Below the pieces are notes generated by a model. That model had not been told where the DNA came from and did no database searches. It saw nothing but the letters and a program-made list of their open reading frames with translations. A stretch of DNA of 64,000 bases from an uncultured Pseudomonadota bacterium (GTDB lineage Bacteria > Pseudomonadota > Alphaproteobacteria > JACZXZ01), in contig CAVVLJ010000020.1 in assembly GCA_963749075.1 (NCBI GenBank), positions 672,001 through 736,000 of the forward strand, read 5' to 3'. The position numbers were made by a program, and so were the translations under genes. Numbering within the stretch: the stretch's first letter is position 1; each line of letters starts with the position of its first letter. Shown here piece after piece: positions 1 through 64,000 of this stretch.

Positions 1-305
1 CGCGCGCCAAGAAGGTGACCATCCTCGCGGTCAACCCCGAGGAGGGCTCGCAAGGCCACGGCGAGGTGCCCGGCGCCGACATCGCCCTCCATCTCGCGCG
101 CCACGGTATTGCGGCCGAGGCGAGCCACATCCACGCCGACGACATCGACGTGGGCGACATGATCCTCTCCCGCGCCTCGGACGAGGGCGTCGACCTCATC
201 GTCATGGGCGCCTACGGCCACGCGCGGCTGCGCGAGATGGTGCTGGGCGGCGCCACGCGCGACCTCCTCGCCCACATGACGGTGCCGGTGCTGATGTCCC
301 ACTGA
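1..305 (+). CDS. Universal stress protein (UspA family), 5'-truncated by window edge
   Basis: C-terminal USP motif DLIVMGAYGHARLREMVLGGATRDLL...VPVLMSH; frame open back to the window start. Confidence 0.9.
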   Translation, partial: RAKKVTILAVNPEEGSQGHGEVPGADIALHLARHGIAAEASHIHADDIDVGDMILSRASDEGVDLIVMGAYGHARLREMVLGGATRDLLAHMTVPVLMSH

Positions 306-342
306 GGCAGCACCGCCGGCCGGCCGGCCGCGGCTCGCACCC

Positions 343-1260
343 GTGATCCTCGTCTTCGGCTCGCTCAACGTCGACCTCGTCTTCGCCGTAGCGGCACTGC
401 CGCGCCCGGGCGAGACCGTGCTGGCCCCCGGCATGGCCCTGCACCCCGGCGGCAAGGGCGCCAACCAGGCCGTGGCCGCGGCGCGCGCCGGCGCCAAGGT
501 GGCGATGGCGGGTGCCGTGGGCGACGATGCGCATGGCCGCCTCCTGCTCGCGGCACTGGCCGAGAACGGCGTCGATGCGCGGCTCGTGACGGTGGTTGCG
601 GCGCCGACCGGCTGCGCCGTGGTGGCGGTCGACGCCAACGGCGAGAACCTCATCCTCGTAGCCGGCGGCGCCAATGCACTTGCGCGCGCGGCGCAAGTGC
701 CCGACGCGGCGCTCGGGCCGCAGACGACGCTCCTCCTCGAGCGCGAGACCGAGCCCGGCGAGATCGCCGCCCTCGCCGCGCGCGCCCATGCGGCCGGGAA
801 CCGCGTCATCCTCAACCTCTCGCCCATGGGGCCGGTGCCCGAGGCGCTCTTCGCGAGCCTCGACTTTCTCGTGGTCAACCAGCACGAGGCCGCGGCACTC
901 CTCGGCGCCGAGGTGGGGGATGACGGGGGTGCTACGGCACTCGCCCAGCGCCACGGCATCGCCGTGGTGGTGACGCTGGGCGCCGCAGGTGCCGTGGCAG
1001 CGCGCCCCGACGGCTCGGGCCTCCGCGTCCCCGCGCTTGCGGTCGAGCCGGTCGATACCACCGGCGCCGGCGACGCCTTCGTCGGCGCCCTAGCCGCGAG
1101 CCTCGACCGCGGCGAGGGTTTGGCGGATGCGCTTCGCCGCGCCAGCGTCGCGGGTGCACTCGCCTGCCTCAAGGTTGGGGCGCAGAGCGCCCTGCCGACG
1201 GCGAAGGAGATCGAAGTGGGGCTGGCGAGGCTGGGGGCGGTAGATGTGCTTGAGAAATAG
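343..1260 (+). CDS. rbsK: Ribokinase (PfkB family)
   Basis: GSLNVDL, GGKGANQAVAAAR and DTTGAGDAFVG PfkB signatures. Confidence 0.9.
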   Translation: MILVFGSLNVDLVFAVAALPRPGETVLAPGMALHPGGKGANQAVAAARAGAKVAMAGAVGDDAHGRLLLAALAENGVDARLVTVVAAPTGCAVVAVDANGENLILVAGGANALARAAQVPDAALGPQTTLLLERETEPGEIAALAARAHAAGNRVILNLSPMGPVPEALFASLDFLVVNQHEAAALLGAEVGDDGGATALAQRHGIAVVVTLGAAGAVAARPDGSGLRVPALAVEPVDTTGAGDAFVGALAASLDRGEGLADALRRASVAGALACLKVGAQSALPTAKEIEVGLARLGAVDVLEK

Positions 1261-1323
1261 GCATTCCTGAGCGCGCTTCTCAAGCCGTCCCTCAGCCCGA
1301 TCACAGCGTCACGGAAGGCGCAA

Positions 1324-1818
1324 TCAGCGCGCCTCGGCTGGGGCGAAGAGGCGCCGATCCCACCACACGGGACGATGGAGCGAAGGCTGCAGCGTGGCGA
1401 ACTGCTCGTGCTGCGGATTGAAGAGGAAGTTGCGCTCGGGCCGCGCCACCACGCTCGGCACGATGAGAAGAAGGGAGCGCCGGCTCTGCTGCCAAGCCTC
1501 GCCGGATGCCTTGCTCGCCGCGGCTGTTGCCTCGGCCCAGTCGGGCAGTGCCGCCTCGTCGAGCACCTCGTAGGTGGTGCCGTTGGGCACGGTGATCTCG
1601 ATGAAGTGCTGGTTCGGCGGAAGGATGCCGTTCGCATGCACGAGCTTCTCGATGAGTGCGGTGGAGTAGTGCTCGCTCGTGTAGAGGACGGGGCTTAAAG
1701 CTGTGTTCCAGCGGCCGGGATAGCTCGTCGAGCCCGTTGCGTCGAAGATGGCATGGGCGCCCTCGGGGTCGCCGATGCGGTAGGATTTGAGAACCCGGTC
1801 GAGCCTTTGCGCGCTCAC
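1324..1818 (-). CDS. RES-domain toxin (NAD+ phosphorylase/mART-like)
   Basis: YRI..GRWN..LYTSE..TALIE..VPSVV..ERNFLFNP RES pattern; 4-bp overlap with upstream antitoxin. Confidence 0.88.
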   Translation of the reverse strand: MSAQRLDRVLKSYRIGDPEGAHAIFDATGSTSYPGRWNTALSPVLYTSEHYSTALIEKLVHANGILPPNQHFIEITVPNGTTYEVLDEAALPDWAEATAAASKASGEAWQQSRRSLLLIVPSVVARPERNFLFNPQHEQFATLQPSLHRPVWWDRRLFAPAEAR

Positions 1819-2234
1819 ACGGCGACGCCGGACTGGATGCGGCCGAGAATGTCCTCGACGAGCCGGGCGCCGAGCTCGTACGCGATGGCAAGCTCGATGG
1901 GGCGCTTGCCGCCGAGGAGCTGGTGGGGACGGTTGAGGAAGTCGCGCGCGTCCTCCTCGCTCTGCCAGATTCGCACGGCGAGCGCCCAGATGCCCGCGAG
2001 CCGCGCCACGAGCGCGCTCTCCGCGGGCGAGAGCCTGTTGCCCTCCCGCCGCCGCGCCAGGCTCGCCTTGGGTACGACGCGGTATTTGAAGCCGTTGTCG
2101 CTCGGCGCGAGCAGGCCGGAAAGCCGCGTGAGGCTCTTGAGCGGCAGGCCGTGCTCGATCGTGACGACGAGATCGAGCGGCGTCTTGGGGCGCCGGACGC
2201 CGAGGACCTCGGCCACGTCCTGAATTTCGCTCAT
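1815..2234 (-). CDS. Xre/MbcA/ParS-type antitoxin
   Basis: N-terminal HTH-like region, RLSPAES and C-terminal ARDFLNRPHQLLGGKRPIELA...GARLVEDILGRI; directly upstream of RES toxin. Confidence 0.87.
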   Translation of the reverse strand: MSEIQDVAEVLGVRRPKTPLDLVVTIEHGLPLKSLTRLSGLLAPSDNGFKYRVVPKASLARRREGNRLSPAESALVARLAGIWALAVRIWQSEEDARDFLNRPHQLLGGKRPIELAIAYELGARLVEDILGRIQSGVAV

Positions 2235-2243
2235 GGGCGGCTC

Positions 2244-2283
2244 CTGTCTCAGATGAGACGTAATATGGTCTTATGTGAGACAG
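2244..2283. promoter_or_regulatory. Putative Xre antitoxin operator (nested inverted repeats)
   Basis: GTCTCA-GA-TGAGAC (2246-2259) and CTGTCTCAGAT/ATGTGAGACAG arms (2244-2254, 2273-2283, one mismatch) just upstream of the antitoxin start. Confidence 0.55.
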
Positions 2284-2405
2284 ATGGCAAGAGCGGGCGC
2301 GCGGGCAGTATGAGGGAGGGGACAGGGGAAGCGAGGGGGCGCTCGACGGGTGGGCGCCACGCGGCTAGAGTCGCCGTTTCTCGAGTATCTTGCGCGGGGT
2401 TCCCC

Positions 2406-3593
2406 ATGGCCGTCCTCAACCGCATCGCCGAGTTCCACGCGGACATGACCGCTTGGCGCCATCACATCCACGCCCATCCGGAGACCGCCTTCGAGGAGCA
2501 TGCGACGGCGGAGTTCGTCGCCAAGAAGCTCGCCTCGTTCGGCATCGAGGTGCACCGCGGCCTCGCCGGCACCGGCGTCGTCGGCACCATCCGCGGCGGC
2601 AAGGGAGGGGGCGGCGCGATCGCCCTCAGGGCCGATCTCGACGCGCTCCACGTCGAGGAGAAGAACGGCTTCGCGCACCGCTCGCAGAACCCGGGGCGCA
2701 TGCATGCCTGCGGCCACGACGGCCACACCACCATGCTGCTGGGTGCTGCGCGCTATCTCGCCGAGACCCGCGCCTTCGCCGGCACCGTGCACGTCGTCTT
2801 CCAGCCCGCCGAGGAGAACGAGGGCGGCGGCCGCGTCATGGTCGAGCAAGGGCTCTTCGAGAAGTTCCCCGTCGACGCCGTCTTCGGCATGCACAATTGG
2901 CCGGGCCAGCCGGTCGGCACCATCGCGGTGCGCACCGGCCCCATGATGGCGGCCTATGACGTCTTCGAGCTCAGGGTCCTGGGCCGCGGCTCCCATGGCG
3001 CCATGCCGCACGACGGCGTCGATCCGGTGGTGGTGGCGGCGGAGATCGTCTCGGCCCTCCAGACGATCGCCAGCCGCAACACCAATCCGCTCGATTCCGT
3101 CGTCGTCTCGGTGACACAAATCCACGGCGGCGACACCTGGAACGTGATCCCCGACGAGGTCGTTTTGCGCGGCACCTGCCGCAGCTTCCGCCGCGAGGTG
3201 CAGGAGCGCATCGAGCCGGCGATCCGCCGCATCGCCGACGGCGTCGCAGCGGCCTTCGGCGCCACGGCGAGCTTGCGCTACGAGCGGCGCTACCCGCCCA
3301 CCGTCAACAGCGCCGCCGAGACCGCGCGCGCGGGCGAGGCCGCCGCCAAGGTGGTGGGTGCCGAGAACGTCATCCGCGATCCGGTGCCGAGCATGGGCTC
3401 GGAGGATTTCGCCTTCATGCTCGAGGCGAAGCCGGGCTCCTACGTGTGGATCGGCAACGGGCCGCAGGCGGGCGGCTGCGGTCTCCATAACCCGCACTAC
3501 GACTTCAACGACGAGGTGCTGCCGATCGGCGCCAGCTATTGGGTGCAGCTCGTCGACACCATGCTGGGGGACGGTGCTGCAAAGCGGGCGTGA
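2406..3593 (+). CDS. M20D amidohydrolase (hippurate hydrolase-like)
   Basis: WRHHIHAHPE, ALRADLDAL, MHACGHDGHT, FQPAEE, SEDFA, LHNP motifs; start re-set to ATG 2406. Confidence 0.92.
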   Translation: MAVLNRIAEFHADMTAWRHHIHAHPETAFEEHATAEFVAKKLASFGIEVHRGLAGTGVVGTIRGGKGGGGAIALRADLDALHVEEKNGFAHRSQNPGRMHACGHDGHTTMLLGAARYLAETRAFAGTVHVVFQPAEENEGGGRVMVEQGLFEKFPVDAVFGMHNWPGQPVGTIAVRTGPMMAAYDVFELRVLGRGSHGAMPHDGVDPVVVAAEIVSALQTIASRNTNPLDSVVVSVTQIHGGDTWNVIPDEVVLRGTCRSFRREVQERIEPAIRRIADGVAAAFGATASLRYERRYPPTVNSAAETARAGEAAAKVVGAENVIRDPVPSMGSEDFAFMLEAKPGSYVWIGNGPQAGGCGLHNPHYDFNDEVLPIGASYWVQLVDTMLGDGAAKRA

Positions 3594-3596
3594 GCG

Positions 3597-4520
3597 TCAC
3601 CTGCCGAGTGCCCTCGGATCGAGGGCTGCCTGCAGCCCGTCGCCGATGAGGTTGAAGGCGATCACCGCGAGGAAGATGAGCGCACCCGGATAGACGGCGA
3701 GTGCGGGCGAGGAGCCGAGAAGCTCGAGGCCGCCCGAGAGCATGTTGCCCCAGCTCGCCGCCGGCGGCTGGATGCCGAGGCCGAGGAAGCTCAAGACGCT
3801 CTCGAAGAGGATGATGCCGCCGATCGAGAGCGTGGTCGCCACGATGATGGGCGACACCGCGTTGGGGAGGATGTGCACCGCCATGATGCGCAAGGGCCCG
3901 GCACCCTCGGCGCGGGCCGCCAGCACGAACTCGCGCTCGCGCAAGGTTAGCGTCGCGTTCCTCACCAGGCGCGCGGTGCGCGTCCAGCCGACGAGGGCGG
4001 TGATGGCGATGATGCGGTAGAGGCTGATGCTGTCGGATTGCGCGATGGCGGCCGGCAGCCCGAGCTTCGCCGGATCGACGGCGGCGAGCACGATGAGGAG
4101 CGGCAGGAGCGGGAGAGCGATCACCCCGTCGGTCACGCGCATGAGGAAGGCGTTGGCCCAGCCGCCGCGATAGCCCGCCGCGAGCCCGACCGCCGTGCCG
4201 AGCACCGCCGAGGCGAGTGCCGCCACGAGGCCCACGAGGAGCGAGACGCGGCCGCCGTAGAGCAGGCGCAGGAGCTCGTCGCGTCCGAGCTCGTCGGTGC
4301 CGAGCGGATGGCCGAGGCTCGGCGGTGCGAGGCGGGCGAGGAGATCGACCGCGTCGGCGTCGTGGCCGAGAAGCGTTGACACGAGGGGGGCCGCCAGGAC
4401 GAGGAGCGCCAGCCCTGCCAGCAGAACGAGGCTCGCGAGGGCCAGGCGGTCGGCTGCCAGGCGCTCCGCCATGAGCCGCCAAGGCCCGTATCCGCGCCGC
4501 CCGCGTCCGCGCCCGCTCAT
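3597..4520 (-). CDS. Peptide ABC transporter permease (OppC/DppC)
   Basis: HPLGTDELGRD..RLLYGGRVSL and EAA-loop-like EFVLAARAEGA; start MSGRG at 4520 overlapping the oppB stop. Confidence 0.92.
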   Translation of the reverse strand: MSGRGRGRRGYGPWRLMAERLAADRLALASLVLLAGLALLVLAAPLVSTLLGHDADAVDLLARLAPPSLGHPLGTDELGRDELLRLLYGGRVSLLVGLVAALASAVLGTAVGLAAGYRGGWANAFLMRVTDGVIALPLLPLLIVLAAVDPAKLGLPAAIAQSDSISLYRIIAITALVGWTRTARLVRNATLTLREREFVLAARAEGAGPLRIMAVHILPNAVSPIIVATTLSIGGIILFESVLSFLGLGIQPPAASWGNMLSGGLELLGSSPALAVYPGALIFLAVIAFNLIGDGLQAALDPRALGR

Positions 4521-5470
4521 GCGAGGCTGATCCGGGGATCGAGCCAGCCGACCGCGAGGTCGGCCAAGAGGTTGGCTACGATCGTCGTGAAGGTGGCCAA
4601 GAGGAGCGCCACCATGGCGAGGTTGAAGTCGTTGCCCATGATCGAGTCGTAGATGAGCTTGCCCATGCCCGGGTAGGCGAACATGGTCTCGGTGATGAGG
4701 GCGCCGGAGAAGAGGGCGCCGAAATCGAGGCCGATCACCGTCACGACCGGGATGAGCGCGTTCCTGAGCGCGTGCTTCATGAGCACGAGGCGCTCCGGCA
4801 CGCCCTTGGCGCGCGCCGTGCGCACGTAGTCCTGGCTCAGCACCTCGAGCATCTCGGCGCGCAGATAGCGCGTGAAGCCGGCGACGCTGAGCAGCGTCAA
4901 GGCCAGGACGGGAAGCACGAGATGCACGGCGCGATCCGAGAAGGTGCCGAGGCCGACCGTCTCCATGCCGCCCGCGGGCAGCCAGCCTAGGCTCACCGAG
5001 AAGAGGCCGATGAGGAGGAGGGCGAGCCAGAAGGGCGGGATCGAGATGCCGGCGAAGCAGAAGAGGTTGATCGCGCCATCGAGGCGGCTCTGCGGCCGCG
5101 TCGCGGCAAGCACGCCCAAGGGAAGGGCTGCTGCGAGCGAGACGAGGAAGCTCAGCCCCATGAGCCAGGCGGTATTGCCGAGGCGCGGCAGCAGCACGGC
5201 GAGGACCGGCTTGGCGAAGGCGCGCGAATAGCCGAGATCGCCGTGCAGCGCCGCCGCGAGCCAATTGAGGTAGCGCTCGTAGAGCGGCAGGTCGAGGCCG
5301 TAGAGCGACTTGAGCCGCACCACGTCCGCCGCCGTCAGCTTGGGGTCGGCGCTCAGCATGAGATCGATGGGGTCGCCCGGCATGAGCCCGATGAGGCCGT
5401 AGATCACCACCGACATGACGAGGAGCACGAGGAGCGCCTGGAAGAGCCGGTTGGCGATATAGCGGGTCAC
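4517..5470 (-). CDS. Peptide ABC transporter permease (OppB/DppB)
   Basis: PGDP, GDLGYS, DYVRTARAKG, HALRNALIPV, DPRI. Confidence 0.93.
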   Translation of the reverse strand: MTRYIANRLFQALLVLLVMSVVIYGLIGLMPGDPIDLMLSADPKLTAADVVRLKSLYGLDLPLYERYLNWLAAALHGDLGYSRAFAKPVLAVLLPRLGNTAWLMGLSFLVSLAAALPLGVLAATRPQSRLDGAINLFCFAGISIPPFWLALLLIGLFSVSLGWLPAGGMETVGLGTFSDRAVHLVLPVLALTLLSVAGFTRYLRAEMLEVLSQDYVRTARAKGVPERLVLMKHALRNALIPVVTVIGLDFGALFSGALITETMFAYPGMGKLIYDSIMGNDFNLAMVALLLATFTTIVANLLADLAVGWLDPRISLA

Positions 5471-5481
5471 GGCACTCTCGC

Positions 5482-7414
<1,933 letters not shown>

Positions 7415-7433
<19 letters not shown>

Positions 7434-9082
7434 GTCTCGACCTCGAGGCTGCTCGGGTCCTCATGGCCGGTCGGCACCACGCCCTCGAGCCACTTGGGGA
7501 TGATGAAGGGGTCGGCGCGGTAGAAGAGCGGCAGGACAGGCAGGTCCGCGACATAGAGCTCCTGGATGCGGTGCCAGAGCGCCTTGCGCTTGCCGCGGTC
7601 GAGCTCGACCTCGATCTCGTCGATCAGCTTGTCCATCTCGGCGCTCTTGTAGCCCGCGTCGTTCTGCCCGCTCCAGCCGTTCGAAGCACTCGGAATCTCG
7701 CTCGAATAGAGCGTCGAGCGCGGCACGTTCTCAGGCGCGCTCACCCAGGCATACATCGCCATGGCGGGGAACTTGCGCTCCCTCACCGTCTCGCCGAAGA
7801 AGACGCGCGCCGGCTCGTTGCGGATGCGCACGTCGACACCGAGCGCCTTCCACTGGCTCTGCAGCACCTGCTCGACGAGCTCGCGCGCGCGGTTTCCCGC
7901 CGTCGACATGAGCTCGAGGGAGAGCGCCTCGCCCTTCGCGTTGCGCCGGAGCCCGGCAGCACCCAGCTTCCAGCCCGCCTCGTCGAGGAGGGCGGCCGCC
8001 TTCGCCGGCTCGTGGCCGTAGCCTGTAAGGTCCTTGGCATAGGGCCAGTCGAGCGGGCTCATGAAGCTTACGGCGGGCGGCTGGCGCCCGCCGAAGAGGC
8101 GCTCGTTGATGGCGTTGCGGTCGAGCGCGTAGGCGAGCGCCCGGCGTACTCGGAGATCGCGGAGGATGGGGTTGTCGAGGTTGAAGTCGATGTGCTCGTA
8201 GGTGAGGCCGGGCTTGTAGACGTAGCGGTAGGCTTGGGGATGCTGCGCCTGGAAGGCGAGCGCCTGGTCAAGCGTGAGGCCGAGCTCGCCCGCGATGTAG
8301 TCGACGCCGCCCGAGAGCAGATTGGCCTCGAGTGCCGCGGTATTCTCGATCACCTTGACGACGATGCGCTTGAAGAAGGGCTTGGCGCCGTACCAGGTCG
8401 GATTGGGCTCGAGCACCACGAAGGCGCCGGGGGAGACCTGCGTGATCCTGTAGGGCCCGAAATAGAGGCCGGGATTCGCCGTGTCGGTATCGAAACGCGT
8501 CCGCGTGCGGTACTGCGCCGGATCGGCGAAGGCGGCCTCCTCGAGGTGCGCCGGCAGCAGGCGGAAGTCGTCGATGGCGTTGTAGTCGAAGGTGACGCGG
8601 TCGACGTGCATCACGAAGGTCTTGTCGTCCAGAACGTCGATCTTGAGGATGCGGCGGTAGAGCTCGAGGTCGCCGACCCCGCTCTTTGGATTGCTGCCGA
8701 CCTGCCAGGTGAAGACCGCGTCCTTGGCGGTGACCGGCACGCCATCGCCCCAGGCGGCACCCGGCTGGATCTTGTAGCTGAGCGCCACCCCGTCCTTGCC
8801 GTCGGGCGTCTTCTCGTGCCTCGCGAGACCGTTCTCGAAGGTGGGGAGCTCGGTGCACAGCATGCAGATGAGTTGCCAGTTCGCGTCATAGGCGGTAAAC
8901 GGCCGCTCCGCCATGGCCAGGATGTAGCTCTTGGCCACCATGGCATCGATGTTGGGCTGGAAGGTCGAGGGGAACTGGGTAATGCCGATGGTGAGCTCGT
9001 CCTTGGCGTAGGCCGGCGGGCCGGCCGCGGCGGCGGCAAGCGTCAAGAGGGCGAGGAGCGGGCGGAGGAGACGAGCGGTCAT
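7415..9082 (-). CDS. Peptide ABC transporter substrate-binding protein (family 5)
   Basis: Signal peptide MTARLLRPLLALL..AYA; W.DG.PVTA.D..FT; VRRALAYALDR; LPVLPLFY. Confidence 0.92.
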
Positions 9083-9135
9083 CGCGGTCTTTTGTAATCC
9101 GTGGTCCGCCGGCTGTCTTGCGTCATCTCCGGCGC

Positions 9136-10719
9136 TCACACCGGCGAGAGCGCACAGAGGAGATAGGGGAGATAGCCGATGTTGGAGGGCACCAGGCGGC
9201 ACTCCCGGCTCTCGATCCTGAGATGGTAGGCGGCGAGGTGCTGCTTCGCGAATGCGGCCTCGTTGGGGTTGTAGAGCACATAGAGCGGGCCGCGGTGCGC
9301 GGCTACGATGCGGTGCATCTCGACGTTGAAGAGCACCTGCGGCTGGTAGGGGCCGGTGAAGCCGCTGTGGATGCGCAGGAAGCGCACGGCTGGCGGAAAG
9401 AAGGGGATGAGGTAGGAGAGCGGCTCGTGCCCGGTGATGAGCACGATCGTATGATCCGGATCGGCAAGTGCCGGCGGCGTTGCCGTCACCCAGCGCTCGC
9501 TCCACGGCACGCGGGTCCAGTCGGCCGGCCGCATCGCGGCGGTGACGAGGGCGAGCACCGCCACGGTCGCGAACGCCCGGACGCGCGGCGTAATAGGGAA
9601 GCGCTGAATCGCGAGTGCGATCGCGAGCGGCGCCAGCATCTCGTAGGCGACGAGGTAGCGGTAGATGCAGAGGATGATCGCCCAGGCGATATAGCCGATG
9701 GCAAAGGCGACGAGGAGATGGCGCGAGCGGGCGGCCCTCTCGGGCGCGGGCGCTGCGGCTCCGCGCCAGCTCCGAGCCAGGGAGGCGAGGGCGGCAAGCG
9801 GCAGCAGCACGAAGCAGGCGAGGATGCGCAGGTCGCGGAAATCCACTTCGGCGGTGAGCCGGGGGTGCACGAGATAGGCGAAGGGGAAGAAGATGCGCTG
9901 CCGGAGATCGGTGGGAATATAGAAGAACTCGCGGTAGTCCTTGTCGAGCGCCCAGGGCGACTTGAAGATCTGGTTGTCGAAGGGGAAGGCCGGATTGCCG
10001 TAGGCCTGCCACAGGTGGTGCATCCACAAGCCCGAGCTGAGTGCCATCCCCATGAGGACGCCGATGCCGAAGAGGAACGCGAGTGCGAAGCGGCGGAAGT
10101 AGCCCGTGGGTGCCGCGAGGAAGGCGAGGCAGAGACCGAGCGCCAGCGTCACGATCGGCTGCTTGAGCCCGACGGCGATGCCGCACGCGAGCCCGGCCGC
10201 GACGAGGCCCGGTGCTAGGCGGCGCCAGGCGCCGCCGAGAACCGTCTCGTAGCGCCGGAGGATGAGCCAGAGTGCCGTGAGCGGTCCCAGGCTCACCACA
10301 TTGTCGTAGAAGGTGGTGCCGAGCTCGGAGAGTGCTCCCACCCCCAGCAGGCCGAGCAGCGCCACGCCCGCGGCGGCGAGCCGGCGGCGCGACGGCGAGG
10401 CGATGGCGAGCGTGGCGTGGGCGATGCCGTAGAGCGGCAGGACGTTCAAGCCCTGCACGGTCGCGAGGAGGAAGCCCACGAGGCGCGCCGGCCAGACCTG
10501 CACCGCGAGGAAGAACGGCACGTCGATGAGGGGGTTGAAGAAAGTGGCCACCTGGGCCGCCAGCACGTCGTAGCCCTCGCGCCCGGTGAGCCAGGCATAG
10601 GCATTGTAATAGTGGTAGTTGCGCAGATCCCAGTTGGCGTCCATGCCGAGCGCCAGGGCCGCGAGGCCGCAGGCGGGCGGCGTCGCCAGGAGGAAGATCG
10701 CGACTGCCGTGCGGCTCAT
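9136..10719 (-). CDS. Polytopic membrane protein, probable GT-C-fold glycosyltransferase-like
   Basis: Many hydrophobic segments; DANWDLRNYHYYN, GLKQ, YGNPAFPF and YRY motifs resemble GT-C membrane proteins (inference). Confidence 0.55.
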   Translation of the reverse strand: MSRTAVAIFLLATPPACGLAALALGMDANWDLRNYHYYNAYAWLTGREGYDVLAAQVATFFNPLIDVPFFLAVQVWPARLVGFLLATVQGLNVLPLYGIAHATLAIASPSRRRLAAAGVALLGLLGVGALSELGTTFYDNVVSLGPLTALWLILRRYETVLGGAWRRLAPGLVAAGLACGIAVGLKQPIVTLALGLCLAFLAAPTGYFRRFALAFLFGIGVLMGMALSSGLWMHHLWQAYGNPAFPFDNQIFKSPWALDKDYREFFYIPTDLRQRIFFPFAYLVHPRLTAEVDFRDLRILACFVLLPLAALASLARSWRGAAAPAPERAARSRHLLVAFAIGYIAWAIILCIYRYLVAYEMLAPLAIALAIQRFPITPRVRAFATVAVLALVTAAMRPADWTRVPWSERWVTATPPALADPDHTIVLITGHEPLSYLIPFFPPAVRFLRIHSGFTGPYQPQVLFNVEMHRIVAAHRGPLYVLYNPNEAAFAKQHLAAYHLRIESRECRLVPSNIGYLPYLLCALSPV

Positions 10720-10731
10720 TGTTGCGGATCT

Positions 10732-10833
10732 ACCCCCCTCCCCAACCCTCCCCCTCAAGGGGGGAGGGGGCTTTGAGCGGAGCACGCCCCAATTCTCCCC
10801 TCCCCCCTTGAGGGCGAGGGCAGGGAGGGGGGT
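10732..10833. repeat. REP/CIR-like intergenic element: two inverted copies of a hairpin unit
   Basis: ACCCCCCTCCCCAACCCTCCCCCTCAAGGGGGGAGGGGG (10732-10770) and a near reverse-complement at 10795-10833; each unit has a CCCTCCCCC-TCAA-GGGGGGAGGG-type stem. Confidence 0.75.
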
Positions 10834-10880
10834 GCTGACTCCAAGGCCGTCCGGTTGCGTGCCTTGGCCTCGGCTCGGCC

Positions 10881-11576
10881 TCAGGACGCGCGCTCGGCAC
10901 CGGCGTGGGCCGCCTGCCAGCCGTCCGGGTCGTCGAGGAAGGCGCGCACCTTGGCGAGGCTCGCGGCATCGAAGGTGCCCTCCGCCTCGGCGACCGCCAG
11001 CACGTCCCACCAGGTGGCGAGCGCCAGGAGCTCGACCCCCTTCTCGGCGAGGCGCGCGATCGCCGCCGGGAAGATGCCGTAGTGGAAGATCACGAAATTG
11101 TGCGCGACCTTGGCCCCCGCCTTGCGCAGTGCCTCTATGAAGACGAGCTTGCTGCCGCCGTCGGTCGCCAGATCCTCGACGAGGAGGACGCGCGCACCCT
11201 CGGCCATGGCGCCCTCGATCTGGCTCATGCGGCCGAAGCCCTTGGGCTCCTTGCGCACGTAGAGCATGGGGAGGCCCATGCGCTCGGCGATCCAGGCGGC
11301 GAAGGGGATGCCGGCGGTCTCGCCGCCGGCCACGGCATCGAGCGACTCGCAGCCGATCTCGGCGAGGATCATGTCCACGGCGAGGTCCATGAGGCGGCCC
11401 CGCGCGCGCGGAAAGGCGATGAGCCGGCGGCAGTCGATATAGACCGGCGAGCGGCGCCCCGAGGTGAAGACGAAGGGCTTGTCCGGGCTGAGCTTGACGG
11501 CCTCGACCTCGACGAGGATGCGCGCGGTCGCGTAAGCCGGGCTATCGCGCGCGGGAAGCACAGTCGCAGCACTCAT
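10881..11576 (-). CDS. pyrE: Orotate phosphoribosyltransferase
   Basis: [47 protein letters not shown]. Confidence 0.92.
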
Positions 11577-11741
11577 GCCGGTCTCCGCAAGGGGGCAAGG
11601 CTCGGGAGGCTGAGGGTACGGCCGAAGGTGCGGCGAGGGAAGGGGCTAGGCGCGAGCCGCGTCGGGGCCGCCAATTGGGAGCTTGCCGCGCGGCAGCCGC
11701 TTGCTAAAGTCCCGGTGCAAAAATCCCGAGAGGTTGCCGCC

Positions 11742-12521
11742 ATGTCCGAGCTCGTCCTCGTCCAGCGCCAGGCCGACATCGCGACCGTCGTCCTCAACCG
11801 CCCCGAGAAGCTCAACGCGCTCAACAAGGCGCTGTGGCAGGGCGTGGGCGAGGCGATGGCGGCGCTCGAGGGCGACGACGGCGTGCGCGCCATCGTGCTG
11901 CGCGGCGCCGGCGACAAGGCCTTCGCTCCGGGTGCCGACATTGCCGAGTTCGCGAGCGAGCGCTCGAACGTCGAGGAGGCGCGCCGCTACGGCGCCGTCA
12001 TGCACGAGACCATGGGCCGCATCGCCAACTGCCGGCACCCGACGATCGCGCTGATCAAGGGCGTCTGCGTGGGCGGCGGCCTCGAGCTCGCCATCATGTG
12101 CGACCTCCGGATCTGCGGCCAATCGAGCCGCTTCGGCGTGCCGATCAACCGCCTCGGCGTGATCATGGCCTATCCCGAGATCACGGCGCTCATCGACCTC
12201 GTGGGGCGCGCGACGACGCTCGAGATCCTGCTCGAGGGCCGCGTCTTCGGCGCCGAGGAGGCTAAGGAGAAGGGCCTCGTCACGCGCGTCGCCCCCGACG
12301 ACAAGGTGGAGGAGGAGGCCTACGCCAGCGCCAGGCGCATCGCCGACGGCGCCCCGCTCTCGAACCGCTACCACAAGAAGTTCGCGCGCCGCCTCCTCGA
12401 CCCGCGGCCGCTCTCGCCCGAGGAGTTCGCCGAGGGCTTCGCGACGGCGGGCAGCGAGGACTACCAGGAGGGCATCCGCGCCTTCATCGCCAAGCGCAAG
12501 CCCGCGTTCCGCGGCGTCTGA
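11742..12521 (+). CDS. Enoyl-CoA hydratase/isomerase family protein
   Basis: LNRPEKLNAL, AFAPGADI, GGGLELA..CDLR, EDYQEGIRAF..KRKP. Confidence 0.9.
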   Translation: MSELVLVQRQADIATVVLNRPEKLNALNKALWQGVGEAMAALEGDDGVRAIVLRGAGDKAFAPGADIAEFASERSNVEEARRYGAVMHETMGRIANCRHPTIALIKGVCVGGGLELAIMCDLRICGQSSRFGVPINRLGVIMAYPEITALIDLVGRATTLEILLEGRVFGAEEAKEKGLVTRVAPDDKVEEEAYASARRIADGAPLSNRYHKKFARRLLDPRPLSPEEFAEGFATAGSEDYQEGIRAFIAKRKPAFRGV

Positions 12522-12545
12522 GACCCGCCTCCGGCGCCGGCACCT

Positions 12546-13049
12546 TCAGGGGATGACCCCGCAGGCCTGCCGCTCGCCCCCGCGGCTCTTTGCGACGACG
12601 AGCGCGCGGCCCTTGATCTCGGCGAGCTTGAGGTTGGGGATGGTCGCGGTGGTGCGCGCGATGCCGTCGTTGCCGACCGCGAGCGCCACCGGCTCGACGG
12701 CACCTCGCGCGGCCGCCCCGCCCTTGGAGGCGGCGGCGGGCGGCGGCACGAAGGTGCTGCCCGCCGCACCGCCCGCCACCTTGTTGCCGTCGAGCACGCC
12801 GGGAGCGCAATCGCCATGCTCGTAGATGCCGATGACGTGGCTGCCGGACGGCAGGCTCCTGAGCAGCGGGCTCAGCTTGAGGTCCTCTCCGCTGTCGGCG
12901 GCGAGAACGGTGCCGATGCCCGGGCCCAAGCCGTCTTGTGTCAGGAGGTTGATGCGGACGCGCGCCTCGTCGGCCGCGGCGGCGCTGCCGAGAAGGAGGG
13001 CGGCCGAGAGGGCAGCGGCCGGGACGAGTGCCGCCGTCAGCGCGCGCAT
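12546..13049 (-). CDS. Secreted Cu/Zn superoxide dismutase-fold protein lacking metal ligands
   Basis: Signal peptide; LPSGSH..GDC, DG.A....PNLKL.EIKGRALV and GGERQACGVI match the SodC scaffold, but His ligands are absent. Confidence 0.75.
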   Translation of the reverse strand: MRALTAALVPAAALSAALLLGSAAAADEARVRINLLTQDGLGPGIGTVLAADSGEDLKLSPLLRSLPSGSHVIGIYEHGDCAPGVLDGNKVAGGAAGSTFVPPPAAASKGGAAARGAVEPVALAVGNDGIARTTATIPNLKLAEIKGRALVVAKSRGGERQACGVIP

Positions 13050-13170
13050 GGCCGTTCCCCGCTCGCCTGCGCCTGCACCGGGTGCCGGCGGCGGCGATGG
13101 GATCGGTTGATTCTTTGCCCCCGGGCCGTCATAGTGTCGCGCAATTGCAAGGCAGGGGGACAATCGTAAC

Positions 13171-13756
13171 ATGCGGTGCCGTTGGCTGGGCGTGGCGGTC
13201 GCCGCGCTCCTTTCCGTGGGCGCGTTGCCCGGCTCGGCCCGAGCGGACGGGCTCACCTTCTTCGATCGCGGGCCGGTGCCCGCGCTGCTCGAATTCAGCA
13301 CCGGCGGCTTCGCGGTGCCCGACAACAACGGGCAGGACACCACGGTGCTCTTCCAGCTCGACGCCATTCCACGCTGGTCGATCGTCGATTTCTGGGGCTA
13401 TTTCATCGTCAACCCCTACATCGGCGGTTTCGTGACCGGCAAGGGCGCCGGCATGGGCTACGGCGGCATCCACGGCACGGTGCCCATCGGCTCGCATTTC
13501 GAGGCGGATCCCTACTTTGCGGTCGGCGGCTACAGCCGCGGCGGCGGCCGCGACATGGGGAGCAGCTCGCTCTTCCAGACCGGCTTGCAGCTGCTCTACG
13601 TGTTCGACAACGGATCGCGCGCCGGCTTCACCTTCAGCCACGAGTTCGAACGGCTCCCTGCTGCCTCGCGAGCGCACCGGCTGCGTCTGCAACCCTGGCG
13701 CCAACAACTTCCTTCTCACCGTCGCGGTGCCGCTCAAGAAGATGTTCGACTTCTAG
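13171..13756 (+). CDS. PagL/acyloxyacyl hydrolase-like outer-membrane beta-barrel (+1 frameshift near 13645)
   Basis: Signal peptide, alternating beta strands; removing one T from GAGTTC restores H-E-S-N...NPGAN and a terminal Phe. Confidence 0.7.
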
Positions 13757-13768
13757 CCGCCCGCCGCC

Positions 13769-14381
13769 TCAGCCTGCGAGATCGTCGGTCTTCTTGCGGA
13801 TCGCCGAGATGAGGGCGTCGACCCCCTTGTCGCGGATGACGGAGGTGTATTCCGAGCGCCGCGTGGCGAGCTGGGAGATCGAGCCGTCGAGAAAGACGTT
13901 CGATCACCTGGTAATTGCTGTCGCCGTCGGCGCGCAGAAGATAGTCGATGGGAACCTTGTCGCCGTCGGACTTGACGATCGCGGTATAGACGATGATGTC
14001 CTTGCGCGGCGTCTCCTTGATGCCGCTGGTGACGAACTTCTCGCCCTCGTAGCCGGGGAAGTTGTGCGCGTAGTTCGCGACGGTGAAGTTGCGGAAGGCG
14101 TCGACCAGCGCCGTGCGCTGAGCGGCCGTCATCGAGTCCCAGTAGGAGCCGACGCTCGTCTGCGCCATCAGCGCCACGTTGAAGGTCTTCTCCACCCACG
14201 GCTTGAGGAGCTCGTAGCGGCCCTTGTAGCCGAGCCTGGCGCCGTTCTGCATGGCGTTCATGAGCTGCGCGTAATAGCTCTCGATCACCTGCTTCGGTGC
14301 ATCGGGGGCGGCCGCGGCCGCGGCGGAGAGCGTGGCGGCCACGGCGAGGGCGGCCAGGAGAGCTTTCAGGCGCTGCAGCAT
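13769..14381 (-). CDS. hpnM: HpnM/MlaC (Ttg2D)-like periplasmic lipid-binding protein (+1 frameshift near 13900)
   Basis: Signal peptide; F...TVANYAHNF; repaired C-terminus VIDVFLDGSISQLATRRSEYTSVI; divergent from hpnN. Confidence 0.8.
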
Positions 14382-14670
14382 CGGAATCCCAAGGTTGTTC
14401 GCAAGACGACGCCGCATCGTGCGGATGCCGCTCATTCCTCAAATTAAGGACTCGATGGCGCGGCGGCAATAGGGTCTCCTGCGCGGCGCGCTGCGTCAAG
14501 CCCGCTCAACCTGCGGCGGCAAGCGGCTTCCGCCGATTCGGCGCGTGCCGCATCCGGGCACCGACGTTCGCCATTTGTCCGCACGGCCGCGCGGCGCGGA
14601 ACTCGGCGCCGCGCGCGCCCGCGGCGCGTTCCGCAGCGCCTCGGCGGCGGCGCCCCGCGGCAATATTGGG

Positions 14671-14699
14671 CTTGTGGATCGCGGCGCGCGCCGTTATAT
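14671..14699 (+). promoter_or_regulatory. Putative sigma70-type promoter of hpnN copy 1
   Basis: CTTGTG-N17-TTATAT, similar to the alphaproteobacterial CTTGAC-N17-CTATAT consensus; conserved upstream of copy 2. Confidence 0.55.
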
Positions 14700-14770
14700 C
14701 CAGTGGCTCGCGGGCAGGGCACGCTTGGCGTTCGCGCCGCATTCGGCCGCTCGGGTCCGATTCCTCCAAC

Positions 14771-17484
14771 ATGCGAGTCGCAACACCAGTGCACGCCGAA
14801 GTCCCGGAGCAGCGTCCCAGGCGAATGGCGATATTGCCCGGGCGGTGGTACCGCCTGAGGACGGCCATGGTCGCCATGGCGCTCTGCTGGTGGGTGGAGC
14901 GCGTGCGGCGTCTGGCCTGGCCGGTCGTCATCGGCTCCGTTTTGCTTGCGCTTGCGGGCGGCGTCTACACCGCCAGCCATCTCCGCATGAACACCGACAT
15001 CGACGCCCTGTTGTCCCCCGATCTGCCCTACCGCAAGATATTCAAGGCCTTCGAGGAGGATTTCCCGCAGATGCGCGGGAATCTCGTGGTCGTCGTCGAG
15101 AGCGACGGCGCCGAGCGCGCGGAGAGCGCGGCCAAGGCGCTCGCCGCCAAGTTCGCGGCCGACCACGCGCTCTTCGAGGACGTCTTCTATCCGATGGGCG
15201 ACCCCTTCTTCCACCGCGAGGGTCTGCTTTACCTCAAGTCCGACGAGCTGCAGCAGTTCGCCGACCGCATCGTCCAGGCCAAGCCGCTGCTCGTCACCTT
15301 CGCCTTGGACCGCAGCCTGCGCGGCTTCTTCGGCGCGCTCGGCGACGTGGCCGAGGGCGTCAAGCTCGGCAAGCTCGATCCGGCGCTGCTCGCGCACCCG
15401 CTCGGCGCGATCGCCCAGACGGTGGAGGGGCAGATCGACGGCAAGTCGGATCCCTTGAGCTGGCGCGATCTCGTGGCCGCGTCGCCCGGCAAAGCCTCGG
15501 ATCGGCGCCAGATCATTCAGCTCAAGCTCCACATCGACCCGCAGTCCTTGTCGCCGGCCGTGACCGCGATCAAGGCCGTGCGCGCCACAGCGGCGGAGCT
15601 GGGCCTCGATCCGGCGCACGGCGTGCGCGTGCGCATCACCGGCTCGCCGGCGCTCGACGAGGACGATCTCAAGACCGTGAGGGACGGCGTCGGGCTGGCG
15701 AGCGCGGTCTCGCTCGTGCTCGTCTCGATCATCGTGTTCCTCGGCCTGCGCTCGCCCCGGCTCGTCTTCGCGACCCTCGCAACGCTCGTGCTGAGCCTGG
15801 TGTGGACCGCCGCCTACGCGACGCTCGCGGTCGGCTACCTCAACATGATCTCGGTCGCCTTCGCCGTGCTCTTCATCGGCCTCGCGGTCGATTTCAGCAT
15901 CCAGTTCGGGCTGCGCTACAAGGAGAGCGTCGACCGCGGCTCGCCGACCCAGGCGGCGCTCAGGGAGGCGGCGGGCGGCACCGGCGTCGCCGTGACGCTT
16001 GCCGCGGTGTGCGCCGCGATCGGCTTCTTCGCTTTCGTGCCGACCGACTACATCGGCCTCTCGCAGCTCGGCATCATCGCGGGCGGCGGCATGTTCATCG
16101 GGCTCTTCGCCACCCTCACGCTGCTGCCGGCGATCCTCACGCTCCTGCCGGTGAAGCCGAGCCGGCGCGCGGTCGAGAACAGGAAGGGCTATGCCGCGGC
16201 GAGGCTGCTCGAGCGCCATGCCCGCGCGGCGTGCCTGGGGGCGCTCGCCGTGGGCCTCGTGGCGCTCACATCCTTCCCGTGGGTGCGCTTCGATATCGAT
16301 CCCATCAACCTCAAGAGCCCCGACAGCGAGTCCGTCCAGGTCTTTCGCGACATGACCAAGGATTCGCGCACCTCGCCCTACTCGATCAGCATCGTGACGC
16401 CCAATCTGGGGGCGGCCGATGCGCTGGCCAAGCGGCTCGACAAGCTGCCCGAGGTCGCCGGAACCGTAACCCTCAGCTCCTTCCTGCCCTCGGACGAGGA
16501 GGCCAAGCTGCCCGTCATCCGGCGCATGGCGGCTTCCGTGCTGCCCATCCTGCAGGCACCCGAGCGCCGCAGTCCGCCGAGCGGCGAGCGCCGCCGCGAC
16601 GCGACGGAGGAGGCGGGCACCATGCTCACCGGCTTGGCGAACCTGCCCAACGCCGGCGCCGCCGCGGCACCGGCGCGGCACTTGGCCGAGGTTCTCGCCC
16701 GCTTCAACGAGGGCCCGGGCAGAATCTCGATAGCTATGGCGGCCTCGAGAAGGCGCTCGTCGCGAGCCTGTCGGGCGAGCTCGACGGCATGGCCGGCCTG
16801 CTGCAGCCGGCGGCCGTGACGGCGGCGGAGCTGCCGGCCAACATCCGGGCGCGCTACGTGGCGGACTCCGGCCGCGCGCGCATCCAGGTGTTCCCCGCGG
16901 AGACGCTCAACAACGAGCGCGCGCTCAGCCGCTTCGTCACGGCGGTGCGCGCCGTGGCGCCCGATGCCACCGATTCGCCGGTCGAGCTCTACGAGGGCGG
17001 CCGGATGGTGGTCGGCGCCTTCGTCGAGGCGGGCGTGATCGCGCTCGTCGCCATCAGCCTGGTCCTCGTCCTCGTGCTGCGCAGCCTGCTCGATTCGCTC
17101 CTCGTGCTGCTGCCCTTGACGCTGGCCGCGGTGCTCACGGTGGCGGTCGTCGTGGTGACGGGGCATTCCTTCAATTTCGCGAATATCATAGCGCTTCCGC
17201 TGCTCTTCAGCTTAGGCGTCGCCTTCGGCATCTATTTCGTGATGCGCCACCGCGAGACCCCGGGACTGGTGGACCTCATGCACACCAGCACGCCCAGGGC
17301 CATTCTGTTCTCGGCGCTGACCACGATGGTGGCGTTCTCGAGCCTCATGCTGTCGAGCCACCGCGGCACGGCGAGCATGGGCTTTCTCCTCGGCGTCTGC
17401 TTGACCCTCGCACTCGTCTGCACGCTCACCGTTCTTCCAGCACTCCTCACCTGGCGCGCGCAGCGCCGCGGGGCGCGGCGCTAG
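14771..17484 (+). CDS. hpnN: Hopanoid RND/MMPL transporter HpnN, copy 1 (one base missing near 16720)
   Basis: FFHREGLLYL, LNMISVAFAVLFIGLAVDFSIQF, NFANIIALPLL, SSHRGTASMG; two frames join near 16720; colinear with copy 2. Confidence 0.88.
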
Positions 17485-17672
17485 CTTGGATTTCCACGGA
17501 ACACGGTTTGCCTAACGGCTCGCTTCATTCAATAAAATTGCCAGAGGCATTTTGTGCTGTGTGTGAACCTACGTTGGGCGACCATCGAAGACCGCCCCGG
17601 TCCGGTCTGCCAGCTCAAATCTCGAATGGAATGTCACCGTACCGCCGGCCGCGATCGGCGGTTTCGGCGCGG

Positions 17673-18608
17673 TTACCGGCTATTAGCAATGAGAGCTGGG
17701 AGTCGTCTGACGGCGACGCCGAAGGTTAGCAGATCGTAGCTGTTGCAGAAGCTCTCGAAGCGGAACTCCCAGACCTCACCATTCGCGTCCTGGAGCGGGT
17801 GGCTCGCATCGCCAGTCGGGCCCTTTGAGCGGAAGTCAACGTAGGAACGTACTATGCGGTAGATATCTGCTCCTAACAGATGCGGGAAAGCTCGTCGGAA
17901 TCCACGCGATCGGATGAAGTGTCGGCAGTTCCCTCCATCCGATGCTCCACCGATATGCGGATGGCGCGGATGACGGCTAATAAGCCCCACGACCGGGTGA
18001 TCTGGCTCGCGCTCCTCGATCATATGCCAGAGCGTGGTCGTGATTGTGTTGCCATAGCGCTTCTTGAGCTCATGAATTGCAGTCCAACTTAGCTCGCCAT
18101 CACGCGCCTCATTCGCGAATTTGTCCAAGAGGAACAGGAGCTGACCAGCGCCGTAATTCGCTTCGGCCTCGATGACCATGTGACATGCTGGGTCGAGTGT
18201 TAGCTCGTTGTCGCCCCGCAGGAAATCGCGGTGCCATGGCGTGATGTCATGCGTGATCTCATGGGCCTCGATATGCCGTTGCTTGGGTGTCGGCACATCA
18301 TCATCGATCAAAATCCGCCGGTCCTCTTTGAACAGGAGCGCCCGAAGCCCGGCCTTCTGTATCACCTCGATCATTCGGGTTGGTTTTCGAATCAGGCGTT
18401 TCCCACCGACCCTTAGTCGATGGGACACCTCGTCAAACAGTGATAGATCGGTCTTGCTGTAGTAGCCGAGATCCAGCTTCAGAAGCTCGCGAACTTCTCC
18501 GAGGAGCAATGGCGGTTCTGGCTGGCCGAGATCGCGCAAGATGCGTGCAATTTGCCGCCGAATGTCCTCAGCTGAATATTCGTCGATTTCCGGATCCTCA
18601 ATCGGCAT
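17673..18608 (-). CDS. ImmA/IrrE (CapP-like) zinc metallopeptidase
   Basis: R.R...AHEITH (HExxH) followed by EAEANYGAGQLL; overlaps the HTH gene stop. Confidence 0.85.
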   Translation of the reverse strand: MPIEDPEIDEYSAEDIRRQIARILRDLGQPEPPLLLGEVRELLKLDLGYYSKTDLSLFDEVSHRLRVGGKRLIRKPTRMIEVIQKAGLRALLFKEDRRILIDDDVPTPKQRHIEAHEITHDITPWHRDFLRGDNELTLDPACHMVIEAEANYGAGQLLFLLDKFANEARDGELSWTAIHELKKRYGNTITTTLWHMIEEREPDHPVVGLISRHPRHPHIGGASDGGNCRHFIRSRGFRRAFPHLLGADIYRIVRSYVDFRSKGPTGDASHPLQDANGEVWEFRFESFCNSYDLLTFGVAVRRLPALIANSR

Positions 18609-19143
18609 TCTTCTTCCAATGCTCCTTGTATTCGCTAAGCAACTTGATGAATTCGTTCAGGCGTTTCCGCTCATCTCGGCTTAGCTTCGATAAGTCGTCC
18701 GAGCTGGCAGCAAACCGGACCGCCGCCTTCTCAAGATTTTGGTCACGCTCGGCAGCTGCTGGTGAGAGAACGAGAAGTGCCCGTGGCGGCAATTTGAAAT
18801 GAACGGCGAGCTGGTAAATCGTCCGCGGTCTCGGGACGATACTGCCGTCTTGCTCGAGCGCGCGTAGTTCTCCTTCGGGTACGCGGACGACCGCAGCAAG
18901 TTGCGCGATATTCAGATTGTCTCGCCGACGCAACTGCCGAAGCAAAATGCCGAGCAGCACTGCCGGCTGCGCGCTGCTAGCTGGCGCTTTCGCTCTAGGG
19001 CTAGGCGGGGTGCGCGGGGTCTTTTCGGAAACAAAGGCCTGTAGGACTTCAGCCTTTGTGATAGGTAGACCGGCGTCGGTATCCAGGTCGGCGTCACGCT
19101 CGATCCGGCTCCGCAGCCATTTGTTTGTGATTCTCATGATCAT
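18598..19143 (-). CDS. XRE-family HTH regulator with N-terminal extension
   Basis: LG.LLRQLRRRDNLNIAQLA...ELRALEQ..P....YQLA..F; paired with the peptidase. Confidence 0.8.
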   Translation of the reverse strand: MIMRITNKWLRSRIERDADLDTDAGLPITKAEVLQAFVSEKTPRTPPSPRAKAPASSAQPAVLLGILLRQLRRRDNLNIAQLAAVVRVPEGELRALEQDGSIVPRPRTIYQLAVHFKLPPRALLVLSPAAAERDQNLEKAAVRFAASSDDLSKLSRDERKRLNEFIKLLSEYKEHWKKNAD

Positions 19144-19153
19144 GTCGTGTTCC

Positions 19154-19787
19154 TCAGCTTTCCGGCGTTTCCAGAAAGGTCGCGGCCTGGTTTGACGAAA
19201 GCTCGAAGTAGCATAATCCATAGCATTGCTGGTCGGAGCCGAAGTCGGTCAACTCCATAACGTCGCGGTAGAATCCCTCCGCGTTCGGCAGGGCATGGAG
19301 ACCGATGCGGCCCTCCAAGCCCTCGTCGAGGCTGAGGTTTACGGCCGCGGCGAAGAGTAGCTGACCTACGCCCTTGTATTTCGGATCGGTAACGAACCGT
19401 GGTCGATTCCAAGGCGCCGTTGCCAGCCGGTCTATGTAGACGCAGGTCCGCGCGCGGGTGGTCAGAGTGACGACTGAATTTTCCACCTTTGCGGACCAGC
19501 ATGAGCCCTTGCGTAAGATCAGCGCACTCGACGCTGTACATCTGAAACAGGAGCGGATTCCGGTAGATTTCGGCCAACCGCCGCCAATCCCAGTGCGCAT
19601 CTTCAGCATTCGCTGCCACGCGCTCAACGGCCGAGGCATTGGCTGGCAATCTGGCTGCGAAAGCGGGTTGCCAGTCACGCTCAAAATCGAGGAGATTCTT
19701 TGCGTCGATCCCATCGAAGAGCATGGCCTCCTCGTACCGCCGGGTTTGACGGTTTAGCAGGTCAAAGGCGCCAAGCCGCGTCTTCAT
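19154..19787 (-). CDS. GNAT-fold acetyltransferase, probable toxin (+1 frameshift near 19445)
   Basis: VYIDRLATAPWNR, KYKGVGQLL acetyl-CoA-binding motif, LHALPNAEGFY; N- and C-terminal halves in adjacent frames. Confidence 0.75.
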
Positions 19788-19996
19788 AGGACCATCAGCT
19801 CAGCTTTTTCTTTGCTCTTGGGGTCCTCGATGAAAACCTTGTCGCCACGCTCTAAACGCTCGTCAACCGACTGATAGAGACGCAACGCCTGACGCAGCAA
19901 CACGGTCTTCGATAGACCCTTGCGAATGCAGAGGGCCTCCAGTGCGTTCATCTCGGCATCGCTCAGATTGAGCGTCATGGTCCGCTTTTCGGTCAC
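19784..19996 (-). CDS. Ribbon-helix-helix (CopG-like) protein, probable antitoxin/repressor
   Basis: MTLNLS.AEM.ALE.L....GLSKT.LLRQAL; GGAGGAG RBS before GTG; ATGA overlap with the GNAT gene. Confidence 0.8.
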   Translation of the reverse strand: MTEKRTMTLNLSDAEMNALEALCIRKGLSKTVLLRQALRLYQSVDERLERGDKVFIEDPKSKEKAELMVL

Positions 19997-20021
19997 GGGG
20001 CTTCTCCTCCAGGCCAACGAT

Positions 20022-20095
20022 ATATAGGCGTCGGCATGGATTTTGTCAACATAATTTAGCCGTTGACTAGCTAAAAAATAGCTGTATTTTAGCTA
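20022..20095. promoter_or_regulatory. Divergent promoter region with two inverted repeats
   Basis: Minus strand GTTGAC-N17-CTATAT (20050-20022); plus strand TTGACT-N16-TATTTT (20063-20090); IRs GTCAAC-N11-GTTGAC and TAGCTAAAA-N10-TTTTAGCTA. Confidence 0.65.
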
Positions 20096-20161
20096 TCTAG
20101 CAGTGACCTGCGCCGCTCGGACCATCCGTGCCGGCCGCACACCCTACAGAGGAACAGGCAA

Positions 20162-20947
20162 ATGGAACCGCAGAATCAACCAAACCCAGAGCAAGTTGAT
20201 ACGGACGTACAGAAAGCGGCGGCGGACGTGAAGCAGGCCGTAGCGGAACTCGAGCGAGCCGAGCACGATCTGGAGCGGGCGGAATCCGAACTCCAGGAAG
20301 CCGAGGCGCATCATCACGCAATTCACTTCACCGTCGACGGCGAACCTTGCGAGACGGAGAAACGCGAGATGACGCCGAACGAGATCATTCGAGAGTTCGG
20401 CAACGGTCAAGACGCAACAACCCACTATCTCATTCAGCTCAAAGGGCACGAGAAGATCAGTTACCAGGGCAAAGGCAACGAGCCGGTCAAGCTGCACGAC
20501 GGCATGCAGTTCCAGATCGTCTCGCTAGGGCCGACGCCGGTCTCGGACGGCCCGATTGTGCGGGGGGTTCCGGCCTTCGTCGAGGGCTTGCGCGGACTCG
20601 GCTACGCGTCCGTCGCACTGCCGGGCAAGCCGGACCATGTTGTGATCGACTACTCGGTGCCGGTCGGCCGTTTCGCCGGCCAGCAGATGCGCCTGGGATT
20701 CATCGTGCCGCCCGACTTCCCCGAGATCCCCCCGAGCGGCCCACACGTCTCGCCGCACATCCACCCGATCAAGACCGATGGTGGCCACCCGAACGGTGCG
20801 GTGCACCGATCGCACTCAGAGCCCTTTGAGCGCGGGCTAGGGGGCCTTTGGCAGTATTGGTCGCGCCCTTTGAAGGACTGGGTGAAGGGCAAGAAGACCG
20901 TCGCCGCCTACATGAGCCACATCTGGCGCTTGTGGGCCACGCAATGA
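20162..20947 (+). CDS. Coiled-coil + ubiquitin-like (beta-grasp) + prokaryotic E2-like fusion
   Basis: Heptad segment aa ~12-49; IHFTVDG..MTPNEII..YLIQ..VKLHDGMQF Ubl pattern ending GPTPVSDG; E2-like IDYSVP.G..VPPDFPEIPP..WQYWSR with no Cys. Confidence 0.78.
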   Translation: MEPQNQPNPEQVDTDVQKAAADVKQAVAELERAEHDLERAESELQEAEAHHHAIHFTVDGEPCETEKREMTPNEIIREFGNGQDATTHYLIQLKGHEKISYQGKGNEPVKLHDGMQFQIVSLGPTPVSDGPIVRGVPAFVEGLRGLGYASVALPGKPDHVVIDYSVPVGRFAGQQMRLGFIVPPDFPEIPPSGPHVSPHIHPIKTDGGHPNGAVHRSHSEPFERGLGGLWQYWSRPLKDWVKGKKTVAAYMSHIWRLWATQ

Positions 20948-22366
20948 GCCGCGCAGCCCACTCGGCGGCGATGACAGAGAAGGTGGACCGCGCAGCCCGT
21001 GGCCAACTCTTGCGCATCGACCGCCAGGAAGATTTGTGCTTCGCGCTGTGGCACCCGAGCCGCGGTCGTAGCCGGACGACCGCGCTCATTGAGCGCCTCA
21101 TCCTGCCTGAAGAGGGGGACCGCCGGATTCACGGCAACGCGAGCTTCGAGCCGGCATTTTTCGAGCGCGCGCTCGGCACCGCCACGGCCCAAGGCGCCGG
21201 CTTGGCGCTTCTACACAGCCATCCGTACGGGCGCGGTTGGCAGGGCATGAGCAAGGACAACGTCGTCGCTGAGCAGGGCCATGCCGGGGCTACCTACGGC
21301 GCGACCGGCTCGCCTCTGGTAGGCTTGACGCTCGCTGGCGATGGCACGTGGAGCGCGCGGTTCTGGGATCGCACTGCACCGCGGACATATCCTGGTGCTT
21401 GGTGTGCCACGGTGCGGGTAATCGGCCAACGCCTCGTCACGATGTATAACCCCGCGCTCGCTCCGCCACCGCGACCGACCGACGAGCAGATCCGGACTAC
21501 CTCGGCCTGGGGCGAAAGCAGCCAAGAGGATCTGGTGCGCCTGCGCGTCGGTGTCGTCGGCGCCGGCAGCGTTGGTGGCATTGTTGCCGAGACTTCTCGC
21601 GCGAACCGGCTTCGAGGATGTGATGCTCATCGATTTCGATCATGTCGAGCGCCATAACCTCGACCGCCTGGTCTATGCGACGCGCGCCGACATCGGCGAG
21701 CTCAAGGTGGAGGTGTTGGCGGAGCATCTGCGCACTCGCGCGACCGCCGCGGCTTTCCGAGTCGAGCCAGTAACCGCCGCCGTGTACGAGGAGGAAGGCT
21801 TCCGGGCGGCTCTTGACTGTAACGTCCTCTTTTCCTGCGTCGACCGTCCGTGGGGCCGGTATGTGTTGAACCTCATCGCCTACGCCCACTTGATCCCGGT
21901 GATCGACGGTGGCATCGCCATCCGAACCAACCGGCTGGGCAAGCTGGCTGCGGCCGATTGGCGCGCGCACACCGCCATGGTTGAACGGTGCTGTCTGCAG
22001 TGCCTCGGTCAATACGACCCCAGCTTAGTACAGATGGAGCGCGAGGGACATCTCGACGATCCGCATTACATCGCCAGTTTGCCGAAAGACCTCCCGCTCA
22101 AGGCCCGCGAGAACGTCTTCGCCTTTGCCTTGTCCACCGGTAGCTTCCAGATGCTGCAACTGCTCGCCCTCGCGCTGGCGCCGCTTGATCAGTCGAACCC
22201 AGGCGCCCAGCGCTATCATTTTGTGGGCCATTTTATGGAGCCACCGGCTTTCAGTGCCTGCCGTCCGGGATGCTTGTTTCCCTCGCTCGCCGGGCACGGC
22301 GATTCGAGCGGATTGGCGGTCACGGGTGCACGGCCGATCAGGCCAAAGAATGACGCCAGCCCGTGA
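20944..22366 (+). CDS. JAB peptidase + E1/ThiF adenylase fusion (+1 frameshift near 21594)
   Basis: QEDL and LLHSHP...MS JAB motif; VGAGSVGG, IDFD.VE..NLDRL, SCVD, CLQC...CRPGC ThiF motifs; ATGA overlap with the upstream gene. Confidence 0.82.
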
Positions 22367-22367
22367 T

Positions 22368-22460
22368 GTGAGCGATCCAAGGGTCTACGTCGGCTACGTA
22401 TTCCTCTACTCCTACGGCCTTGAGCGCAGAGTGTTGCTGGACGGCGCCGGTGACGCGCAA
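22368..22460 (+). pseudogene. Fragment resembling a TerB N-terminal domain
   Basis: DPRVYVGYVFLYSYGLERRVLLD resembles the GYVFLYFYGLERR motif of TerB-N proteins; no full gene around it. Confidence 0.55.
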
Positions 22461-22505
22461 AATGCGCCAGGCACCCTCCGCCGGCCGCGGCTGGCTAATA
22501 TTGGG

Positions 22506-22534
22506 CTTGTCGATCACGGCGCCCGCCCTTATAT
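22506..22534 (+). promoter_or_regulatory. Putative sigma70-type promoter of hpnN copy 2
   Basis: CTTGTC-N17-TTATAT preceded by the same AATATTGGG as at copy 1. Confidence 0.55.
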
Positions 22535-22609
22535 GCACGCCTTGATGGCCGGACGGCGCCGAGGGGATGGTGCGTTGCTTTTGGCCGCAACCGGCTGTTC
22601 TCGCTGTCG

Positions 22610-25321
22610 ATGAGCCCTATACCCGTGCAGGCCGAGGTCCCGGAGGAACATCCGAGCGGCAGTGAGGCCGTGCCCGAGCACCGCCGCCGCCCGTTCGGAC
22701 CGCGCATCGCCTGGGCCCTCGGCTGGTGGGTCGAGCGGGTGCGGCGCTTTGCTTGGCCCGTGGTCGTCGCAGCGCTCTTGGCCACGCTCGCGGGCGGCGT
22801 CTACACCGTGCGGAATCTCCGCATGAATTCCGACAGCGACGCGCTCCTGTCCTCGGCGTTGCCCTATCGCCAGACGCTCAAGGCCTTCAGGACGGCATTT
22901 CCAGAGCTCCGGGGCAATCTCGTCGTCATCGTCGACGGCGACAGTCCCGACCGCGCCGAGGACGCGGCGAACGCGCTCGCCGCCAGGCTCGGCGCCGCGA
23001 GCGCGCTCTTCGAGGACGTCTATTTCCCTACCGGCGAGCCGTTCTTCCGCCGCGAGGGCCTGCTGTTCCTCGATAAGAAGGAGCTCCAGGATCTCTCGGA
23101 CCGCCTGGCGCAGGCCCAGCCGCTCCTCGGCGCGCTCGTCGAGGACCGCAGCCTGCGCGGCCTCTTCGGCGTGCTCCGCGAGGCCACGCTCGGCATCGAG
23201 CACGGCGAGGTCGCCCCCACCCTCCTGGTGCGCCCGCTCGAGGCGATCGGGGACACGGTCCAGGCCGGGCTCGAGGGCAGGCCGGCGCGCTTGAGCTGGC
23301 GCGACCTCATGACGGGTCTCCCCGACCGGCCGGCCGACCGGCGCCAGTTCATCCTCGTCAAGCCGCGGCTCGACCACGGCTCGCTCGCCCCCGCCGAGCG
23401 CGCGATCAAGGCCGTGCACGCCCTCGCGGCGGCGCTCGATCTCGATGCGCGGCACGGCGTGCGCGTGCGCGTGACGGGCGGCCCGGCGCTCGACGAGGAC
23501 GATTTGCGCAGCGCGCGGAACGGCGTCGGGCTCGCCAGCATGATCTCGCTCGTGCTCGTCTCCATCATCGTCTGCATCGGCCTGCGCTCGCCCAAGCTGA
23601 TCTTCGCGACGCTCGCGACGCTGATCCTGAGCCTGATATGGACCGCGGCCTTCGCCACGCTAGCCATCGGCTATCTCAACATGATCTCGATCGCCTTCGC
23701 CGTGCTCTTCATCGGCCTCGCGGTCGATTTCAGCATCCAGTTCGGGCTGCGCTACAAGGAGAGCGTGGATCACGGCGCCGGTCTCGCGGCAGCACTCGAG
23801 CGCGCGGCGCGGGGCACCGGCGTCGCGGTCGGCCTGGCCGCACTCTGCGCCGCGGTCGGCTTCTTCGCCTTCGTGCCGACCGACTATACGGGCCTCTCCC
23901 AGCTCGGCATCATCGCCGGCGGCGGCATGTTCATCGGGCTCTTCGCGACGCTGACGCTGCTGCCGGCGCTGCTGGCGCTCATGCCCATCAAGCCGAGCGC
24001 CCGGCCGATCGAGGAGAGGAACCGGCTCGTCGTGGCGGCGTTTCTCGACCGCCACGCGCGGGCGGTGTGCCTCGCGGCACTTGCCATCGGCCTCGTCTCG
24101 CTCGCGGCCGTTCCCTTCGCGCGCTTCGACTTCGATCCCATCAATCTCAAGAACCCGAACACCGAGTCGGTGCAGGCCTATTTGGAATTGACCAAGGACG
24201 CCGGCACCTCGCCCTATTCGCTCAACGTCGTGGCGCCGAACCTCGCGGATGCCGATGCGCTGGCCAAACGGCTCGACCGGCTGCCCGAGGTGGACAGCAC
24301 GGTGACGCTGAGCTCCTTCATTCCGCAGGGCGCCGCGGCAAAGCTGGGGCTCATCGATCAGATGGCGACCTTCCTGACGCCCGTGCTGCAGGAGCCCGAG
24401 CCGAAGCCGCCGCCGAGCGACGCCGAGCGGCGCGCCGCCTCGGAGGCGCTGCGCCAGGCCCTCGTCGAGCTCGCCGTCTCGCCCAAGGCGGGCGCCGTCG
24501 CCGCCTCCGCAAGGCGCCTGGCCGAGCTGCTCGCGCGCTTCAACGACGGCCCCGGCAGGGATCTCGCCGCCTATAGCCGGCTCGAGACCGCCCTCGTCGG
24601 CAACCTGCCGGGCCGTCTCGACAGCCTCATCGACCTCATGCAGGCGGGACCCGTCACCTACGGCACGCTGCCGTACAATCTGCGGGAGCGCTACGTCACC
24701 CCCGACGGCCGCGCGCGCGTCGAGATCTTCCCGGCTCAGAATCTCACCAACGAGGTCGCCTTGCGCCGCTTCGTCGAGTCCGTGCGCACCGTGGCGCCCG
24801 ATGCCACCGGGGCACCCGTCGAGCTCCTCGAAGGCGGCAAGCTCGTCATCGGCGCCTTCGAGCAGGCGGGCGCCATAGCGCTCGTCGCCATCAGCCTGCT
24901 CCTCGTCCTCGTGCTGCGCAGCGTTTGGGACTCCCTCCTCGTGCTCTTGCCGCTGGCGCTCGCGGCGGCGCTCACGGTGGCCCTCGTCGTGGTGACCGGG
25001 CAGGCCTTCAATTTCGCCAATATCATCGCACTGCCGCTCCTCTTCAGCCTCGGCGTCGCCTTCGGCATCTACTTCGTGCTGCGCCACCGCGAGACCCGCG
25101 GGGTCGCCCAGCTCATGCGCACCAGCACGCCGCGCGCGGTGCTCTTCTCGGCGCTCACCACCATGGTCTCGTTCTCGAGCCTCATGGTGTCGAGCCACCG
25201 CGGGATGGCGAGCATGGGCTATCTCCTCGGCATCTGCCTGTCGCTGGCGCTGATCTGCACCCTCGTCGTGCTGCCCGCACTCCTCACCTGGCGCGAGCAG
25301 CATCGCGGGGAGACGCCATGA
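22610..25321 (+). CDS. hpnN: Hopanoid RND/MMPL transporter HpnN, copy 2
   Basis: Intact 903 aa ORF with the same motifs as copy 1; ATGA overlap with hpnA. Confidence 0.92.
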   Translation: MSPIPVQAEVPEEHPSGSEAVPEHRRRPFGPRIAWALGWWVERVRRFAWPVVVAALLATLAGGVYTVRNLRMNSDSDALLSSALPYRQTLKAFRTAFPELRGNLVVIVDGDSPDRAEDAANALAARLGAASALFEDVYFPTGEPFFRREGLLFLDKKELQDLSDRLAQAQPLLGALVEDRSLRGLFGVLREATLGIEHGEVAPTLLVRPLEAIGDTVQAGLEGRPARLSWRDLMTGLPDRPADRRQFILVKPRLDHGSLAPAERAIKAVHALAAALDLDARHGVRVRVTGGPALDEDDLRSARNGVGLASMISLVLVSIIVCIGLRSPKLIFATLATLILSLIWTAAFATLAIGYLNMISIAFAVLFIGLAVDFSIQFGLRYKESVDHGAGLAAALERAARGTGVAVGLAALCAAVGFFAFVPTDYTGLSQLGIIAGGGMFIGLFATLTLLPALLALMPIKPSARPIEERNRLVVAAFLDRHARAVCLAALAIGLVSLAAVPFARFDFDPINLKNPNTESVQAYLELTKDAGTSPYSLNVVAPNLADADALAKRLDRLPEVDSTVTLSSFIPQGAAAKLGLIDQMATFLTPVLQEPEPKPPPSDAERRAASEALRQALVELAVSPKAGAVAASARRLAELLARFNDGPGRDLAAYSRLETALVGNLPGRLDSLIDLMQAGPVTYGTLPYNLRERYVTPDGRARVEIFPAQNLTNEVALRRFVESVRTVAPDATGAPVELLEGGKLVIGAFEQAGAIALVAISLLLVLVLRSVWDSLLVLLPLALAAALTVALVVVTGQAFNFANIIALPLLFSLGVAFGIYFVLRHRETRGVAQLMRTSTPRAVLFSALTTMVSFSSLMVSSHRGMASMGYLLGICLSLALICTLVVLPALLTWREQHRGETP

Positions 25322-26313
25322 GGGCGCTCGTCACCGGTGCCGCGGGCTTCATCGGCTCGGCCGTGCTCCGCCGCGCCATCGAGGAGGGCTTCGAGACCGT
25401 GGCCCTCGTCCGCGCGGGCAGCGACCGGCGCAACCTCGCGGGGCTGCCGTGCGAGCTGCGCCAGGGCGATCTCGGCGACCCGCCGTCGCTCGCGGCCGCA
25501 CTCGAGGGCTGCCAGGCGCTCTTCCACGTCGCCGCCGATTACCGCCTCTGGGTGCCCAAGCCGGAGGCGATCTACCGCACCAACGTGGAGGGCACGCTGA
25601 GCCTGATGCGCGCTGCCCTCGCGGCGCGGCTCTCCCGCATCGTCTACACGAGCAGCGTGGCCACGCTCGGACTCAATCCCGACGGCACGCCGGCGGACGA
25701 GGACACCCCCTCCACGCTTGCCGACATGATCGGGCACTACAAGCGCTCCAAGTTCCTCGCCGAGGAGGAGGTGAGGCGCCTCGTGCGCGAGGAGGGGCTG
25801 CCGGCCGTCATCGTCAATCCCTCGGCGCCCATCGGTCCGCGCGACGTGCGCCCGACCCCGACCGGGCGCATGATCGTCGAGGCGGCGAGCGGCAAGATGC
25901 CGGCTTATGTGGATACCGGGCTCAACGTCGTCCACGTCGACGACGTGGCGCACGGCCATCTCCTTGCCTTCGCGCGCGGCAGGCTCGGCGAGCGCTACAT
26001 CCTGGGCGGCGACAACATGTCGCTCAGGCAGATTCTCGCCGAGGTGGCGCGGCTCACCGGCCGCCCGCCGCCGCGCATCCGCCTGCCGCACAATCTCGTG
26101 CTGCCCATCGCCTATGCGGCCGAGGCCTGGGCGCGCCTCGCCGGGCGCGGCGAACCCATCGCCACGGTCGACGGCGTGCGGCTCGCCAAGAAATATATGT
26201 ATTTCAAGTCCGACAAGGCGGCGCGCGAGCTCGGCTATGGCGCGCGTCCGGCGGCCGAGGCCATCGCCGACGCCGTTCGCTGGTTCGGGGCGAACGGCTA
26301 TCTCAACGGCTGA
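25318..26313 (+). CDS. hpnA: Hopanoid-associated NAD-dependent epimerase
   Basis: VTGAAGFIG, FHVAADYRLW, IGHYKRSK, PIGPRDVRPTPTG. Confidence 0.92.
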   Translation: MRALVTGAAGFIGSAVLRRAIEEGFETVALVRAGSDRRNLAGLPCELRQGDLGDPPSLAAALEGCQALFHVAADYRLWVPKPEAIYRTNVEGTLSLMRAALAARLSRIVYTSSVATLGLNPDGTPADEDTPSTLADMIGHYKRSKFLAEEEVRRLVREEGLPAVIVNPSAPIGPRDVRPTPTGRMIVEAASGKMPAYVDTGLNVVHVDDVAHGHLLAFARGRLGERYILGGDNMSLRQILAEVARLTGRPPPRIRLPHNLVLPIAYAAEAWARLAGRGEPIATVDGVRLAKKYMYFKSDKAARELGYGARPAAEAIADAVRWFGANGYLNG

Positions 26314-26341
26314 TGCGCGTCTCGCAACCGTGGCCCGCGCG

Positions 26342-27712
26342 TCACGATTCGCGGTCTGCCGGCGCCGTCTGATCGAGCCTGCCGATGAGCGCCTCAACGC
26401 AATCGGCCCAGGTTCGGGGACGGTATTCGGCCAGCAGCCGCGCCTCCCGTGCCGCCAGATAGCCGGGATCGAAGAGCAACCTCTCGATCTTCGCCAGCGC
26501 GTCCTCATCGTTCGACGGATCGAAATAATCGACGAAGTCGCCGCCCACCTCGGGGATCGATGTGCGGTCCGAGGCGACGCAGAACTTGCCCTGCGCGAGG
26601 CTTTCCGCGATCGGCAATCCCCAGCCCTCGCAAAGGCTCGGAAATATCGTGAACCAGCAGGACCGATAAGCCTCGCGCAGCTCGGCATCCGACAAGTCGG
26701 GCATGAGCTTGACCTTGCCGCCCAGGTAGTCGCTCGCCGCGAGGTCCGCGAGCAAGTCGTCCACCAGCCAGCCGATCTGGCCGGCGAAGATGAGGACCGG
26801 TATGGCATCCGCGCCGTGACGCTCCAGCAACCGCCGCCATATTCTGACGAGCATCCGGTGATTCTTGCGGATTTCAATCGTGGAAACGAACAGCACGTAG
26901 CGCTGAGGAAGGCGGAGCGTTTTCCGGTCCCCGGCGAGCGGCCGGTCGCTCAAGGCGGCGCCCGGCTCCAGGACCTCGACGCGAGGCAGCGACCATCCCG
27001 CGGCTGCGGCCAGGCTCAAGAGCGCATCCCGCGAATACTTCGACACGGTGAGCACCACATCCGCAATGGGTATGGCCTCTTGCAGCCACTTCCGGAATTG
27101 GAGAACGTGCCGTTGCTCGACAAAGGATTCGTTTTCGATCGGAATGAGATCGTAGATCAGGGTCGAGAACTTGATCCCGTAGCGCCGCTTCGCTTCGGCA
27201 ATACGCTGCGCGTAGCGAGGCAATGCCCAGGAGGCGCCGAGCGAAACGAGGATGTCGCCGCGGCGCACGGAGCGCTCGAAACGGCGGCGCTGGCTTCTCA
27301 TCTCGACGAGGTCGCGAAGCGCCGCCTTGAATATCCAGAAGAAAAATCGCGGATGACGGATGATCGCGGGCAGCATTTTGGAGCATTCGCTCAAGACCCG
27401 CGCCGGCTCCCAGACCGTCTTCCACGGGGCGCCGGCGCCTGGGGGGTTCAAGTAGGCCGAGATGACCGCATCGAACCCGATGGGCTCGAATTGCTTGCTG
27501 TACACGCTGAGCCGGCAAAACCTCACGCGTCCCGTACGGCCGTAAAGCCTCTCGGCCTCGACGAAAATCTCGAACGGCACGCGTTGCAGGCCGGTCGGGT
27601 TGCGAAAGTGATCGAAATACCGGAGAAAATCCTCGACTTCGAACCACACGACGGGCTGGCCGTTCGCCCGGGCGCAATCGTCTCGGTCAGCTGGTTCGTC
27701 GATACGGTTCAT
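26342..27712 (-). CDS. Glycosyltransferase family 4
   Basis: TGLQRV, YDLIP, VSTIEIRKNH, PSLCEGWGLPIAESL, SIPEVGG; start uncertain. Confidence 0.88.
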   Translation of the reverse strand: MNRIDEPADRDDCARANGQPVVWFEVEDFLRYFDHFRNPTGLQRVPFEIFVEAERLYGRTGRVRFCRLSVYSKQFEPIGFDAVISAYLNPPGAGAPWKTVWEPARVLSECSKMLPAIIRHPRFFFWIFKAALRDLVEMRSQRRRFERSVRRGDILVSLGASWALPRYAQRIAEAKRRYGIKFSTLIYDLIPIENESFVEQRHVLQFRKWLQEAIPIADVVLTVSKYSRDALLSLAAAAGWSLPRVEVLEPGAALSDRPLAGDRKTLRLPQRYVLFVSTIEIRKNHRMLVRIWRRLLERHGADAIPVLIFAGQIGWLVDDLLADLAASDYLGGKVKLMPDLSDAELREAYRSCWFTIFPSLCEGWGLPIAESLAQGKFCVASDRTSIPEVGGDFVDYFDPSNDEDALAKIERLLFDPGYLAAREARLLAEYRPRTWADCVEALIGRLDQTAPADRES

Positions 27713-28377
27713 GTGGCCGTTCCCAGATTGCGCCCGCTCGTGTCGGCCGGCAATCGAGATCGCGGCCCTTAGGATGTTCACCCGATATTCCCCAAATGAC
27801 CAGGGATCGGCGTGAAAGATAACAGTCCGCCGGGATACGTGAAATGCAATTGGCGAGGTGCGCAAGGCCCCCTGCGCCGGGTACGGGCGGGACCGCTCTG
27901 GGGAGGCCGGCTCGGCCCTTGCCCGCGTCTCATTCGGAAACAGTCCCCTCGTTGTGGCGACGCATGCGACCGCCCCGGTTGCTACGCGGGGGCCGGTCTT
28001 ATCCTGCGCCGGCCCGCGGTCGCCGTCAGGCTCGCTCGGCCTTCTATGACCATTCGGCCATTACGCTTGAATTGCCGCGAGAACGACGCAAATTATGGCG
28101 TCATCCGGAGGTGCTCGGGTTGCGCGCGCGCGATCGCCTCCGGCTTGAGGGGCGATGCCCCCGGAGGGGCATGGTTGAAGGTTCTCGGAATGTGCCGCGC
28201 GCGGTGCCGCCGCCGGGCGATTCCGTGGCGTGGGGCGTCGATTCATGTTATTGAGCCGGGGGGGGAGAGCCCGGCTGGCTAGGGCCGGGTTCGATGAGGA
28301 AGTGGTTAGGCTGCAACGGGGAAGGCGGCGGGCAGGCCGGCCGCGCCGCGTTGCATAAGCGAGCGAAAGAGGGGTGC

Positions 28378-29313
28378 ATGCGGGTCGTCCTTGCCCAACC
28401 GAGGGGGTTCTGCGCCGGCGTCGAGCGCGCCATCGAGATCGTCGAGCGCGCCCTCAAGCGCTACGGTCCGCCTGTCTACGTGCGCCACGAGATCGTGCAC
28501 AACAAGCGCGTGGTCGAGGACCTCAAGGCCAAGGGCGCCATCTTCGTCGAGGAGCTCGACGGGGTGCCGAAGGGCGCCATCACGGTGTTCAGCGCCCACG
28601 GCGTCGCCCAGACCGTCGAGGACGAGGCGATGGGCCGCGAGCTGCCCGTGATCGACGCCACCTGCCCGCTCGTCGCCAAGGTGCACAAGGAAGGCCAGCG
28701 CTACTCGGAGAGCGGCTACGAGGTGGTGCTCATCGGGCACAAGGGCCACCCCGAGGTCGAGGGCACCATGGGCCGCATCCCGGGCAAGGTGCATCTCGTC
28801 TCCAAGGCGGGCGACGTGGCCAAGCTCACCGTGAGCGACCCGAGCAGGCTCGCCTACGTCACCCAGACGACGCTCTCGGTCGACGACACCCGCGAGGTGA
28901 TCGAGGCGCTGCGCCGGCGCTTCCCGCGCATCCTCGGGCCGGACGTGAAGGACATCTGCTACGCCACCCAGAACCGCCAGGCGGCGGTGCGCGAGCTCGC
29001 GCGCGAGGTCGACGTGATCCTCGTGGTCGGCGCCAAGAACAGCTCAAATTCCAACCGGCTCCGCGAGATCGGCTCCGAGATGGGGGTGGCGAGCTACCTG
29101 ATCGACGACGCCGGCCAGCTCGATCCGCGCTGGCTCAAAGGGGCGGAGGCGGTGGGGATCACGGCCGGCGCCTCGGCGCCGGAGGAGCTGGTGCAGGAGC
29201 TCATCGCGCGGCTCAGGGACTTCGATCAGGTCGAGGTGAGCGTGCTCGACGGCATCCAGGAGAACGTGCAGTTCAAGCTGCCGGCCGAGCTGCGCGACGA
29301 GGCCGTCGCCTGA
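28378..29313 (+). CDS. ispH: 4-hydroxy-3-methylbut-2-enyl diphosphate reductase
   Basis: [36 protein letters not shown]. Confidence 0.96.
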
Positions 29314-29359
29314 GCCGGGGCGCGGCACGAGGGGAAGCGATTTCGCGAGGAGTTGAGAC

Positions 29360-30511
29360 GTGGGCGTACCTTTGATCCAGATGATGCGCGTCGGCGCATA
29401 TATCGTGAAGCAGCAGCTCTTGGGCAAAAAGCGCTACCCGCTCGTGCTCATGCTCGAGCCGCTCTTCCGCTGCAACCTCGCCTGCCCCGGCTGCGGCAAG
29501 ATCGACTATCCGGACGAGATCCTGAACAAGCGCCTCTCCGTGGCCGAATGCCTCGAGGCGGTCGACGAGTGCGGGGCACCGGTGGTCTCGATCCCGGGCG
29601 GCGAGCCGCTCCTCCACAAGGAGATCGACAAGATCGTGGCGGGCATCGTCGCGCGCAAGAAGTTCGTCTATCTCTGCACCAACGCGCTGCTCCTCGAGAA
29701 GAAGCTCGACCTCTTCACGCCGTCGCCCTATCTCACCTTCTCCGTGCACCTCGACGGGCTCAAGGAGGAGCACGATCACGCGGTGGCGCAAGCGGGCGTC
29801 TTCGAGCGCGCCACCGCCGCCGTCGCCAAGGCCAAGGCGCGGGGCTTCCGGGTGAGCGTCAATGCCACGCTCTTCGACGGGCTCGACCCCGACCGCATCG
29901 CCTCCTTCCTCGACTACGCGAGCTTCGAGCTCAAGGTCGACGCCATCACCATCTCGCCGGGCTACGCCTACGAGCGCGCACCCGACCAGCAGCACTTCCT
30001 CAACCGCCAGAAGACCAAGCAGCTCTTCCGCGAGGTGTTCAAGCGCGGCCGCGGCAAGAAGTGGCGCTTCTCCCAGTCGAGCCTCTTCCTCGATTTCCTC
30101 GCCGGCAACCAGCAGTATCATTGCACGCCGTGGGGCAACCCGACGCGCAACGTCTTCGGCTGGCAGCGGCCGTGCTATCTCCTGGGCGAAGGCTATGCGC
30201 GGAGCTTCAGCGAGCTCATGGCGACGACCGAGTGGGAGAAATACGGCACGGGCAATTACGAGAAATGCGCCAACTGCATGGTGCATTGCGGCTACGAGCC
30301 GACCGCGGCCGACGATTCGCTGCGCCATCCCTTGAAGGCCTTCATGGTCTCGCTGCGCGGGCCCAAGACCGAGGGCCCGATGGTGGCGGACATCCCCCTC
30401 GACCGGCAGCGGCCCGCGGAATACGTCTTCGAGGCCAATGTGCAGAAGGCGCTCGGCGAGCTACACGAGGAAGCCGAACGCCGGGCCAAGGTCGGCAGCC
30501 AGGCGGCCTAG
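29360..30511 (+). CDS. hpnH: Adenosyl-hopene transferase, radical SAM
   Basis: [23 protein letters not shown]; CTPWG; [12 protein letters not shown]. Confidence 0.95.
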
Positions 30512-31153
30512 GACGGCGAGGGCCCGCCGGTGGTCGCGGGCGAGTGCCAGGAGCTGGGGCAGCTCCGCGGGCCGCAAAAGAAGCCGGAACAGCACCGGAA
30601 GGACGCGGCTCGTGCCGTCGGGCGCTAGGCCTGCAAGCGCCGCCTGAGGCAGTGCGCGCCCCGCCGGATCGAGGATCACGCGCAAGGCCATGAAGGGGAC
30701 GCCCGCCTCATGGGCCGCGCGCGCCACCCCATGGCTCTCCATATCGACCGCCTGCGCGCCGCTGCTTTGCGCGAGCGCCGCCTTGGCGGCGGCCGTTGCC
30801 GCCGCCTCCTCGCGGCCGGCGATGCTGCCCTCGCGCGCGCGGGCACCCAGTGCCGCGGCGAGGCTGCGGCGCCAGGCGGCCGAGGTCTCGAGCCGCCGGC
30901 CGTCGGGGAGCACGATGAGGCTCGCGAGGAGCGCATCTCCGCTCGCCAGCTCGGAATCGAGGCCGCCCGCGAGGCCGAAGCTCAAGAGCGCCCCAGCGCC
31001 TTGCGCGAGAAGCGCCTTGGCACCCTCGTAAGCACGCTCCGGCCGCGCGCCGGAGACGAAGAGGAGCGGGCGGCGGGCGGCGGCGAGCGCCGCGGAGGGG
31101 GCCGCCGCGGCCGCCGCCTCGGCTGCCATGCCGACGACGACGCCGATGCGCAT
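30461..31153 (-). CDS. hpnG: Hopanoid-associated nucleosidase/phosphorylase
   Basis: [26 protein letters not shown]; TGATG coupling to shc. Confidence 0.85.
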
Positions 31154-33084
31154 CAGATGCCGTATTGGACGGTCTTGTCGTTGCCGCGCGTCAGGTTGCG
31201 GTAGCGCGCCAGCGCCCACAGGGGAAAGAACTGGCAATAGCCGTGGTAGCGCAGAAAGAAGACGCGCGGGAAGCCGACCGCGGTGAACCACGGCTCCTCC
31301 CATTCGCAGCCGCGCCGCGGCGCCTCGAGGAGATAGGCGATGCCGCGCTTGACCGCCACGCTGTCGGCCTCGCCCGCCGCCATGAGGCCCAAGAGCGCCC
31401 AGGCGGTCTGCGAGGCGGTCGAGGCCTTGCACTCGCCGCGCCGCTCCGGCCAATAGCTGGCGCCGTCCTCGCCCCAGCCGCCGTCCTCGCGCTGGCGTCC
31501 CTTGAGCCACTCGACGGCCTTGCGGATGTAGGGCTGCCCCGGGTCCTCGTGCACGGCATTCAGCGCGCACAGCACGGACCAGGTCCCGTAGATGTAATTG
31601 GTGCCCCAGCGCCCGAACCACGAGCCGTCGGCCTCCTGCTCGCGCTTGAGGAACTCGATGGCGCGCGCCACCGCCTGATGGTCGCGCTTGTGGCCGAGCT
31701 GCGCGAGGAAACCCAAGCAGCGCGCGCTCACGTCGGCGGTCGGCGGATCGAGCAGCGCGCCATGGTCCGCGAAGGGAATGTGGTTGAGATAGAACTTGGT
31801 GTTGTCGGCGTCGAACGAGCCCCAGCCGCCGCCCTCGCTCTGCATGCCGATGACCCACTCGGCGGCGCGCTCGACCGCCCCGCGGTGCGCGGGGTCGCCG
31901 GCGCGGTCGAGCGCCATGCCGACCACCGCGGTATCGTCCACGTCCGGGTAATCGGCATTGGCGTACTGGAACGCCCAGCCGCCCGGGCGAAGTGCCGGCC
32001 GCTGCCAGGCCCAATCGCCCTTCACGTCGAGTATCTGCCGATCCGCAAGCCAGCTCATCGCGCGCGCGGCACTGGTTCCGTCGCGCGGCGCCTCCGCCTC
32101 CATGATCGCCAGCGCCGCGAGCCCGGTGTCCCACACGGGCGACACGCAGGGCTGCGCGTAGCCGATGCCGTCCTTGAGCACGACCAGCTTCCGGAGCGCT
32201 GCCTTGGCGGTCACCAGGTCGGGGTGATCCTTGGCGTAGCCGAGTGCCGAGAACGCCATGACCGCGTTCGCCATGGCGGGTGCAATGGCGCCGAGCCCGT
32301 CCTCGCCGTTGAGCCGCTCGCTCACCCATTGGGCGGCGCGCTCGATCGCCTTGGCGCGCTTGCCCTTGGGGAAGAAGGGCTCGGCGATCTGCAGGAGCTT
32401 GTCGAGGGCGAGGAAGTAATCGCCCAGGCGCGCGCCGGTCGGGTTGATCTGGTAGTGGCGCACCTCCTCGGACGGCGCCGCGAAGAGCTCGCGGATGTCG
32501 ACCCGCCGCGGGTTCCGCGCCTTGGGCTTGAGCGCCGTGAGGATGAGCAGCGGTACGATCACCGTGCGCGACCAGTAGCTCACCTTGCTCAGGTGGAAGG
32601 GGAACCAGCGCGGCAGCAGCATGATCTCGACCGGCATGACCGGCACGCCGCGCCACGGGATCTGCTCGAAGAGCGCGAGCGCGAAGCGGGTGAAGACGTT
32701 GCAGCGCTCTGCGCCACCGTGGGCGAGGATCGCCTCGCGCGCGCGCCGCATGTGCGGCGCCTCGGGGTCGTCGCCCGCGAGCTTGAGCGCGAAGTAGCAT
32801 TTGACCGAGGAGGAGATGTTGAAATCGCCGCCGTGGAAGAGCGCCCAGCCGCCGTGGGCACCCTGCAGGCCGCGCAGGTAGCCGGCGATCCTCGCCTCGA
32901 GCTCGCGATCGACCTCGTCGAGAAAATGCCCGAGCAGGAGGAACTCGGCCGGCAGCGACGCATCGGCTTCGAGCTCGAAGGCCCAGTGGCCGTCCTCGCG
33001 CTGCAGCGCCTTGAGCGCCGCCGCGACCTCGGCAATCACGGGCTCGAGCCGGCTCTTGACAAGCTGTTCGCGATCGTCAGTCAA
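31153..33084 (-). CDS. shc: Squalene-hopene cyclase
   Basis: YPDVDDTAVV (DXDD), QW repeats (Q..DG.W), SYWSR. Confidence 0.97.
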   Translation of the reverse strand: MTDDREQLVKSRLEPVIAEVAAALKALQREDGHWAFELEADASLPAEFLLLGHFLDEVDRELEARIAGYLRGLQGAHGGWALFHGGDFNISSSVKCYFALKLAGDDPEAPHMRRAREAILAHGGAERCNVFTRFALALFEQIPWRGVPVMPVEIMLLPRWFPFHLSKVSYWSRTVIVPLLILTALKPKARNPRRVDIRELFAAPSEEVRHYQINPTGARLGDYFLALDKLLQIAEPFFPKGKRAKAIERAAQWVSERLNGEDGLGAIAPAMANAVMAFSALGYAKDHPDLVTAKAALRKLVVLKDGIGYAQPCVSPVWDTGLAALAIMEAEAPRDGTSAARAMSWLADRQILDVKGDWAWQRPALRPGGWAFQYANADYPDVDDTAVVGMALDRAGDPAHRGAVERAAEWVIGMQSEGGGWGSFDADNTKFYLNHIPFADHGALLDPPTADVSARCLGFLAQLGHKRDHQAVARAIEFLKREQEADGSWFGRWGTNYIYGTWSVLCALNAVHEDPGQPYIRKAVEWLKGRQREDGGWGEDGASYWPERRGECKASTASQTAWALLGLMAAGEADSVAVKRGIAYLLEAPRRGCEWEEPWFTAVGFPRVFFLRYHGYCQFFPLWALARYRNLTRGNDKTVQYGI

Positions 33085-33261
33085 AGTGCCTTCCGCCGTT
33101 CGTCAAATCTTGTGCAGTGCGGCCCCAATACGCCGAAGCCGCGGTACCCAGGGGGCGCCCGGCTTCGCAAAGGAGCTTCAGGAGCCCGGACTGTAGCGGC
33201 AAGAGGGCTGTTTTTCAACGCCGTAGGAGGCCCCGCTGCCATGCGGGAGACGGGGGTGCGC

Positions 33262-33789
33262 TCAATGGCCCTCGAACTCGCAAAGCGTGGTGACCTCGAC
33301 GCCCATGGTCTCGATGCGGCGGCGGCCGCCGAGCTCGGGGAGGTCGATGACGAAGGCGGCGCCGATCACGTTGCCCTTGGCCTGGCGCAGGAGGTCGATG
33401 GCGGCGGCGGCGGTGCCGCCGGTCGCGATGAGGTCGTCGACGAGGAGGATGCGCTCGCCCTCGAGGATGGCGTCGGTGTGGATCTCGATGCGGTCGCTGC
33501 CGTATTCCAGGGCATAGTCCTGCCCGATGGTCTGCCACGGCAGCTTGCCCTTCTTGCGCACGGGGATGAAACCGGCCTCGAGCCGGTTGGCCACGGCACC
33601 GCCCAGGATGAAGCCGCGCGCCTCGATGCCCGCCACCTTGTCGACGCGCTGGCCCTGGAAGGCCTCGACCAGGCGCTCGATGGTGATGCGAAAGCCGACC
33701 GCGTCCTGGAGGAGCGTCGTGATGTCGCGGAAGATGATGCCCGGCTTGGGATAGTCGGGAATCGAGCGCACGCGGGATTTGATCGGCAC
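33262..33789 (-). CDS. apt: Adenine phosphoribosyltransferase
   Basis: [40 protein letters not shown]; AAGGAGG RBS before GTG 33789. Confidence 0.95.
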
Positions 33790-34014
33790 GGGACCTCCTT
33801 CGCCCAAGGGCCATGGCGGGGGTTCGGGAGCTGAGGTGCCGCACAATCTAGCCAGTCGGGCGGCGAAAGGCAAAGTGCCGCAAGAGCGCCAGGGCGGCGG
33901 CGAGCCGGCTGCCGCTTGACTCCATGAACTCGAGCGGGCACGGTTCGCTACGCCTGTAACCGTGCAAAATAAAGGCGGCCGCAAGACCGCCTGTTGCCAG
34001 GGAGGAAATACGCC

Positions 34015-35046
34015 ATGACCGTCCGCCGCTTCAACCGCCGCTCCATGCTGCGCGCCGCCGGTGCCGTGCCGCTTGCGCTTCTGCTGGCACCCGCCATCAT
34101 CGGCAGGGCCGAGGCCGCCCAGATGAAGATGCGGCTCTCCTCCTCGCTGCCGAACGACCCGAAATACGCCAACGGCCGTGTCTATTACGACAACCTCGTG
34201 AAGCACGTGAAGGCGGACGGCCTGGGCGAGGCGCTCGACATCCAGTTCTTTCCCGACAACCAGCTCGGCCAGGAGATCGACGTCATCAATTCGGTCAAGC
34301 TCGGGGTCATCGACCTCATGGTCTCGGGCTCGTCGATCTCGGCCAATCTCGTGCCGCTGGTCGGCACCTTCGATCTCGGCTACCTCTTCGACAGCTTCCC
34401 GCAGCAGACCAAGGCCTTCGACGCCGGTGCCGCCAAGCCGGTCGAGGCAGCGCTCCTCAAGGGCGCCAATATCCGCATCATCGCCTGGGCCTACAACTTC
34501 GGCTCGCGCAGCGTGCTCGCCAGGAAGGCGGTGAAGGAGCCCGCGGATCTGGCGGGGCTCAAGATCCGCACGTTGCCCAATCCGGTCATCACCGAGTGTC
34601 TGCGTCTCATGGGGGCGGCCGCGACGCCGCTCGCCTTCGGGGAGATCTACACGGCGCTTCAGGCGGGCGTGCTCGACGGGCTGGAGCACGATCCCCCCAC
34701 CATCCTCGCCAGCAAGTTCTACGAGACGGTGAAGTTCTACTCCCTCACCCAGCACAATTTCTCGCCGCTCGCCGTCTATTTCAGCGAGATGACCTTCACG
34801 CGCATGGACCCCAAGCTGCGCGACGGCTTCGTCGCGGCGGCGCAAAAGGCCGCGGTCGATACGCGGACGCAGGGTCTCGCGGTCGAGAAGGAGGCGCTCG
34901 AGGTCCTGAAGCAGAAGGGCGTCGCCGTCTCCGCGTGCGACAAGGAGGCCTTCCGCAAGCGCGTCATGCCGCAGACCGTGGATTTCGTGAAGGCGCATCC
35001 CGACGCCAAGCCGGTCGTCGATATGATCCGCGCGACCCACGTCTGA
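34015..35046 (+). CDS. TRAP transporter substrate-binding protein (DctP family), Tat-like signal
   Basis: NRRSML signal; [30 protein letters not shown]. Confidence 0.9.
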
Positions 35047-35056
35047 GACGGTCGCC

Positions 35057-36913
35057 GTGGCGGGCGCCGCGTCCGAACCGAGCGGCGCCGAGCGCCTCCT
35101 CATCCGCCCGCTCTTGCGCGCGACGGACGCCGCCAGCGCCTTGCTGCTGGCGGCGGACCTCGTGGTCGTCATCGCCTCGGTGCTGCTGCGCTCGCTCTTC
35201 GACGCGCCGGTCGAATGGTCGGACGACGTGGCGCGCGGCCTCATGGTGGGCTCGAGCTTCTTCGGCGCCGCGAGTGCGCTCGGGCGCAGCGAGAACGTCG
35301 GCGTCGTCTTCTTCGTCGAGCGCATCCCGCAGCGCCCGCGCCGGCTGATCGACGCCGCCGGCGCCTTGCTGATCCTCGTCGTCTCCGCCTATGTCGCGGC
35401 GAACGCGTTGAGACTCGGCACCCTCACAATCGGACAGACGACGGGCTCCGGCCTGCCGCTCGAGCTCACCTTCTATCCGATGGGTGCGGCCACTTGCTGC
35501 ATGACGGTCTTCGCCTGCCATCAATACTGCCGCCGCGGCCTCGCCGACATGGCGGCGGCGGCGGCCATCGTGGGCCTCCTCGCCGGGCTGTGGTACGGCT
35601 GGAGCATGCTGTCGCCCGAGACGGCACCCAAGCCGGGCGTGCTGATGGCGATCGGCTTCGCGCTCTCGCTTTGCGGCGGCATGCCGATCGGCTTCGCACT
35701 GGCGCTCGCGGCGCTGATCTACGTCTGGGTCGACGGCTCGCTCCCCGGCGTGATCTTCGCCCAGCAGATGGCGCGCGGCATCGACAATTTCGTGCTGCTC
35801 GCCATCCCCTTCTTCATCCTGGTCGGCTACATCATGGAGGCGAACGGCATGTCCGTCCGCCTGATCGAGCTCCTGGAGCGCCTGGTCGGGCGCATGCGCG
35901 GCGGGCTCAACGTCGTCATGGTGCTCTCCATGGTGATCTTCTCGGGCATCTCCGGCTCGAAGATGGCCGACGTGGCGGCGGTGGGCTCGGTCCTCATCCC
36001 GGCGGCGCGGCGCTCGCGGCAGAACCCCGGCGGCGCGGTAGCGCTCCTCGCCGCCTCGGCGGTGATGGCGGAGACCATCCCGCCCTGCATCAACCTGATC
36101 ATCCTCGGCTTCGTCGCCAACCTCTCGATCGGCGGCCTCTTCATGGCGGGCCTGCTGCCGGCCGGGCTGATGGCGCTCGCCCTCATCGCCGTGGCCGTGC
36201 TCTTCGCCGGGCGCAGCCGCATGACAAGCGAGGGCGCAGCACGGAGGGGGACCGCCAAGCTTTGGGGCGGTGCTGCGGTGACGCTCGGCCTCATCGCCAT
36301 CATCTTCGGCGGCTTCAAGAGCGGCTTCGCCACCGCGACCGAGATCTCCGCCTTCGCGGCCCTCTATGCGCTCGCCGTGGGCGGCCTCGTCTTCCGCGAG
36401 CTCGGCTTCAAGGCGGCGGCGGCGAGCTTCGTGCATGCGGCGACGCGCTCGGGCCTGGTGCTCTTCATCGTCGCCGCCGCCCAGTCGCTCGCCTTCATGC
36501 TGACCCTGCAGCGGGTGCCGCATGCCCTCGGCAGGATGATGATCGGCCTCTCGCACGACAGCGGCACCTGGCCCTTCATGCTGCTCTCGATCCTCATCCT
36601 CATCGTCATGGGCTCGATGCTCGAGGGTGCCGCGGCGCTCATCATCTTCGGGCCGCTCCTGATACCGGTCGCAGCCCAGCTCGGCATCGCACCGCTTCAT
36701 TTCGGCGTCGTCCTGGTGATCGCCATGGGCATCGGGCTCTTCGCCCCGCCGCTCGGCCTCGGCCTCTACGGCGCCTGCCTCATCGGCAACGTCCCCATCG
36801 AGCAGACGGTGAAGCCGATGCTCGGCTACCTCGGCCTCTTGCTCGCCTGCCTCCTCGTCATCGCCTTCGTGCCCGGGATCGCCCTCTGGCTGCCCCACGC
36901 GCTGGGCTATTGA
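35057..36913 (+). CDS. Fused TRAP small+large permease (DctQM)
   Basis: N-terminal WSDDVAR DctQ-like segment; [25 protein letters not shown] DctM motifs. Confidence 0.9.
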
Positions 36914-36997
36914 GGGGGCGCGGCGCTCGGCGGACGAGTCTGACTTGACAGAGTTCGTTGGCGGTCGCTCGAACCTTGCTGGCGAGCGTAGCCTTGA

Positions 36998-38044
36998 TTA
37001 CCGGCGGCGAGGCAGGCGCTCTCGTAACTCCGCACCCTCCCCCCAATATCCGCGCTCGATGTTCCGAACGTTAATCGCGGCGGGCTCGCCGCCCCAAATT
37101 TTGAGTTTGTCGCGATACGGCCCGAGCTTGAAATACTGCAGTCCGTCGCCCGGCTCAGGTCCGGTGTTCACCGCGGGATCGGTATCGCCGGCATGTCCGA
37201 ATTCGCCTGTAGCCGTCACAATAGGCAGTTCCCTGCCGCTCTTCGGATCGTCGACCGAAAGTTGCAGGATGCCGTCCGCGTCCTTGACCTTGGTCGGCGC
37301 GACGCGCACCGTGAAGCGCCGCCACGAGTAGATGTCGTCGGGTAACGGGTTCTCCTGCTTCACGTCCACGAGGTTGGTGCATGAGAGGAATTCGCTCTCA
37401 AGATGAGCCTGCAGGCCGCGCGAGTCGGTCGCAAGGAGGGCTCGCACCTGGAGTTCTTTGAAATCGCTCTTGCTGTTGCCGAAGACATGATGATCCAAGG
37501 CCCTGACGCCGTCCGGACAAGGGCCGGGCTTCTGGTACGGTTTGACGTGCCGGCTTATCTCCGACCCATCAACGAAGGTGACGTTTTTCGCCTCATAGAG
37601 GTGCTCGACTGTCGCGACATAGCGGCCCCTGTCGATGCGCAGGGCGAAGAGCGGGCTACCGCCGTCGGAATCGTAATAGGGCGCCTTGATCTGAGCGCAG
37701 ACGCACCGCGCGTCGACGATCGGAAATGACTTCTCGGCCCGCATATCGAACGAGTACCAAACCGGCGTGCCGAGCGCGACCTTCTTGTCGCGCAACTCGC
37801 AACGATCGCACCTCTCGGGATCGCCGTCCGAGGCTTTCGTATAAGCGTCCCTCGCCACAGCAAGCCTGAGCCAGGCGCCGTCACTATCTTGGTAAAGCGT
37901 GGGCGATATCCCATTCGGATTGTTATTCCGCAGGAAAGTCATCGCGCCATAGCTGATATCCACGGGAAAGTTCGGATGGGCGATATCGACCTCGTAGTCC
38001 AAGGCGGCGTGGTCTCCGCTTGGCTTCTTGCGAGCAGTGCCCAT
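36998..38044 (-). CDS. Polysaccharide-lyase-like (jelly-roll) protein, no signal peptide
   Basis: RCEL, WYSF, CAQIK, SPLFALRI and YFKLGPYR resemble PL7/heparin-lyase-like catalytic motifs; atypical codon use. Confidence 0.55.
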   Translation of the reverse strand: MGTARKKPSGDHAALDYEVDIAHPNFPVDISYGAMTFLRNNNPNGISPTLYQDSDGAWLRLAVARDAYTKASDGDPERCDRCELRDKKVALGTPVWYSFDMRAEKSFPIVDARCVCAQIKAPYYDSDGGSPLFALRIDRGRYVATVEHLYEAKNVTFVDGSEISRHVKPYQKPGPCPDGVRALDHHVFGNSKSDFKELQVRALLATDSRGLQAHLESEFLSCTNLVDVKQENPLPDDIYSWRRFTVRVAPTKVKDADGILQLSVDDPKSGRELPIVTATGEFGHAGDTDPAVNTGPEPGDGLQYFKLGPYRDKLKIWGGEPAAINVRNIERGYWGEGAELRERLPRRR

Positions 38045-38197
38045 AAGGTGTCCCCCGGAAGACGCTTCGCCGCGAAGTCGGCACAGACCAATTCGCGGGT
38101 CTCAACATACAGCCGATCAAGGATCCATGCCTAGGAGACTCGTCACATGGTTCTGCAGCCGGAAATGGAATCGATTAAGCGCCAGGACGATGCCGAG

Positions 38198-39232
38198 CTA
38201 CTCGCGGCGAAGGCGGATAAGCCGCTTGCCGAGGTTCTCTCCGCGATAGAGCTCGGCGATGGCGCCGGGGCAGCTCTCGATGCCGTCGCGGATGTCCTCG
38301 AGATAACGGATGCGTCCCTCGCGCACCCAGGCCGCCAGGCGCATGACGGCTTCCTCATAGCGATGGCGGTAATCGAACACGAGAAATCCCGACATGCGCG
38401 CCCGCTTGACGAGGAGATGCCGCTCGACGCGCGGCCCCATGGGCGGCGGGTCCCAGCTCGCAACCGACGCGGTGCCGCAGATCACCACCCGCGCGCCGGC
38501 GGCGAGCTCAGCCAGCACCGCATCGCTGATCGCACCGGCGGTGTTGTCGAAATAGACATCGACGCCGCGCGGGCAGGAGGCCGCAATGGCCTCGCCGAGG
38601 TTGGGGCCGGCCTTGTAGTCGCCCGCCTTGTAGTCGATTGCCGCGTCATAGCCGAACTCTTCGAGGCAGATGCGGGTCTTCACGGCACCTCCCGTGACGC
38701 CGACCGTGCGGCAACCCATCAGTTTGGCGATCTGCCCGACCGCGGAGCCGACGGCACCGGCCGCCGTCGACACGACGACGGTGTCGCCCGGGCGCGGCTC
38801 GCCGAGGTCGAGGAGGCCAAAATAGGCGGTGACGCCGTTCAGCCCGAGAATTCCCAGCGAGAGCGAGAGCGGCAGATCCGTCTCGCGCACCTTTCGCGCG
38901 ATCGAGCTGCCGTCGGAGAGCGCGTACTCCTGCCAGCCGAGCATGCCCATCACGGCATCCCCTTCGGCATAATCCCTATGACGCGACGCCACCACCTTGC
39001 CCGCCGCGAAGGCGCGCATCACCTCGCCCAGTCCGACCGGCGTCGAGTAGTTGGCGACGGCGCTCACCCAGCCGCGCATCGCAGGCTCGACCGAGAGATA
39101 ATCGTTCCGCACGAGGAACTGTCCGTCGCGAAGTTCCGGCAACGCGGCATCGGCGATTTCGAAATGTTCGGCCTCCGGGATGCCGCTCGGACGGGACTTG
39201 AGGCGAACCTGGCGATTCACGTCCGCTGGCAT
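38198..39232 (-). CDS. NADP-dependent oxidoreductase (CurA/PTGR1-like MDR)
   Basis: YLSVEPAMRGW, G.TAYFGL, AAGAVGS.VGQIAK, GENLGK. Confidence 0.9.
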   Translation of the reverse strand: MPADVNRQVRLKSRPSGIPEAEHFEIADAALPELRDGQFLVRNDYLSVEPAMRGWVSAVANYSTPVGLGEVMRAFAAGKVVASRHRDYAEGDAVMGMLGWQEYALSDGSSIARKVRETDLPLSLSLGILGLNGVTAYFGLLDLGEPRPGDTVVVSTAAGAVGSAVGQIAKLMGCRTVGVTGGAVKTRICLEEFGYDAAIDYKAGDYKAGPNLGEAIAASCPRGVDVYFDNTAGAISDAVLAELAAGARVVICGTASVASWDPPPMGPRVERHLLVKRARMSGFLVFDYRHRYEEAVMRLAAWVREGRIRYLEDIRDGIESCPGAIAELYRGENLGKRLIRLRRE

Positions 39233-39319
39233 GACGGCTTCCCGTTGCGGCCTGAATCGGCATGCTAGATCGTTTCGCCGCGATCGCCAAGGGGACGGCC
39301 GCTGCGACGGCCGCTGCCT

Positions 39320-39334
39320 TGGCGCACTAATTGC
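39320..39334 (+). promoter_or_regulatory. Possible sigma54 -24/-12 promoter upstream of the LysE gene
   Basis: TGGCGC-ACTAA-TTGC (GG-N10-GC), about 70 bp before GTG 39403. Confidence 0.4.
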
Positions 39335-39402
39335 CTTGCCTGCCCCGCCGACCGGAGACATCCTGGTGCCGCACGATCGATGCCTCTCATGGGAGAGCTG
39401 CC

Positions 39403-40014
39403 GTGAGCGTCGAATTCCTGGTCACCTCGCTCATCGTCGTCGTCTCGCCCGGGACCGGCGTCCTCTATACGCTGGCGGCCGGCCTCTCGCGGGGATCCCG
39501 CGCGAGCGTCGTGGCGGCGTTCGGCTGCACGATCGGCATCGTGCCGCACATCGCGGCGGCGGTCACGGGGCTGGCGGCACTCCTCCACGCCAGCGCGCTC
39601 GCCTTCGAGACCTTCAAATATCTGGGCGTGGCCTATCTTCTCTATATGGCCTGGCACGCACTGCGCGAGCACGGCGCGTTGCAGGTGGAGAAGGAGATCG
39701 GTCCGCGCTCGGCGCTCCAGGTCACCGTCCGGGCCGTGCTGATCAACCTCCTCAATCCCAAGCTGTCGATTTTCTTTCTCGCATTCCTGCCGCAGTTCGT
39801 GAGCGCGGGCGAGCCCAGCCCGCTTTCGCGCATGCTCGAACTGAGCGCCGTCTTCATGCTGATGACTTTCGTGGTCTTCGTCGGCTACGGCTTGTTCGCC
39901 GCCTCGCTTCGCGACCACGTGCTCTCGCGCCCGCGGGTGCTGACGTGGATGCGCCGCACCTTCGCCGGCGCCTTCCTTGCGCTCGGCGCCAAGCTGGCGT
40001 TTGCCGATCGTTGA
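39403..40014 (+). CDS. LysE/RhtB family exporter
   Basis: SPG.G, KYLGVAYLLY, NLLNPK..FFLAFLPQF. Confidence 0.92.
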   Translation: MSVEFLVTSLIVVVSPGTGVLYTLAAGLSRGSRASVVAAFGCTIGIVPHIAAAVTGLAALLHASALAFETFKYLGVAYLLYMAWHALREHGALQVEKEIGPRSALQVTVRAVLINLLNPKLSIFFLAFLPQFVSAGEPSPLSRMLELSAVFMLMTFVVFVGYGLFAASLRDHVLSRPRVLTWMRRTFAGAFLALGAKLAFADR

Positions 40015-40134
40015 AGGAATCGCGTCCCTCGATGACACGGCAATTGCCATGTGATCCGCCTCCGACTAACTCCCTGTAGCTGCCCGATCGGAAGGGCGGT
40101 CGCCCTCATGGCCCTGGCATTGGGGCGGGGTTGT

Positions 40135-40881
40135 TCAGAGCTTGGAGCCGCCGTCGACCCGAACGCTATCGCCGGTGATCCAGCGGGCGTCGTCCGAGGC
40201 GAGGAAGGCGACGACCGGTCCGACATCGGCCGGCTCGCCGATCCGCTGCATCGCCTGCATCGCAAGCGTGAAGGCACGGCCGTCCTTGGTTCTGGCGAAG
40301 CTCGACATGTCCGTGTCGATCACCCCGGGTGCCACGGCGTTGACGCGGATTCCGCGCGGGCCGAGCGCCGAAGCGAAGTGCTTCACCAGCGTGTCGACGG
40401 CGCCCTTTGTGGCCGCATAGGCCGAGAACGTGCCGACGGAAGCGCGTGCCGCCAGCGATGAGACGAGGACCACGCTGCTGCCGCTGCCGAGGATCGGGAG
40501 CAATTGCTGCACGAGGAAGAAGGGCGCGCGGACGTTGACCGCGAAGAGGTTGTCGAAGTCCTCGACCGTGGTGTCCTCGATCGTCGCGGCCTTGGCGACG
40601 CCTGCATTGGCAACGAGGATATCCAGACGATCGCCGACGATGCTGCGGACCTGCCTGGCGAGCTTGTGCGCCCCGTCCGGCGCGGCGAGGTCGGCCGCGA
40701 CCGCATCGGCACGACCGCCGGCATTGCGGATGTCCCTAACGACGGCTTCGGCCTCCTTAGCACCGCGGCCGTAGTGAACGAGGACCTGCGCTCCGGCCTT
40801 GGCAAGGGCGAGCGCGCTGGCGCGGCCGATGCCGCGAGAGGCGCCGGTGACAAGGGCCGTCTTTCCTGAGAGAAGGGTCAT
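40135..40881 (-). CDS. SDR family oxidoreductase
   Basis: TGASRGIG, ANAG, YAATK, VNAVAPG. Confidence 0.92.
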   Translation of the reverse strand: MTLLSGKTALVTGASRGIGRASALALAKAGAQVLVHYGRGAKEAEAVVRDIRNAGGRADAVAADLAAPDGAHKLARQVRSIVGDRLDILVANAGVAKAATIEDTTVEDFDNLFAVNVRAPFFLVQQLLPILGSGSSVVLVSSLAARASVGTFSAYAATKGAVDTLVKHFASALGPRGIRVNAVAPGVIDTDMSSFARTKDGRAFTLAMQAMQRIGEPADVGPVVAFLASDDARWITGDSVRVDGGSKL

Positions 40882-40931
40882 GGTTGCCTATCCTTTTGAG
40901 CAGCGGGTTCGAGCCTTTGCCGGTGCTCAGC

Positions 40932-41678
40932 TCACCCCGCCGACTTTCCGCCATCGACGGAAAGCACCTGGCCGGTGGTGAAGGACGACTTGTCGGAGGC
41001 GAGGAATAGGATGGCGTTGGCGATCTCGTCGGGCTCTCCCACGCGCTTGAGCGGCACGCCCGAGACGAGACCGGCCTTTCTTTCGGCGTTGCCGGTGAAG
41101 CGGTTGAGCATCGCGGTCTCGATCGGCCCCGGTGCCACCGCGTTGACGCGAACGCCCGAACCTGCGACCTCGAGTGCGGCGGACTTGGTGAGCCCCTCGA
41201 CCGCGTGCTTGCTCGCGGAATAGACGGAGGCACCGCCCGCGCCATTGTGACCGTAGGTCGATGAGATGTTGACGATGCTGCCGCCGCCCTGAGCCTGCAT
41301 CACGCGCAGCTCATGCTTCATGCTGAGGAGCGTGCCGAGCACATTGGTATCGAAGGTGGCGGCATAGCTGTCGGCGGTCTGCTGCGTCACCGGACCGGGC
41401 CGGCCTTCGGTGCCGGCGTTGTTGACGGCCGCGTCCAGGCGACCGAAGCGTGCGACGGTGCGATCGACCAGGCTGCGCACATCGTCCTCGTGGCGCACGT
41501 CCGCACGGATGAACTCGGCCTCTGCGCCGAGCGCGCGGAGCTCCGCGGCCAATGCCTTGCCGGCTTCCTCGTGGCGACCGGAGACGACGACGCGATTGCC
41601 GGCCCGCGCGAAAGCAAGGGCCGCCGCGCGGCCGATTCCAGTTAGCGCGCCGGTGATCAAGACAATAGGGGTGCTCAT
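40932..41678 (-). CDS. SDR family oxidoreductase
   Basis: TGALTGIG, NNAG, YSASK, VNAVAPG. Confidence 0.92.
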   Translation of the reverse strand: MSTPIVLITGALTGIGRAAALAFARAGNRVVVSGRHEEAGKALAAELRALGAEAEFIRADVRHEDDVRSLVDRTVARFGRLDAAVNNAGTEGRPGPVTQQTADSYAATFDTNVLGTLLSMKHELRVMQAQGGGSIVNISSTYGHNGAGGASVYSASKHAVEGLTKSAALEVAGSGVRVNAVAPGPIETAMLNRFTGNAERKAGLVSGVPLKRVGEPDEIANAILFLASDKSSFTTGQVLSVDGGKSAG

Positions 41679-41862
41679 ATCGCCATTCCTTCAGATAGGG
41701 TTGACCCTTGAGCCGCCGCCGTGAAAGCGGAAACCGGAACTCCACCGGGACGATGATGACGCGCCAACGATCGGTGCTGCTGACGGGCATTTAGGTTTTC
41801 CTGGCGCCCCTGAGAAAGACTTTGTATGATCCGGGCCATACCTCGTAGGCATGGGACCAGTC

Positions 41863-42766
41863 ATGGAGCTGCGGCATCTGCGCTATTTCATTGCGGTTGC
41901 CGAGGAAGGGAGTCTCACGCTCGCGGCCGGCCAACGTCTGCATACGGCGCAGCCCTCTCTGAGCCGGCAAATCCGCGATCTGGAGTTGGACGTAGGCGTG
42001 CAACTCCTGATCCGCAGCGCCCGCGGCGTCGAACTGACTGCCGCAGGCCGCGCCTTTCTCGATCATGCACGACTGGCGCTATCGCAGGTCGAGGCGGCTC
42101 GCGAAGCGGCGCGGCGGGCTGCGCACCCCGCCAAGGCGTCCTTCGTCATGGGCTTCCTCACGGGGCACGAGATGGAATGGCTCCCGGAGGCCGTGCGGAT
42201 TCTGCGCGACGAGTTGCCCAACATCGAGGTCATCATCTCCAGCCAATCCTCGCCGGAACTGGCGGCAGCGCTCCTGAGCGGAAAAGTCGACCTGGCCTTC
42301 CTGCGGCGGGAAGACGGGATGCCGGATCTGGCGTTCAAGCTCCTGACCAAGGAACCGCTGGTCGTCGTTCTGCCGAGCGATCACCGCCTCGCGGCCTTCA
42401 AGGCCATCAGCCTGCACGATATCGTGGGCGAGACATTCATAGGGGTGTCGAAGACCGCGCCTGCCCTGCGTGTGATCATTGACGACTACATAAAAAGCTC
42501 CGGCACGAACATCACGCCGGATCACGAAGCGGATAATCTTTCCATGGCAATATCGCTGGTGGCCTCGACACGCGGCGTAGCGTTGTTGCCGATCTACGTC
42601 CAAAATTTCCTTCCTTGGTCGGTGATAAGCCGCCCCCTGAAGGGCGCAGCTCCGACGATCGACTTGGTTCTCGGCTACCACAAGGCGAACACGTCTTCGC
42701 TTCTTAAGCTTTTCCTATCAAGAGTTCGACGACTTGATCGCCAGTGTGTCGAAAAAGGCCCATTGA
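41863..42766 (+). CDS. LysR family regulator (HcaR-like), +1 frameshift near 42725 close to the C-terminus
   Basis: MELRHLRYFIAVAEE..AQPSLSRQIRDLE; repaired end SRVDDLIASVSKKAH*. Confidence 0.9.
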
Positions 42767-42886
42767 GCGCGGCCAACTCCCCTCCATCAACCGCCCCAAG
42801 GGCGGACAGCGCCCGCTGGTCGAGGTGGCGCGGCGTGACATGTAGATGATCCGCGATCTCTCCGAGCGCCTCCGCAGCTATCCGCT

Positions 42887-44173
42887 CTAACTCCCCATGA
42901 CCGCGGCCGCGGCGAGGTGGCCCGAGCGCACGGCGCTCTCGATGGTGGCGGGGAGGCCGGTGTCGGTCCAGTCCCCGGCGAGGAGGAGGTTCGCGATGTG
43001 GGTGCGCGTGCGCGCCCGCTTGGGCAGCGCCGAGGGCACCTGGGCGAAGGTGGCGCGCTTCTCTTTCACGATGCGCGCGGGCGGCTGCGGCTCGCGCGCG
43101 AGGTCGAGCGCCTTGGCCACGTCGGCCCAGAGGCGCTCGGCAAGTACTTCGTTCGCCTCCTCGGCGAGCGCGTCGGCAGCGCTCACCGTGACCGAGACGA
43201 TGGGCCCGCGGCGGAAGAGCCAGTGTGCCGTGCCGCCGATGAGGCCGAGGAAGGGCAGGTTCTCCGGGAAGTCGGGTACTGTGGCGAGGCGGAAATGCGC
43301 GTTCACGATGGCGCGGCTCTCGAGCGGCACCGCGGCACCCGGCAGGAGCTCGGCCACGCGCGCGGGCGGCAGCGCCAGGATGACGAGGTGCCCGGGCTCG
43401 AGCGGGAGCTTCCCTTGGGCGAAATCGAGGGCGGCGATGCGCCCCTCCGCGATCTCGAGCGCCTTGAGCCGGCGGTTGAAGCCGGGTGCCACGCCGCGCT
43501 CGGCGAGGAAGGCAAGTGCTGGATCGACGAAGCTCGCCGAGAGGCCGTCCTTGGCGATGCAGGGCCGGCAGGCATCGCCGCCGCGCCCGAAGGTCTCGAC
43601 CACCACGGGCCACAGGAGGCGCGCCGCCCCCTCGTCCGCCGCCGTATTGAGGACGGCTGTCGCGAGCGGCTCCCAGAAGCGCTTATAGAGCACCCGGTGC
43701 CTGGCGAGGCATTGGGCGACCGTGGCATTGGGCTCGGCCACCGCCAGGCGCAGCGCCGCGAGATAATCGAGGAGCGAGGTATCCGGCACGCGGCGCGCGG
43801 GGTCGCAGATCCACCAGGGCAGGCGGCCGCGGTTGGGCCGCACGGTCCAGTGCTTCCCGCTCGCGAGGTCGACGAAGGGGAAGGCCGGCTCGGGCGCCGA
43901 ATAGAGCGTGTCCGCGGCGCCGATCTCGGCGAGATAGGCGAGCGCCGAGCGGTTGCCCGAGAGCAGCAGGTGATTGCCGTTGTCGATGACGGTGCCAAGC
44001 GTCTCGTCGAAGAAGGAGCGGCAGCGGCCGCCCGCCTGCCCGGCCGCCTCGTGGAGGCGGACCTCGACGTTGCCCGTGGCGGCGAGGCGCACCGCGGCGG
44101 CGAGGCCGGAGAGCCCGGCACCGACGATATGGGCGACCGACCAGCCCCGCCGCGCGCGCCTAGAGGACGCCAT
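42887..44173 (-). CDS. hpnE: Hydroxysqualene dehydroxylase
   Basis: GAGLSGLAAA, GGRCRS, IDNGNHLLLSGN, KEKRATF, AGDWT.TGLPATIE. Confidence 0.93.
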   Translation of the reverse strand: MASSRRARRGWSVAHIVGAGLSGLAAAVRLAATGNVEVRLHEAAGQAGGRCRSFFDETLGTVIDNGNHLLLSGNRSALAYLAEIGAADTLYSAPEPAFPFVDLASGKHWTVRPNRGRLPWWICDPARRVPDTSLLDYLAALRLAVAEPNATVAQCLARHRVLYKRFWEPLATAVLNTAADEGAARLLWPVVVETFGRGGDACRPCIAKDGLSASFVDPALAFLAERGVAPGFNRRLKALEIAEGRIAALDFAQGKLPLEPGHLVILALPPARVAELLPGAAVPLESRAIVNAHFRLATVPDFPENLPFLGLIGGTAHWLFRRGPIVSVTVSAADALAEEANEVLAERLWADVAKALDLAREPQPPARIVKEKRATFAQVPSALPKRARTRTHIANLLLAGDWTDTGLPATIESAVRSGHLAAAAVMGS

Positions 44174-45029
44174 GGCGCAGTGCCAGCCAGAGCTTTGCGA
44201 GCTTGGAGGGGCCGACCGGGCGCTCGAGCTCCTGCCAGCCGCGCGCCACCAGCGCATCCAAGGTGCGGCGATAGACCTCCATCATGATGACGGCCGGCCG
44301 CATCTTGCGGCGGTCGAGCCGCGCGAGCCATGACCGCGCCTCGTCGTAGCTCGCACGCGCGATGGCGGCGAGCTCGTCGCAAACCGCGCCCAAGGCGGGG
44401 TGGGCGAGCACGGCCTCCGGCTCGCTGGCCGCGATGCCGTGGCGCTCGAGGAGCTCGCGCGGCAGGTAGAGCCGGCCGCGCTCCGCGTCCTCTCTGAGGT
44501 CGCGCAGGATGTTGGTGAGCTGCAGCGCCTTGCCCTCGGCGAGTGCGAGCTTGCGCGCGCTCTCGCTGCGGTCGCCGAAGGCGCGCACCGAGAGGAGGCC
44601 GACCGCACCCGCCACGCGCGCGCAATAGAGCTCGAGCTCGGCGAGCGAAGGTGCCCGCATGTCGCCGAGCGCATCCATCTCCATGCCGTCGATGACCGCA
44701 AGAAAGTCGTCGCGCAAGAGTCCGTAGTCCGCGACCGGCCGCAGAAGCGCCCGCGTGGTCGGCCGTGTGGGAGCGCCGGCATAGAGCCGCCCGATCTCGC
44801 GCCGCCACTCGGCGAGCGCCTGGCGCTTCTCCTCGGCTGCACCGCCCTCGTCCGCGATGTCGTCGACCTCGCGGCAGAAGGCGTAGATGGCGAACATGGC
44901 GTCGCGCCGGGCGGGCTCGAGGAGCCGCATGGCCCAGAAGAACGAGGTGCCGGAACGCAGGGTGACCTGCCGCACATGGGCGCGTGCCGCCTCCTCTGAG
45001 GCGGCGGCCGGGGAGACGGTCTCTGCCAC
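44160..45029 (-). CDS. hpnD: Presqualene diphosphate synthase
   Basis: SGTSFFWAM, YAFCREVDDIAD, LQLTNILRD..ED..GRLYLP. Confidence 0.93.
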   Translation of the reverse strand: MAETVSPAAASEEAARAHVRQVTLRSGTSFFWAMRLLEPARRDAMFAIYAFCREVDDIADEGGAAEEKRQALAEWRREIGRLYAGAPTRPTTRALLRPVADYGLLRDDFLAVIDGMEMDALGDMRAPSLAELELYCARVAGAVGLLSVRAFGDRSESARKLALAEGKALQLTNILRDLREDAERGRLYLPRELLERHGIAASEPEAVLAHPALGAVCDELAAIARASYDEARSWLARLDRRKMRPAVIMMEVYRRTLDALVARGWQELERPVGPSKLAKLWLALRHGVL

Positions 45030-45042
45030 GGGAGGAGCTGCC

Positions 45043-46225
45043 TCAGCCGGAGGGGCGCGGCTCGCCCGCGTAGGTGCGGCCCTTCCAAGCGCCGCCGCGG
45101 CCGCGCCAGTGGAGGAGTGCCGAATCGATTGTCATCGCCATGTAGAACGCCGCGGCGAGAGGCAGCAGCAGCGAGCGCCACGCCGGCTCGCCGTAGAGCG
45201 CCAGGGTCGGGCGGTACATATAGGCCATGAGCGCCCAGGCGAGCATGGCGATCACGGCGAGCGGGACGTCCCACAGCAGCAGCCCCGCCACCAGGAAGAT
45301 CGGCGGCACCAGATACATGAGCGACATGAGGACGACGGTGCCGAGCAGCAGGACGCGGGAGTATCTCAGCTGGGTGAAGGCCGAGCGCGCCACCATGTGC
45401 CAGAACGTCCGCGAGCGTCTCATAGGGCCGGATGCTGTGCACCCGGTCGGTGAGGCCGAGCCAGATGGCGCCCCCCTGGTCCTTGACGAGGCGCGCCAGC
45501 GCCAGATCGTCGATCAGAGCGCCGCGGATGGCGGCGATGCCGCCCGCGCGCTCGAGGGCTGCTTTGCGCACCAGCATGCAGCCGCCGGCGGCGGCGGCGA
45601 CGCGGCTCCGGCGCCGGTTGACCTCGCGGAAGGGGTAGAGCATCTGGAAGAAGAAGACGAAGGCGGGGATGAGCAGGCGCTCCCAGAAGCTCAGCGAGCG
45701 CAGCAGCACCATGAGGGAGACGAGGTCGAGGCGCTCCGTCTCCGCCTTGGCGACGAGGCGGCGCAGGTTGAGCGCGTCGTGGCTGATGTCGGCGTCGGTG
45801 AGGAGGAGATAGGACGCCTCGCCGAGCTCGCCGGCGAAGCGCGCCCCTTGTGCCATGGCCCAGGTCTTGCCGGTCCAGCCCGGGGGCAGCGGGGCGCCCT
45901 CGATGACCGTGAGCCGCTCCGCGGCCCCGGCCGCTGCCGCCGCCGCGCGCGCCGCCGCCGCCGTGCCGTCCTCGCTGCGGTCATCGACGAGCACGAGCGA
46001 CAATTTGCCCGGATAGTCCTGGGCGAGGAGCGAGGCGACCGCGCGGCCGATGAATTCGGCCTCGTTGCGCGCCGGGACGACGGCCACGACCTGCGGCCAC
46101 GCGGCGAGCGGCGGCACCTCCTCGGGCAGGCGGTGGGAGGCCCGCCAGAAGCCGTGCCGCAGGAAAAACTTGCCGAGGCCCGAGAGCAGGGCCAGCGACG
46201 TGACGCCGGTCAGGGTCAAGATCAT
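45043..46225 (-). CDS. hpnB: Hopanoid-associated GT2 glycosyltransferase (+1 frameshift near 45405)
   Basis: VPARNEA, GWTGK.WAM, LIPAFVFFFQMLYPF, repaired W.MVARSAFTQL, WKGR. Confidence 0.88.
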
Positions 46226-46292
46226 GACGCGTGGATAGCCCATGGGCGGAAGCAAAGCCAGCCATTTCCCGGCCGTCCGCTGCGGGTTCCGC

Positions 46293-47165
46293 TCACCGGC
46301 GCCGGCCTTGGAGGAGGGTGCGCACGACGCCCGAAGCGGCGACCAGGAGGAAGGCTGGCTTGGCGAGCTCGACCCGGCGGGCGAGCGGGTCGTGCCGGCG
46401 CAAAAGGACGCCGAGCCGCTCCGCGAGTGCCAAGATGGCGCCGGATTCGCAGGCAAGGCGCCGGTCGGAGAGGAGGCCGGGCAGCTTCTGCGCCTCCGCC
46501 ATGAGTGCTGCTACCCCGTCGAGGCAGCGGTCGAGCACGCGCCGCATGCCGGGGCTCGCCCGCGGCACCGCGAGGGCCTCGACGCGCTCGCCCTCGGCCG
46601 CGAGCCACTCGAGCGGGAGATAGACGCGGTCGAGGTTGCGGTAGTCGTCGCGGCAGTCCTGCAGATGGTTGATGACCTGAAGCGCGTTGCAGAGGGCGTC
46701 CGAGGCCGGGTAGCCCGCCTTGCTCTCGCCGTGGAGGTCGAGGAGGTAGCGGCCGACCGGTGCCGCCGAGAGCATGCAGTAGCGCACGATGAGCTCGTCC
46801 CAGCTCTGGTAGCGCAAGACCGTGGCGTCGCGCTTGAAGGCGGCGATGAGGTCTGTGCAGTGCTGCGCAGTCACGCCGGTCTCGGCCAGGCTCTCGCGCA
46901 GGCGGTGGGCCTTGAGATAGGCGGGATCGGCACGCTCGCGCCCGAGGATGGCCGCCTCGAAGCCCTCGAGGCGCCTCGCCTTCTCCTCGGGCGCCAAGGC
47001 CGGATTGTCTGCGATGTCGTCGATGGCGCGGGCGAAGCCGTAGAAGAGCGCCACATGGGGCCGCAAGCGGGCGGGAAGGAGGAGGGAGCCCACGGGAAAA
47101 TTTTCGTCCCCGGCACCCTTGCCCGACGGCGTCTCGACCGCCTCTGCGCCGATGGCACCTGCCAT
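46293..47165 (-). CDS. hpnC: Hydroxysqualene synthase
   Basis: ENFPVGS, FARAIDDIAD, SAAPVGR, ALQVINHLQD. Confidence 0.93.
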   Translation of the reverse strand: MAGAIGAEAVETPSGKGAGDENFPVGSLLLPARLRPHVALFYGFARAIDDIADNPALAPEEKARRLEGFEAAILGRERADPAYLKAHRLRESLAETGVTAQHCTDLIAAFKRDATVLRYQSWDELIVRYCMLSAAPVGRYLLDLHGESKAGYPASDALCNALQVINHLQDCRDDYRNLDRVYLPLEWLAAEGERVEALAVPRASPGMRRVLDRCLDGVAALMAEAQKLPGLLSDRRLACESGAILALAERLGVLLRRHDPLARRVELAKPAFLLVAASGVVRTLLQGRRR

Positions 47166-47338
47166 GCCCGTCTCCGCGTTCCCTCGCGAAAGCCCGCCAG
47201 TATCCATCGGTAGCACATTTCGCGCGGGGCATGTGAGACGTGCCGCACCCCGGTTGTGCGCCCTCTCCCGGGCGGGCGTGGACAGCGCCGCCGGCCGCCG
47301 CTACAAAAGGCCGGGCTTGGCGGGGGAGGGGTGCTCAG

Positions 47339-48316
47339 ATGACGGTTCTCGTCACGGGTGCTGCGGGGTTCATCGGCTACCACGTGAGCGAGGCGCTCCT
47401 CGCGGAGGGCGAGCGCGTCATCGGCGTCGACGAGGTGAACGACTATTACGACGTGCGGCTCAAGGAGGCCCGTCTCGCGCGCCTCCAGGCCAGGCCGGGC
47501 TTCGCCTTCGAGCGCCGCGACATAGCAGGGGCGGGCGCCCTCTCCGAGCTCGCCGAGCGGCATCCCGGCATCACGCGCGTCGTGCACCTCGCGGCCCAGG
47601 CGGGGGTGCGCTACTCGCTCATCGATCCCGGCGCCTATATCCACGCCAACGTGGCGGGGCACCAGGCCGTGCTCGAGCTCTGCCGCGGGCTCGAGGGTTT
47701 CGAGCATCTCGTCTACGCGAGCTCGTCCTCGGTCTACGGCGGCAGCCGCAAGCTGCCCTTCGCGATCGAGGACCGCATCGACCGCCCGGTCTCCCTCTAT
47801 GCCGCGACCAAGGGTGCGGACGAGCTCATCAGCTATGCCTACTGCCATCTCTTCGGCATTCCGGCGACCGGCTTGCGCTTCTTCACGGTCTACGGCCCGT
47901 GGGGACGGCCGGACATGGCGATGTACATCTTCACCAAGGCGATCCTCGAGGGGCAGCCCTTGCGCCTCTTCAATCAAGGCGACATGCGGCGCGACTTCAC
48001 CTATATCGACGACGTGGTCGCTGGCGTGCTCGCCTCCCTCGACCGCGCGCCGCCACGGGGCCAGGACGCTCCCCACCGGCTCTACAACATCGGCAACCAC
48101 CGCGCCGAGGAGCTCCGCCATCTCGTGGCCCTCATCGAGCGGGCAACGAACCGAAAGGCCATCGTCGAGCTCGCCCCCATGCAGCCCGGCGACGTGGTCG
48201 AGACCTTCGCCGACATCACGGCGAGCGAGCGCGAGCTCGGCTTCGCCCCGCGCGTCGGCCTCGAGGAGGGCGTGCAGCTCTTCGTCGCCTGGTACCGCGA
48301 GTATCACGGGATGTGA
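47339..48316 (+). CDS. UDP-glucuronate 4-epimerase-like NAD-dependent epimerase
   Basis: HLAAQAGVRYS, SLYAATK, RFFTVYGPWGRPDMA, MQPGDV. Confidence 0.9.
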   Translation: MTVLVTGAAGFIGYHVSEALLAEGERVIGVDEVNDYYDVRLKEARLARLQARPGFAFERRDIAGAGALSELAERHPGITRVVHLAAQAGVRYSLIDPGAYIHANVAGHQAVLELCRGLEGFEHLVYASSSSVYGGSRKLPFAIEDRIDRPVSLYAATKGADELISYAYCHLFGIPATGLRFFTVYGPWGRPDMAMYIFTKAILEGQPLRLFNQGDMRRDFTYIDDVVAGVLASLDRAPPRGQDAPHRLYNIGNHRAEELRHLVALIERATNRKAIVELAPMQPGDVVETFADITASERELGFAPRVGLEEGVQLFVAWYREYHGM

Positions 48317-48356
48317 GGGGCGGTGGGGTTCTCGAGGGGGAGCTCTCGCTTAATCC

Positions 48357-48391
48357 CTTGACGCCGCCGGAATAATGCATAGGCTATGCAT
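48357..48391 (+). promoter_or_regulatory. Promoter with overlapping palindrome (probable MarR operator)
   Basis: CTTGAC-N17-TAGGCT; ATGCATAG-G-CTATGCAT (48375-48391) covers the -10 and abuts ATG 48392. Confidence 0.7.
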
Positions 48392-48943
48392 ATGTTGGCT
48401 GCGAACAAACTGGGCGCCCTCGGCGTGCTCGTCTCCGATGCCATGGAAGATGCGCTCGATGGGATGTCGCCGAGCGCTGCGGCACTGCTGCTCACGCTGC
48501 ACTACCGTCCCAGCATGACGATGACCCGGTTGGCGGAGGTCGCCGGCATCGCCCAGCCCACCGCCGTGCGGGTGCTCGACGGTCTTGCCCGCCGCGGGTG
48601 GCTGGAACGCAAGCCGCGCATCGGACGGACGACGCCGCTCGGCCTCACTCGCGCGGGGAAGGAGCGGGCGCGATCTCTGCAAGCGGCGCGTCTCCTTGCC
48701 ATGGACCGCATTCTGGCAGCCTTGCCCCGGCAAGAGCGGAGCGCGTTCGAGCGCTCGCTCGATGCGATGCTGGCCGCCGCGACCACCTCGCGGGCCTTTG
48801 CCCGTACGACGTGCCGGTTGTGCGATCACGCGGCGTGCGACGGGCCGAGCTGTCCCATCGGCACTCGCGCGACCGACCTTGAACGAGCGCCCGCGGACCC
48901 TGAGCGGAGAAAAACGAACCATGCTGATCGCCCACGCAGGTAA
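48392..48943 (+). CDS. MarR family regulator with C-terminal Cys cluster
   Basis: wHTH (LAEVAGIAQPTAVRVLDGL..RGWLER..LT.AG); C-terminal CRLCDHAACDGPSCP; alternative start 48386. Confidence 0.85.
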   Translation: MLAANKLGALGVLVSDAMEDALDGMSPSAAALLLTLHYRPSMTMTRLAEVAGIAQPTAVRVLDGLARRGWLERKPRIGRTTPLGLTRAGKERARSLQAARLLAMDRILAALPRQERSAFERSLDAMLAAATTSRAFARTTCRLCDHAACDGPSCPIGTRATDLERAPADPERRKTNHADRPRR

Positions 48944-49526
48944 GCATCCGCAGATAGACCCGTCTGCCTGGGTCGCACCCGACGCTACGCTATGCGGCGA
49001 TGTCGCGATCGGCCCCGGCGCCCGCATCATGCACGGGGCGCGCCTCATCGGCGAGGCGGGCGGCGCCATCCGGATCGGACGCGACTGCATCGTGATGGAA
49101 AACGCCGTGGTGCGCGCGAGCCGCCGCCACGGCTGCACGGTCGGCGACAACTGTCTGATCGGCCCCAATGCCCATGTCGCAGGCGCCGTGCTGGAGGATC
49201 AGGTATTCGTCGCGACGGGAGCCGCAATCTTTCACGGCGCTTATCTTGGCGAGCGGGCGGAAGTGCGCCCGCATGCCACCGTACATCTGCGCACCCGGTT
49301 GGCGCCGGGTACCACCGTGCCGATCGGCTGGGTCGCCGTCGGCGACCCGGCGAGCATCCTGCCGCCCGGCAAGCATGACGAGATATGGGCGGTGCAGGCG
49401 CCGCTCAACTTTCCGGAGTGGGTCTATGGTTTCGATCGCGGCACGCCGGACCTGATGGTCCAGGTGACGCGCCGCCTCTCCGCCGTGCTCGGCGCGCATG
49501 CGGACGACCGTATGCTCGAGACGTGA
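48921..49526 (+). CDS. Gamma-carbonic-anhydrase-like hexapeptide-repeat protein
   Basis: PQIDPSAWVAP.A.L.GDV.IG and left-handed beta-helix repeats; canonical Zn histidines appear replaced. Confidence 0.8.
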   Translation: MLIAHAGKHPQIDPSAWVAPDATLCGDVAIGPGARIMHGARLIGEAGGAIRIGRDCIVMENAVVRASRRHGCTVGDNCLIGPNAHVAGAVLEDQVFVATGAAIFHGAYLGERAEVRPHATVHLRTRLAPGTTVPIGWVAVGDPASILPPGKHDEIWAVQAPLNFPEWVYGFDRGTPDLMVQVTRRLSAVLGAHADDRMLET

Positions 49527-49633
49527 CGCGGCGCCGAGCGGAACCAGCCGAGCGCATTCGCGAAGCGAGATAGGCGAACGTTCGAAGCGGCCGGAAGTAC
49601 CCTGGGAAGACGGCCTTGCGGCGCGCGCGGGCG

Positions 49634-51056
49634 TCAGCGCCCGTAGGCGTCCTCGAGCCGCTCGATGTCGTCCTCGCCGAAATAGCTCCCGGTCTGCACC
49701 TCGATGATGTCGAGCGGGCCCTCGCCGGGGTTCTCGAGGCGGTGCACCGAGCCGAGCGGCACGTAGGTCGAACTCGTTCTCCTTGAGCGCGAAGACCTTG
49801 TCGCCGATGGTGACGCGCGCCTCTCCGCGCACCACGGTCCAGTGCTCGGCGCGCTTGGCGTGGCGCTGCAGCGAGAGCTTGGCGCCCGGCTTCACGGTGA
49901 TGCGCTTCACCTGGTGGGAGGGCCCGGCGTCGATCTGCTGATAGCTGCCCCACGGCCGGTGCACCTTGCGATGCACGATCGCCTCGGAGCGCCCGTCGCG
50001 CTCGAGCCGCTCGACGATCTCCTTGACCTCCTGGGCGCGCGCGCGGGGTGCGAGGAGGAGCGCATCCTCCGTCGCCACCACGACGAGGCCCTCGATGCCG
50101 ATGGCGGCGACGAGGCGGCCGTCGGCGCGGATGTAGCTGTCGCTCACGTCGCGCGCGAGCACGTCCCCCACCAGCACGTTGCCGGCCGCATCCTGGCTGC
50201 CGATCGACCACAGGGACGACCAGGAGCCCACGTCGCTCCAGCCGATCTGGGCGGGCACCACGGCCGCGGCTGCGGTGCGCTCCATCACCGCATAGTCGAT
50301 CGAGGTGGCGGGAATCCGCGCGAAGGCGTCGGCGCCGAGGCGGAGGAAGCCGAGGTCCTTGCTGCTGGCAGCCAGGGCCGCGCGGCAGCCGGCGAGGATC
50401 GGCGGCGCCAGGCGCTCGAGCTCCGCGAGATAGCTCCGGACGCGGAAGAGGAACATGCCGCTGTTCCAGTAATAGCCCCCCTCGGCGAGGAAGCCTTCGG
50501 CGGTCGAGCGGTCGGGCTTTTCCGTGAAGCGCGCGATGCGGAAAGCGCCGGGCGCTCCGCCAAGGGCCTCGCCGGCGCGGATGTAGCCGTAGCCGGTCTC
50601 GGGCTCCGTGGGCGTCATGCCGAAGGTGACGATGGCACCCGCCTCCGCCGCCCGCGCCGCCGTCTCGAGCGCGGCGAGGAACGCCGCCTGGTCCGCGATG
50701 ACGTGATCGGAGGGCAGCACCAGCATGAGCGCGTCCGCGTCCTCCTCGGCCAGCATGAGTGCGGCCACCGTCACCGCGGGTGCCGTGTTGCGCCCGAGCG
50801 GCTCGAGCACGATGGCGCGCGGCTCGACCGCGATCTCGCGCAGCTGCTCGGCGATGGCGAAGCGGTACTCCTCGTTGCACACCAGGATGGGGGGGGCAAA
50901 ATGCGCCCGCTCGGCCACGCGCTTCACGGTCTCCTGCAGCAGGCTCAGCCGCGAGGCGAGCGGCAAGAGGTGCTTGGGATAGGCCTTGCGCGAGAGCGGC
51001 CAAAGCCGGGTGCCCGAGCCGCCCGAGAGGATGACCGGCTGGATTTTTCCGCCCAT
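49634..51056 (-). CDS. manC: Mannose-1-phosphate guanylyltransferase/mannose-6-phosphate isomerase (+1 frameshift near 49771)
   Basis: [38 protein letters not shown], repaired ENESTYVP..HRLEN..EDDI. Confidence 0.93.
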
Positions 51057-51271
51057 TCGTGCCCGTCTCACATGATTGGCGCGGCCCCTTATACACCAGC
51101 CGCGGCCCGGCTCCTACACGGCCGATTTCGGCGCTGTCCCTCGTCTTCGATTGACAATTGCCAGTGCGGGGGCTAGGAGCCTGTCTCCGGAACGGCAACG
51201 GATCCGGCTTTCCGCGGCGGCGCCCGCCGCGTGCAACCGGCAGAGCGCCCCTCCATTTCCCGCAAAACGGC

Positions 51272-52558
51272 ATGCCGAGCTCCCCACGCATTGCGATCGT
51301 CGGCTTAGGCTACGTCGGCCTGCCGCTTGCCGTGGCGCTCGCCCGCCACTTCGAGGTGGTCGGCTTCGACGTGGACGAGACGCGCATCGGGGAGCTGCGC
51401 GGCAGCCACGACCGCACCGGCGAGATCGGCGAAGCGGTGCTGCGCGCAAGCCGGCTCGAGATCGTCAACGAGCTCGAGGCGATCCGCGGCTGCCAGGTCT
51501 TCATCATCACCGTGCCGACCCCGGTCACCGAGGACAATCTGCCCGATCTCGAGGCCGTGCGCGCGGCCTGCCGCATGATCGGCCGCGTCATCGCCAAAGG
51601 CGCGCTCGTGGTGCTCGAGAGCACGGTCTATCCCGGCGTCACCGAGGAAATCTGCCGGCCCGAGATCGCCAGCGCCTCGGGGCTCAAAGGCGGCGTCGAC
51701 TTCCACGTCGGCTATTCGCCCGAGCGCATCAATCCGGGCGACCGCCAGCACGCGGTCGACCGCATCGTGAAGGTGGTGGCCGGCGAGACCCCGGAGGTGG
51801 CGGCGCGCCTCGCGGCGATCTACGGCGCCATCAACGGCGGCCAGATCCACCTCGCCAAGAGCATCAAGACCGCCGAGGCGGCCAAGGTCATCGAGAACGC
51901 CCAGCGCGACATCAACATCGCCTTCATCAACGAAGTGACGATGATCTTCAACAAGATGGGCCTCTCCATCCACGACGTGCTGGCGACCTCCTCGACCAAG
52001 TGGAATTTTCTCCGCTTCATGCCCGGGCTGGTGGGCGGCCACTGCATCGGGGTCGATCCCTTTTTTCTAGCGCACCTCGCGCACAGCCTCGGGCACGACC
52101 CGGAGATCATCCTCGCCGGCCGGCGCATCAACGACCGCATGGGCGCCTACGTCGCGAGCGAGATCGCGACGGCGCTCGGGCGGCGCTGCCAAAGGCCAGA
52201 GGGTGCCCGCATCCTGGTGCTCGGCCTCACCTTCAAGGAGAACATCCCCGATCTGCGCAACAGCAAGGTGGAAGATCTCATCCGCGGCCTGCGCGCGCGC
52301 GGCCATGAGGTCGCAGTCCACGACCCCTTCGCCGATCCCGGCGAGGCCAAGCTGCTCTACGGCGTCGAGCTGCTCGAGAGCCTCGCCGGCCTCGAGGGCT
52401 ACGACTGCGTGGTGGGGGCCGTGGCGCACGACGAGTACCGCGCGCTCAAGCCGAGCGACTTCGCCCGCCTGGTCAAAAAGGACGGCCTCGTGGCGGACGT
52501 GAAGGGCATCTGGCGCGACACCGAGCTGCCGCCGGATACCGGACGCTGGGAGCTCTAG
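51272..52558 (+). CDS. UDP-N-acetylhexosamine/nucleotide-sugar dehydrogenase (TviB/WbpO-like)
   Basis: GLGYVGLP, ESTVYPG, SPERINPGD, PGLVGGHCIGVDP, FKEN.PDLRN. Confidence 0.9.
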   Translation: MPSSPRIAIVGLGYVGLPLAVALARHFEVVGFDVDETRIGELRGSHDRTGEIGEAVLRASRLEIVNELEAIRGCQVFIITVPTPVTEDNLPDLEAVRAACRMIGRVIAKGALVVLESTVYPGVTEEICRPEIASASGLKGGVDFHVGYSPERINPGDRQHAVDRIVKVVAGETPEVAARLAAIYGAINGGQIHLAKSIKTAEAAKVIENAQRDINIAFINEVTMIFNKMGLSIHDVLATSSTKWNFLRFMPGLVGGHCIGVDPFFLAHLAHSLGHDPEIILAGRRINDRMGAYVASEIATALGRRCQRPEGARILVLGLTFKENIPDLRNSKVEDLIRGLRARGHEVAVHDPFADPGEAKLLYGVELLESLAGLEGYDCVVGAVAHDEYRALKPSDFARLVKKDGLVADVKGIWRDTELPPDTGRWEL

Positions 52559-52619
52559 ATGCGGCGCCGCCGCCGGCATCGGCTGCGGGGGATGCCATGA
52601 CGCATGCGCCGAGAGCGCG

Positions 52620-53195
52620 ATGATGCGCGCCGTCTTCCTCGACCGCGACGGCGTGCTGAGCGAGGAGATCTACTACCAGCGCACCGGGCGCTGGGAGGCG
52701 CCGCTCGGGCCCGAGGATCTGGCGCTCCGACCCGGCGTGCCGGCAGCGCTCTGGCGCCTCGCGACGCTCGGCTACGAGCTCTTCCTCGTCTCGAACCAGG
52801 GCGCTTACGCGCGGGGCAACGCCACGCTCGAGGCGCTGTGGGCGGTGCATGACAAGCTGGTGGGATTGCTCGCCGCCGAGGGCATCCGCTTCAAGGACTG
52901 CTACTACGCTTTCGGGCACCCGGAGGGCGTGGTGCCGTATTTCTCGGGAGCCAGCCTCGCGCGCAAGCCGGGACCCTATTTCCTCCTCGTCGCCGCGGCG
53001 CGCTACGGCATCGACATGCCGCACTCGTGGATGGTGGGCGATCAGGACACGGACATGGCCTGCGGCAGTGCTGCAGGCGTGCGCACGGTCCTCGTCGCCA
53101 ATCCTCATGCCGGCGACCGGGCCGCCGCCTCGCGCCCGGACTTCCGCGCCGGCGATCTCGGCGAGGCCGCGGCGATCATCGGACGCCACGGCTAG
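52620..53195 (+). CDS. Heptose-1,7-bisphosphate phosphatase-like HAD (GmhB family)
   Basis: FLDRDGV, SNQ, RKP, MVGD..TD. Confidence 0.85.
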   Translation: MMRAVFLDRDGVLSEEIYYQRTGRWEAPLGPEDLALRPGVPAALWRLATLGYELFLVSNQGAYARGNATLEALWAVHDKLVGLLAAEGIRFKDCYYAFGHPEGVVPYFSGASLARKPGPYFLLVAAARYGIDMPHSWMVGDQDTDMACGSAAGVRTVLVANPHAGDRAAASRPDFRAGDLGEAAAIIGRHG

Positions 53196-53285
53196 GCGTT
53201 GCCGGCCGTTCCTTGTTCCAGCTTTGTTTTTGCGCTAGAAGGCGCGATACTAAGGGGCACCGCGCAACTGCAGGGGATCATTGCC

Positions 53286-54035
53286 ATGCCGGAAGTCGGT
53301 TCGCTGCGCATCAAGCTCTTCCTCGACGGCGCCGAGCTGCCGGCGATGAAGGAGGCGGTGGCGTCCAATCCTCTGATCACGGGGTTCACCACCAATCCCA
53401 CGCTCATGCGCAAGGCGGGCATCGCGGACTACGCCGCCTTCGCCAACGAGGCGATCGCGGCGGTCGCCGGCCGCTCGATCTCCTTCGAGGTCTTCTCGGA
53501 CGATTTCGAGACCATGGAGCGCGAGGCGCGCGAGATCCGCAGCTGGGGCGGCAACACCTACGTCAAGATACCGGTGACCAACACCAAGGGGGCGAGCAGT
53601 GCGGCCCTCATCCGCAAGCTCTCCCAAGAGGGCATTCCGCTCAACGTGACGGCGATCCTCACGGTGCCGCAGGTGCGCGAGGTGGCGGCCGCCCTCTCGC
53701 CCGCCACGCCGAGCATCGTCTCGGTCTTCGCCGGGCGCATCGCCGACACCGGCCGCGATCCCATGCCGCTCATGCGCGAGTGCGTGGCCATTCTCCGCGA
53801 CCGCCCGAGGGCGGAGCTCTTGTGGGCAAGCCCGCGCGAGCTTCTCAACGTCTTCCAGGCGGAGGAGGTCGGCTGCCACATCATCACCGCGACGAAGGAC
53901 GTGCTGGCGAAATTGTCGCTCGTCGGCAAGGACTTGAACCAGTACTCCCTCGACACCGTGCAGATGTTCTATCGCGATGCCCAGGCCGCGGGCTACCGCC
54001 TGGTGGCGCCGCTCAAGGCAACCACCGCGGCCTAG
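53286..54035 (+). CDS. Transaldolase family protein
   Basis: LFLDGA, GFTTNPTL, YVKIP, NVTA, SVFAGRIADTG. Confidence 0.9.
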   Translation: MPEVGSLRIKLFLDGAELPAMKEAVASNPLITGFTTNPTLMRKAGIADYAAFANEAIAAVAGRSISFEVFSDDFETMEREAREIRSWGGNTYVKIPVTNTKGASSAALIRKLSQEGIPLNVTAILTVPQVREVAAALSPATPSIVSVFAGRIADTGRDPMPLMRECVAILRDRPRAELLWASPRELLNVFQAEEVGCHIITATKDVLAKLSLVGKDLNQYSLDTVQMFYRDAQAAGYRLVAPLKATTAA

Positions 54036-54278
54036 TCCGTGCGTGCAGGGTCCCGCGCTGCGCGGGGCGAGGCCCGCAGGCAGGCCGGCACGGGCGAACG
54101 GGAGGCGCTGGCGCCCGCCGCAAGTCGGGGCTTCCATAGCCCCGCCCTTTAAGGGTATCTATGGCCTTGTTGCGCCGCGGGAATTAGCGGCTCCCGGCAG
54201 CGCGTCCGGAGGCGGGCGGAGCTCGTCCCCCGCGGCGCCGGCTGCCGCACGGCCACGAGATCGTCAGGGGATCGTCCG

Positions 54279-55391
54279 GTGGGGAAAGTCGCTTTAATCA
54301 CAGGTGTCACCGGTCAGGACGGGGCGTATCTGGCAGCGCTCCTCTTGACCAAGGGCTACGTCGTGCACGGCGTCAAGCGCCGCGCCTCGTCGTTCAACAC
54401 CGGCCGGGTCGAGCACCTCTATCAGGACCGCCACGAGAAGGATGTTTCCTTCTTCCTGCATTACGGCGACCTCACCAACTCGACCAACCTCATCCGGCTC
54501 GTGCAGGAGATCCAGCCGACCGAGATCTACAATCTCGCGGCGCAGAGCCACGTCCAGGTCAGCTTCGAGACGCCGGAATATACCGCCAACGCCGACGGCC
54601 TCGGCACGCTGCGCCTCTTAGAGGCGATGCGCATCCTCGGCATGCAGAAGAGCGTGCGCTTCTACCAGGCCTCGACCTCGGAGCTCTACGGCAAGGCCCA
54701 GGAGGTGCCGCAGCGGGAGACCACCCCCTTCTATCCGCGCAGCCCCTATGGTGCGGCCAAGCTCTATGCCTACTGGATCACGGTCAATTACCGCGAGGCC
54801 TACGGCATGCACGCCTCCAACGGCATCCTCTTCAACCACGAGGGGCCGACGCGCGGCGAGACCTTCGTCACGCGCAAGATCACGCGCGCCGTGGCGGCGA
54901 TCGATGCCGGGCTGCAGGCCGTGCTCTATCTCGGCAATCTCGACGCCAAGCGCGACTGGGGCCACGCGCGCGACTATGTCGAGGGCATGTGGCGCATCCT
55001 CCAGCAGCCCGAGCCCGACGATTACGTGCTGGCGACCGGCGAGACCCATTCCGTGCGCGAGTTCGTCGAGCTGGCCTTCGGCCATATCGGACGCAAACTC
55101 GAATGGCGCGGCAAGGGGGTCGATGAGTGCGGCGTCGACGCGCGGACCGGCGACGCGCTCGTGCGCGTCGATCCCGCCTATTTCCGCCCGACCGAGGTCG
55201 ACCTCCTGATCGGCGATCCCTCCAAGGCGCACGCCAAGCTGGGCTGGCGCCACAGCGTGAGCTTTCCCGCACTGGTCCGCGAGATGGTCGAGTCGGACCG
55301 GCGGGTCCTCGCGGCGGACGGCCGCGGCACGGCCGAGGGTGCGGCACTCGCGGCAGCCCACGGCGTCTCCCGCATGCGCGAGGCGCTCTGA
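54279..55391 (+). CDS. gmd: GDP-mannose 4,6-dehydratase
   Basis: [41 protein letters not shown]. Confidence 0.95.
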
Positions 55392-55393
55392 GC

Positions 55394-56407
55394 ATGGCGG
55401 CCGCCGTGGCGCTCATCTTCGGCATCTCCGGCCAGGACGGCGCCTATCTTGCCCGCCTGCTGCTCGAGCGCGGCTTCGCCGTGCACGGCACCTCGCGCGA
55501 CCGCGAGATGTCGAGCTTCGCCAACCTGGTACGGCTCGGCCTCCTCGAGCGCGTGCACCTCCATTCCGCGGTACCCAGCGATTTCCGCAGCGTGCTGCAG
55601 GTCATCAGCAAGGTGCGGCCCGCCCGCATCTACAACCTTGCGAGCCAATCCTCGGTCGGCCTTTCGTTCGATCAGCCCATGGAGACGCTCGACAGCACGA
55701 TCGGCGGCACGCTCAACATCCTCGAGGCGATGCGCACGCTCGGCCTCGCGGCGCGCTTCTACAACGCCTCCTCGAGCGAGTGCTTCGGCAATACCGAGGG
55801 CGAGCCGGCCTCCGAGGACACCCCGTTCCGCCCGCGCAGCCCCTACGGCGTCGGCAAGGCGGCCGCCTACTGGGCGGTCGCCAACTACCGCGAATCCTAC
55901 GCTCTCTTCGCCTGCTCGGGCATCCTCTTCAATCACGAGTCGCTGCTCAGGCCCACCCGCTACGTGACGCAGAAGATCGTGCGCGGCGCTGCCGACGTGG
56001 CCGAGGGCAACCAAGAGCGCCTGCGCCTGGGCGAGCTCGACATCGCGCGCGATTGGGGCTGGGCGCCGGAGTACGTCGAGGCGATGGCCGCCATGGTCGA
56101 TCTCGACCGCCCCGAGGATTTCGTGATCGCCACCGGCAAGCTCTCCACCCTCGAGGACTTCGTGAGCCGGGCCTTCGGCTATTTCGGCCTCGACTGGCGC
56201 AACTGCGTCGAGATCGACCCCGAGCTCAAGCGCCCGGCCGACATCCGGGTGAGCGTGGGCAATCCGGCCAAGGCCAAGCGGCTCCTCGGCTGGCAGGCCA
56301 GGACCACGATGCCGGCGGTGGTCGATCGCCTGCTCGACGCCGAGATGGAGCGACGGCACAAGGGATATCCAGCACCGGGCGGCCGCCGGGCGGCCGCCGG
56401 CGGGTGA
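55394..56407 (+). CDS. Second Gmd-like NDP-sugar dehydratase
   Basis: GISGQDGAYL, QSSVGLSF, SPYGVGK, RDWGWA. Confidence 0.85.
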   Translation: MAAAVALIFGISGQDGAYLARLLLERGFAVHGTSRDREMSSFANLVRLGLLERVHLHSAVPSDFRSVLQVISKVRPARIYNLASQSSVGLSFDQPMETLDSTIGGTLNILEAMRTLGLAARFYNASSSECFGNTEGEPASEDTPFRPRSPYGVGKAAAYWAVANYRESYALFACSGILFNHESLLRPTRYVTQKIVRGAADVAEGNQERLRLGELDIARDWGWAPEYVEAMAAMVDLDRPEDFVIATGKLSTLEDFVSRAFGYFGLDWRNCVEIDPELKRPADIRVSVGNPAKAKRLLGWQARTTMPAVVDRLLDAEMERRHKGYPAPGGRRAAAGG

Positions 56408-56433
56408 GGCCTGCCGCGATTGCGATCTTCGGC

Positions 56434-57897
56434 ATGACGGTGATGACGACAGCAGAAGTTCGGGCGCCGGCCGAGTCCGCCGGGGAAAGGCTGCCGGGCA
56501 GCGGGAGGGGTGCCGCCGGCCTGCCGCGCATTTCCATCGTGACGCCGTCGCTCAACCAGGGCGCCTTCATCGCGCGCACGATCGAGAGCGTGCTCGCCCA
56601 AGCCTACCCCAACCTCGAGCATATCGTCGTCGACGGGCTCTCCAGCGACGGCACCGCGGAAATCCTCGCCCGCTATCCCCATCTCACCGTCATCCGCGAG
56701 GCCGACCGCGGCCAGGCGGACGCCATCAACAAGGGCTTCGCGCGCGCGAGCGGCGCCATCCTGGCCTTTCTCAACGCCGACGATACGCTCGAGCCCGGCG
56801 CGCTCATGAGCGTGGCAAGCGAGATCGACGCGGCCGCCGGCCGCTACGTGGTGATGGGGCGCTGCCGCTTCATCGACGAGGCCGACCGCTTTCTCGGCAT
56901 CGAGCATCCTTCGGCCTTCATCGACCACCGCCAGGTGCTGGCCATCTGGCTCGGCCACTGGCTGCCGCAGCCGGCGATCTTCTGGACGCGCACCGCATGG
57001 GAGGCGAGCGGCCCGCTCGATGCCGACGAGCGGCTGGTGCTCGACTACGACCTCTTCTGCCGCATGAGCCGGCATTTCGCCTTCCATCCCGTCGACCGGG
57101 TCTATGCCAACTACCGCCTCCACGCGGGCTCGAAGACCGCGGCCGCCGACGACCGCACGCGGCTCGAGCGTTCGATCGCGGTGAGCCGGCGCTATTGGGG
57201 CCCGTGGTGGCAGCCCTTGCGCTGGCGGCTCGCCCTCTCGCTGCTCTGCTACCGCATCGACCGGGTGGGACGCGGCCGCGCCCTCTTGCGCCGGGCCGAG
57301 GCCGCGCGCAAGGCGGGTGCCTGGGGCGGGGCGGCGCTGGCAGGCATCGCGGGGAGCGCTCTGGCGCCCGGCGTCGCCTTCTACCTGGCGTTCTATGCGC
57401 CGCTCCGCGGGCGCGCCGCGGCACTCGTCAAGACGCTCATCGCCCGCCGCCTTGCCCGCGCCGCGGCGGCGGCCGGCGTCGCCGCGGACGGTGCCGCCGC
57501 CGCTCCCCCGCCGTCGCCGCAGACCCTCGCCTACATGGCCAATACGCGCCTCTGGGACGACGGCTGGGCCGGTCCCCGCCTCGTGCTGGTGGCGGAGCCG
57601 GCCGCGGGCGCCGTGGCGCTGCGCCTCGCGGGAGAGGCCGATCTGGCATGGTTCCCCGGGCCTCTCAAGCTCACCGTGCGCATCCAAGGCGGTGCCGCGC
57701 GCGAGCTTTCGCTCGCCGCGGGCGGGCCTTTCTCGCTCGACATCCCGCTGCCGGCCAAGGCCGCGGCGCCGCTCGTCGTCGAGATCGTGGCCGACCGCTG
57801 GTACGTGCCGCATCTCTTCCGCCGCAACCGCGATTTCCGTCCGCTCGCCTGGCGCTTCGTCAGCTTGACGCCGCTCCCGGCGCCGGCCGGCGCCTGA
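56434..57897 (+). CDS. Glycosyltransferase family 2 with C-terminal accessory domain
   Basis: ISIVTPSLNQ, VVDG.S.DGT, GQADAINKG, LNADD; start uncertain (56404-56443). Confidence 0.87.
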   Translation: MTVMTTAEVRAPAESAGERLPGSGRGAAGLPRISIVTPSLNQGAFIARTIESVLAQAYPNLEHIVVDGLSSDGTAEILARYPHLTVIREADRGQADAINKGFARASGAILAFLNADDTLEPGALMSVASEIDAAAGRYVVMGRCRFIDEADRFLGIEHPSAFIDHRQVLAIWLGHWLPQPAIFWTRTAWEASGPLDADERLVLDYDLFCRMSRHFAFHPVDRVYANYRLHAGSKTAAADDRTRLERSIAVSRRYWGPWWQPLRWRLALSLLCYRIDRVGRGRALLRRAEAARKAGAWGGAALAGIAGSALAPGVAFYLAFYAPLRGRAAALVKTLIARRLARAAAAAGVAADGAAAAPPPSPQTLAYMANTRLWDDGWAGPRLVLVAEPAAGAVALRLAGEADLAWFPGPLKLTVRIQGGAARELSLAAGGPFSLDIPLPAKAAAPLVVEIVADRWYVPHLFRRNRDFRPLAWRFVSLTPLPAPAGA

Positions 57898-57919
57898 CGG
57901 ACCGCGCGGCACCCCGCCC

Positions 57920-58831
57920 ATGGCAGCGCTCCCCCGCATCTCCATCGTGACGCCGGTGCTCGACCGCGCCGCCATGATCGGCGAGGCGCTGGCCTCGGTG
58001 CGGGCGCAGGCCTATCCCGACGTCGAGCACATCGTCGTCGACGGCGGCTCGACCGACGGCACGGTCGAGCTCTTGCGGCATGCGCCGGGCGTGCGCTGGG
58101 TCAGCGAGCAGGACCACGGGCTCTACGACGCCATCAACAAGGGCCTGCGGCTCGCGACCGGTGAGATCATCGGCCATCTCAACAGCGACGACCTCTATCT
58201 GCCCGGCGCCTTCGCCGCGGCGGCCGAGGCGCTCGCGGCACGCCCCGAGGCCGATGCCGTCTGCGGCGGCGCCGTCATCGTGCGGCCGGCCGGGGGGCAA
58301 GGCTGGGAGGTGGCGCGCACGGTCGCGGAGGCGCGCATCAAGCGCCTCGACTGGCGGGCGCTCACGCGCGGCGTGCCGATCACCAATGCCCGCTTCTTCC
58401 GCCGCGCCTGGTACGCGCGCGCCGGCGAGTATGACCCGCGGTTCCGCCTCGCCGCCGACCGCGAGTTCCTCATCCGTTCGCTCGTCCTCGGCATGAAGAC
58501 CGTGCCCATCGAGCCCATCGTCTACCAGTACCGCCTGCACGACCGCTCGCTCACCATCAACAACGAGGGCGGCGGCAACCGGGCACTGCTCGACGAGTAT
58601 CTGGCGCTTGCGCGCCGGCTCATGGTGGCCGCCGGCATGCCGGCCGGGCTCAGGCGCGCCGCCTGCGTGTGGTACGGCACCGAGATGGCGCGGCTGGCGC
58701 TGCAGCAGGCAAAGGCGCGGGATTGGCGCGCCGCCGCCGGGACGGCTCTCCTGGCCGCGGCCCGCATCTCGGCCTGGCCGCTGCAAAGCGCCGCCCGCCA
58801 CGTCCGCCGGCCGCGCGTGGAGCGGCAATGA
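57920..58831 (+). CDS. Glycosyltransferase family 2
   Basis: ISIVTP, VDGGSTDGT, GLYDAINKG, LNSDD. Confidence 0.9.
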   Translation: MAALPRISIVTPVLDRAAMIGEALASVRAQAYPDVEHIVVDGGSTDGTVELLRHAPGVRWVSEQDHGLYDAINKGLRLATGEIIGHLNSDDLYLPGAFAAAAEALAARPEADAVCGGAVIVRPAGGQGWEVARTVAEARIKRLDWRALTRGVPITNARFFRRAWYARAGEYDPRFRLAADREFLIRSLVLGMKTVPIEPIVYQYRLHDRSLTINNEGGGNRALLDEYLALARRLMVAAGMPAGLRRAACVWYGTEMARLALQQAKARDWRAAAGTALLAAARISAWPLQSAARHVRRPRVERQ

Positions 58832-61398
58832 GTGCCAAGCACGAGCCGGCTCGGCGCCCCGCTGTCCTGGTCATCAATCCGGACCTGCCGAAATACGGCG
58901 CCCGCTTCCATGAGTACATCAACACGACGGGCCTGGCGCAGAGCTTCGCTGTCGGCCTCGTCACACGGCTCGACGCGCCCGCCGACTGGATCGACGTCCG
59001 CCGGCTCGAGCAGCGCGGCGTGATGGTCTATGCCGCGGAGCCGGTGAGCCCTGCCGGCCTGTCCGCACCTGGCGGTGGGACGGCTATGGCAGCGGCGGGC
59101 GAGGCTGCCGCGTGGCGCCCGCGGCTGCGCGCCTTTCTGCGCCGCATCCATAGCATCGCGTCGCCCCTTCTACAGTATCCGGCGGAGGTCTACGAAGCCA
59201 GGCGGACGCTGGCCAACATGGCGGCCGCCTTGCGCCGCGCGCTCGCAGAGCGTCATTGGGATGTGTTTGTCATTGTTCAGTCCCGCTTCGCCGAGTGGCG
59301 CCTGTGGCTGCCGGCGCATGTGCCAGCGCTGCTCGTGTTGCACGACGTGCAGACCATGGCATGGCGTCGGCGCGCCGAGGTTGCCGTGGGGCCTTTGGCC
59401 AAATTCTCAGCGCTGGTCGCGGCGGCCAAATGCCGGGCGTACGAGCGGCGGGTCTTTCGACGCTTCGCCGGGGTCATCTGCCTGACCGAGGTGGACGCAT
59501 CCCTCTTGCGCCGCTGGTTCGGCGTCGAGCCTCACGCCGTCGTGCCGCTGCCGGTCGACACGGACTATTACCGGCCGCTGCCGCCGGCCGAGCCGGCGTC
59601 TCCGGTCATGCTCTTTCCCGGCACCATGGACCACCTCCCCAACATCGACGCGGCGCTGTGGTTCGCCAAGGCGATCCTGCCCCGTGTGCGCGCGGCGCAT
59701 CCGGGTGCCAGCTTCGTGATCGCCGGCATGCGGCCGCCGCGCGCGGTGCGCGCCCTCGACGGCCACGACGGAGTGCGCGTGACGGGCGAGGTGCCGGACA
59801 TGCGCCCGCTCTTCCAGGCGGCGAGCGTGGTGGTGGTGCCGCTTCGCTTCGCGAGCGGTGCCCGTAACAAGATCCTCGAGGCCTGGGCCTGCGGCCGGGC
59901 CGTGGTGTCGACCTCCGTCGGCGCCGAAGGCCTCGCCGCCGAGGACGGCGGCAATCTCTATCTCGCCGACGATGCCGCCGGCTTCGCCGCCGCGGTCGGC
60001 CGGGTCCTCGCCGGCGCTGGGCAGGAGGCGGCGGTCGTGGCGGGTGGCCTTGCGAGCGTGCGCGCGCACGCCGCCGCTCGGGTGACCGAGCGCTACCGCC
60101 GCGCCGTGGCTGCCGCGGCGGTCAAGGCGCCGGCTGCGCCGCGCGGCGCCATGCACCTCTCTATCGACATGCGCTGGATGGTTCCAGGCAGTGCCGGCGG
60201 GCTCGAGCAGCTCGCGCGGGCGCTCACCGGCGCCCTCCTTTCGCTCGATCGCGTCAATCGCTACACGCTCATCCTGCCGGCGCAGTGCGCCGCCGATTTC
60301 GATCTGCGCGGACGCGGCAATTTCCGCATCCTATGCCGCGACTCAGGCGCGGCGGACTTGCGGCGCGCGGGACGCGCCATCGGCCGGCGGCTGGGTGCGG
60401 CGCTCGGCGGCAGCTCGGCGCGCTGGCCGGAGCGCTGGGCACTCGGCGATCTGGCGCGGCTCGATGCCGACATCGCCTTGTCCTTCACAGGCTTCATCCA
60501 TCCCGAGCTCTGGGCGCTGCGCCACCTCGTGATCGTGCCCGACATCCAGCACGAGTTCTTCCCGGAGTTCTTTTCGGCGGAAGCGCTCGCCGAGCGGCGG
60601 CGGCTCTTCGACCAGTCGCTGGCGCGCGCCGAACGCATTTGCGCGATTTCCGAGTTCACGCGCGAGACGCTGACCTCGCGTCTCGGCCTGCCGGCGGAGC
60701 GCATCTCGGTCGCCCACCTGGCCGCGGCTCCCGCGTACGCACCGGCGGAGCCCGGCTCGGAGGCCGCCGCCGCGGCCTTCCTCGCCCGCCGCTACGGGCT
60801 CGAGGCGGGGAAGTATTTCTTCTTTCCCGCTCGCACTTGGCATCACAAGAACCACGCGACGGCGATCCGTGCGTTAGCTCTTCTCAAGGAGCGGCACGGC
60901 GGCACCATGGCGCTCGCCTGCGCCGGCGGGGCGCGCGAGGCGCAGCCGGAGCTCGAGCGCCTCGTGGCCGAGCTCGGGCTCTCGCAGGCGGTGCGCTTTC
61001 TCGGCTACGTGGACGAGGCGGACATGGTGCGGCTCTATCGCGGTGCCGCGGCACTCGTCTTCCCCTCGCGCTTCGAGGGCTTCGGCATGCCGGTGCTCGA
61101 GGCGATGGCGTGCGGCACGCCGGTCATCGCGGCGGACGCGGCAAGCCTGCCGGAGATCGCCGGCGGCGCCGCGCTCATTTTGCCGCCGCTCGACGCCGCG
61201 CGCTGGGCCAACGCCATGCATCGCGTGGCGGTCGATGCGGACCTGCGTGCGAGCCTCGCGGCGCGCGGCCTCGAGCGCGCGAGCCATTTCTCGTGGCGGC
61301 ACTTCGCCTTCGACATGCTGGCGGCTCTCGCCGCCCTCTCGGACGGCGCCGTGGCCGCGGCACCCTCCTGGAGCGAGAGCAAGGTGGAGAGCCGGTAA
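58828..61398 (+). CDS. Tandem GT4-GT4 glycosyltransferase
   Basis: First module PN.DA..F...G.RNKILEAWACG; second module PDIQHE, W.HKNH, PSRFEGFGMPVLEAM. Confidence 0.87.
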   Translation: MSAKHEPARRPAVLVINPDLPKYGARFHEYINTTGLAQSFAVGLVTRLDAPADWIDVRRLEQRGVMVYAAEPVSPAGLSAPGGGTAMAAAGEAAAWRPRLRAFLRRIHSIASPLLQYPAEVYEARRTLANMAAALRRALAERHWDVFVIVQSRFAEWRLWLPAHVPALLVLHDVQTMAWRRRAEVAVGPLAKFSALVAAAKCRAYERRVFRRFAGVICLTEVDASLLRRWFGVEPHAVVPLPVDTDYYRPLPPAEPASPVMLFPGTMDHLPNIDAALWFAKAILPRVRAAHPGASFVIAGMRPPRAVRALDGHDGVRVTGEVPDMRPLFQAASVVVVPLRFASGARNKILEAWACGRAVVSTSVGAEGLAAEDGGNLYLADDAAGFAAAVGRVLAGAGQEAAVVAGGLASVRAHAAARVTERYRRAVAAAAVKAPAAPRGAMHLSIDMRWMVPGSAGGLEQLARALTGALLSLDRVNRYTLILPAQCAADFDLRGRGNFRILCRDSGAADLRRAGRAIGRRLGAALGGSSARWPERWALGDLARLDADIALSFTGFIHPELWALRHLVIVPDIQHEFFPEFFSAEALAERRRLFDQSLARAERICAISEFTRETLTSRLGLPAERISVAHLAAAPAYAPAEPGSEAAAAAFLARRYGLEAGKYFFFPARTWHHKNHATAIRALALLKERHGGTMALACAGGAREAQPELERLVAELGLSQAVRFLGYVDEADMVRLYRGAAALVFPSRFEGFGMPVLEAMACGTPVIAADAASLPEIAGGAALILPPLDAARWANAMHRVAVDADLRASLAARGLERASHFSWRHFAFDMLAALAALSDGAVAAAPSWSESKVESR

Positions 61399-62408
61399 TG
61401 GCGGCGCAGGAGAGGAGTGCGGGCTTGCGCGTCGGCATCATCGGCTGCGGTCTCATCGGCGCCAAGCGCGCCAAGGCGGCGGTGGCGCGCGGCCTCGCCG
61501 TCGCTGCCGCCGCCGACCTCGATTCCGCGCGTGCGGAGGCCCTCGTGACGGCGACGGGCGGCGGCGGCCGGGCCACGACGGACTGGCGGAGCGTGATCGA
61601 GATGCAGCCCGACATCGTGGTGGTGGCGACGACCCACGACCGCCTTGCGGAGATCTCGCGTGCGGCCGCGGACGCCGGCTGCCACGTGCTGGTGGAGAAG
61701 CCGGCGGCGCGCAACTCGGCAGAGCTGGCGCCCGTCATCGCGGCTGCGGCGCGGAAGCGGGTCGCCGTCAAGGTCGGCTTCAACCACCGCTTCCACCCCG
61801 CCTTCCAGAAGGCGCGGGAGATCGTCGACGGCGGAGCGCTCGGCCCGCTCTTCTTCGTCCGCGCGCGCTACGGCCACGGCGGCCGCGTCGGCTACGAGAA
61901 GGAATGGCGCGCCAGGCCCGAGGTCTCGGGCGGCGGCGAGCTCATCGACCAGGGCTCGCACCTCATCGATCTCGCGCGCTGGTTCCTCGGCGACTTCGCG
62001 CACGTGGAGGGCATGCTCGCCACCTATTTCTGGGACATCCCGGCCGAGGACAACTGCTTCGTGGCGCTGCGCACGGCAAAGGGGCAGGTGGCCTGGCTGC
62101 ACGCGAGCTGGACGGAATGGAAGAACCTCTTCTCCTTCGAGATCTACGGCCGCCTCGGCAAGCTGCATATCGAGGGCCTGGGCGGCAGCTACGGCGTCGA
62201 GCGCCTCACCTTCTACCGCATGCTGCCCGAGATGGGGCCGCCCGAGACCACGAGCTGGGACTACCCGGGCCCCGACGGCTCGTGGGAAGCCGAGCTCGCC
62301 GAGCTCTTGGCGGCCATCGCCCAAGGCCGCGAGCCGGTCGGCAATCTCGACGACGCCAAGGCCAATCTCGAGATCGTGGGCAGGCTCTATGAGGGGAGAC
62401 GGCGATGA
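61398..62408 (+). CDS. Gfo/Idh/MocA family oxidoreductase
   Basis: IIGCGLIG, HVLVEKP, GFNHRF, GGGELIDQGSH. Confidence 0.9.
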   Translation: MAAQERSAGLRVGIIGCGLIGAKRAKAAVARGLAVAAAADLDSARAEALVTATGGGGRATTDWRSVIEMQPDIVVVATTHDRLAEISRAAADAGCHVLVEKPAARNSAELAPVIAAAARKRVAVKVGFNHRFHPAFQKAREIVDGGALGPLFFVRARYGHGGRVGYEKEWRARPEVSGGGELIDQGSHLIDLARWFLGDFAHVEGMLATYFWDIPAEDNCFVALRTAKGQVAWLHASWTEWKNLFSFEIYGRLGKLHIEGLGGSYGVERLTFYRMLPEMGPPETTSWDYPGPDGSWEAELAELLAAIAQGREPVGNLDDAKANLEIVGRLYEGRRR

Positions 62409-63391
62409 TCATCACGCGAAGCCCGCTGCGCGTGACGCTCGGCGGCGGCGGCACGGATCTGCCGTCCTATTACCGCGAGCACGGCGGCTTCCTCATCGCG
62501 GCGGCGATCGACAAATACGTCTACATCACGCTGCACGAGACTTTCGAGGCGGAATACCTCATCAAATACTCCAAGCTCGAGCGCGTGGCCGACGTGAACC
62601 TCATCGAGCATCCCATCATCCGCGAGGCGATCAAGCTCGTGCATGGCAATGGCGGAGAGGCGCATCTCGAGCTCACCAGCATGGCCGACATCCCGGCGGG
62701 CACCGGCCTCGGCTCGTCCGGCAGCTTCACGACGGCGCTCTTGAAGGCGCTCCACGCCTACCGCCGCAACCTGCTGCCGCCCCAGGAGCTCGCCGAGCAG
62801 GCCTGCCATATCGAGATCGACATCCTGGGCGAGCCGGTCGGCAAGCAGGACCAGTACATCGCCGCCTATGGCGGCATCACCTGCTTCCGCTTCAACCCCG
62901 ACGGCCGCGTCGAGGCGGAGCCGCTGCGCCTTCCCGACGAGACGCGCTACAATCTCGAGGACAACCTGCTGCTCTTCTTCACCGGCTATTCGCGCAGCGC
63001 CGGCTCGATCCTCGAGGACCAGGACAGCCGCACCAAGCGCTCGGATGCGGCGATGGTCGAGAACCTGCACTACGTCAAGGAGCTTGGCCGGCGGAGTGCT
63101 GCCCTCTTGGCGAGGGGCGATCTCGCCGCCTTCGGGCGCCTCATGCACGAGCATTGGGAGCACAAGAAGCGCCGCTCGGGCGGCATGTCCAACCCCGAGA
63201 TCGACCGCTTCTACGAGCTTGCCATGGCGAACGGCGCGGTCGGCGGCAAGCTGATCGGCGCCGGCGGCGGCGGCTTCCTCATGTTCTATACGGAGGAGAA
63301 GGCGCGCGTGCGCCGCGCCATGCTGCAGGCGGGATTGCGCGAGGTGCGCTTCCGCTTCGATTTCGAGGGCACCAAGATCATCGCGCAGTAG
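62405..63391 (+). CDS. GHMP sugar kinase, HddA (heptose-7-phosphate kinase)-like
   Basis: PLRVTLGGGGTD, PAGTGLGSSGS, GKQDQY, GAGGGGF. Confidence 0.88.
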   Translation: MIITRSPLRVTLGGGGTDLPSYYREHGGFLIAAAIDKYVYITLHETFEAEYLIKYSKLERVADVNLIEHPIIREAIKLVHGNGGEAHLELTSMADIPAGTGLGSSGSFTTALLKALHAYRRNLLPPQELAEQACHIEIDILGEPVGKQDQYIAAYGGITCFRFNPDGRVEAEPLRLPDETRYNLEDNLLLFFTGYSRSAGSILEDQDSRTKRSDAAMVENLHYVKELGRRSAALLARGDLAAFGRLMHEHWEHKKRRSGGMSNPEIDRFYELAMANGAVGGKLIGAGGGGFLMFYTEEKARVRRAMLQAGLREVRFRFDFEGTKIIAQ

Positions 63392-63420
63392 CCGGGGGCG
63401 GCCCCTCGCGAGGCAAGCGG

Positions 63421-64000
63421 ATGAGCTCGACCGACCGACTCCCCACCATCGCCGTCCTCGCGGGCGGCCTCGCCAAGCGCTTACGCCCGCTGAGCGAGAG
63501 CCTGCCCAAGGCGATGATCGAGGTGGCGGGCGAGCCTTTCATCGCCCACCAGCTGCGTCTCCTCCGCCGCGAGGGTGCTGCCGAGGTGGTGCTCTGCTTG
63601 GGCCATCTCGGCGAGCAGGTCGAGGCCTTCGTCGGCGACGGCAGCCGCTTCGGGCTCGAGGTGCGCTGCGCCTACGACGGCGAGCGCCTCCTCGGCACCG
63701 GCGGCGCGCTCCGCAAGGCCCTGCCGCTCCTCGGCCCGCACTTCATGATCCTCTACGGCGACAGCTACCTCGACCTCGCCTATGCACCGGTCGAGGAGGC
63801 CTTCGTTGCGAGCGGCCTCGACGGCCTCATGACGGTCTACCGCAACGAGGGCCGCTGGGACGCGAGCAACGTGGTGTTCGGGGAGGGACGCATCCTCTTC
63901 TACAGCAAAGAGGCGAAGCGTCCCGACATGCATCACATCGACTACGGCCTGGGTCTGCTCAAGGCCGAGGTGCTGCAGCGCTACGCGGAGGGCCAGAACT
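63421..64000 (+). CDS. Sugar-1-phosphate nucleotidyltransferase, HddC-like, 3'-truncated by window edge
   Basis: Translated by hand (absent from the ORF track): LAGGLAKRL.P....PK.MIEVAGEPF, LLGTGGAL, LYGDSY, IDYG. Confidence 0.85.
   Translation, partial: MSSTDRLPTIAVLAGGLAKRLRPLSESLPKAMIEVAGEPFIAHQLRLLRREGAAEVVLCLGHLGEQVEAFVGDGSRFGLEVRCAYDGERLLGTGGALRKALPLLGPHFMILYGDSYLDLAYAPVEEAFVASGLDGLMTVYRNEGRWDASNVVFGEGRILFYSKEAKRPDMHHIDYGLGLLKAEVLQRYAEGQN

Follow-up and report, generated by a model that had tools for sequence, protein, structure and literature searches.

A ribbon-helix-helix and GNAT-fold gene pair heading a CapH/CapP-like operon that diverges from ubiquitination-like genes

Why should the genes for a ribbon-helix-helix (RHH) protein and a GNAT-fold protein stand in front of a CapH/CapP-like regulator pair, back to back with ubiquitination-like genes? 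The question is raised by positions 17673 to 19996 of the window, by which we mean the whole stretch of 64,000 nucleotides analysed here (positions 672,001 to 736,000 of contig CAVVLJ010000020.1, assembly GCA_963749075.1, from an uncultured Pseudomonadota bacterium). Part of this arrangement has precedents. Published accounts place CapH and CapP upstream of 6e/Bub and Bil operons, in divergent orientation (Lau et al. 2022, preprint 10.1101/2022.04.27.489752), beside 168 of 544 Bub operons (PMC11601596) and beside 25 of 162 CEHH/6C operons (PMC10557695); phage protection by Bub operons is there given as not yet shown (2026 EMBO J paper). The words GNAT and acetyltransferase are absent from the accessible text of the Lau preprint, PMC10557695, PMC11601596 with its supplements, and the 2026 EMBO J paper. 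Likewise, ribbon-helix-helix wording is absent from the accessible text of the three of these papers where it was sought and from the supplements of PMC11601596. We found no prior description of an RHH-GNAT pair heading a capH-capP operon in the openly searchable literature, a scope that stops short of subscription-only papers and bioRxiv supplements. The pairing of CapH/CapP with ubiquitin-like (Ubl) operons is already known, and the RHH-GNAT addition is the new element. An earlier reading of this DNA from its letters only (hereafter, the sequence-only reading) had not recognised the combination as described, which holds for the RHH-GNAT pair in the literature searched and fails for CapH and CapP with Bub and Bil operons.

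Genes of the island and their assignment

The genes lie in a region of low GC content, with the following features.

17485..22493, no strand: low-GC island between two HpnN paralogues (GC 56-62%, against about 70%)
17673..18608, minus: CapP-like IrrE/M78 zinc metallopeptidase of 311 aa, last gene of the operon (PADLOC capP, 4.6e-10)
18598..19143, minus: CapH-like XRE-family HTH repressor, 181 aa from an ATG behind GAGGAA (HTH_31, PADLOC capH)
19154..19787, minus: GNAT-fold protein from an unnamed family whose members elsewhere have about 206 aa (homologues, predicted fold)
19784..19996, minus: RHH protein of 70 aa, first gene of the operon (RHH_1, 1e-5)
19997..20161, no strand: shared divergent control region (palindrome array)
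20162..20947, plus: BubAB-like putative Ubl-E2 fusion of 261 aa with an N-terminal coiled coil (Prok-E2_E, 1.7e-4)
20944..22366, plus: BubCD-like JAB-E1 fusion, in two frames in the window (ThiF, 2.6e-20)
22350..22613, plus: ORF of 87 codons with an internal TerB_N fragment (TerB_N, 9.5e-8)

The four minus-strand genes between 17673 and 19996 are co-oriented in the order RHH, GNAT-fold, CapH-like, CapP-like. The RHH stop and the GNAT start overlap by 4 nt, a gap of 10 nt separates the GNAT and CapH-like genes, and the end of the latter overlaps the start of the CapP-like gene by 11 nt; the coordinates and the overlapping or abutting ends given in the sequence-only reading proved exact. The four genes are one operon, and those for RHH, the CapH-like, CapP-like and BubAB-like proteins are intact in the window. 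The RHH gene starts with GTG at 19996, preceded by GGAGGA, 165 nt from the start of the Ubl-E2 gene (20162, plus strand), such that the two operons are divergent. The longest ORF of the CapH-like gene extends to 19221.

The island was not found in the 40 relatives searched, 5 of which belong to the same genus. No tRNA genes were found within 10000-30000, and the search of six island proteins against NCBIfam gave only generic ThiF matches. At the right edge, a contig of the public run X1 spans 22097-22700, and 22494-22549 repeats sequence that precedes the first HpnN copy. This copy, next to the island, has a frame break of its own, near 16724.

Two genes of the island are split in the window. 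The GNAT gene is interrupted by an additional base near 19442, where alignment with homologues places the frame switch between RADL and VYIDRLATAPWNR, and the JAB-E1 gene likewise by a single base near 21594. The Logan contigs of X1, which may be the source sample, omit one letter at 19442 (depth 4.4) and one at 21594 (depth 3), and otherwise differ from the window at two single letters over 6.2 kb. Since these contigs, at depths of 3-4.4, omit exactly the two bases, both frameshifts are probably assembly errors, and we dropped the reading of the GNAT and JAB-E1 genes as pseudogenes on the same ground.

The last two genes of the operon are best assigned by comparison with known regulators. The CapP-like protein has a HEITH motif (HExxH), whose H116, E117 and H120 are invariant among 36 sequences, and a PDB sequence search matched IrrE (3dte, E 0.004). 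Its AF2 model (pLDDT 81.6) has 11 Foldseek matches at E<=0.001, all of them IrrE/PprI, XRE-M78 regulators of M. tuberculosis or the Thauera CapP 7t5t, the best values being 3.7e-6 for IrrE and 5.8e-5 for CapP. CapP-type peptidases have a C-terminal GAF/PAS-like sensor domain; the model has a beta-rich C-terminal domain at residues 206-302, which PAS/LOV chains match only at E 0.03-0.1. Pfam Peptidase_M78 does not match the window protein at E<=0.1. The CapH-like protein matches HTH_31 (5.5e-8) and HTH_19 (5.2e-6) in Pfam and capH (5.1e-6) in PADLOC. The CapP/IrrE and GNAT assignments thus rest on PADLOC, homologues and predicted folds, direct Pfam support being weak for GNAT and absent for IrrE. 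Sequence profiles and models together support the identification of the two genes as a CapH/CapP (IrrE-type) regulator pair divergent from a ubiquitination-like operon. The sequence-only reading had proposed an IrrE-type peptidase with an HTH partner in this place, and PADLOC, Foldseek and the HEITH motif bear it out.

On the other side of the control region, the BubAB-like protein matches Prok-E2_E at 21.8 bits, under the cut-off of 25, and has no Multi_ubiq match; related loci have clear Multi_ubiq and Prok-E2_E fusions. By tblastn, it is 36% identical (1e-24) to the divergent gene of the metagenome locus L025, to which the JAB part of the BubCD-like gene is 51% identical (2e-19). The ThiF match of the latter gene lies in its second part, with another (3e-4) at the end of the first. 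A search of all frames of the 5.49-Mb genome (96% complete) gave no match to BubE/DUF6527 (PF20137) at E<=0.01, and a control genome was positive. The place expected for BubE is occupied by the 87-codon ORF, which is cut at the right edge of the island and in which residues 5-38 correspond to positions 76-109 of the 207 of the TerB_N profile; tblastn of this fragment against 81 loci gave no match. The sequence-only reading had counted a six-gene unit, which is incomplete in the window given the absence of BubE/DUF6527, and related loci have seven genes. Without BubE, the Bub arm of the window may be non-working.

The shared control region holds TAGCTA-like palindromes of 6 bp at a spacing of 11 bp (about 20057-20101), which overlap a promoter-like site on the plus strand, TTGACT(20063)-16-TATTTT(20090). 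There is also a TTGACA on the minus strand near 20046-20051. The promoter-like site alone is no evidence, because the scan found 1 site where 1.1 were expected. Of 25 related upstream regions inspected by eye, many have 3-5 units of TAGCTA/TGGCTA or TGGCCA at the same spacing, followed by TTGACA.

The gene pair in related loci

Related loci were retrieved with two peptide patterns of the GNAT protein itself, the best 80 of 109 being kept, and their genes were called as greedy longest ORFs on contigs many of which are short. We give conservation over 71 non-redundant metagenome clusters (97% at the nucleotide level), with the loci that have room for the gene as denominators. The gene immediately upstream of GNAT is that for RHH in 63 of 66 loci, a CapH-like gene follows GNAT in 56 of 61, and a CapP-like gene is present in 36 of 42. 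In the five loci without an HTH gene after the GNAT gene, its place is taken by a PD-Lambda-2_B-like gene or an unassigned ORF, or the flank is short. Of 81 related loci, 77 have an unbroken GNAT gene, and one locus (L062) has intact GNAT, CapH and CapP genes and no RHH gene. Among the surveyed loci, the RHH-GNAT pair was never seen as a free two-gene module. The loci are often near integrases, relaxases or TraG-type genes.

Of the 39 metagenome loci that extend 1.5 kb or more upstream, 29 have a divergent E1/E2/Ubl operon (28 by Pfam and one, L004, by PADLOC BilD at 1e-114), as do both of the genome loci with flanks. The sequence-only reading had staked its case on homologues of the two operons being more than rarely adjacent, and these counts speak for it. 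The cargo has four architectures: Type I Bub, Type II Bub, Type I Bil and a CEHH-type (Type II) Bil-like operon. In the other 10 of the 39 loci, no CBASS or other named system was found, and the four-gene cassette was seen with Ubl operons or alone and never with CBASS.

Some rows of Table S1 of PMC11601596, in the part available, leave room for one or two unlisted genes between CapH and Ubl. Because gaps between gene IDs cannot name genes, we used a DUF6527 census instead. Of 400 genomes of the class, 3 hold the GNAT family, all of them among the 13 that hold DUF6527. Three genomes of other families share the gene order. A scan of genome contigs gave a single locus, L004.

The tree of the GNAT proteins requires at least 8 changes of cargo among 26 rows of the four definite types, the least possible number being 3. 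The clade of the window has 7 rows and includes Type I Bub (the window), Type I Bil (L004) and no Ubl cargo (L009). A clade of 9 rows (L065, L068, L074, L076, L078, L080-L082 and L084) has no Ubl genes, hence the RHH-GNAT pair can live without them. Finally, L043, L061 and L063 keep the pair and the Ubl operon, with PD-Lambda-2_B/C-like genes in place of CapH/CapP (in L043, PADLOC gives 2.6e-86 for PD-Lambda-2_B and 5e-51 for PD-Lambda-2_C). The pair can therefore precede another M78-type module.

Candidate roles of the GNAT-fold protein

The window GNAT protein has a weak match to Pfam Acetyltransf_10 (E 0.092). In the family, this model matches 16 of 33 members at E<=1, with a best value of 0.0038, and no Pfam GNAT model is above its cut-off. 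The family profile had no match in a PDB sequence search (best E 1.8), neither GNAT nor RHH is represented among the PADLOC models, and the ESM Atlas returned solely unnamed or generic 'N-acetyltransferase' clusters. The fold was assigned on the AF2 model of a homologue, P0002 (pLDDT 92.3). VIA gives Z of at least 8 for 820 of 999 chains, with a top Z of 14.0 over 161 residues (rmsd 2.9), and Foldseek gives 308 matches at E<=0.001. The toxins TacT3 (Z 13.0), AtaT (12.8) and KacT (12.4) are within about 1.6 of the top value, and AtaT/GmvT match at about 1e-5 in Foldseek. In both searches, TacT, AtaT and KacT are tied with many N-terminal and other acetyltransferases, that is, the fold is a generic GNAT fold. 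The hallmarks of GNAT enzymes are the acyl-CoA pyrophosphate loop and the motif-B tyrosine. G139, G141 and Y173 are invariant in an alignment of 58 sequences, and K138 is invariant only among 14 close homologues. The family also has an elaborated alpha1-alpha2 region bearing invariant Trp residues. It is large, with 431 clusters at 50% identity (E<=1e-30), and its best 150 representatives all have 158-246 aa. A search of proteins of 362-2000 aa gave neither fusions nor longer versions of the GNAT protein, which counts as weak evidence.

The RHH protein is well conserved, with a mean column identity of 63% and 12 invariant columns in 59 sequences, and it has a conserved C-terminal tail of 20 residues beyond the DNA-binding fold. 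Its profile matches CopG (2cpg) at 2.6e-4. RHH_1 is its sole Pfam family, and it does not match DUF1778, the family of TacA and AtaR. The predicted RHH-GNAT complex has an ipSAE of 0.42, against 0.01 for the best control, with a partner pLDDT of at least 84 and contacts that agree at 100% between runs. Of 157 solved complexes, 116 reach the mark for complex predictions, as do 2 of 215 mismatched pairs; passes at or below 0.60, which comprise 18 of the 157 solved complexes and both mismatches, are more often wrong than right. The model lends weak support to the binding of GNAT by RHH.

We consider it an even call that the operon is the published CapH/CapP DNA-damage switch of Bil and Bub operons with a promoter-proximal RHH/GNAT pair as a dedicated accessory of Ubl conjugation. 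Judging from the protein families, both promoters would be repressed by CapH and probably also by RHH bound to the palindrome array. Single-stranded DNA arising from damage or infection would activate CapP, which would cleave CapH and allow the expression of both operons. The GNAT protein, whose KGVG loop and motif-B tyrosine are conserved, may be an active acyl-CoA transferase that is held by, or co-regulated with, RHH. On our preferred reading, it would acetylate an amine on a protein involved in Ubl conjugation (the Ubl itself, E1/E2 or acceptor lysines), as a brake or as a second output. The link between GNAT and Ubl conjugation is by neighbourhood only. Several observations count against the accessory role: 10 of the 39 loci and the clade of 9 rows have no Ubl operon, the window lacks BubE, the loci were retrieved through the GNAT protein itself, the fold scores close to those of TacT3, AtaT and KacT, and a small RHH gene overlapping a GNAT gene on mobile islands is the architecture of TacAT/AtaRT-type systems.

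This architecture fits a rival that we find somewhat unlikely, namely that RHH and GNAT are a type II toxin-antitoxin system of the TacAT/AtaRT/KacAT kind inside a regulator operon. The GNAT protein would acetylate aminoacyl-tRNA and block translation, RHH would neutralise it and autoregulate, and the system would stabilise the island or act as a growth-arrest arm once the damage switch has fired. The antitoxin-like position of RHH, its overlap of 4 nt with the GNAT gene, its conserved tail, the weak complex prediction (0.42 against 0.01) and the frequent proximity of integrases, relaxases and TraG-type genes all fit this, as does the resemblance of the fold to TacT3, AtaT and KacT (Z 12.4-13.0) and, in Foldseek, to AtaT/GmvT. 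However, these fold matches are tied with other acetyltransferases, RHH belongs with RHH_1/CopG and not with DUF1778, and L062 has no RHH while its GNAT, CapH and CapP genes are intact. Furthermore, the pair was never seen in a free two-gene form and has an HTH gene behind it in 56 of 61 loci, and its cargo is mostly a Ubl operon (29 of 39), which a selfish module would not require. The GNAT family is also acidic (median pI 5.87 over 58 members), whereas tRNA-acetylating toxins are basic, which counts against a tRNA substrate. We prefer the acetylation of a protein amine over a tRNA-acetylating toxin as the role of GNAT. The sequence-only reading, which had suggested that the switch may release a GNAT toxin together with the conjugation system, is in part supported: the regulator pair and its adjacency to Ubl operons hold, and the toxin is a candidate.

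It is improbable that the locus is a decaying remnant, with real frameshifts, a lost BubE and nothing functional. The two frameshifts in the window sequence, the truncated TerB_N fragment at the island edge, the lack of DUF6527 in a 96%-complete genome and the broken frame of the neighbouring HpnN copy 1 would be expected of such a remnant. Against it, the X1 contigs omit one letter at each frameshift and have just two other single-letter differences over 6.2 kb, the RHH, CapH-like, CapP-like and BubAB-like genes are intact, and so is the GNAT gene in 77 of 81 loci elsewhere. Chance adjacency of the four genes, or the juxtaposition of unrelated modules on the island, has a negligible probability. 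RHH, GNAT, XRE and M78 are individually common domain types, but the same succession and junctions are found again in 71 sequence clusters and 3 genomes of other families. The recurrence of the gene order in dozens of independent metagenome loci places the arrangement far beyond chance.

A more specific form of the accessory role is a speculative proposal that we think rather unlikely to hold in full. GNAT would be a dedicated acetyltransferase checkpoint that acetylates amine acceptors, be they lysines or N-termini, on the Ubl, on E1/E2 or on targets of host or phage origin, and RHH would couple its amount or activity to the CapH/CapP switch. If so, acetylation and Ubl conjugation would compete, as they do in eukaryotes, and the checkpoint would be an unrecognised fifth component that Bil and Bub systems have in common, and would give access to the targets of Bub. 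Bil systems are a recently proven antiphage mechanism, and Bub operons are numerous. The occurrence of the RHH-GNAT pair with four Ubl-operon architectures, and with hardly any other cargo, points to a shared requirement of these pathways, which could be braking, a further output or the marking of targets. With the pair, the CapH/CapP type of damage switch would gain a layout with two repressors. The pair also brings out a large GNAT family without a name and offers a simple genetic entry point to Ubl-conjugation pathways.

Comparison with known systems

The closest published arrangement is that of CapH and CapP, where, as in the window, an XRE HTH gene is followed by an IrrE-type M78 peptidase gene, upstream of and divergent from a defence operon. 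The window differs from it by the RHH and GNAT-fold genes that lie between capH and the shared promoter, and by a CapH-like protein that is longer than published CapH (181 aa; HTH roughly at residues 64-121). IrrE/DdrO (PprI) of Deinococcus and ImmA/ImmR provide the best structural and sequence matches of the window peptidase (3dte, and 8sln with ssDNA). Their logic is alike, with a damage-activated protease that cleaves an HTH repressor, whereas the identity is about 19%, the context is another one and the RHH and GNAT genes are added in the window.

On the cargo side, the window resembles a Type I Bub operon (BubAB, BubCD, BubE) in having a putative Ubl-E2 fusion gene and then a JAB-E1 fusion gene, divergent from the regulators. 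Unlike in such operons, the third defining gene, BubE/DUF6527, is absent, and the domain matches of BubAB are below the Pfam cut-off. In the loci with PD-Lambda-2-like genes (PADLOC models B and C), the genes after RHH-GNAT encode an M78 protein and a 'Beta protein', whereas the window has no PD-Lambda-2. Finally, TacAT, AtaRT, KacAT and GmvAT share with the window a small RHH gene that overlaps the downstream GNAT gene. In contrast to these systems, the RHH of the window is CopG-like and not of DUF1778, its GNAT protein is acidic, of about 206 aa and elaborated in alpha1-alpha2, and pairs of this type are followed by an HTH gene (56 of 61 loci) and usually by a peptidase gene.

The cassette and its island

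Four co-oriented genes with abutting ends, read from sequence alone as an RHH-GNAT-XRE-IrrE operon, were found at identical coordinates in our analysis. They diverge from a ubiquitin-like (Ubl) operon.

Genes of the cassette and the divergent operon (window positions)
17673..18608, minus: CapP-like peptidase gene, overlapping the CapH-like gene by 11 nt
18598..19143, minus: CapH-like XRE repressor gene, beginning 10 nt past the GNAT stop
19154..19787, minus: GNAT-fold gene, its start overlapping the RHH stop by 4 nt
19784..19996, minus: RHH gene, GTG start preceded by GGAGGA
20162..20947, plus: Ubl-E2 gene, 165 nt from the RHH start
20944..22366, plus: JAB-E1 gene
22350-22613, plus: 87-codon ORF that contains an internal TerB_N fragment, overlapping the JAB-E1 gene end

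Alignment with homologues places a frame switch in the GNAT gene between RADL and VYIDRLATAPWNR, and another was found in the JAB-E1 gene near 21594, in the Rossmann-loop region. In X1, a public soil-metagenome run containing 85% of the sampled words, Logan contigs have one letter fewer at 19442 (depth 4.4) and at 21594 (depth 3), with just two further single-letter differences across 6.2 kb. Since exactly one letter is missing at each position, both breaks are most likely consensus errors of the window assembly, with the reservation that X1 depth is low and the run may be the source sample.

The composition of the window delimits a low-GC island at 17485-22493 (G+C of 56-62%, against ~70% in the surroundings), which is flanked by two HpnN paralogues and was not found in the 40 relatives searched, 5 of them of the same genus. 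One X1 contig (22097-22700) covers its right junction. The paralogues, hopanoid transporters at 14297-17484 and 22610-25321, share 63% identity across 646 residues, and the first has a frame break past residue ~809, near nt 16724, which may likewise be an assembly error. A repeat of ~56 nt occurs upstream of both copies (22494-22549; 14662-14702) and at a contig end elsewhere in the genome (C8:75-130); loose ends of X1 contigs lie at 22497 and 22559.

The RHH protein matches RHH_1 (1e-5) and its family profile matches CopG (2.6e-4), while the CapH-like protein matches HTH_31 (5.5e-8) and PADLOC capH (5.1e-6). The CapP-like protein matches PADLOC capP (4.6e-10) and carries a HEITH motif, with H116, E117 and H120 invariant. 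Its best solved sequence match is IrrE (E 0.004), and at E<=0.001 Foldseek finds just 11 matches to its predicted fold (pLDDT 81.6), each being IrrE/PprI, an M. tuberculosis XRE-M78 regulator or Thauera CapP. The sole Pfam match of the window GNAT ORF is Acetyltransf_10 (E 0.092), and no Pfam domain was found in its homologues (~206 aa). The model of the closest full-length homologue (pLDDT 92.3) has a clear GNAT fold, with 308 Foldseek matches at E<=0.001, NatD first, and VIA-align Z-scores of 14.0 for PA3270-type acetyltransferases, 13.0 for TacT3, 12.8 for AtaT and 12.4 for KacT; given this spread of matches, the fold does not fix the subfamily. The KGVG-loop glycines and the motif-B tyrosine are invariant, clustering at 50% identity gives 2032 clusters with a threshold of E<=0.001, or 431 when it is tightened to E<=1e-30, and the top 150 cluster representatives are all 158-246 aa long. 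This is a large family without a name.

Neighbours of the cassette in related loci

Pattern scanning with the aligned GNAT sequences yielded one genome locus and, for the survey, the best 80 of 109 metagenome loci (71 clusters at 97% nucleotide identity). Within this set, 77 of 81 loci retain an intact GNAT gene, RHH lies directly upstream of it in 63 of the 66 clusters with room, a CapH-like gene comes after it in 56 of 61 clusters, and a CapP-like gene is next in 36 of 42. In loci L057 and L066 the RHH gene is ~150 nt off the GNAT gene. Locus L062 (3025-5166), the sole case among the 66 clusters, has intact GNAT, CapH-like and CapP-like genes without RHH; there, a host-type gene begins 120 nt upstream. 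CapH and CapP give way to an M78 (Peptidase_M78) protein plus a Beta_protein in L043 (9614-11633), L061 (9629-11648) and L063 (3936-5977), where the RHH-GNAT pair remains divergent from Ubl operons; the replacement genes of L043 match PADLOC PD-Lambda-2_B (2.6e-86) and PD-Lambda-2_C (5e-51).

Greedy longest ORFs were scanned against Pfam and PADLOC in the 39 non-redundant loci, from the best 80 of 109, whose sequence extends 1.5 kb or more upstream of RHH. An opposite-strand Ubl conjugation operon was present in 29 of these 39.

Cargo types
Type I Bub: Multi_ubiq-Prok-E2_E, Prok-JAB-ThiF, DUF6527 usually present
Type II Bub: Multi_ubiq, DUF6791-ThiF, DUF6527
Type I Bil: strong BilA-D matches in L004, L063, L075
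CEHH-type Bil-like: Metal_CEHH, Prok-JAB, E1-N-ThiF

The other 10 loci have integrase, TraG, ECF sigma, PIN, NYN or housekeeping genes, or nothing, and the scan found no CBASS among them. A sample of 400 genomes from the class of the window includes 3 with the GNAT family, all within the 13 with DUF6527. Two of the three have enough flank to show what the cassette diverges from: a Type II Bub operon in L091, a Type I Bub operon in L092. The co-occurrence of the two operons, proposed from the window alone, thus holds.

On a quick maximum-likelihood GNAT tree of 61 rows, 26 of them labelled with the four definite cargo types, cargo type changes at least 8 times, the least possible being 3. In the window's 7-row clade, the window has Bub I, L004 has Bil I and L009 is without cargo, and a 9-row clade (L065, L068, L074, L076, L078, L080, L081, L082, L084) has no Ubl neighbour. 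Considering these changes and the Ubl operons in 29 of 39 loci, the cassette shifts among Ubl-operon types yet keeps to Ubl operons.

The 9-row clade has RHH-GNAT-HTH with the peptidase present or absent, and its neighbours include ECF sigma, PIN, NYN and R-M genes. Elsewhere, a kinase-like gene (TCAD9/APH matches) lies between the JAB-E1-like and DUF6527 genes of a Bub operon (L036, 4834-6357), and a SIR2_2-domain gene lies, on the opposite strand, beside the CEHH-type Bil-like operon (L032, 544-1512; L035, 2811-3755).

No DUF6527 gene, which would encode BubE, was found anywhere in the window's genome, and the TerB_N fragment occupies the expected BubE place. The window's Bub arm is therefore incomplete, and we do not count this copy among complete Type I Bub operons. 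The 87-codon ORF covers just TerB_N profile positions 76-109 and resembles a remnant truncated by the island border.

Control region and proposed role of the RHH-GNAT pair

TAGCTA-like palindromes with 11-bp spacing in the RHH/Ubl-E2 intergenic region overlap the sole promoter-like site found by scan (TTGACT-16-TATTTT, 20063-20090), which by itself is not above chance. Read by eye, many of 25 listed related upstream regions have 3-5 palindrome units and then a conserved TTGACA, the unit varying by clade between TAGCTA/TGGCTA and TGGCCA. Such an array fits a model in which dimers of RHH, of CapH or of both bind cooperatively. By analogy with the CapH/CapP and IrrE families, repressors would hold both promoters low until ssDNA from damage or infection switched the peptidase on; the peptidase would then cut the HTH protein and both operons would rise.

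The sequence-only reading is partly supported: the switch it proposed holds in this form, and the toxin role it suggested for the GNAT stays hypothetical. That RHH and GNAT form a toxin-antitoxin pair remains the rival explanation, favoured by how the two genes are arranged, by a conserved tail on the RHH, by the similarity of the fold to TacT/AtaT and by a weak complex prediction. The latter reached an ipSAE of 0.42 (best control 0.01; partner pLDDT at least 84; 100% contact agreement between runs). Of 157 solved complexes 116 reach the mark, as do 2 of 215 mismatches, but a pass at 0.60 or less is wrong more often than right. Against it, the pair never stands alone in the surveyed loci and keeps company with Ubl operons, the GNAT has an acidic median pI (5.87), the RHH falls outside DUF1778, and in L062 the GNAT persists without an RHH gene. 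In view of these points we prefer, at modest odds, an acetyltransferase whose substrate would be a protein amine within the Ubl pathway.

Relation to described CapH/CapP systems

In the preprint of Lau et al. (2022), CapH and CapP sit upstream of ubiquitin-related 6a and 6e operons and are transcribed divergently from them, and in two further sources they accompany 168 of 544 Bub operons (PMC11601596) and 25 of 162 CEHH/6C (Type II Bil) operons (PMC10557695). The CapH/CapP-Bub link, within a combination not recognised as described from sequence alone, is therefore already published. The available portions of these texts, PMC11601596 supplements included, do not mention a GNAT or acetyltransferase, and those searched for the word ribbon(-helix-helix) gave no match. 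In Table S1 of PMC11601596, as far as available, one or two gene IDs between CapH and the Ubl gene are missing from several Bub rows (for example, two in Oceanicola sp.; one each in Kangiella koreensis, Methylotenera versatilis and Sinorhizobium meliloti), which may be the RHH and GNAT genes. Set beside the published systems, the RHH-GNAT extension and its Ubl-operon specificity appear undescribed in the literature searched.

Follow-up and report, generated by a model that had tools for sequence, protein, structure and literature searches.

A probable cysteine-free Bub-type ubiquitin-like conjugation cassette without BubE in an uncultured alphaproteobacterium

We analysed a window of 64,000 nt (the whole stretch of DNA considered here, to which all positions refer) from an uncultured Pseudomonadota bacterium (Alphaproteobacteria; JACZXZ01), corresponding to 672,001–736,000 of the forward strand of contig CAVVLJ010000020.1 in assembly GCA_963749075.1. 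The cassette at positions 20162–22366 comprises two genes. The first (ORF1, bubAB-like) encodes a long helix followed by a ubiquitin-like (Ubl) beta-grasp domain and an E2-like domain, while the second (ORF2, bubCD-like) encodes a JAB/JAMM peptidase fused to an E1 domain (Table 1). The ORF2 start codon overlaps the ORF1 stop codon as ATGA, and an ATGA or GTGA overlap joins the two genes in most of 38 related loci. The family counts at least 288 related Ubl-E2 proteins, and in 36 of the 38 loci an intact JAB-E1 protein of 458–504 residues is encoded directly 3' of the Ubl-E2 gene, so the cassette is not a chance arrangement.

Table 1. Features of the cassette and its surroundings, in window coordinates.
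Feature	Position	Strand	Evidence or remark
311-aa HExxH protein	17673-18608	-	Motifs HEITH and EAEANY only
HTH protein, 207 aa	18598-19221	-	HTH_31, E 5.5e-8
RHH + GNAT-like gene, toxin-antitoxin-like pair between the regulator candidates and bubAB	19140-20017	-	GNAT-like gene split in two frames
RHH gene	19784-20017	-	RHH_1, E 1e-5
Promoter-like TTGACT-16-TATTTT (20063-20090) overlapped by 28-nt palindrome (20068-20095)	20063-20095	+	Candidate operator for the pair
bubAB-like gene (ORF1), 261 aa	20162-20947	+	ORF, AF2 model, fold matches, hhalign
ORF1 domains: N-terminal helix; beta-grasp Ubl; E2/UBC-like	Residues 9-49; about 53-123; 124-261
Gly123 codon, predicted Ubl C-terminus after JAB cut (FQIVSLG/PTPVS)	20528-20530	+	Conservation, alignment
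Ser234 codon, predicted E2 nucleophile (WQYWSRP)	20861-20863	+	Conservation and alignment with canonical BubB
bubCD-like gene (ORF2), first frame: JAB/JAMM peptidase and E1 start (GAGSVGG)	20944-21591	+	Homologue alignment
JAMM residues Glu29; His91-x-His93; position 106	21028-21030; 21214-21222; 21259-21261	+
Frameshift site, ACTT where homologues have one codon (1-base insertion, +1)	21592-21595	+	Both frames aligned with 10 homologues
bubCD-like gene (ORF2), second frame: E1 adenylation domain	21596-22366	+	ThiF match, BubCD match
E1 motifs NLDR; CVDRP; CxxC; CxxxC	NLDR 21656-21667; CxxC 21992-22003; CxxxC 22259-22273	+
Crossover-loop Tyr375 codon (DDPHY)	22067-22069	+
Third-gene remnant, internal TerB_N fragment overlapping the E1 stop	22350-22460	+	Pfam TerB_N, E 2.7e-7, profile 76-108 of 207

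All of the sequence features named in an earlier note on this DNA were found where it had placed them, and its reading of Ubl, E2, JAB and E1 parts in two coupled genes is supported by homology to an experimentally studied system, the Type I Bub operon (formerly 6E.1 / DUF6527 operons) of Citrobacter sp. RHBSTW-00271, which encodes BubAB, BubCD and BubE. According to the accessible text of the preprint describing that system, BubCD cuts BubAB after G229, conjugation is abolished by Y370F and likewise by an S333A/H335A double mutant, and the main product in vitro is BubA linked to a lysine of BubB (Ye, Gong, Chambers, Corbett; 10.1101/2024.11.21.623953).

The AF2 model of ORF1 (mean pLDDT 86.9) displays a beta-grasp at residues 54–121 and an E2 fold at residues 135–260, the two folds whose absence the earlier note had named as grounds for giving up its reading; between them, linker residues 125–129 have a pLDDT below 50. 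The best fold matches of the Ubl include multi-ubiquitin proteins of Bub systems (9d5b, Z 11.0, 1.4 Å over 68 residues; 9cd2, Z 10.5; 9d59, Z 9.3). For the E2 part, the best match is Citrobacter BubB (9eav_D, Z 8.9, r.m.s.d. 3.9 Å over 114 residues), a score no better than those of ordinary E2s (yeast Ubc8 ties at Z 8.8, and another reaches Z 7.8). Alignment of the ORF1 family with nine canonical BubAB/BubB proteins using hhalign gave a probability of 91.4 and an E-value of 9e-7. A Foldseek search of the PDB with ORF1 produced no match at E ≤ 0.001, with Bub multi-ubiquitin proteins still in the top rows, and a PDB sequence search with the family profile returned nothing meaningful (E 0.56 and 0.94). 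Prok-E2_E (PF14462) scored 21.8 bits on ORF1 (E 1.7e-4, gathering cut-off 25) and Multi_ubiq 15.4 bits (cut-off 24.5), and a precomputed PF14462 label is carried by 10 among the 120 relatives listed. The PADLOC matches of ORF1 to PbeC and JetC (E > 0.002) were dismissed as coiled-coil noise.

Two positions of ORF1 can be matched to residues with known roles in Citrobacter. Gly123, at the end of the Ubl, occurs in all 26 relatives and aligns with the conserved glycine of canonical BubAB, its Citrobacter counterpart being the mapped cleavage site G229; by analogy with that experiment, we infer that the JAB domain would cut after Gly123. The proposal that the JAB domain cuts a Ubl-E2 precursor thus gains support from homology, as a prediction for this locus. 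The second position is Ser234. As the earlier note had claimed, there is no cysteine in the E2 part (residues 124–261), and the serine that it had put forward as nucleophile is kept by all 26 aligned relatives and aligns with the tested Ser333 of BubB, the WQYWSRP motif falling onto WQRWSRH of canonical BubAB/BubB in the profile–profile alignment (n = 9), where WSRH is invariant.

The residues that accompany this serine in the studied Type I E2s are replaced. The helper histidine (His335 in BubB) aligns with Pro236, which is nearly invariant in the branch, and the helper aspartate (Asp299 in BubB) aligns with Ser192, a position occupied by S, G, A or T across the family. In their stead, all 26 relatives retain His209 and Pro210, which form part of an HP(x)G motif upstream of Ser234. 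Because both helpers are missing, the reactivity of Ser234 is not assured, and the active site must differ from those of the Bub E2s studied so far. The same loss would suit a non-catalytic, UEV-like adaptor, in which case the E1 alone would pass on an adenylated or Tyr-linked Ubl, or only Ubl-E2 self-conjugates would form; the Tsg101 UEV domain is among the fold matches (Z 7.0), and the BubA–BubB lysine adduct of Citrobacter points in the same direction. We nevertheless judge such an adaptor very unlikely, as the WxxWSR motif is invariant together with Ser234 and is common to E2s whose serine is needed for conjugation, while the invariance of His209-Pro210 is what would be expected of a maintained active site.

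In ORF2, the GxGxxG (GAGSVGG), NLDR and zinc-binding cysteine motifs of the E1 are all present. The crossover loop contains no cysteine besides the CxxC, and no conserved cysteine occurs in the loop across a 24-row family alignment, in which the tyrosine of DDPxY is nearly invariant; the earlier description of a cysteine-free loop carrying a tyrosine therefore holds. Tyr375 is the only nearly invariant tyrosine inside the loop and, on that basis, would be the equivalent of Citrobacter Y370, with HMMER placing the family tyrosine on Y362 (paper numbering), eight residues before the tested Y370. A nearly invariant histidine of the family (KDHPL) is leucine in the window, and a contig from run X2 that covers 22010–22160 agrees.

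The family profile matched Citrobacter BubCD (9ea4) with an E-value of 6.9e-33 over 9–426 / 10–418 (of 458 residues), the JAB domain included, and among all solved chains the best relative of the second-frame E1 piece was again Citrobacter BubCD (E 1.3e-14). ThiF (PF00899) scored 73 bits on the second frame and 105.7 bits on an intact homologue (L004), passing its cut-off of 28.1, and Prok-JAB reached 14.5 bits against a cut-off of 25, and only on the homologue. Searching the PDB with the JAB piece alone gave no match at E ≤ 1, and PADLOC returned nothing for this piece; for the E1 piece, it returned E1-E2 (Cap2) models (E 1.3e-8) and BilD (E 3.8e-4). Hence, of the Pfam families through which the earlier note had proposed to check its reading, ThiF lies above its cut-off, and Prok-E2_E, Multi_ubiq and Prok-JAB lie below theirs.

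These E1 features bear on a further explanation, namely that the pathway, like ThiS/ThiF or MoaD/MoeB, is of the sulfur-carrier or cofactor kind and tags no protein. A Cys4 zinc site is typical of MoeB- and ThiF-like enzymes, and Citrobacter BubCD is without its first CxxC; the best NCBIfam matches carry the names ThiF and MoeB, each scoring far below its cut-off, and ThiS is among the fold matches of the Ubl (Z 7.1). An E2 and a JAB peptidase are, however, both fused into the pathway, the cassette lies among regulator and toxin-antitoxin-like genes on an islet of low GC, and no thiamine or molybdopterin genes were found beside the cassette in the 38 loci. The nearest solved relative is by far BubCD (E 7e-33 against 6e-12 for MoeB with the family profile), and we consider a cofactor pathway extremely improbable.

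ORF2 is interrupted in the window. Alignment of both frames places the frameshift exactly where the earlier note had reported it, at 21594, and the JAMM zinc-ligand aspartate of the family is replaced by Asn106 (AAC at 21259–21261). Two independent lesions in one gene, together with the TerB_N gene remnant 3' of the E1, could indicate a decaying and non-functional remnant, in which the JAB-E1 is truly frameshifted and has lost its zinc ligand, the third gene is cut short and no conjugation takes place. Shortened JAB-E1 frames are also found in two related loci (L022 and L024), and selection could act against a possibly toxic cassette. Against this, contigs from an independent public soil run (X1) show exactly two differences from the window over 20900–22400, and these fall on the two lesions: A>G at 21259 (contig depth 5.55), which gives aspartate, and one base fewer at 21594 (contig depth 3), which restores the frame. 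The contigs leave about 21346–21441 and 21979–22096 uncovered, and the support for the intact allele is thin, consisting of single contigs of these depths that may derive from the sample of the window itself. Within 5 kb there are two further frameshifts, one in an hpnN paralogue near 16711–16723 and one in the GNAT-like gene near 19440, which fits an assembly prone to indel errors, and ORF1 is intact and retains all of its invariant residues.

As the run X1 contigs lack the frameshift and carry the aspartate, both breaks are likely to be assembly errors or a strain variant, and what appears as a pseudogene in the source genome is probably to be explained in the same way. The earlier note had counted a real frameshift, with no functional E1 made, as an argument against its pathway; at this site, the frame is intact in the run X1 contig of depth 3. 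We regard a decaying remnant as unlikely.

We conclude that the gene pair is very probably a cysteine-free Bub-type ubiquitin-like conjugation cassette of Type I layout (BubAB + BubCD), belonging to a diverged branch without BubE. With Type I Bub it shares the order of a Ubl-E2 fusion and then a JAB-E1 fusion, a glycine conserved at the end of the Ubl, the JAMM motif of the family (its aspartate reading Asn in the window as assembled), a cysteine-free E1 crossover loop with a conserved tyrosine, an E2 without cysteine whose serine sits in a W-S-R motif, an islet-like context and, among relatives, HTH and M78 (CapH/CapP-like) neighbours. It differs in that the branch lacks BubE/DUF6527, the E2 helper His/Asp are replaced by Pro236/Ser192 with an invariant HP(x)G motif upstream of the serine, and the branch E1 has a CxxC...CxxxC zinc-type site, whereas Citrobacter BubCD has no first CxxC. 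A single beta-grasp follows the long helix here, compared with three beta-grasps in Citrobacter, and three of the four domains fall below the Pfam cut-off. Type I Bub has already been defined in print by the combination of a Ubl-E2 fusion with a JAB-E1 fusion; the architecture of what the earlier note called 'minimal Bub-like' is thus not new, and the word 'minimal' fits in a respect that the note did not state, the missing BubE.

Type II Bub (6E.2; BubA, BubBD and BubE) has in common with the cassette the oxyester chemistry predicted here, the crossover tyrosine, the E2 serine and the absence of a catalytic cysteine, but as described in the accessible text of the same preprint it has an E2-E1 fusion, no JAB peptidase, a lysine and a histidine beside the serine, and a BubE. 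Bil (BilABCD) and CBASS Cap2/Cap3 likewise are bacterial E1/E2/JAB machineries on defence islands; these use catalytic cysteines and thioesters in separate or differently fused proteins (10.1101/2024.11.21.623953, accessible text), whereas no conserved cysteine is available in the cassette.

The absence of BubE extends through the branch. None of the 90 downstream ORFs of the 38 related loci matched DUF6527, nor did any of the 58 upstream ORFs of 30 loci, and the source genome contains no match. Five other genomes with the cassette were also searched: three are without DUF6527, and two have it solely on another contig. As a control, DUF6527 lies 1.4–1.9 kb downstream on the same strand at eight of nine canonical Prok-E2_E places. 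In a quick tree, a long branch (SH-aLRT 99) lies between 7 canonical JAB-E1 proteins and 37 proteins of the BubE-less group. The preprint states that all Bub operons possess BubE, and its catalogue was seeded from DUF6527 operons, so the BubE-less branch would be missed by construction; its Table S1, as accessible, does not list B. frederickii, B. australiense or R. sophoriradicis, and a DUF6527 entry is given in all 18 rows among those listed (10.1101/2024.11.21.623953). We found no description of the BubE-less branch in the literature searched, which for this study was the accessible preprint text. A widespread branch without BubE and without the published E2 helpers can serve as a natural experiment on what the chemistry cannot do without, and it offers a smaller, two-gene system for reconstitution. 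To our knowledge, no ubiquitin-like pathways other than Bub systems rely on oxyesters throughout.

For the pathway, we propose that the putative operator-covered promoter would transcribe both genes, with translation as a coupled pair through the ATGA overlap. The JAB domain would cut the precursor to release the helix-Ubl (residues 1–123) and the E2 (residues 124–261), as in Citrobacter. The E1 domain, the motifs of which are present, would then adenylate Gly123, and Tyr375 of the crossover loop may receive the Ubl as an oxyester. From there, the Ubl would move on to form a second oxyester with Ser234 of the E2, a step modelled on S333 of BubB, and would be placed on target lysines. Since there is no BubE, removal of the tag would be either absent or carried out by the JAB domain.

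More tentatively, the branch may represent a third self-contained Bub type, a view that we hold to be possible rather than probable. Such a type would have two genes and no BubE, a serine with an HP-type motif instead of His/Asp or Lys/His, and a zinc-bearing E1, and its JAB domain would both mature and remove the Ubl. Where an effector gene follows, tagging may serve to activate or silence the effector, and not to modify phage proteins. In 4 of the 38 loci the gene after the pair encodes a caspase-DEAD helicase fusion; at others it encodes a deaminase, a Fic protein or a helicase. For the published systems, the accessible preprint text reports that none of the authors' Bub operons was found to protect E. 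coli from phage (10.1101/2024.11.21.623953).

Upstream of bubAB, the palindrome that overlaps the promoter-like element has 14-nt arms that are 86% complementary with no gap, and the consensus scan found one site where 0.4 were expected; a promoter and operator role is accordingly a candidate assignment. The HTH and 311-aa genes lie 940 nt from bubAB, behind the RHH/GNAT-like pair, and are possibly CapH/CapP-like regulators. The 311-aa protein has no Pfam match, neither protein has significant BLASTP similarity to the regulator pair of related locus L008 (its M78 neighbour included), and NCBIfam has no usable names for them. The GNAT-like gene matches Acetyltransf_10 at E 0.049 only. In the branch, 22 of the 30 loci examined have Peptidase_M78 beside the cassette, 20 of the 22 with an HTH partner, and the preprint, in its accessible text, gives CapH together with CapP at 31% of Bub operons (10.1101/2024.11.21.623953).

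The GC content is 0.55–0.67 in the islet against 0.69–0.72 in its flanks, and the islet DNA was not found in 40 related genomes searched. The putative role of the cassette would probably lie in a response that stress or phage induces, on an islet gained by horizontal transfer. We considered whether the flanking hpnN-like genes are a fresh duplication marking the ends of the islet and rejected this, since these paralogues, with a DNA identity of 77%, are old. Position 22493 is where the conserved element upstream of the second hpnN paralogue begins.

The overlapping genes ORF1 (bubAB-like; helix, Ubl and E2) and ORF2 (bubCD-like; JAB-E1) form a Type-I-like version of Bub, the published Cys-free bacterial ubiquitin-like system, and belong to a widespread branch that lacks BubE and has a differently built E2 active site. 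Type I Bub operons comprise BubAB (a Ubl-E2 fusion), BubCD (a JAB-E1 fusion) and BubE (DUF6527) (Ye, Gong, Chambers, Corbett, bioRxiv 10.1101/2024.11.21.623953). In the Citrobacter system, BubCD cleaves BubAB C-terminal to the conserved G229, and BubE is a Ser-His protease that strips conjugates. The E1 lacks a catalytic Cys but carries an invariant crossover Tyr (Y370), and an invariant Ser (S333) in the E2 is accompanied by invariant His (H335) and Asp (D299) residues; conjugation is abolished by Y370F, and likewise by S333A/H335A (bioRxiv 10.1101/2024.11.21.623953). The earlier note described a two-gene, Cys-free pathway in which the JAB domain cuts the Ubl-E2 precursor. This observation is confirmed and the mechanism is the one published for Bub; since Type I Bub is already in print, the proposal is a re-derivation of that architecture. 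So far, no Bub operon has protected E. coli from phage (bioRxiv 10.1101/2024.11.21.623953), as restated in PMC13373217.

Features of the gene pair, its surroundings and related loci
Feature	Position	Strand	Details
ORF1	20162-20947	+	261 aa
ORF2	20944-22366	+	ATG start within the ATGA ending ORF1; overlapping pair
ORF2 frames	20944-21591 then, +1 base, 21596-22366	+	Two-frame reading
ORF1 long helix	residues 9-49		AlphaFold2 model
ORF1 beta-grasp	residues 54-121		AlphaFold2 model
ORF1 floppy linker	residues 125-129		AlphaFold2 model, pLDDT < 50
ORF1 alpha/beta domain	residues 135-260		AlphaFold2 model
First hpnN-like RND transporter paralogue	14786-17454		Two-frame split near 16711-16723
Second hpnN-like paralogue	22610-25321		Intact; 77% DNA identity to first
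RHH gene + GNAT-like gene	19140-20017	-	Toxin-antitoxin-like pair between regulator pair and bubAB
Promoter-like site	144-nt gap 5' of ORF1		TTGACT-16-TATTTT, overlain by the palindrome
28-nt palindrome	20068-20095		TAGCTAAAAAATAG / CTGTATTTTAGCTA
TerB_N internal fragment	22350-22460		Profile positions 76-108 of 207; overlaps E1 stop
Caspase-DEAD helicase fusions (related loci)	L007:8202-11294, L012:8231-11323, L014:8210-9832, L038:8190-11228		3' of JAB-E1

ORF1 matched Pfam Prok-E2_E below threshold (21.8 bits, cut-off 25), and its residues 50-125 matched Multi_ubiq weakly (15.4, cut-off 24.5). With 26 relatives as input, AlphaFold2 gave a confident model of the product (mean pLDDT 86.9), which we searched against 48,161 PDB representatives using VIA-align. 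For residues 51-123, Bub multi-ubiquitin proteins ranked top (9d5b, Z 11.0, 1.4 Å over 68; 9cd2, Z 10.5; 9d59, Z 9.3), and for residues 135-261 the top match was Citrobacter BubB (9eav_D, Z 8.9, 3.9 Å over 114), tied with the ordinary E2s Ubc8 (Z 8.8) and UBE2E1 (Z 7.8). Foldseek by itself returned no match to the model at E ≤ 0.001, its top rows nonetheless being the same Bub Ubls. A few Ubls in the companion Bub paper have a single beta-grasp and an N-terminal coiled coil.

Across the 26 ORF1 relatives, Gly123, His209, Pro210 and Ser234 are invariant, and the E2 domain lacks any conserved Cys. Nine canonical Prok-E2_E proteins were taken from genomes belonging to the window's class; the only block invariant in all of them, W-S-R-H close to the C-terminus, is the S-x-H of Ye et al. 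Aligned to these nine with hhalign (probability 91.4, E 9e-7), the ORF1 family pairs WQYWSRP with WQRWSRH, Gly123 with the junction Gly, and Ser192 with the Asp of PDMFY. On these placements, Ser234 corresponds to the tested E2 nucleophile, and Gly123 to the cleavage glycine. In contrast to Citrobacter Bub, both E2 helper residues are absent from ORF1, with Pro236 in place of the His and Ser192 in place of the Asp.

The second frame of ORF2 is a ThiF-type adenylation domain (Pfam, 73 bits), with Citrobacter BubCD as its closest solved relative (E 1.3e-14). A JAB-E1 family profile of 24 rows aligns to BubCD residues 10-418 of 458, JAB domain included (E 6.9e-33), followed by TcdA, UBA5 and MoeB (E 1e-14 to 1e-12). 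The JAB domain has the JAMM Glu29 and HxH (His91, His93), and the E1 retains GAGSVGG, NLDR, CVDRP, CxxC and CxxxC; Citrobacter BubCD, unlike the window's family, has no Cys at the first CxxC. Within the crossover stretch there is no further Cys, and the Tyr of DDPxY is nearly invariant. In the HMMER alignment, this residue falls opposite a Citrobacter Tyr lying 8 residues upstream of Y370 (PDB numbering of BubCD is the paper's + 2); we judged this loop alignment unreliable and, from the invariance of the DDPxY Tyr, infer that it is the probable Y370 equivalent. Also in the crossover region, the window encodes Leu at 22091-22093 versus the family's nearly invariant His (KDHPL), and a contig from sequencing run X2 confirms the Leu.

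When both ORF2 frames were aligned with 10 intact homologues, ACTT at 21592-21595 supplied four bases in place of a single codon, between ...GGIVAE and LARTGFEDV..., and the frameshift placed at 21594 by the earlier note is therefore exact. Contigs from a public soil-metagenome run, X1, cover 73% of sampled words of 20900-22400 and depart from the window sequence at just two places, which coincide exactly with the two ORF2 defects, at low depths and in a run that is possibly the window's own sample. The first difference (21259 A>G, depth 5.55) changes Asn106 to Asp, the zinc ligand at this position in the family (D104 in Citrobacter), and the second (depth 3), one base fewer at 21594, restores the frame. 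Two more frameshifts nearby, in the first hpnN paralogue (16711-16723) and the GNAT-like gene (~19440), are consistent with an indel-prone assembly, and it is unlikely that the ORF2 lesions are real in this strain.

The ORF1 family is large: of the candidates scored, at least 288 proteins reach E ≤ 0.001. We collected 38 loci from species-representative genomes, mainly Acidobacteriota and Alphaproteobacteria of soil and peat, with Bradyrhizobium and Rhizobium isolates among them; an intact JAB-E1 (458-504 aa) follows the E2 in 36, with shortened frames in L022 and L024. BubE is stated to be encoded by all Bub operons (bioRxiv 10.1101/2024.11.21.623953). No DUF6527 was found among 90 downstream ORFs (≥ 70 aa, within 1.8 kb, all 38 loci), among 58 upstream ORFs (30 loci, eight being left out for short flanks or near-duplication), or in the window's own genome (96% complete). 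Three of five other cassette-bearing genomes lack it, and two carry one on a different contig. The control search gave same-strand DUF6527 matches, 1.4-1.9 kb downstream, at eight of the nine canonical Prok-E2_E places; the exception, in genome G164, adjoins transposase-like ORFs. In a quick maximum-likelihood tree of JAB-E1 proteins (long branches; L022 and L024 excluded), seven canonical proteins separated from 37 of the BubE-less branch (SH-aLRT 99). The companion paper drew its catalogue from DUF6527-containing operons. Table S1 (bioRxiv 10.1101/2024.11.21.623953) has no entry for any of three isolate species that we looked up there, and each of the rows examined has a DUF6527 entry.

A separate arrangement occurs in G164, which carries canonical Prok-E2_E and DUF6527 genes at other places. 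At L052 (G164:C3:2211795-2215100), a 127-aa E2-only protein with WQYWSRP precedes a 512-aa JAB-E1 that the quick tree places inside the BubE-less branch; no obvious Ubl ORF adjoins the pair.

A Peptidase_M78 gene flanks the cassette in 22 of 30 related loci examined, with an HTH partner in 20 of these, in agreement with the reported association of Bub with CapH+CapP. What lies downstream differs between loci: a deaminase, a Fic protein and a helicase are each present at a single locus, and convergent genes close most. In four loci, a ~1030-aa Peptidase_C14 (caspase-like)-DEAD/Helicase_C fusion lies 3-99 nt after the JAB-E1 stop, and may serve the tagging system as effector or target.

The window pair sits in a 5-kb lower-GC stretch (0.55-0.67 versus 0.69-0.72) between two old hpnN-like paralogues, and this stretch was not found in 40 related genomes searched. 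Upstream, on the opposite strand, are RHH, GNAT-like and HTH genes and one for an HExxH protein of 311 aa that has no Pfam hit; the GNAT-like gene is split in two frames and its Pfam GNAT match is weak (E 0.049). The sole feature after the E1 stop is the TerB_N fragment, which looks like a remnant of a lost third gene. The palindrome is likely a repressor site for the cassette or the divergent RHH gene.
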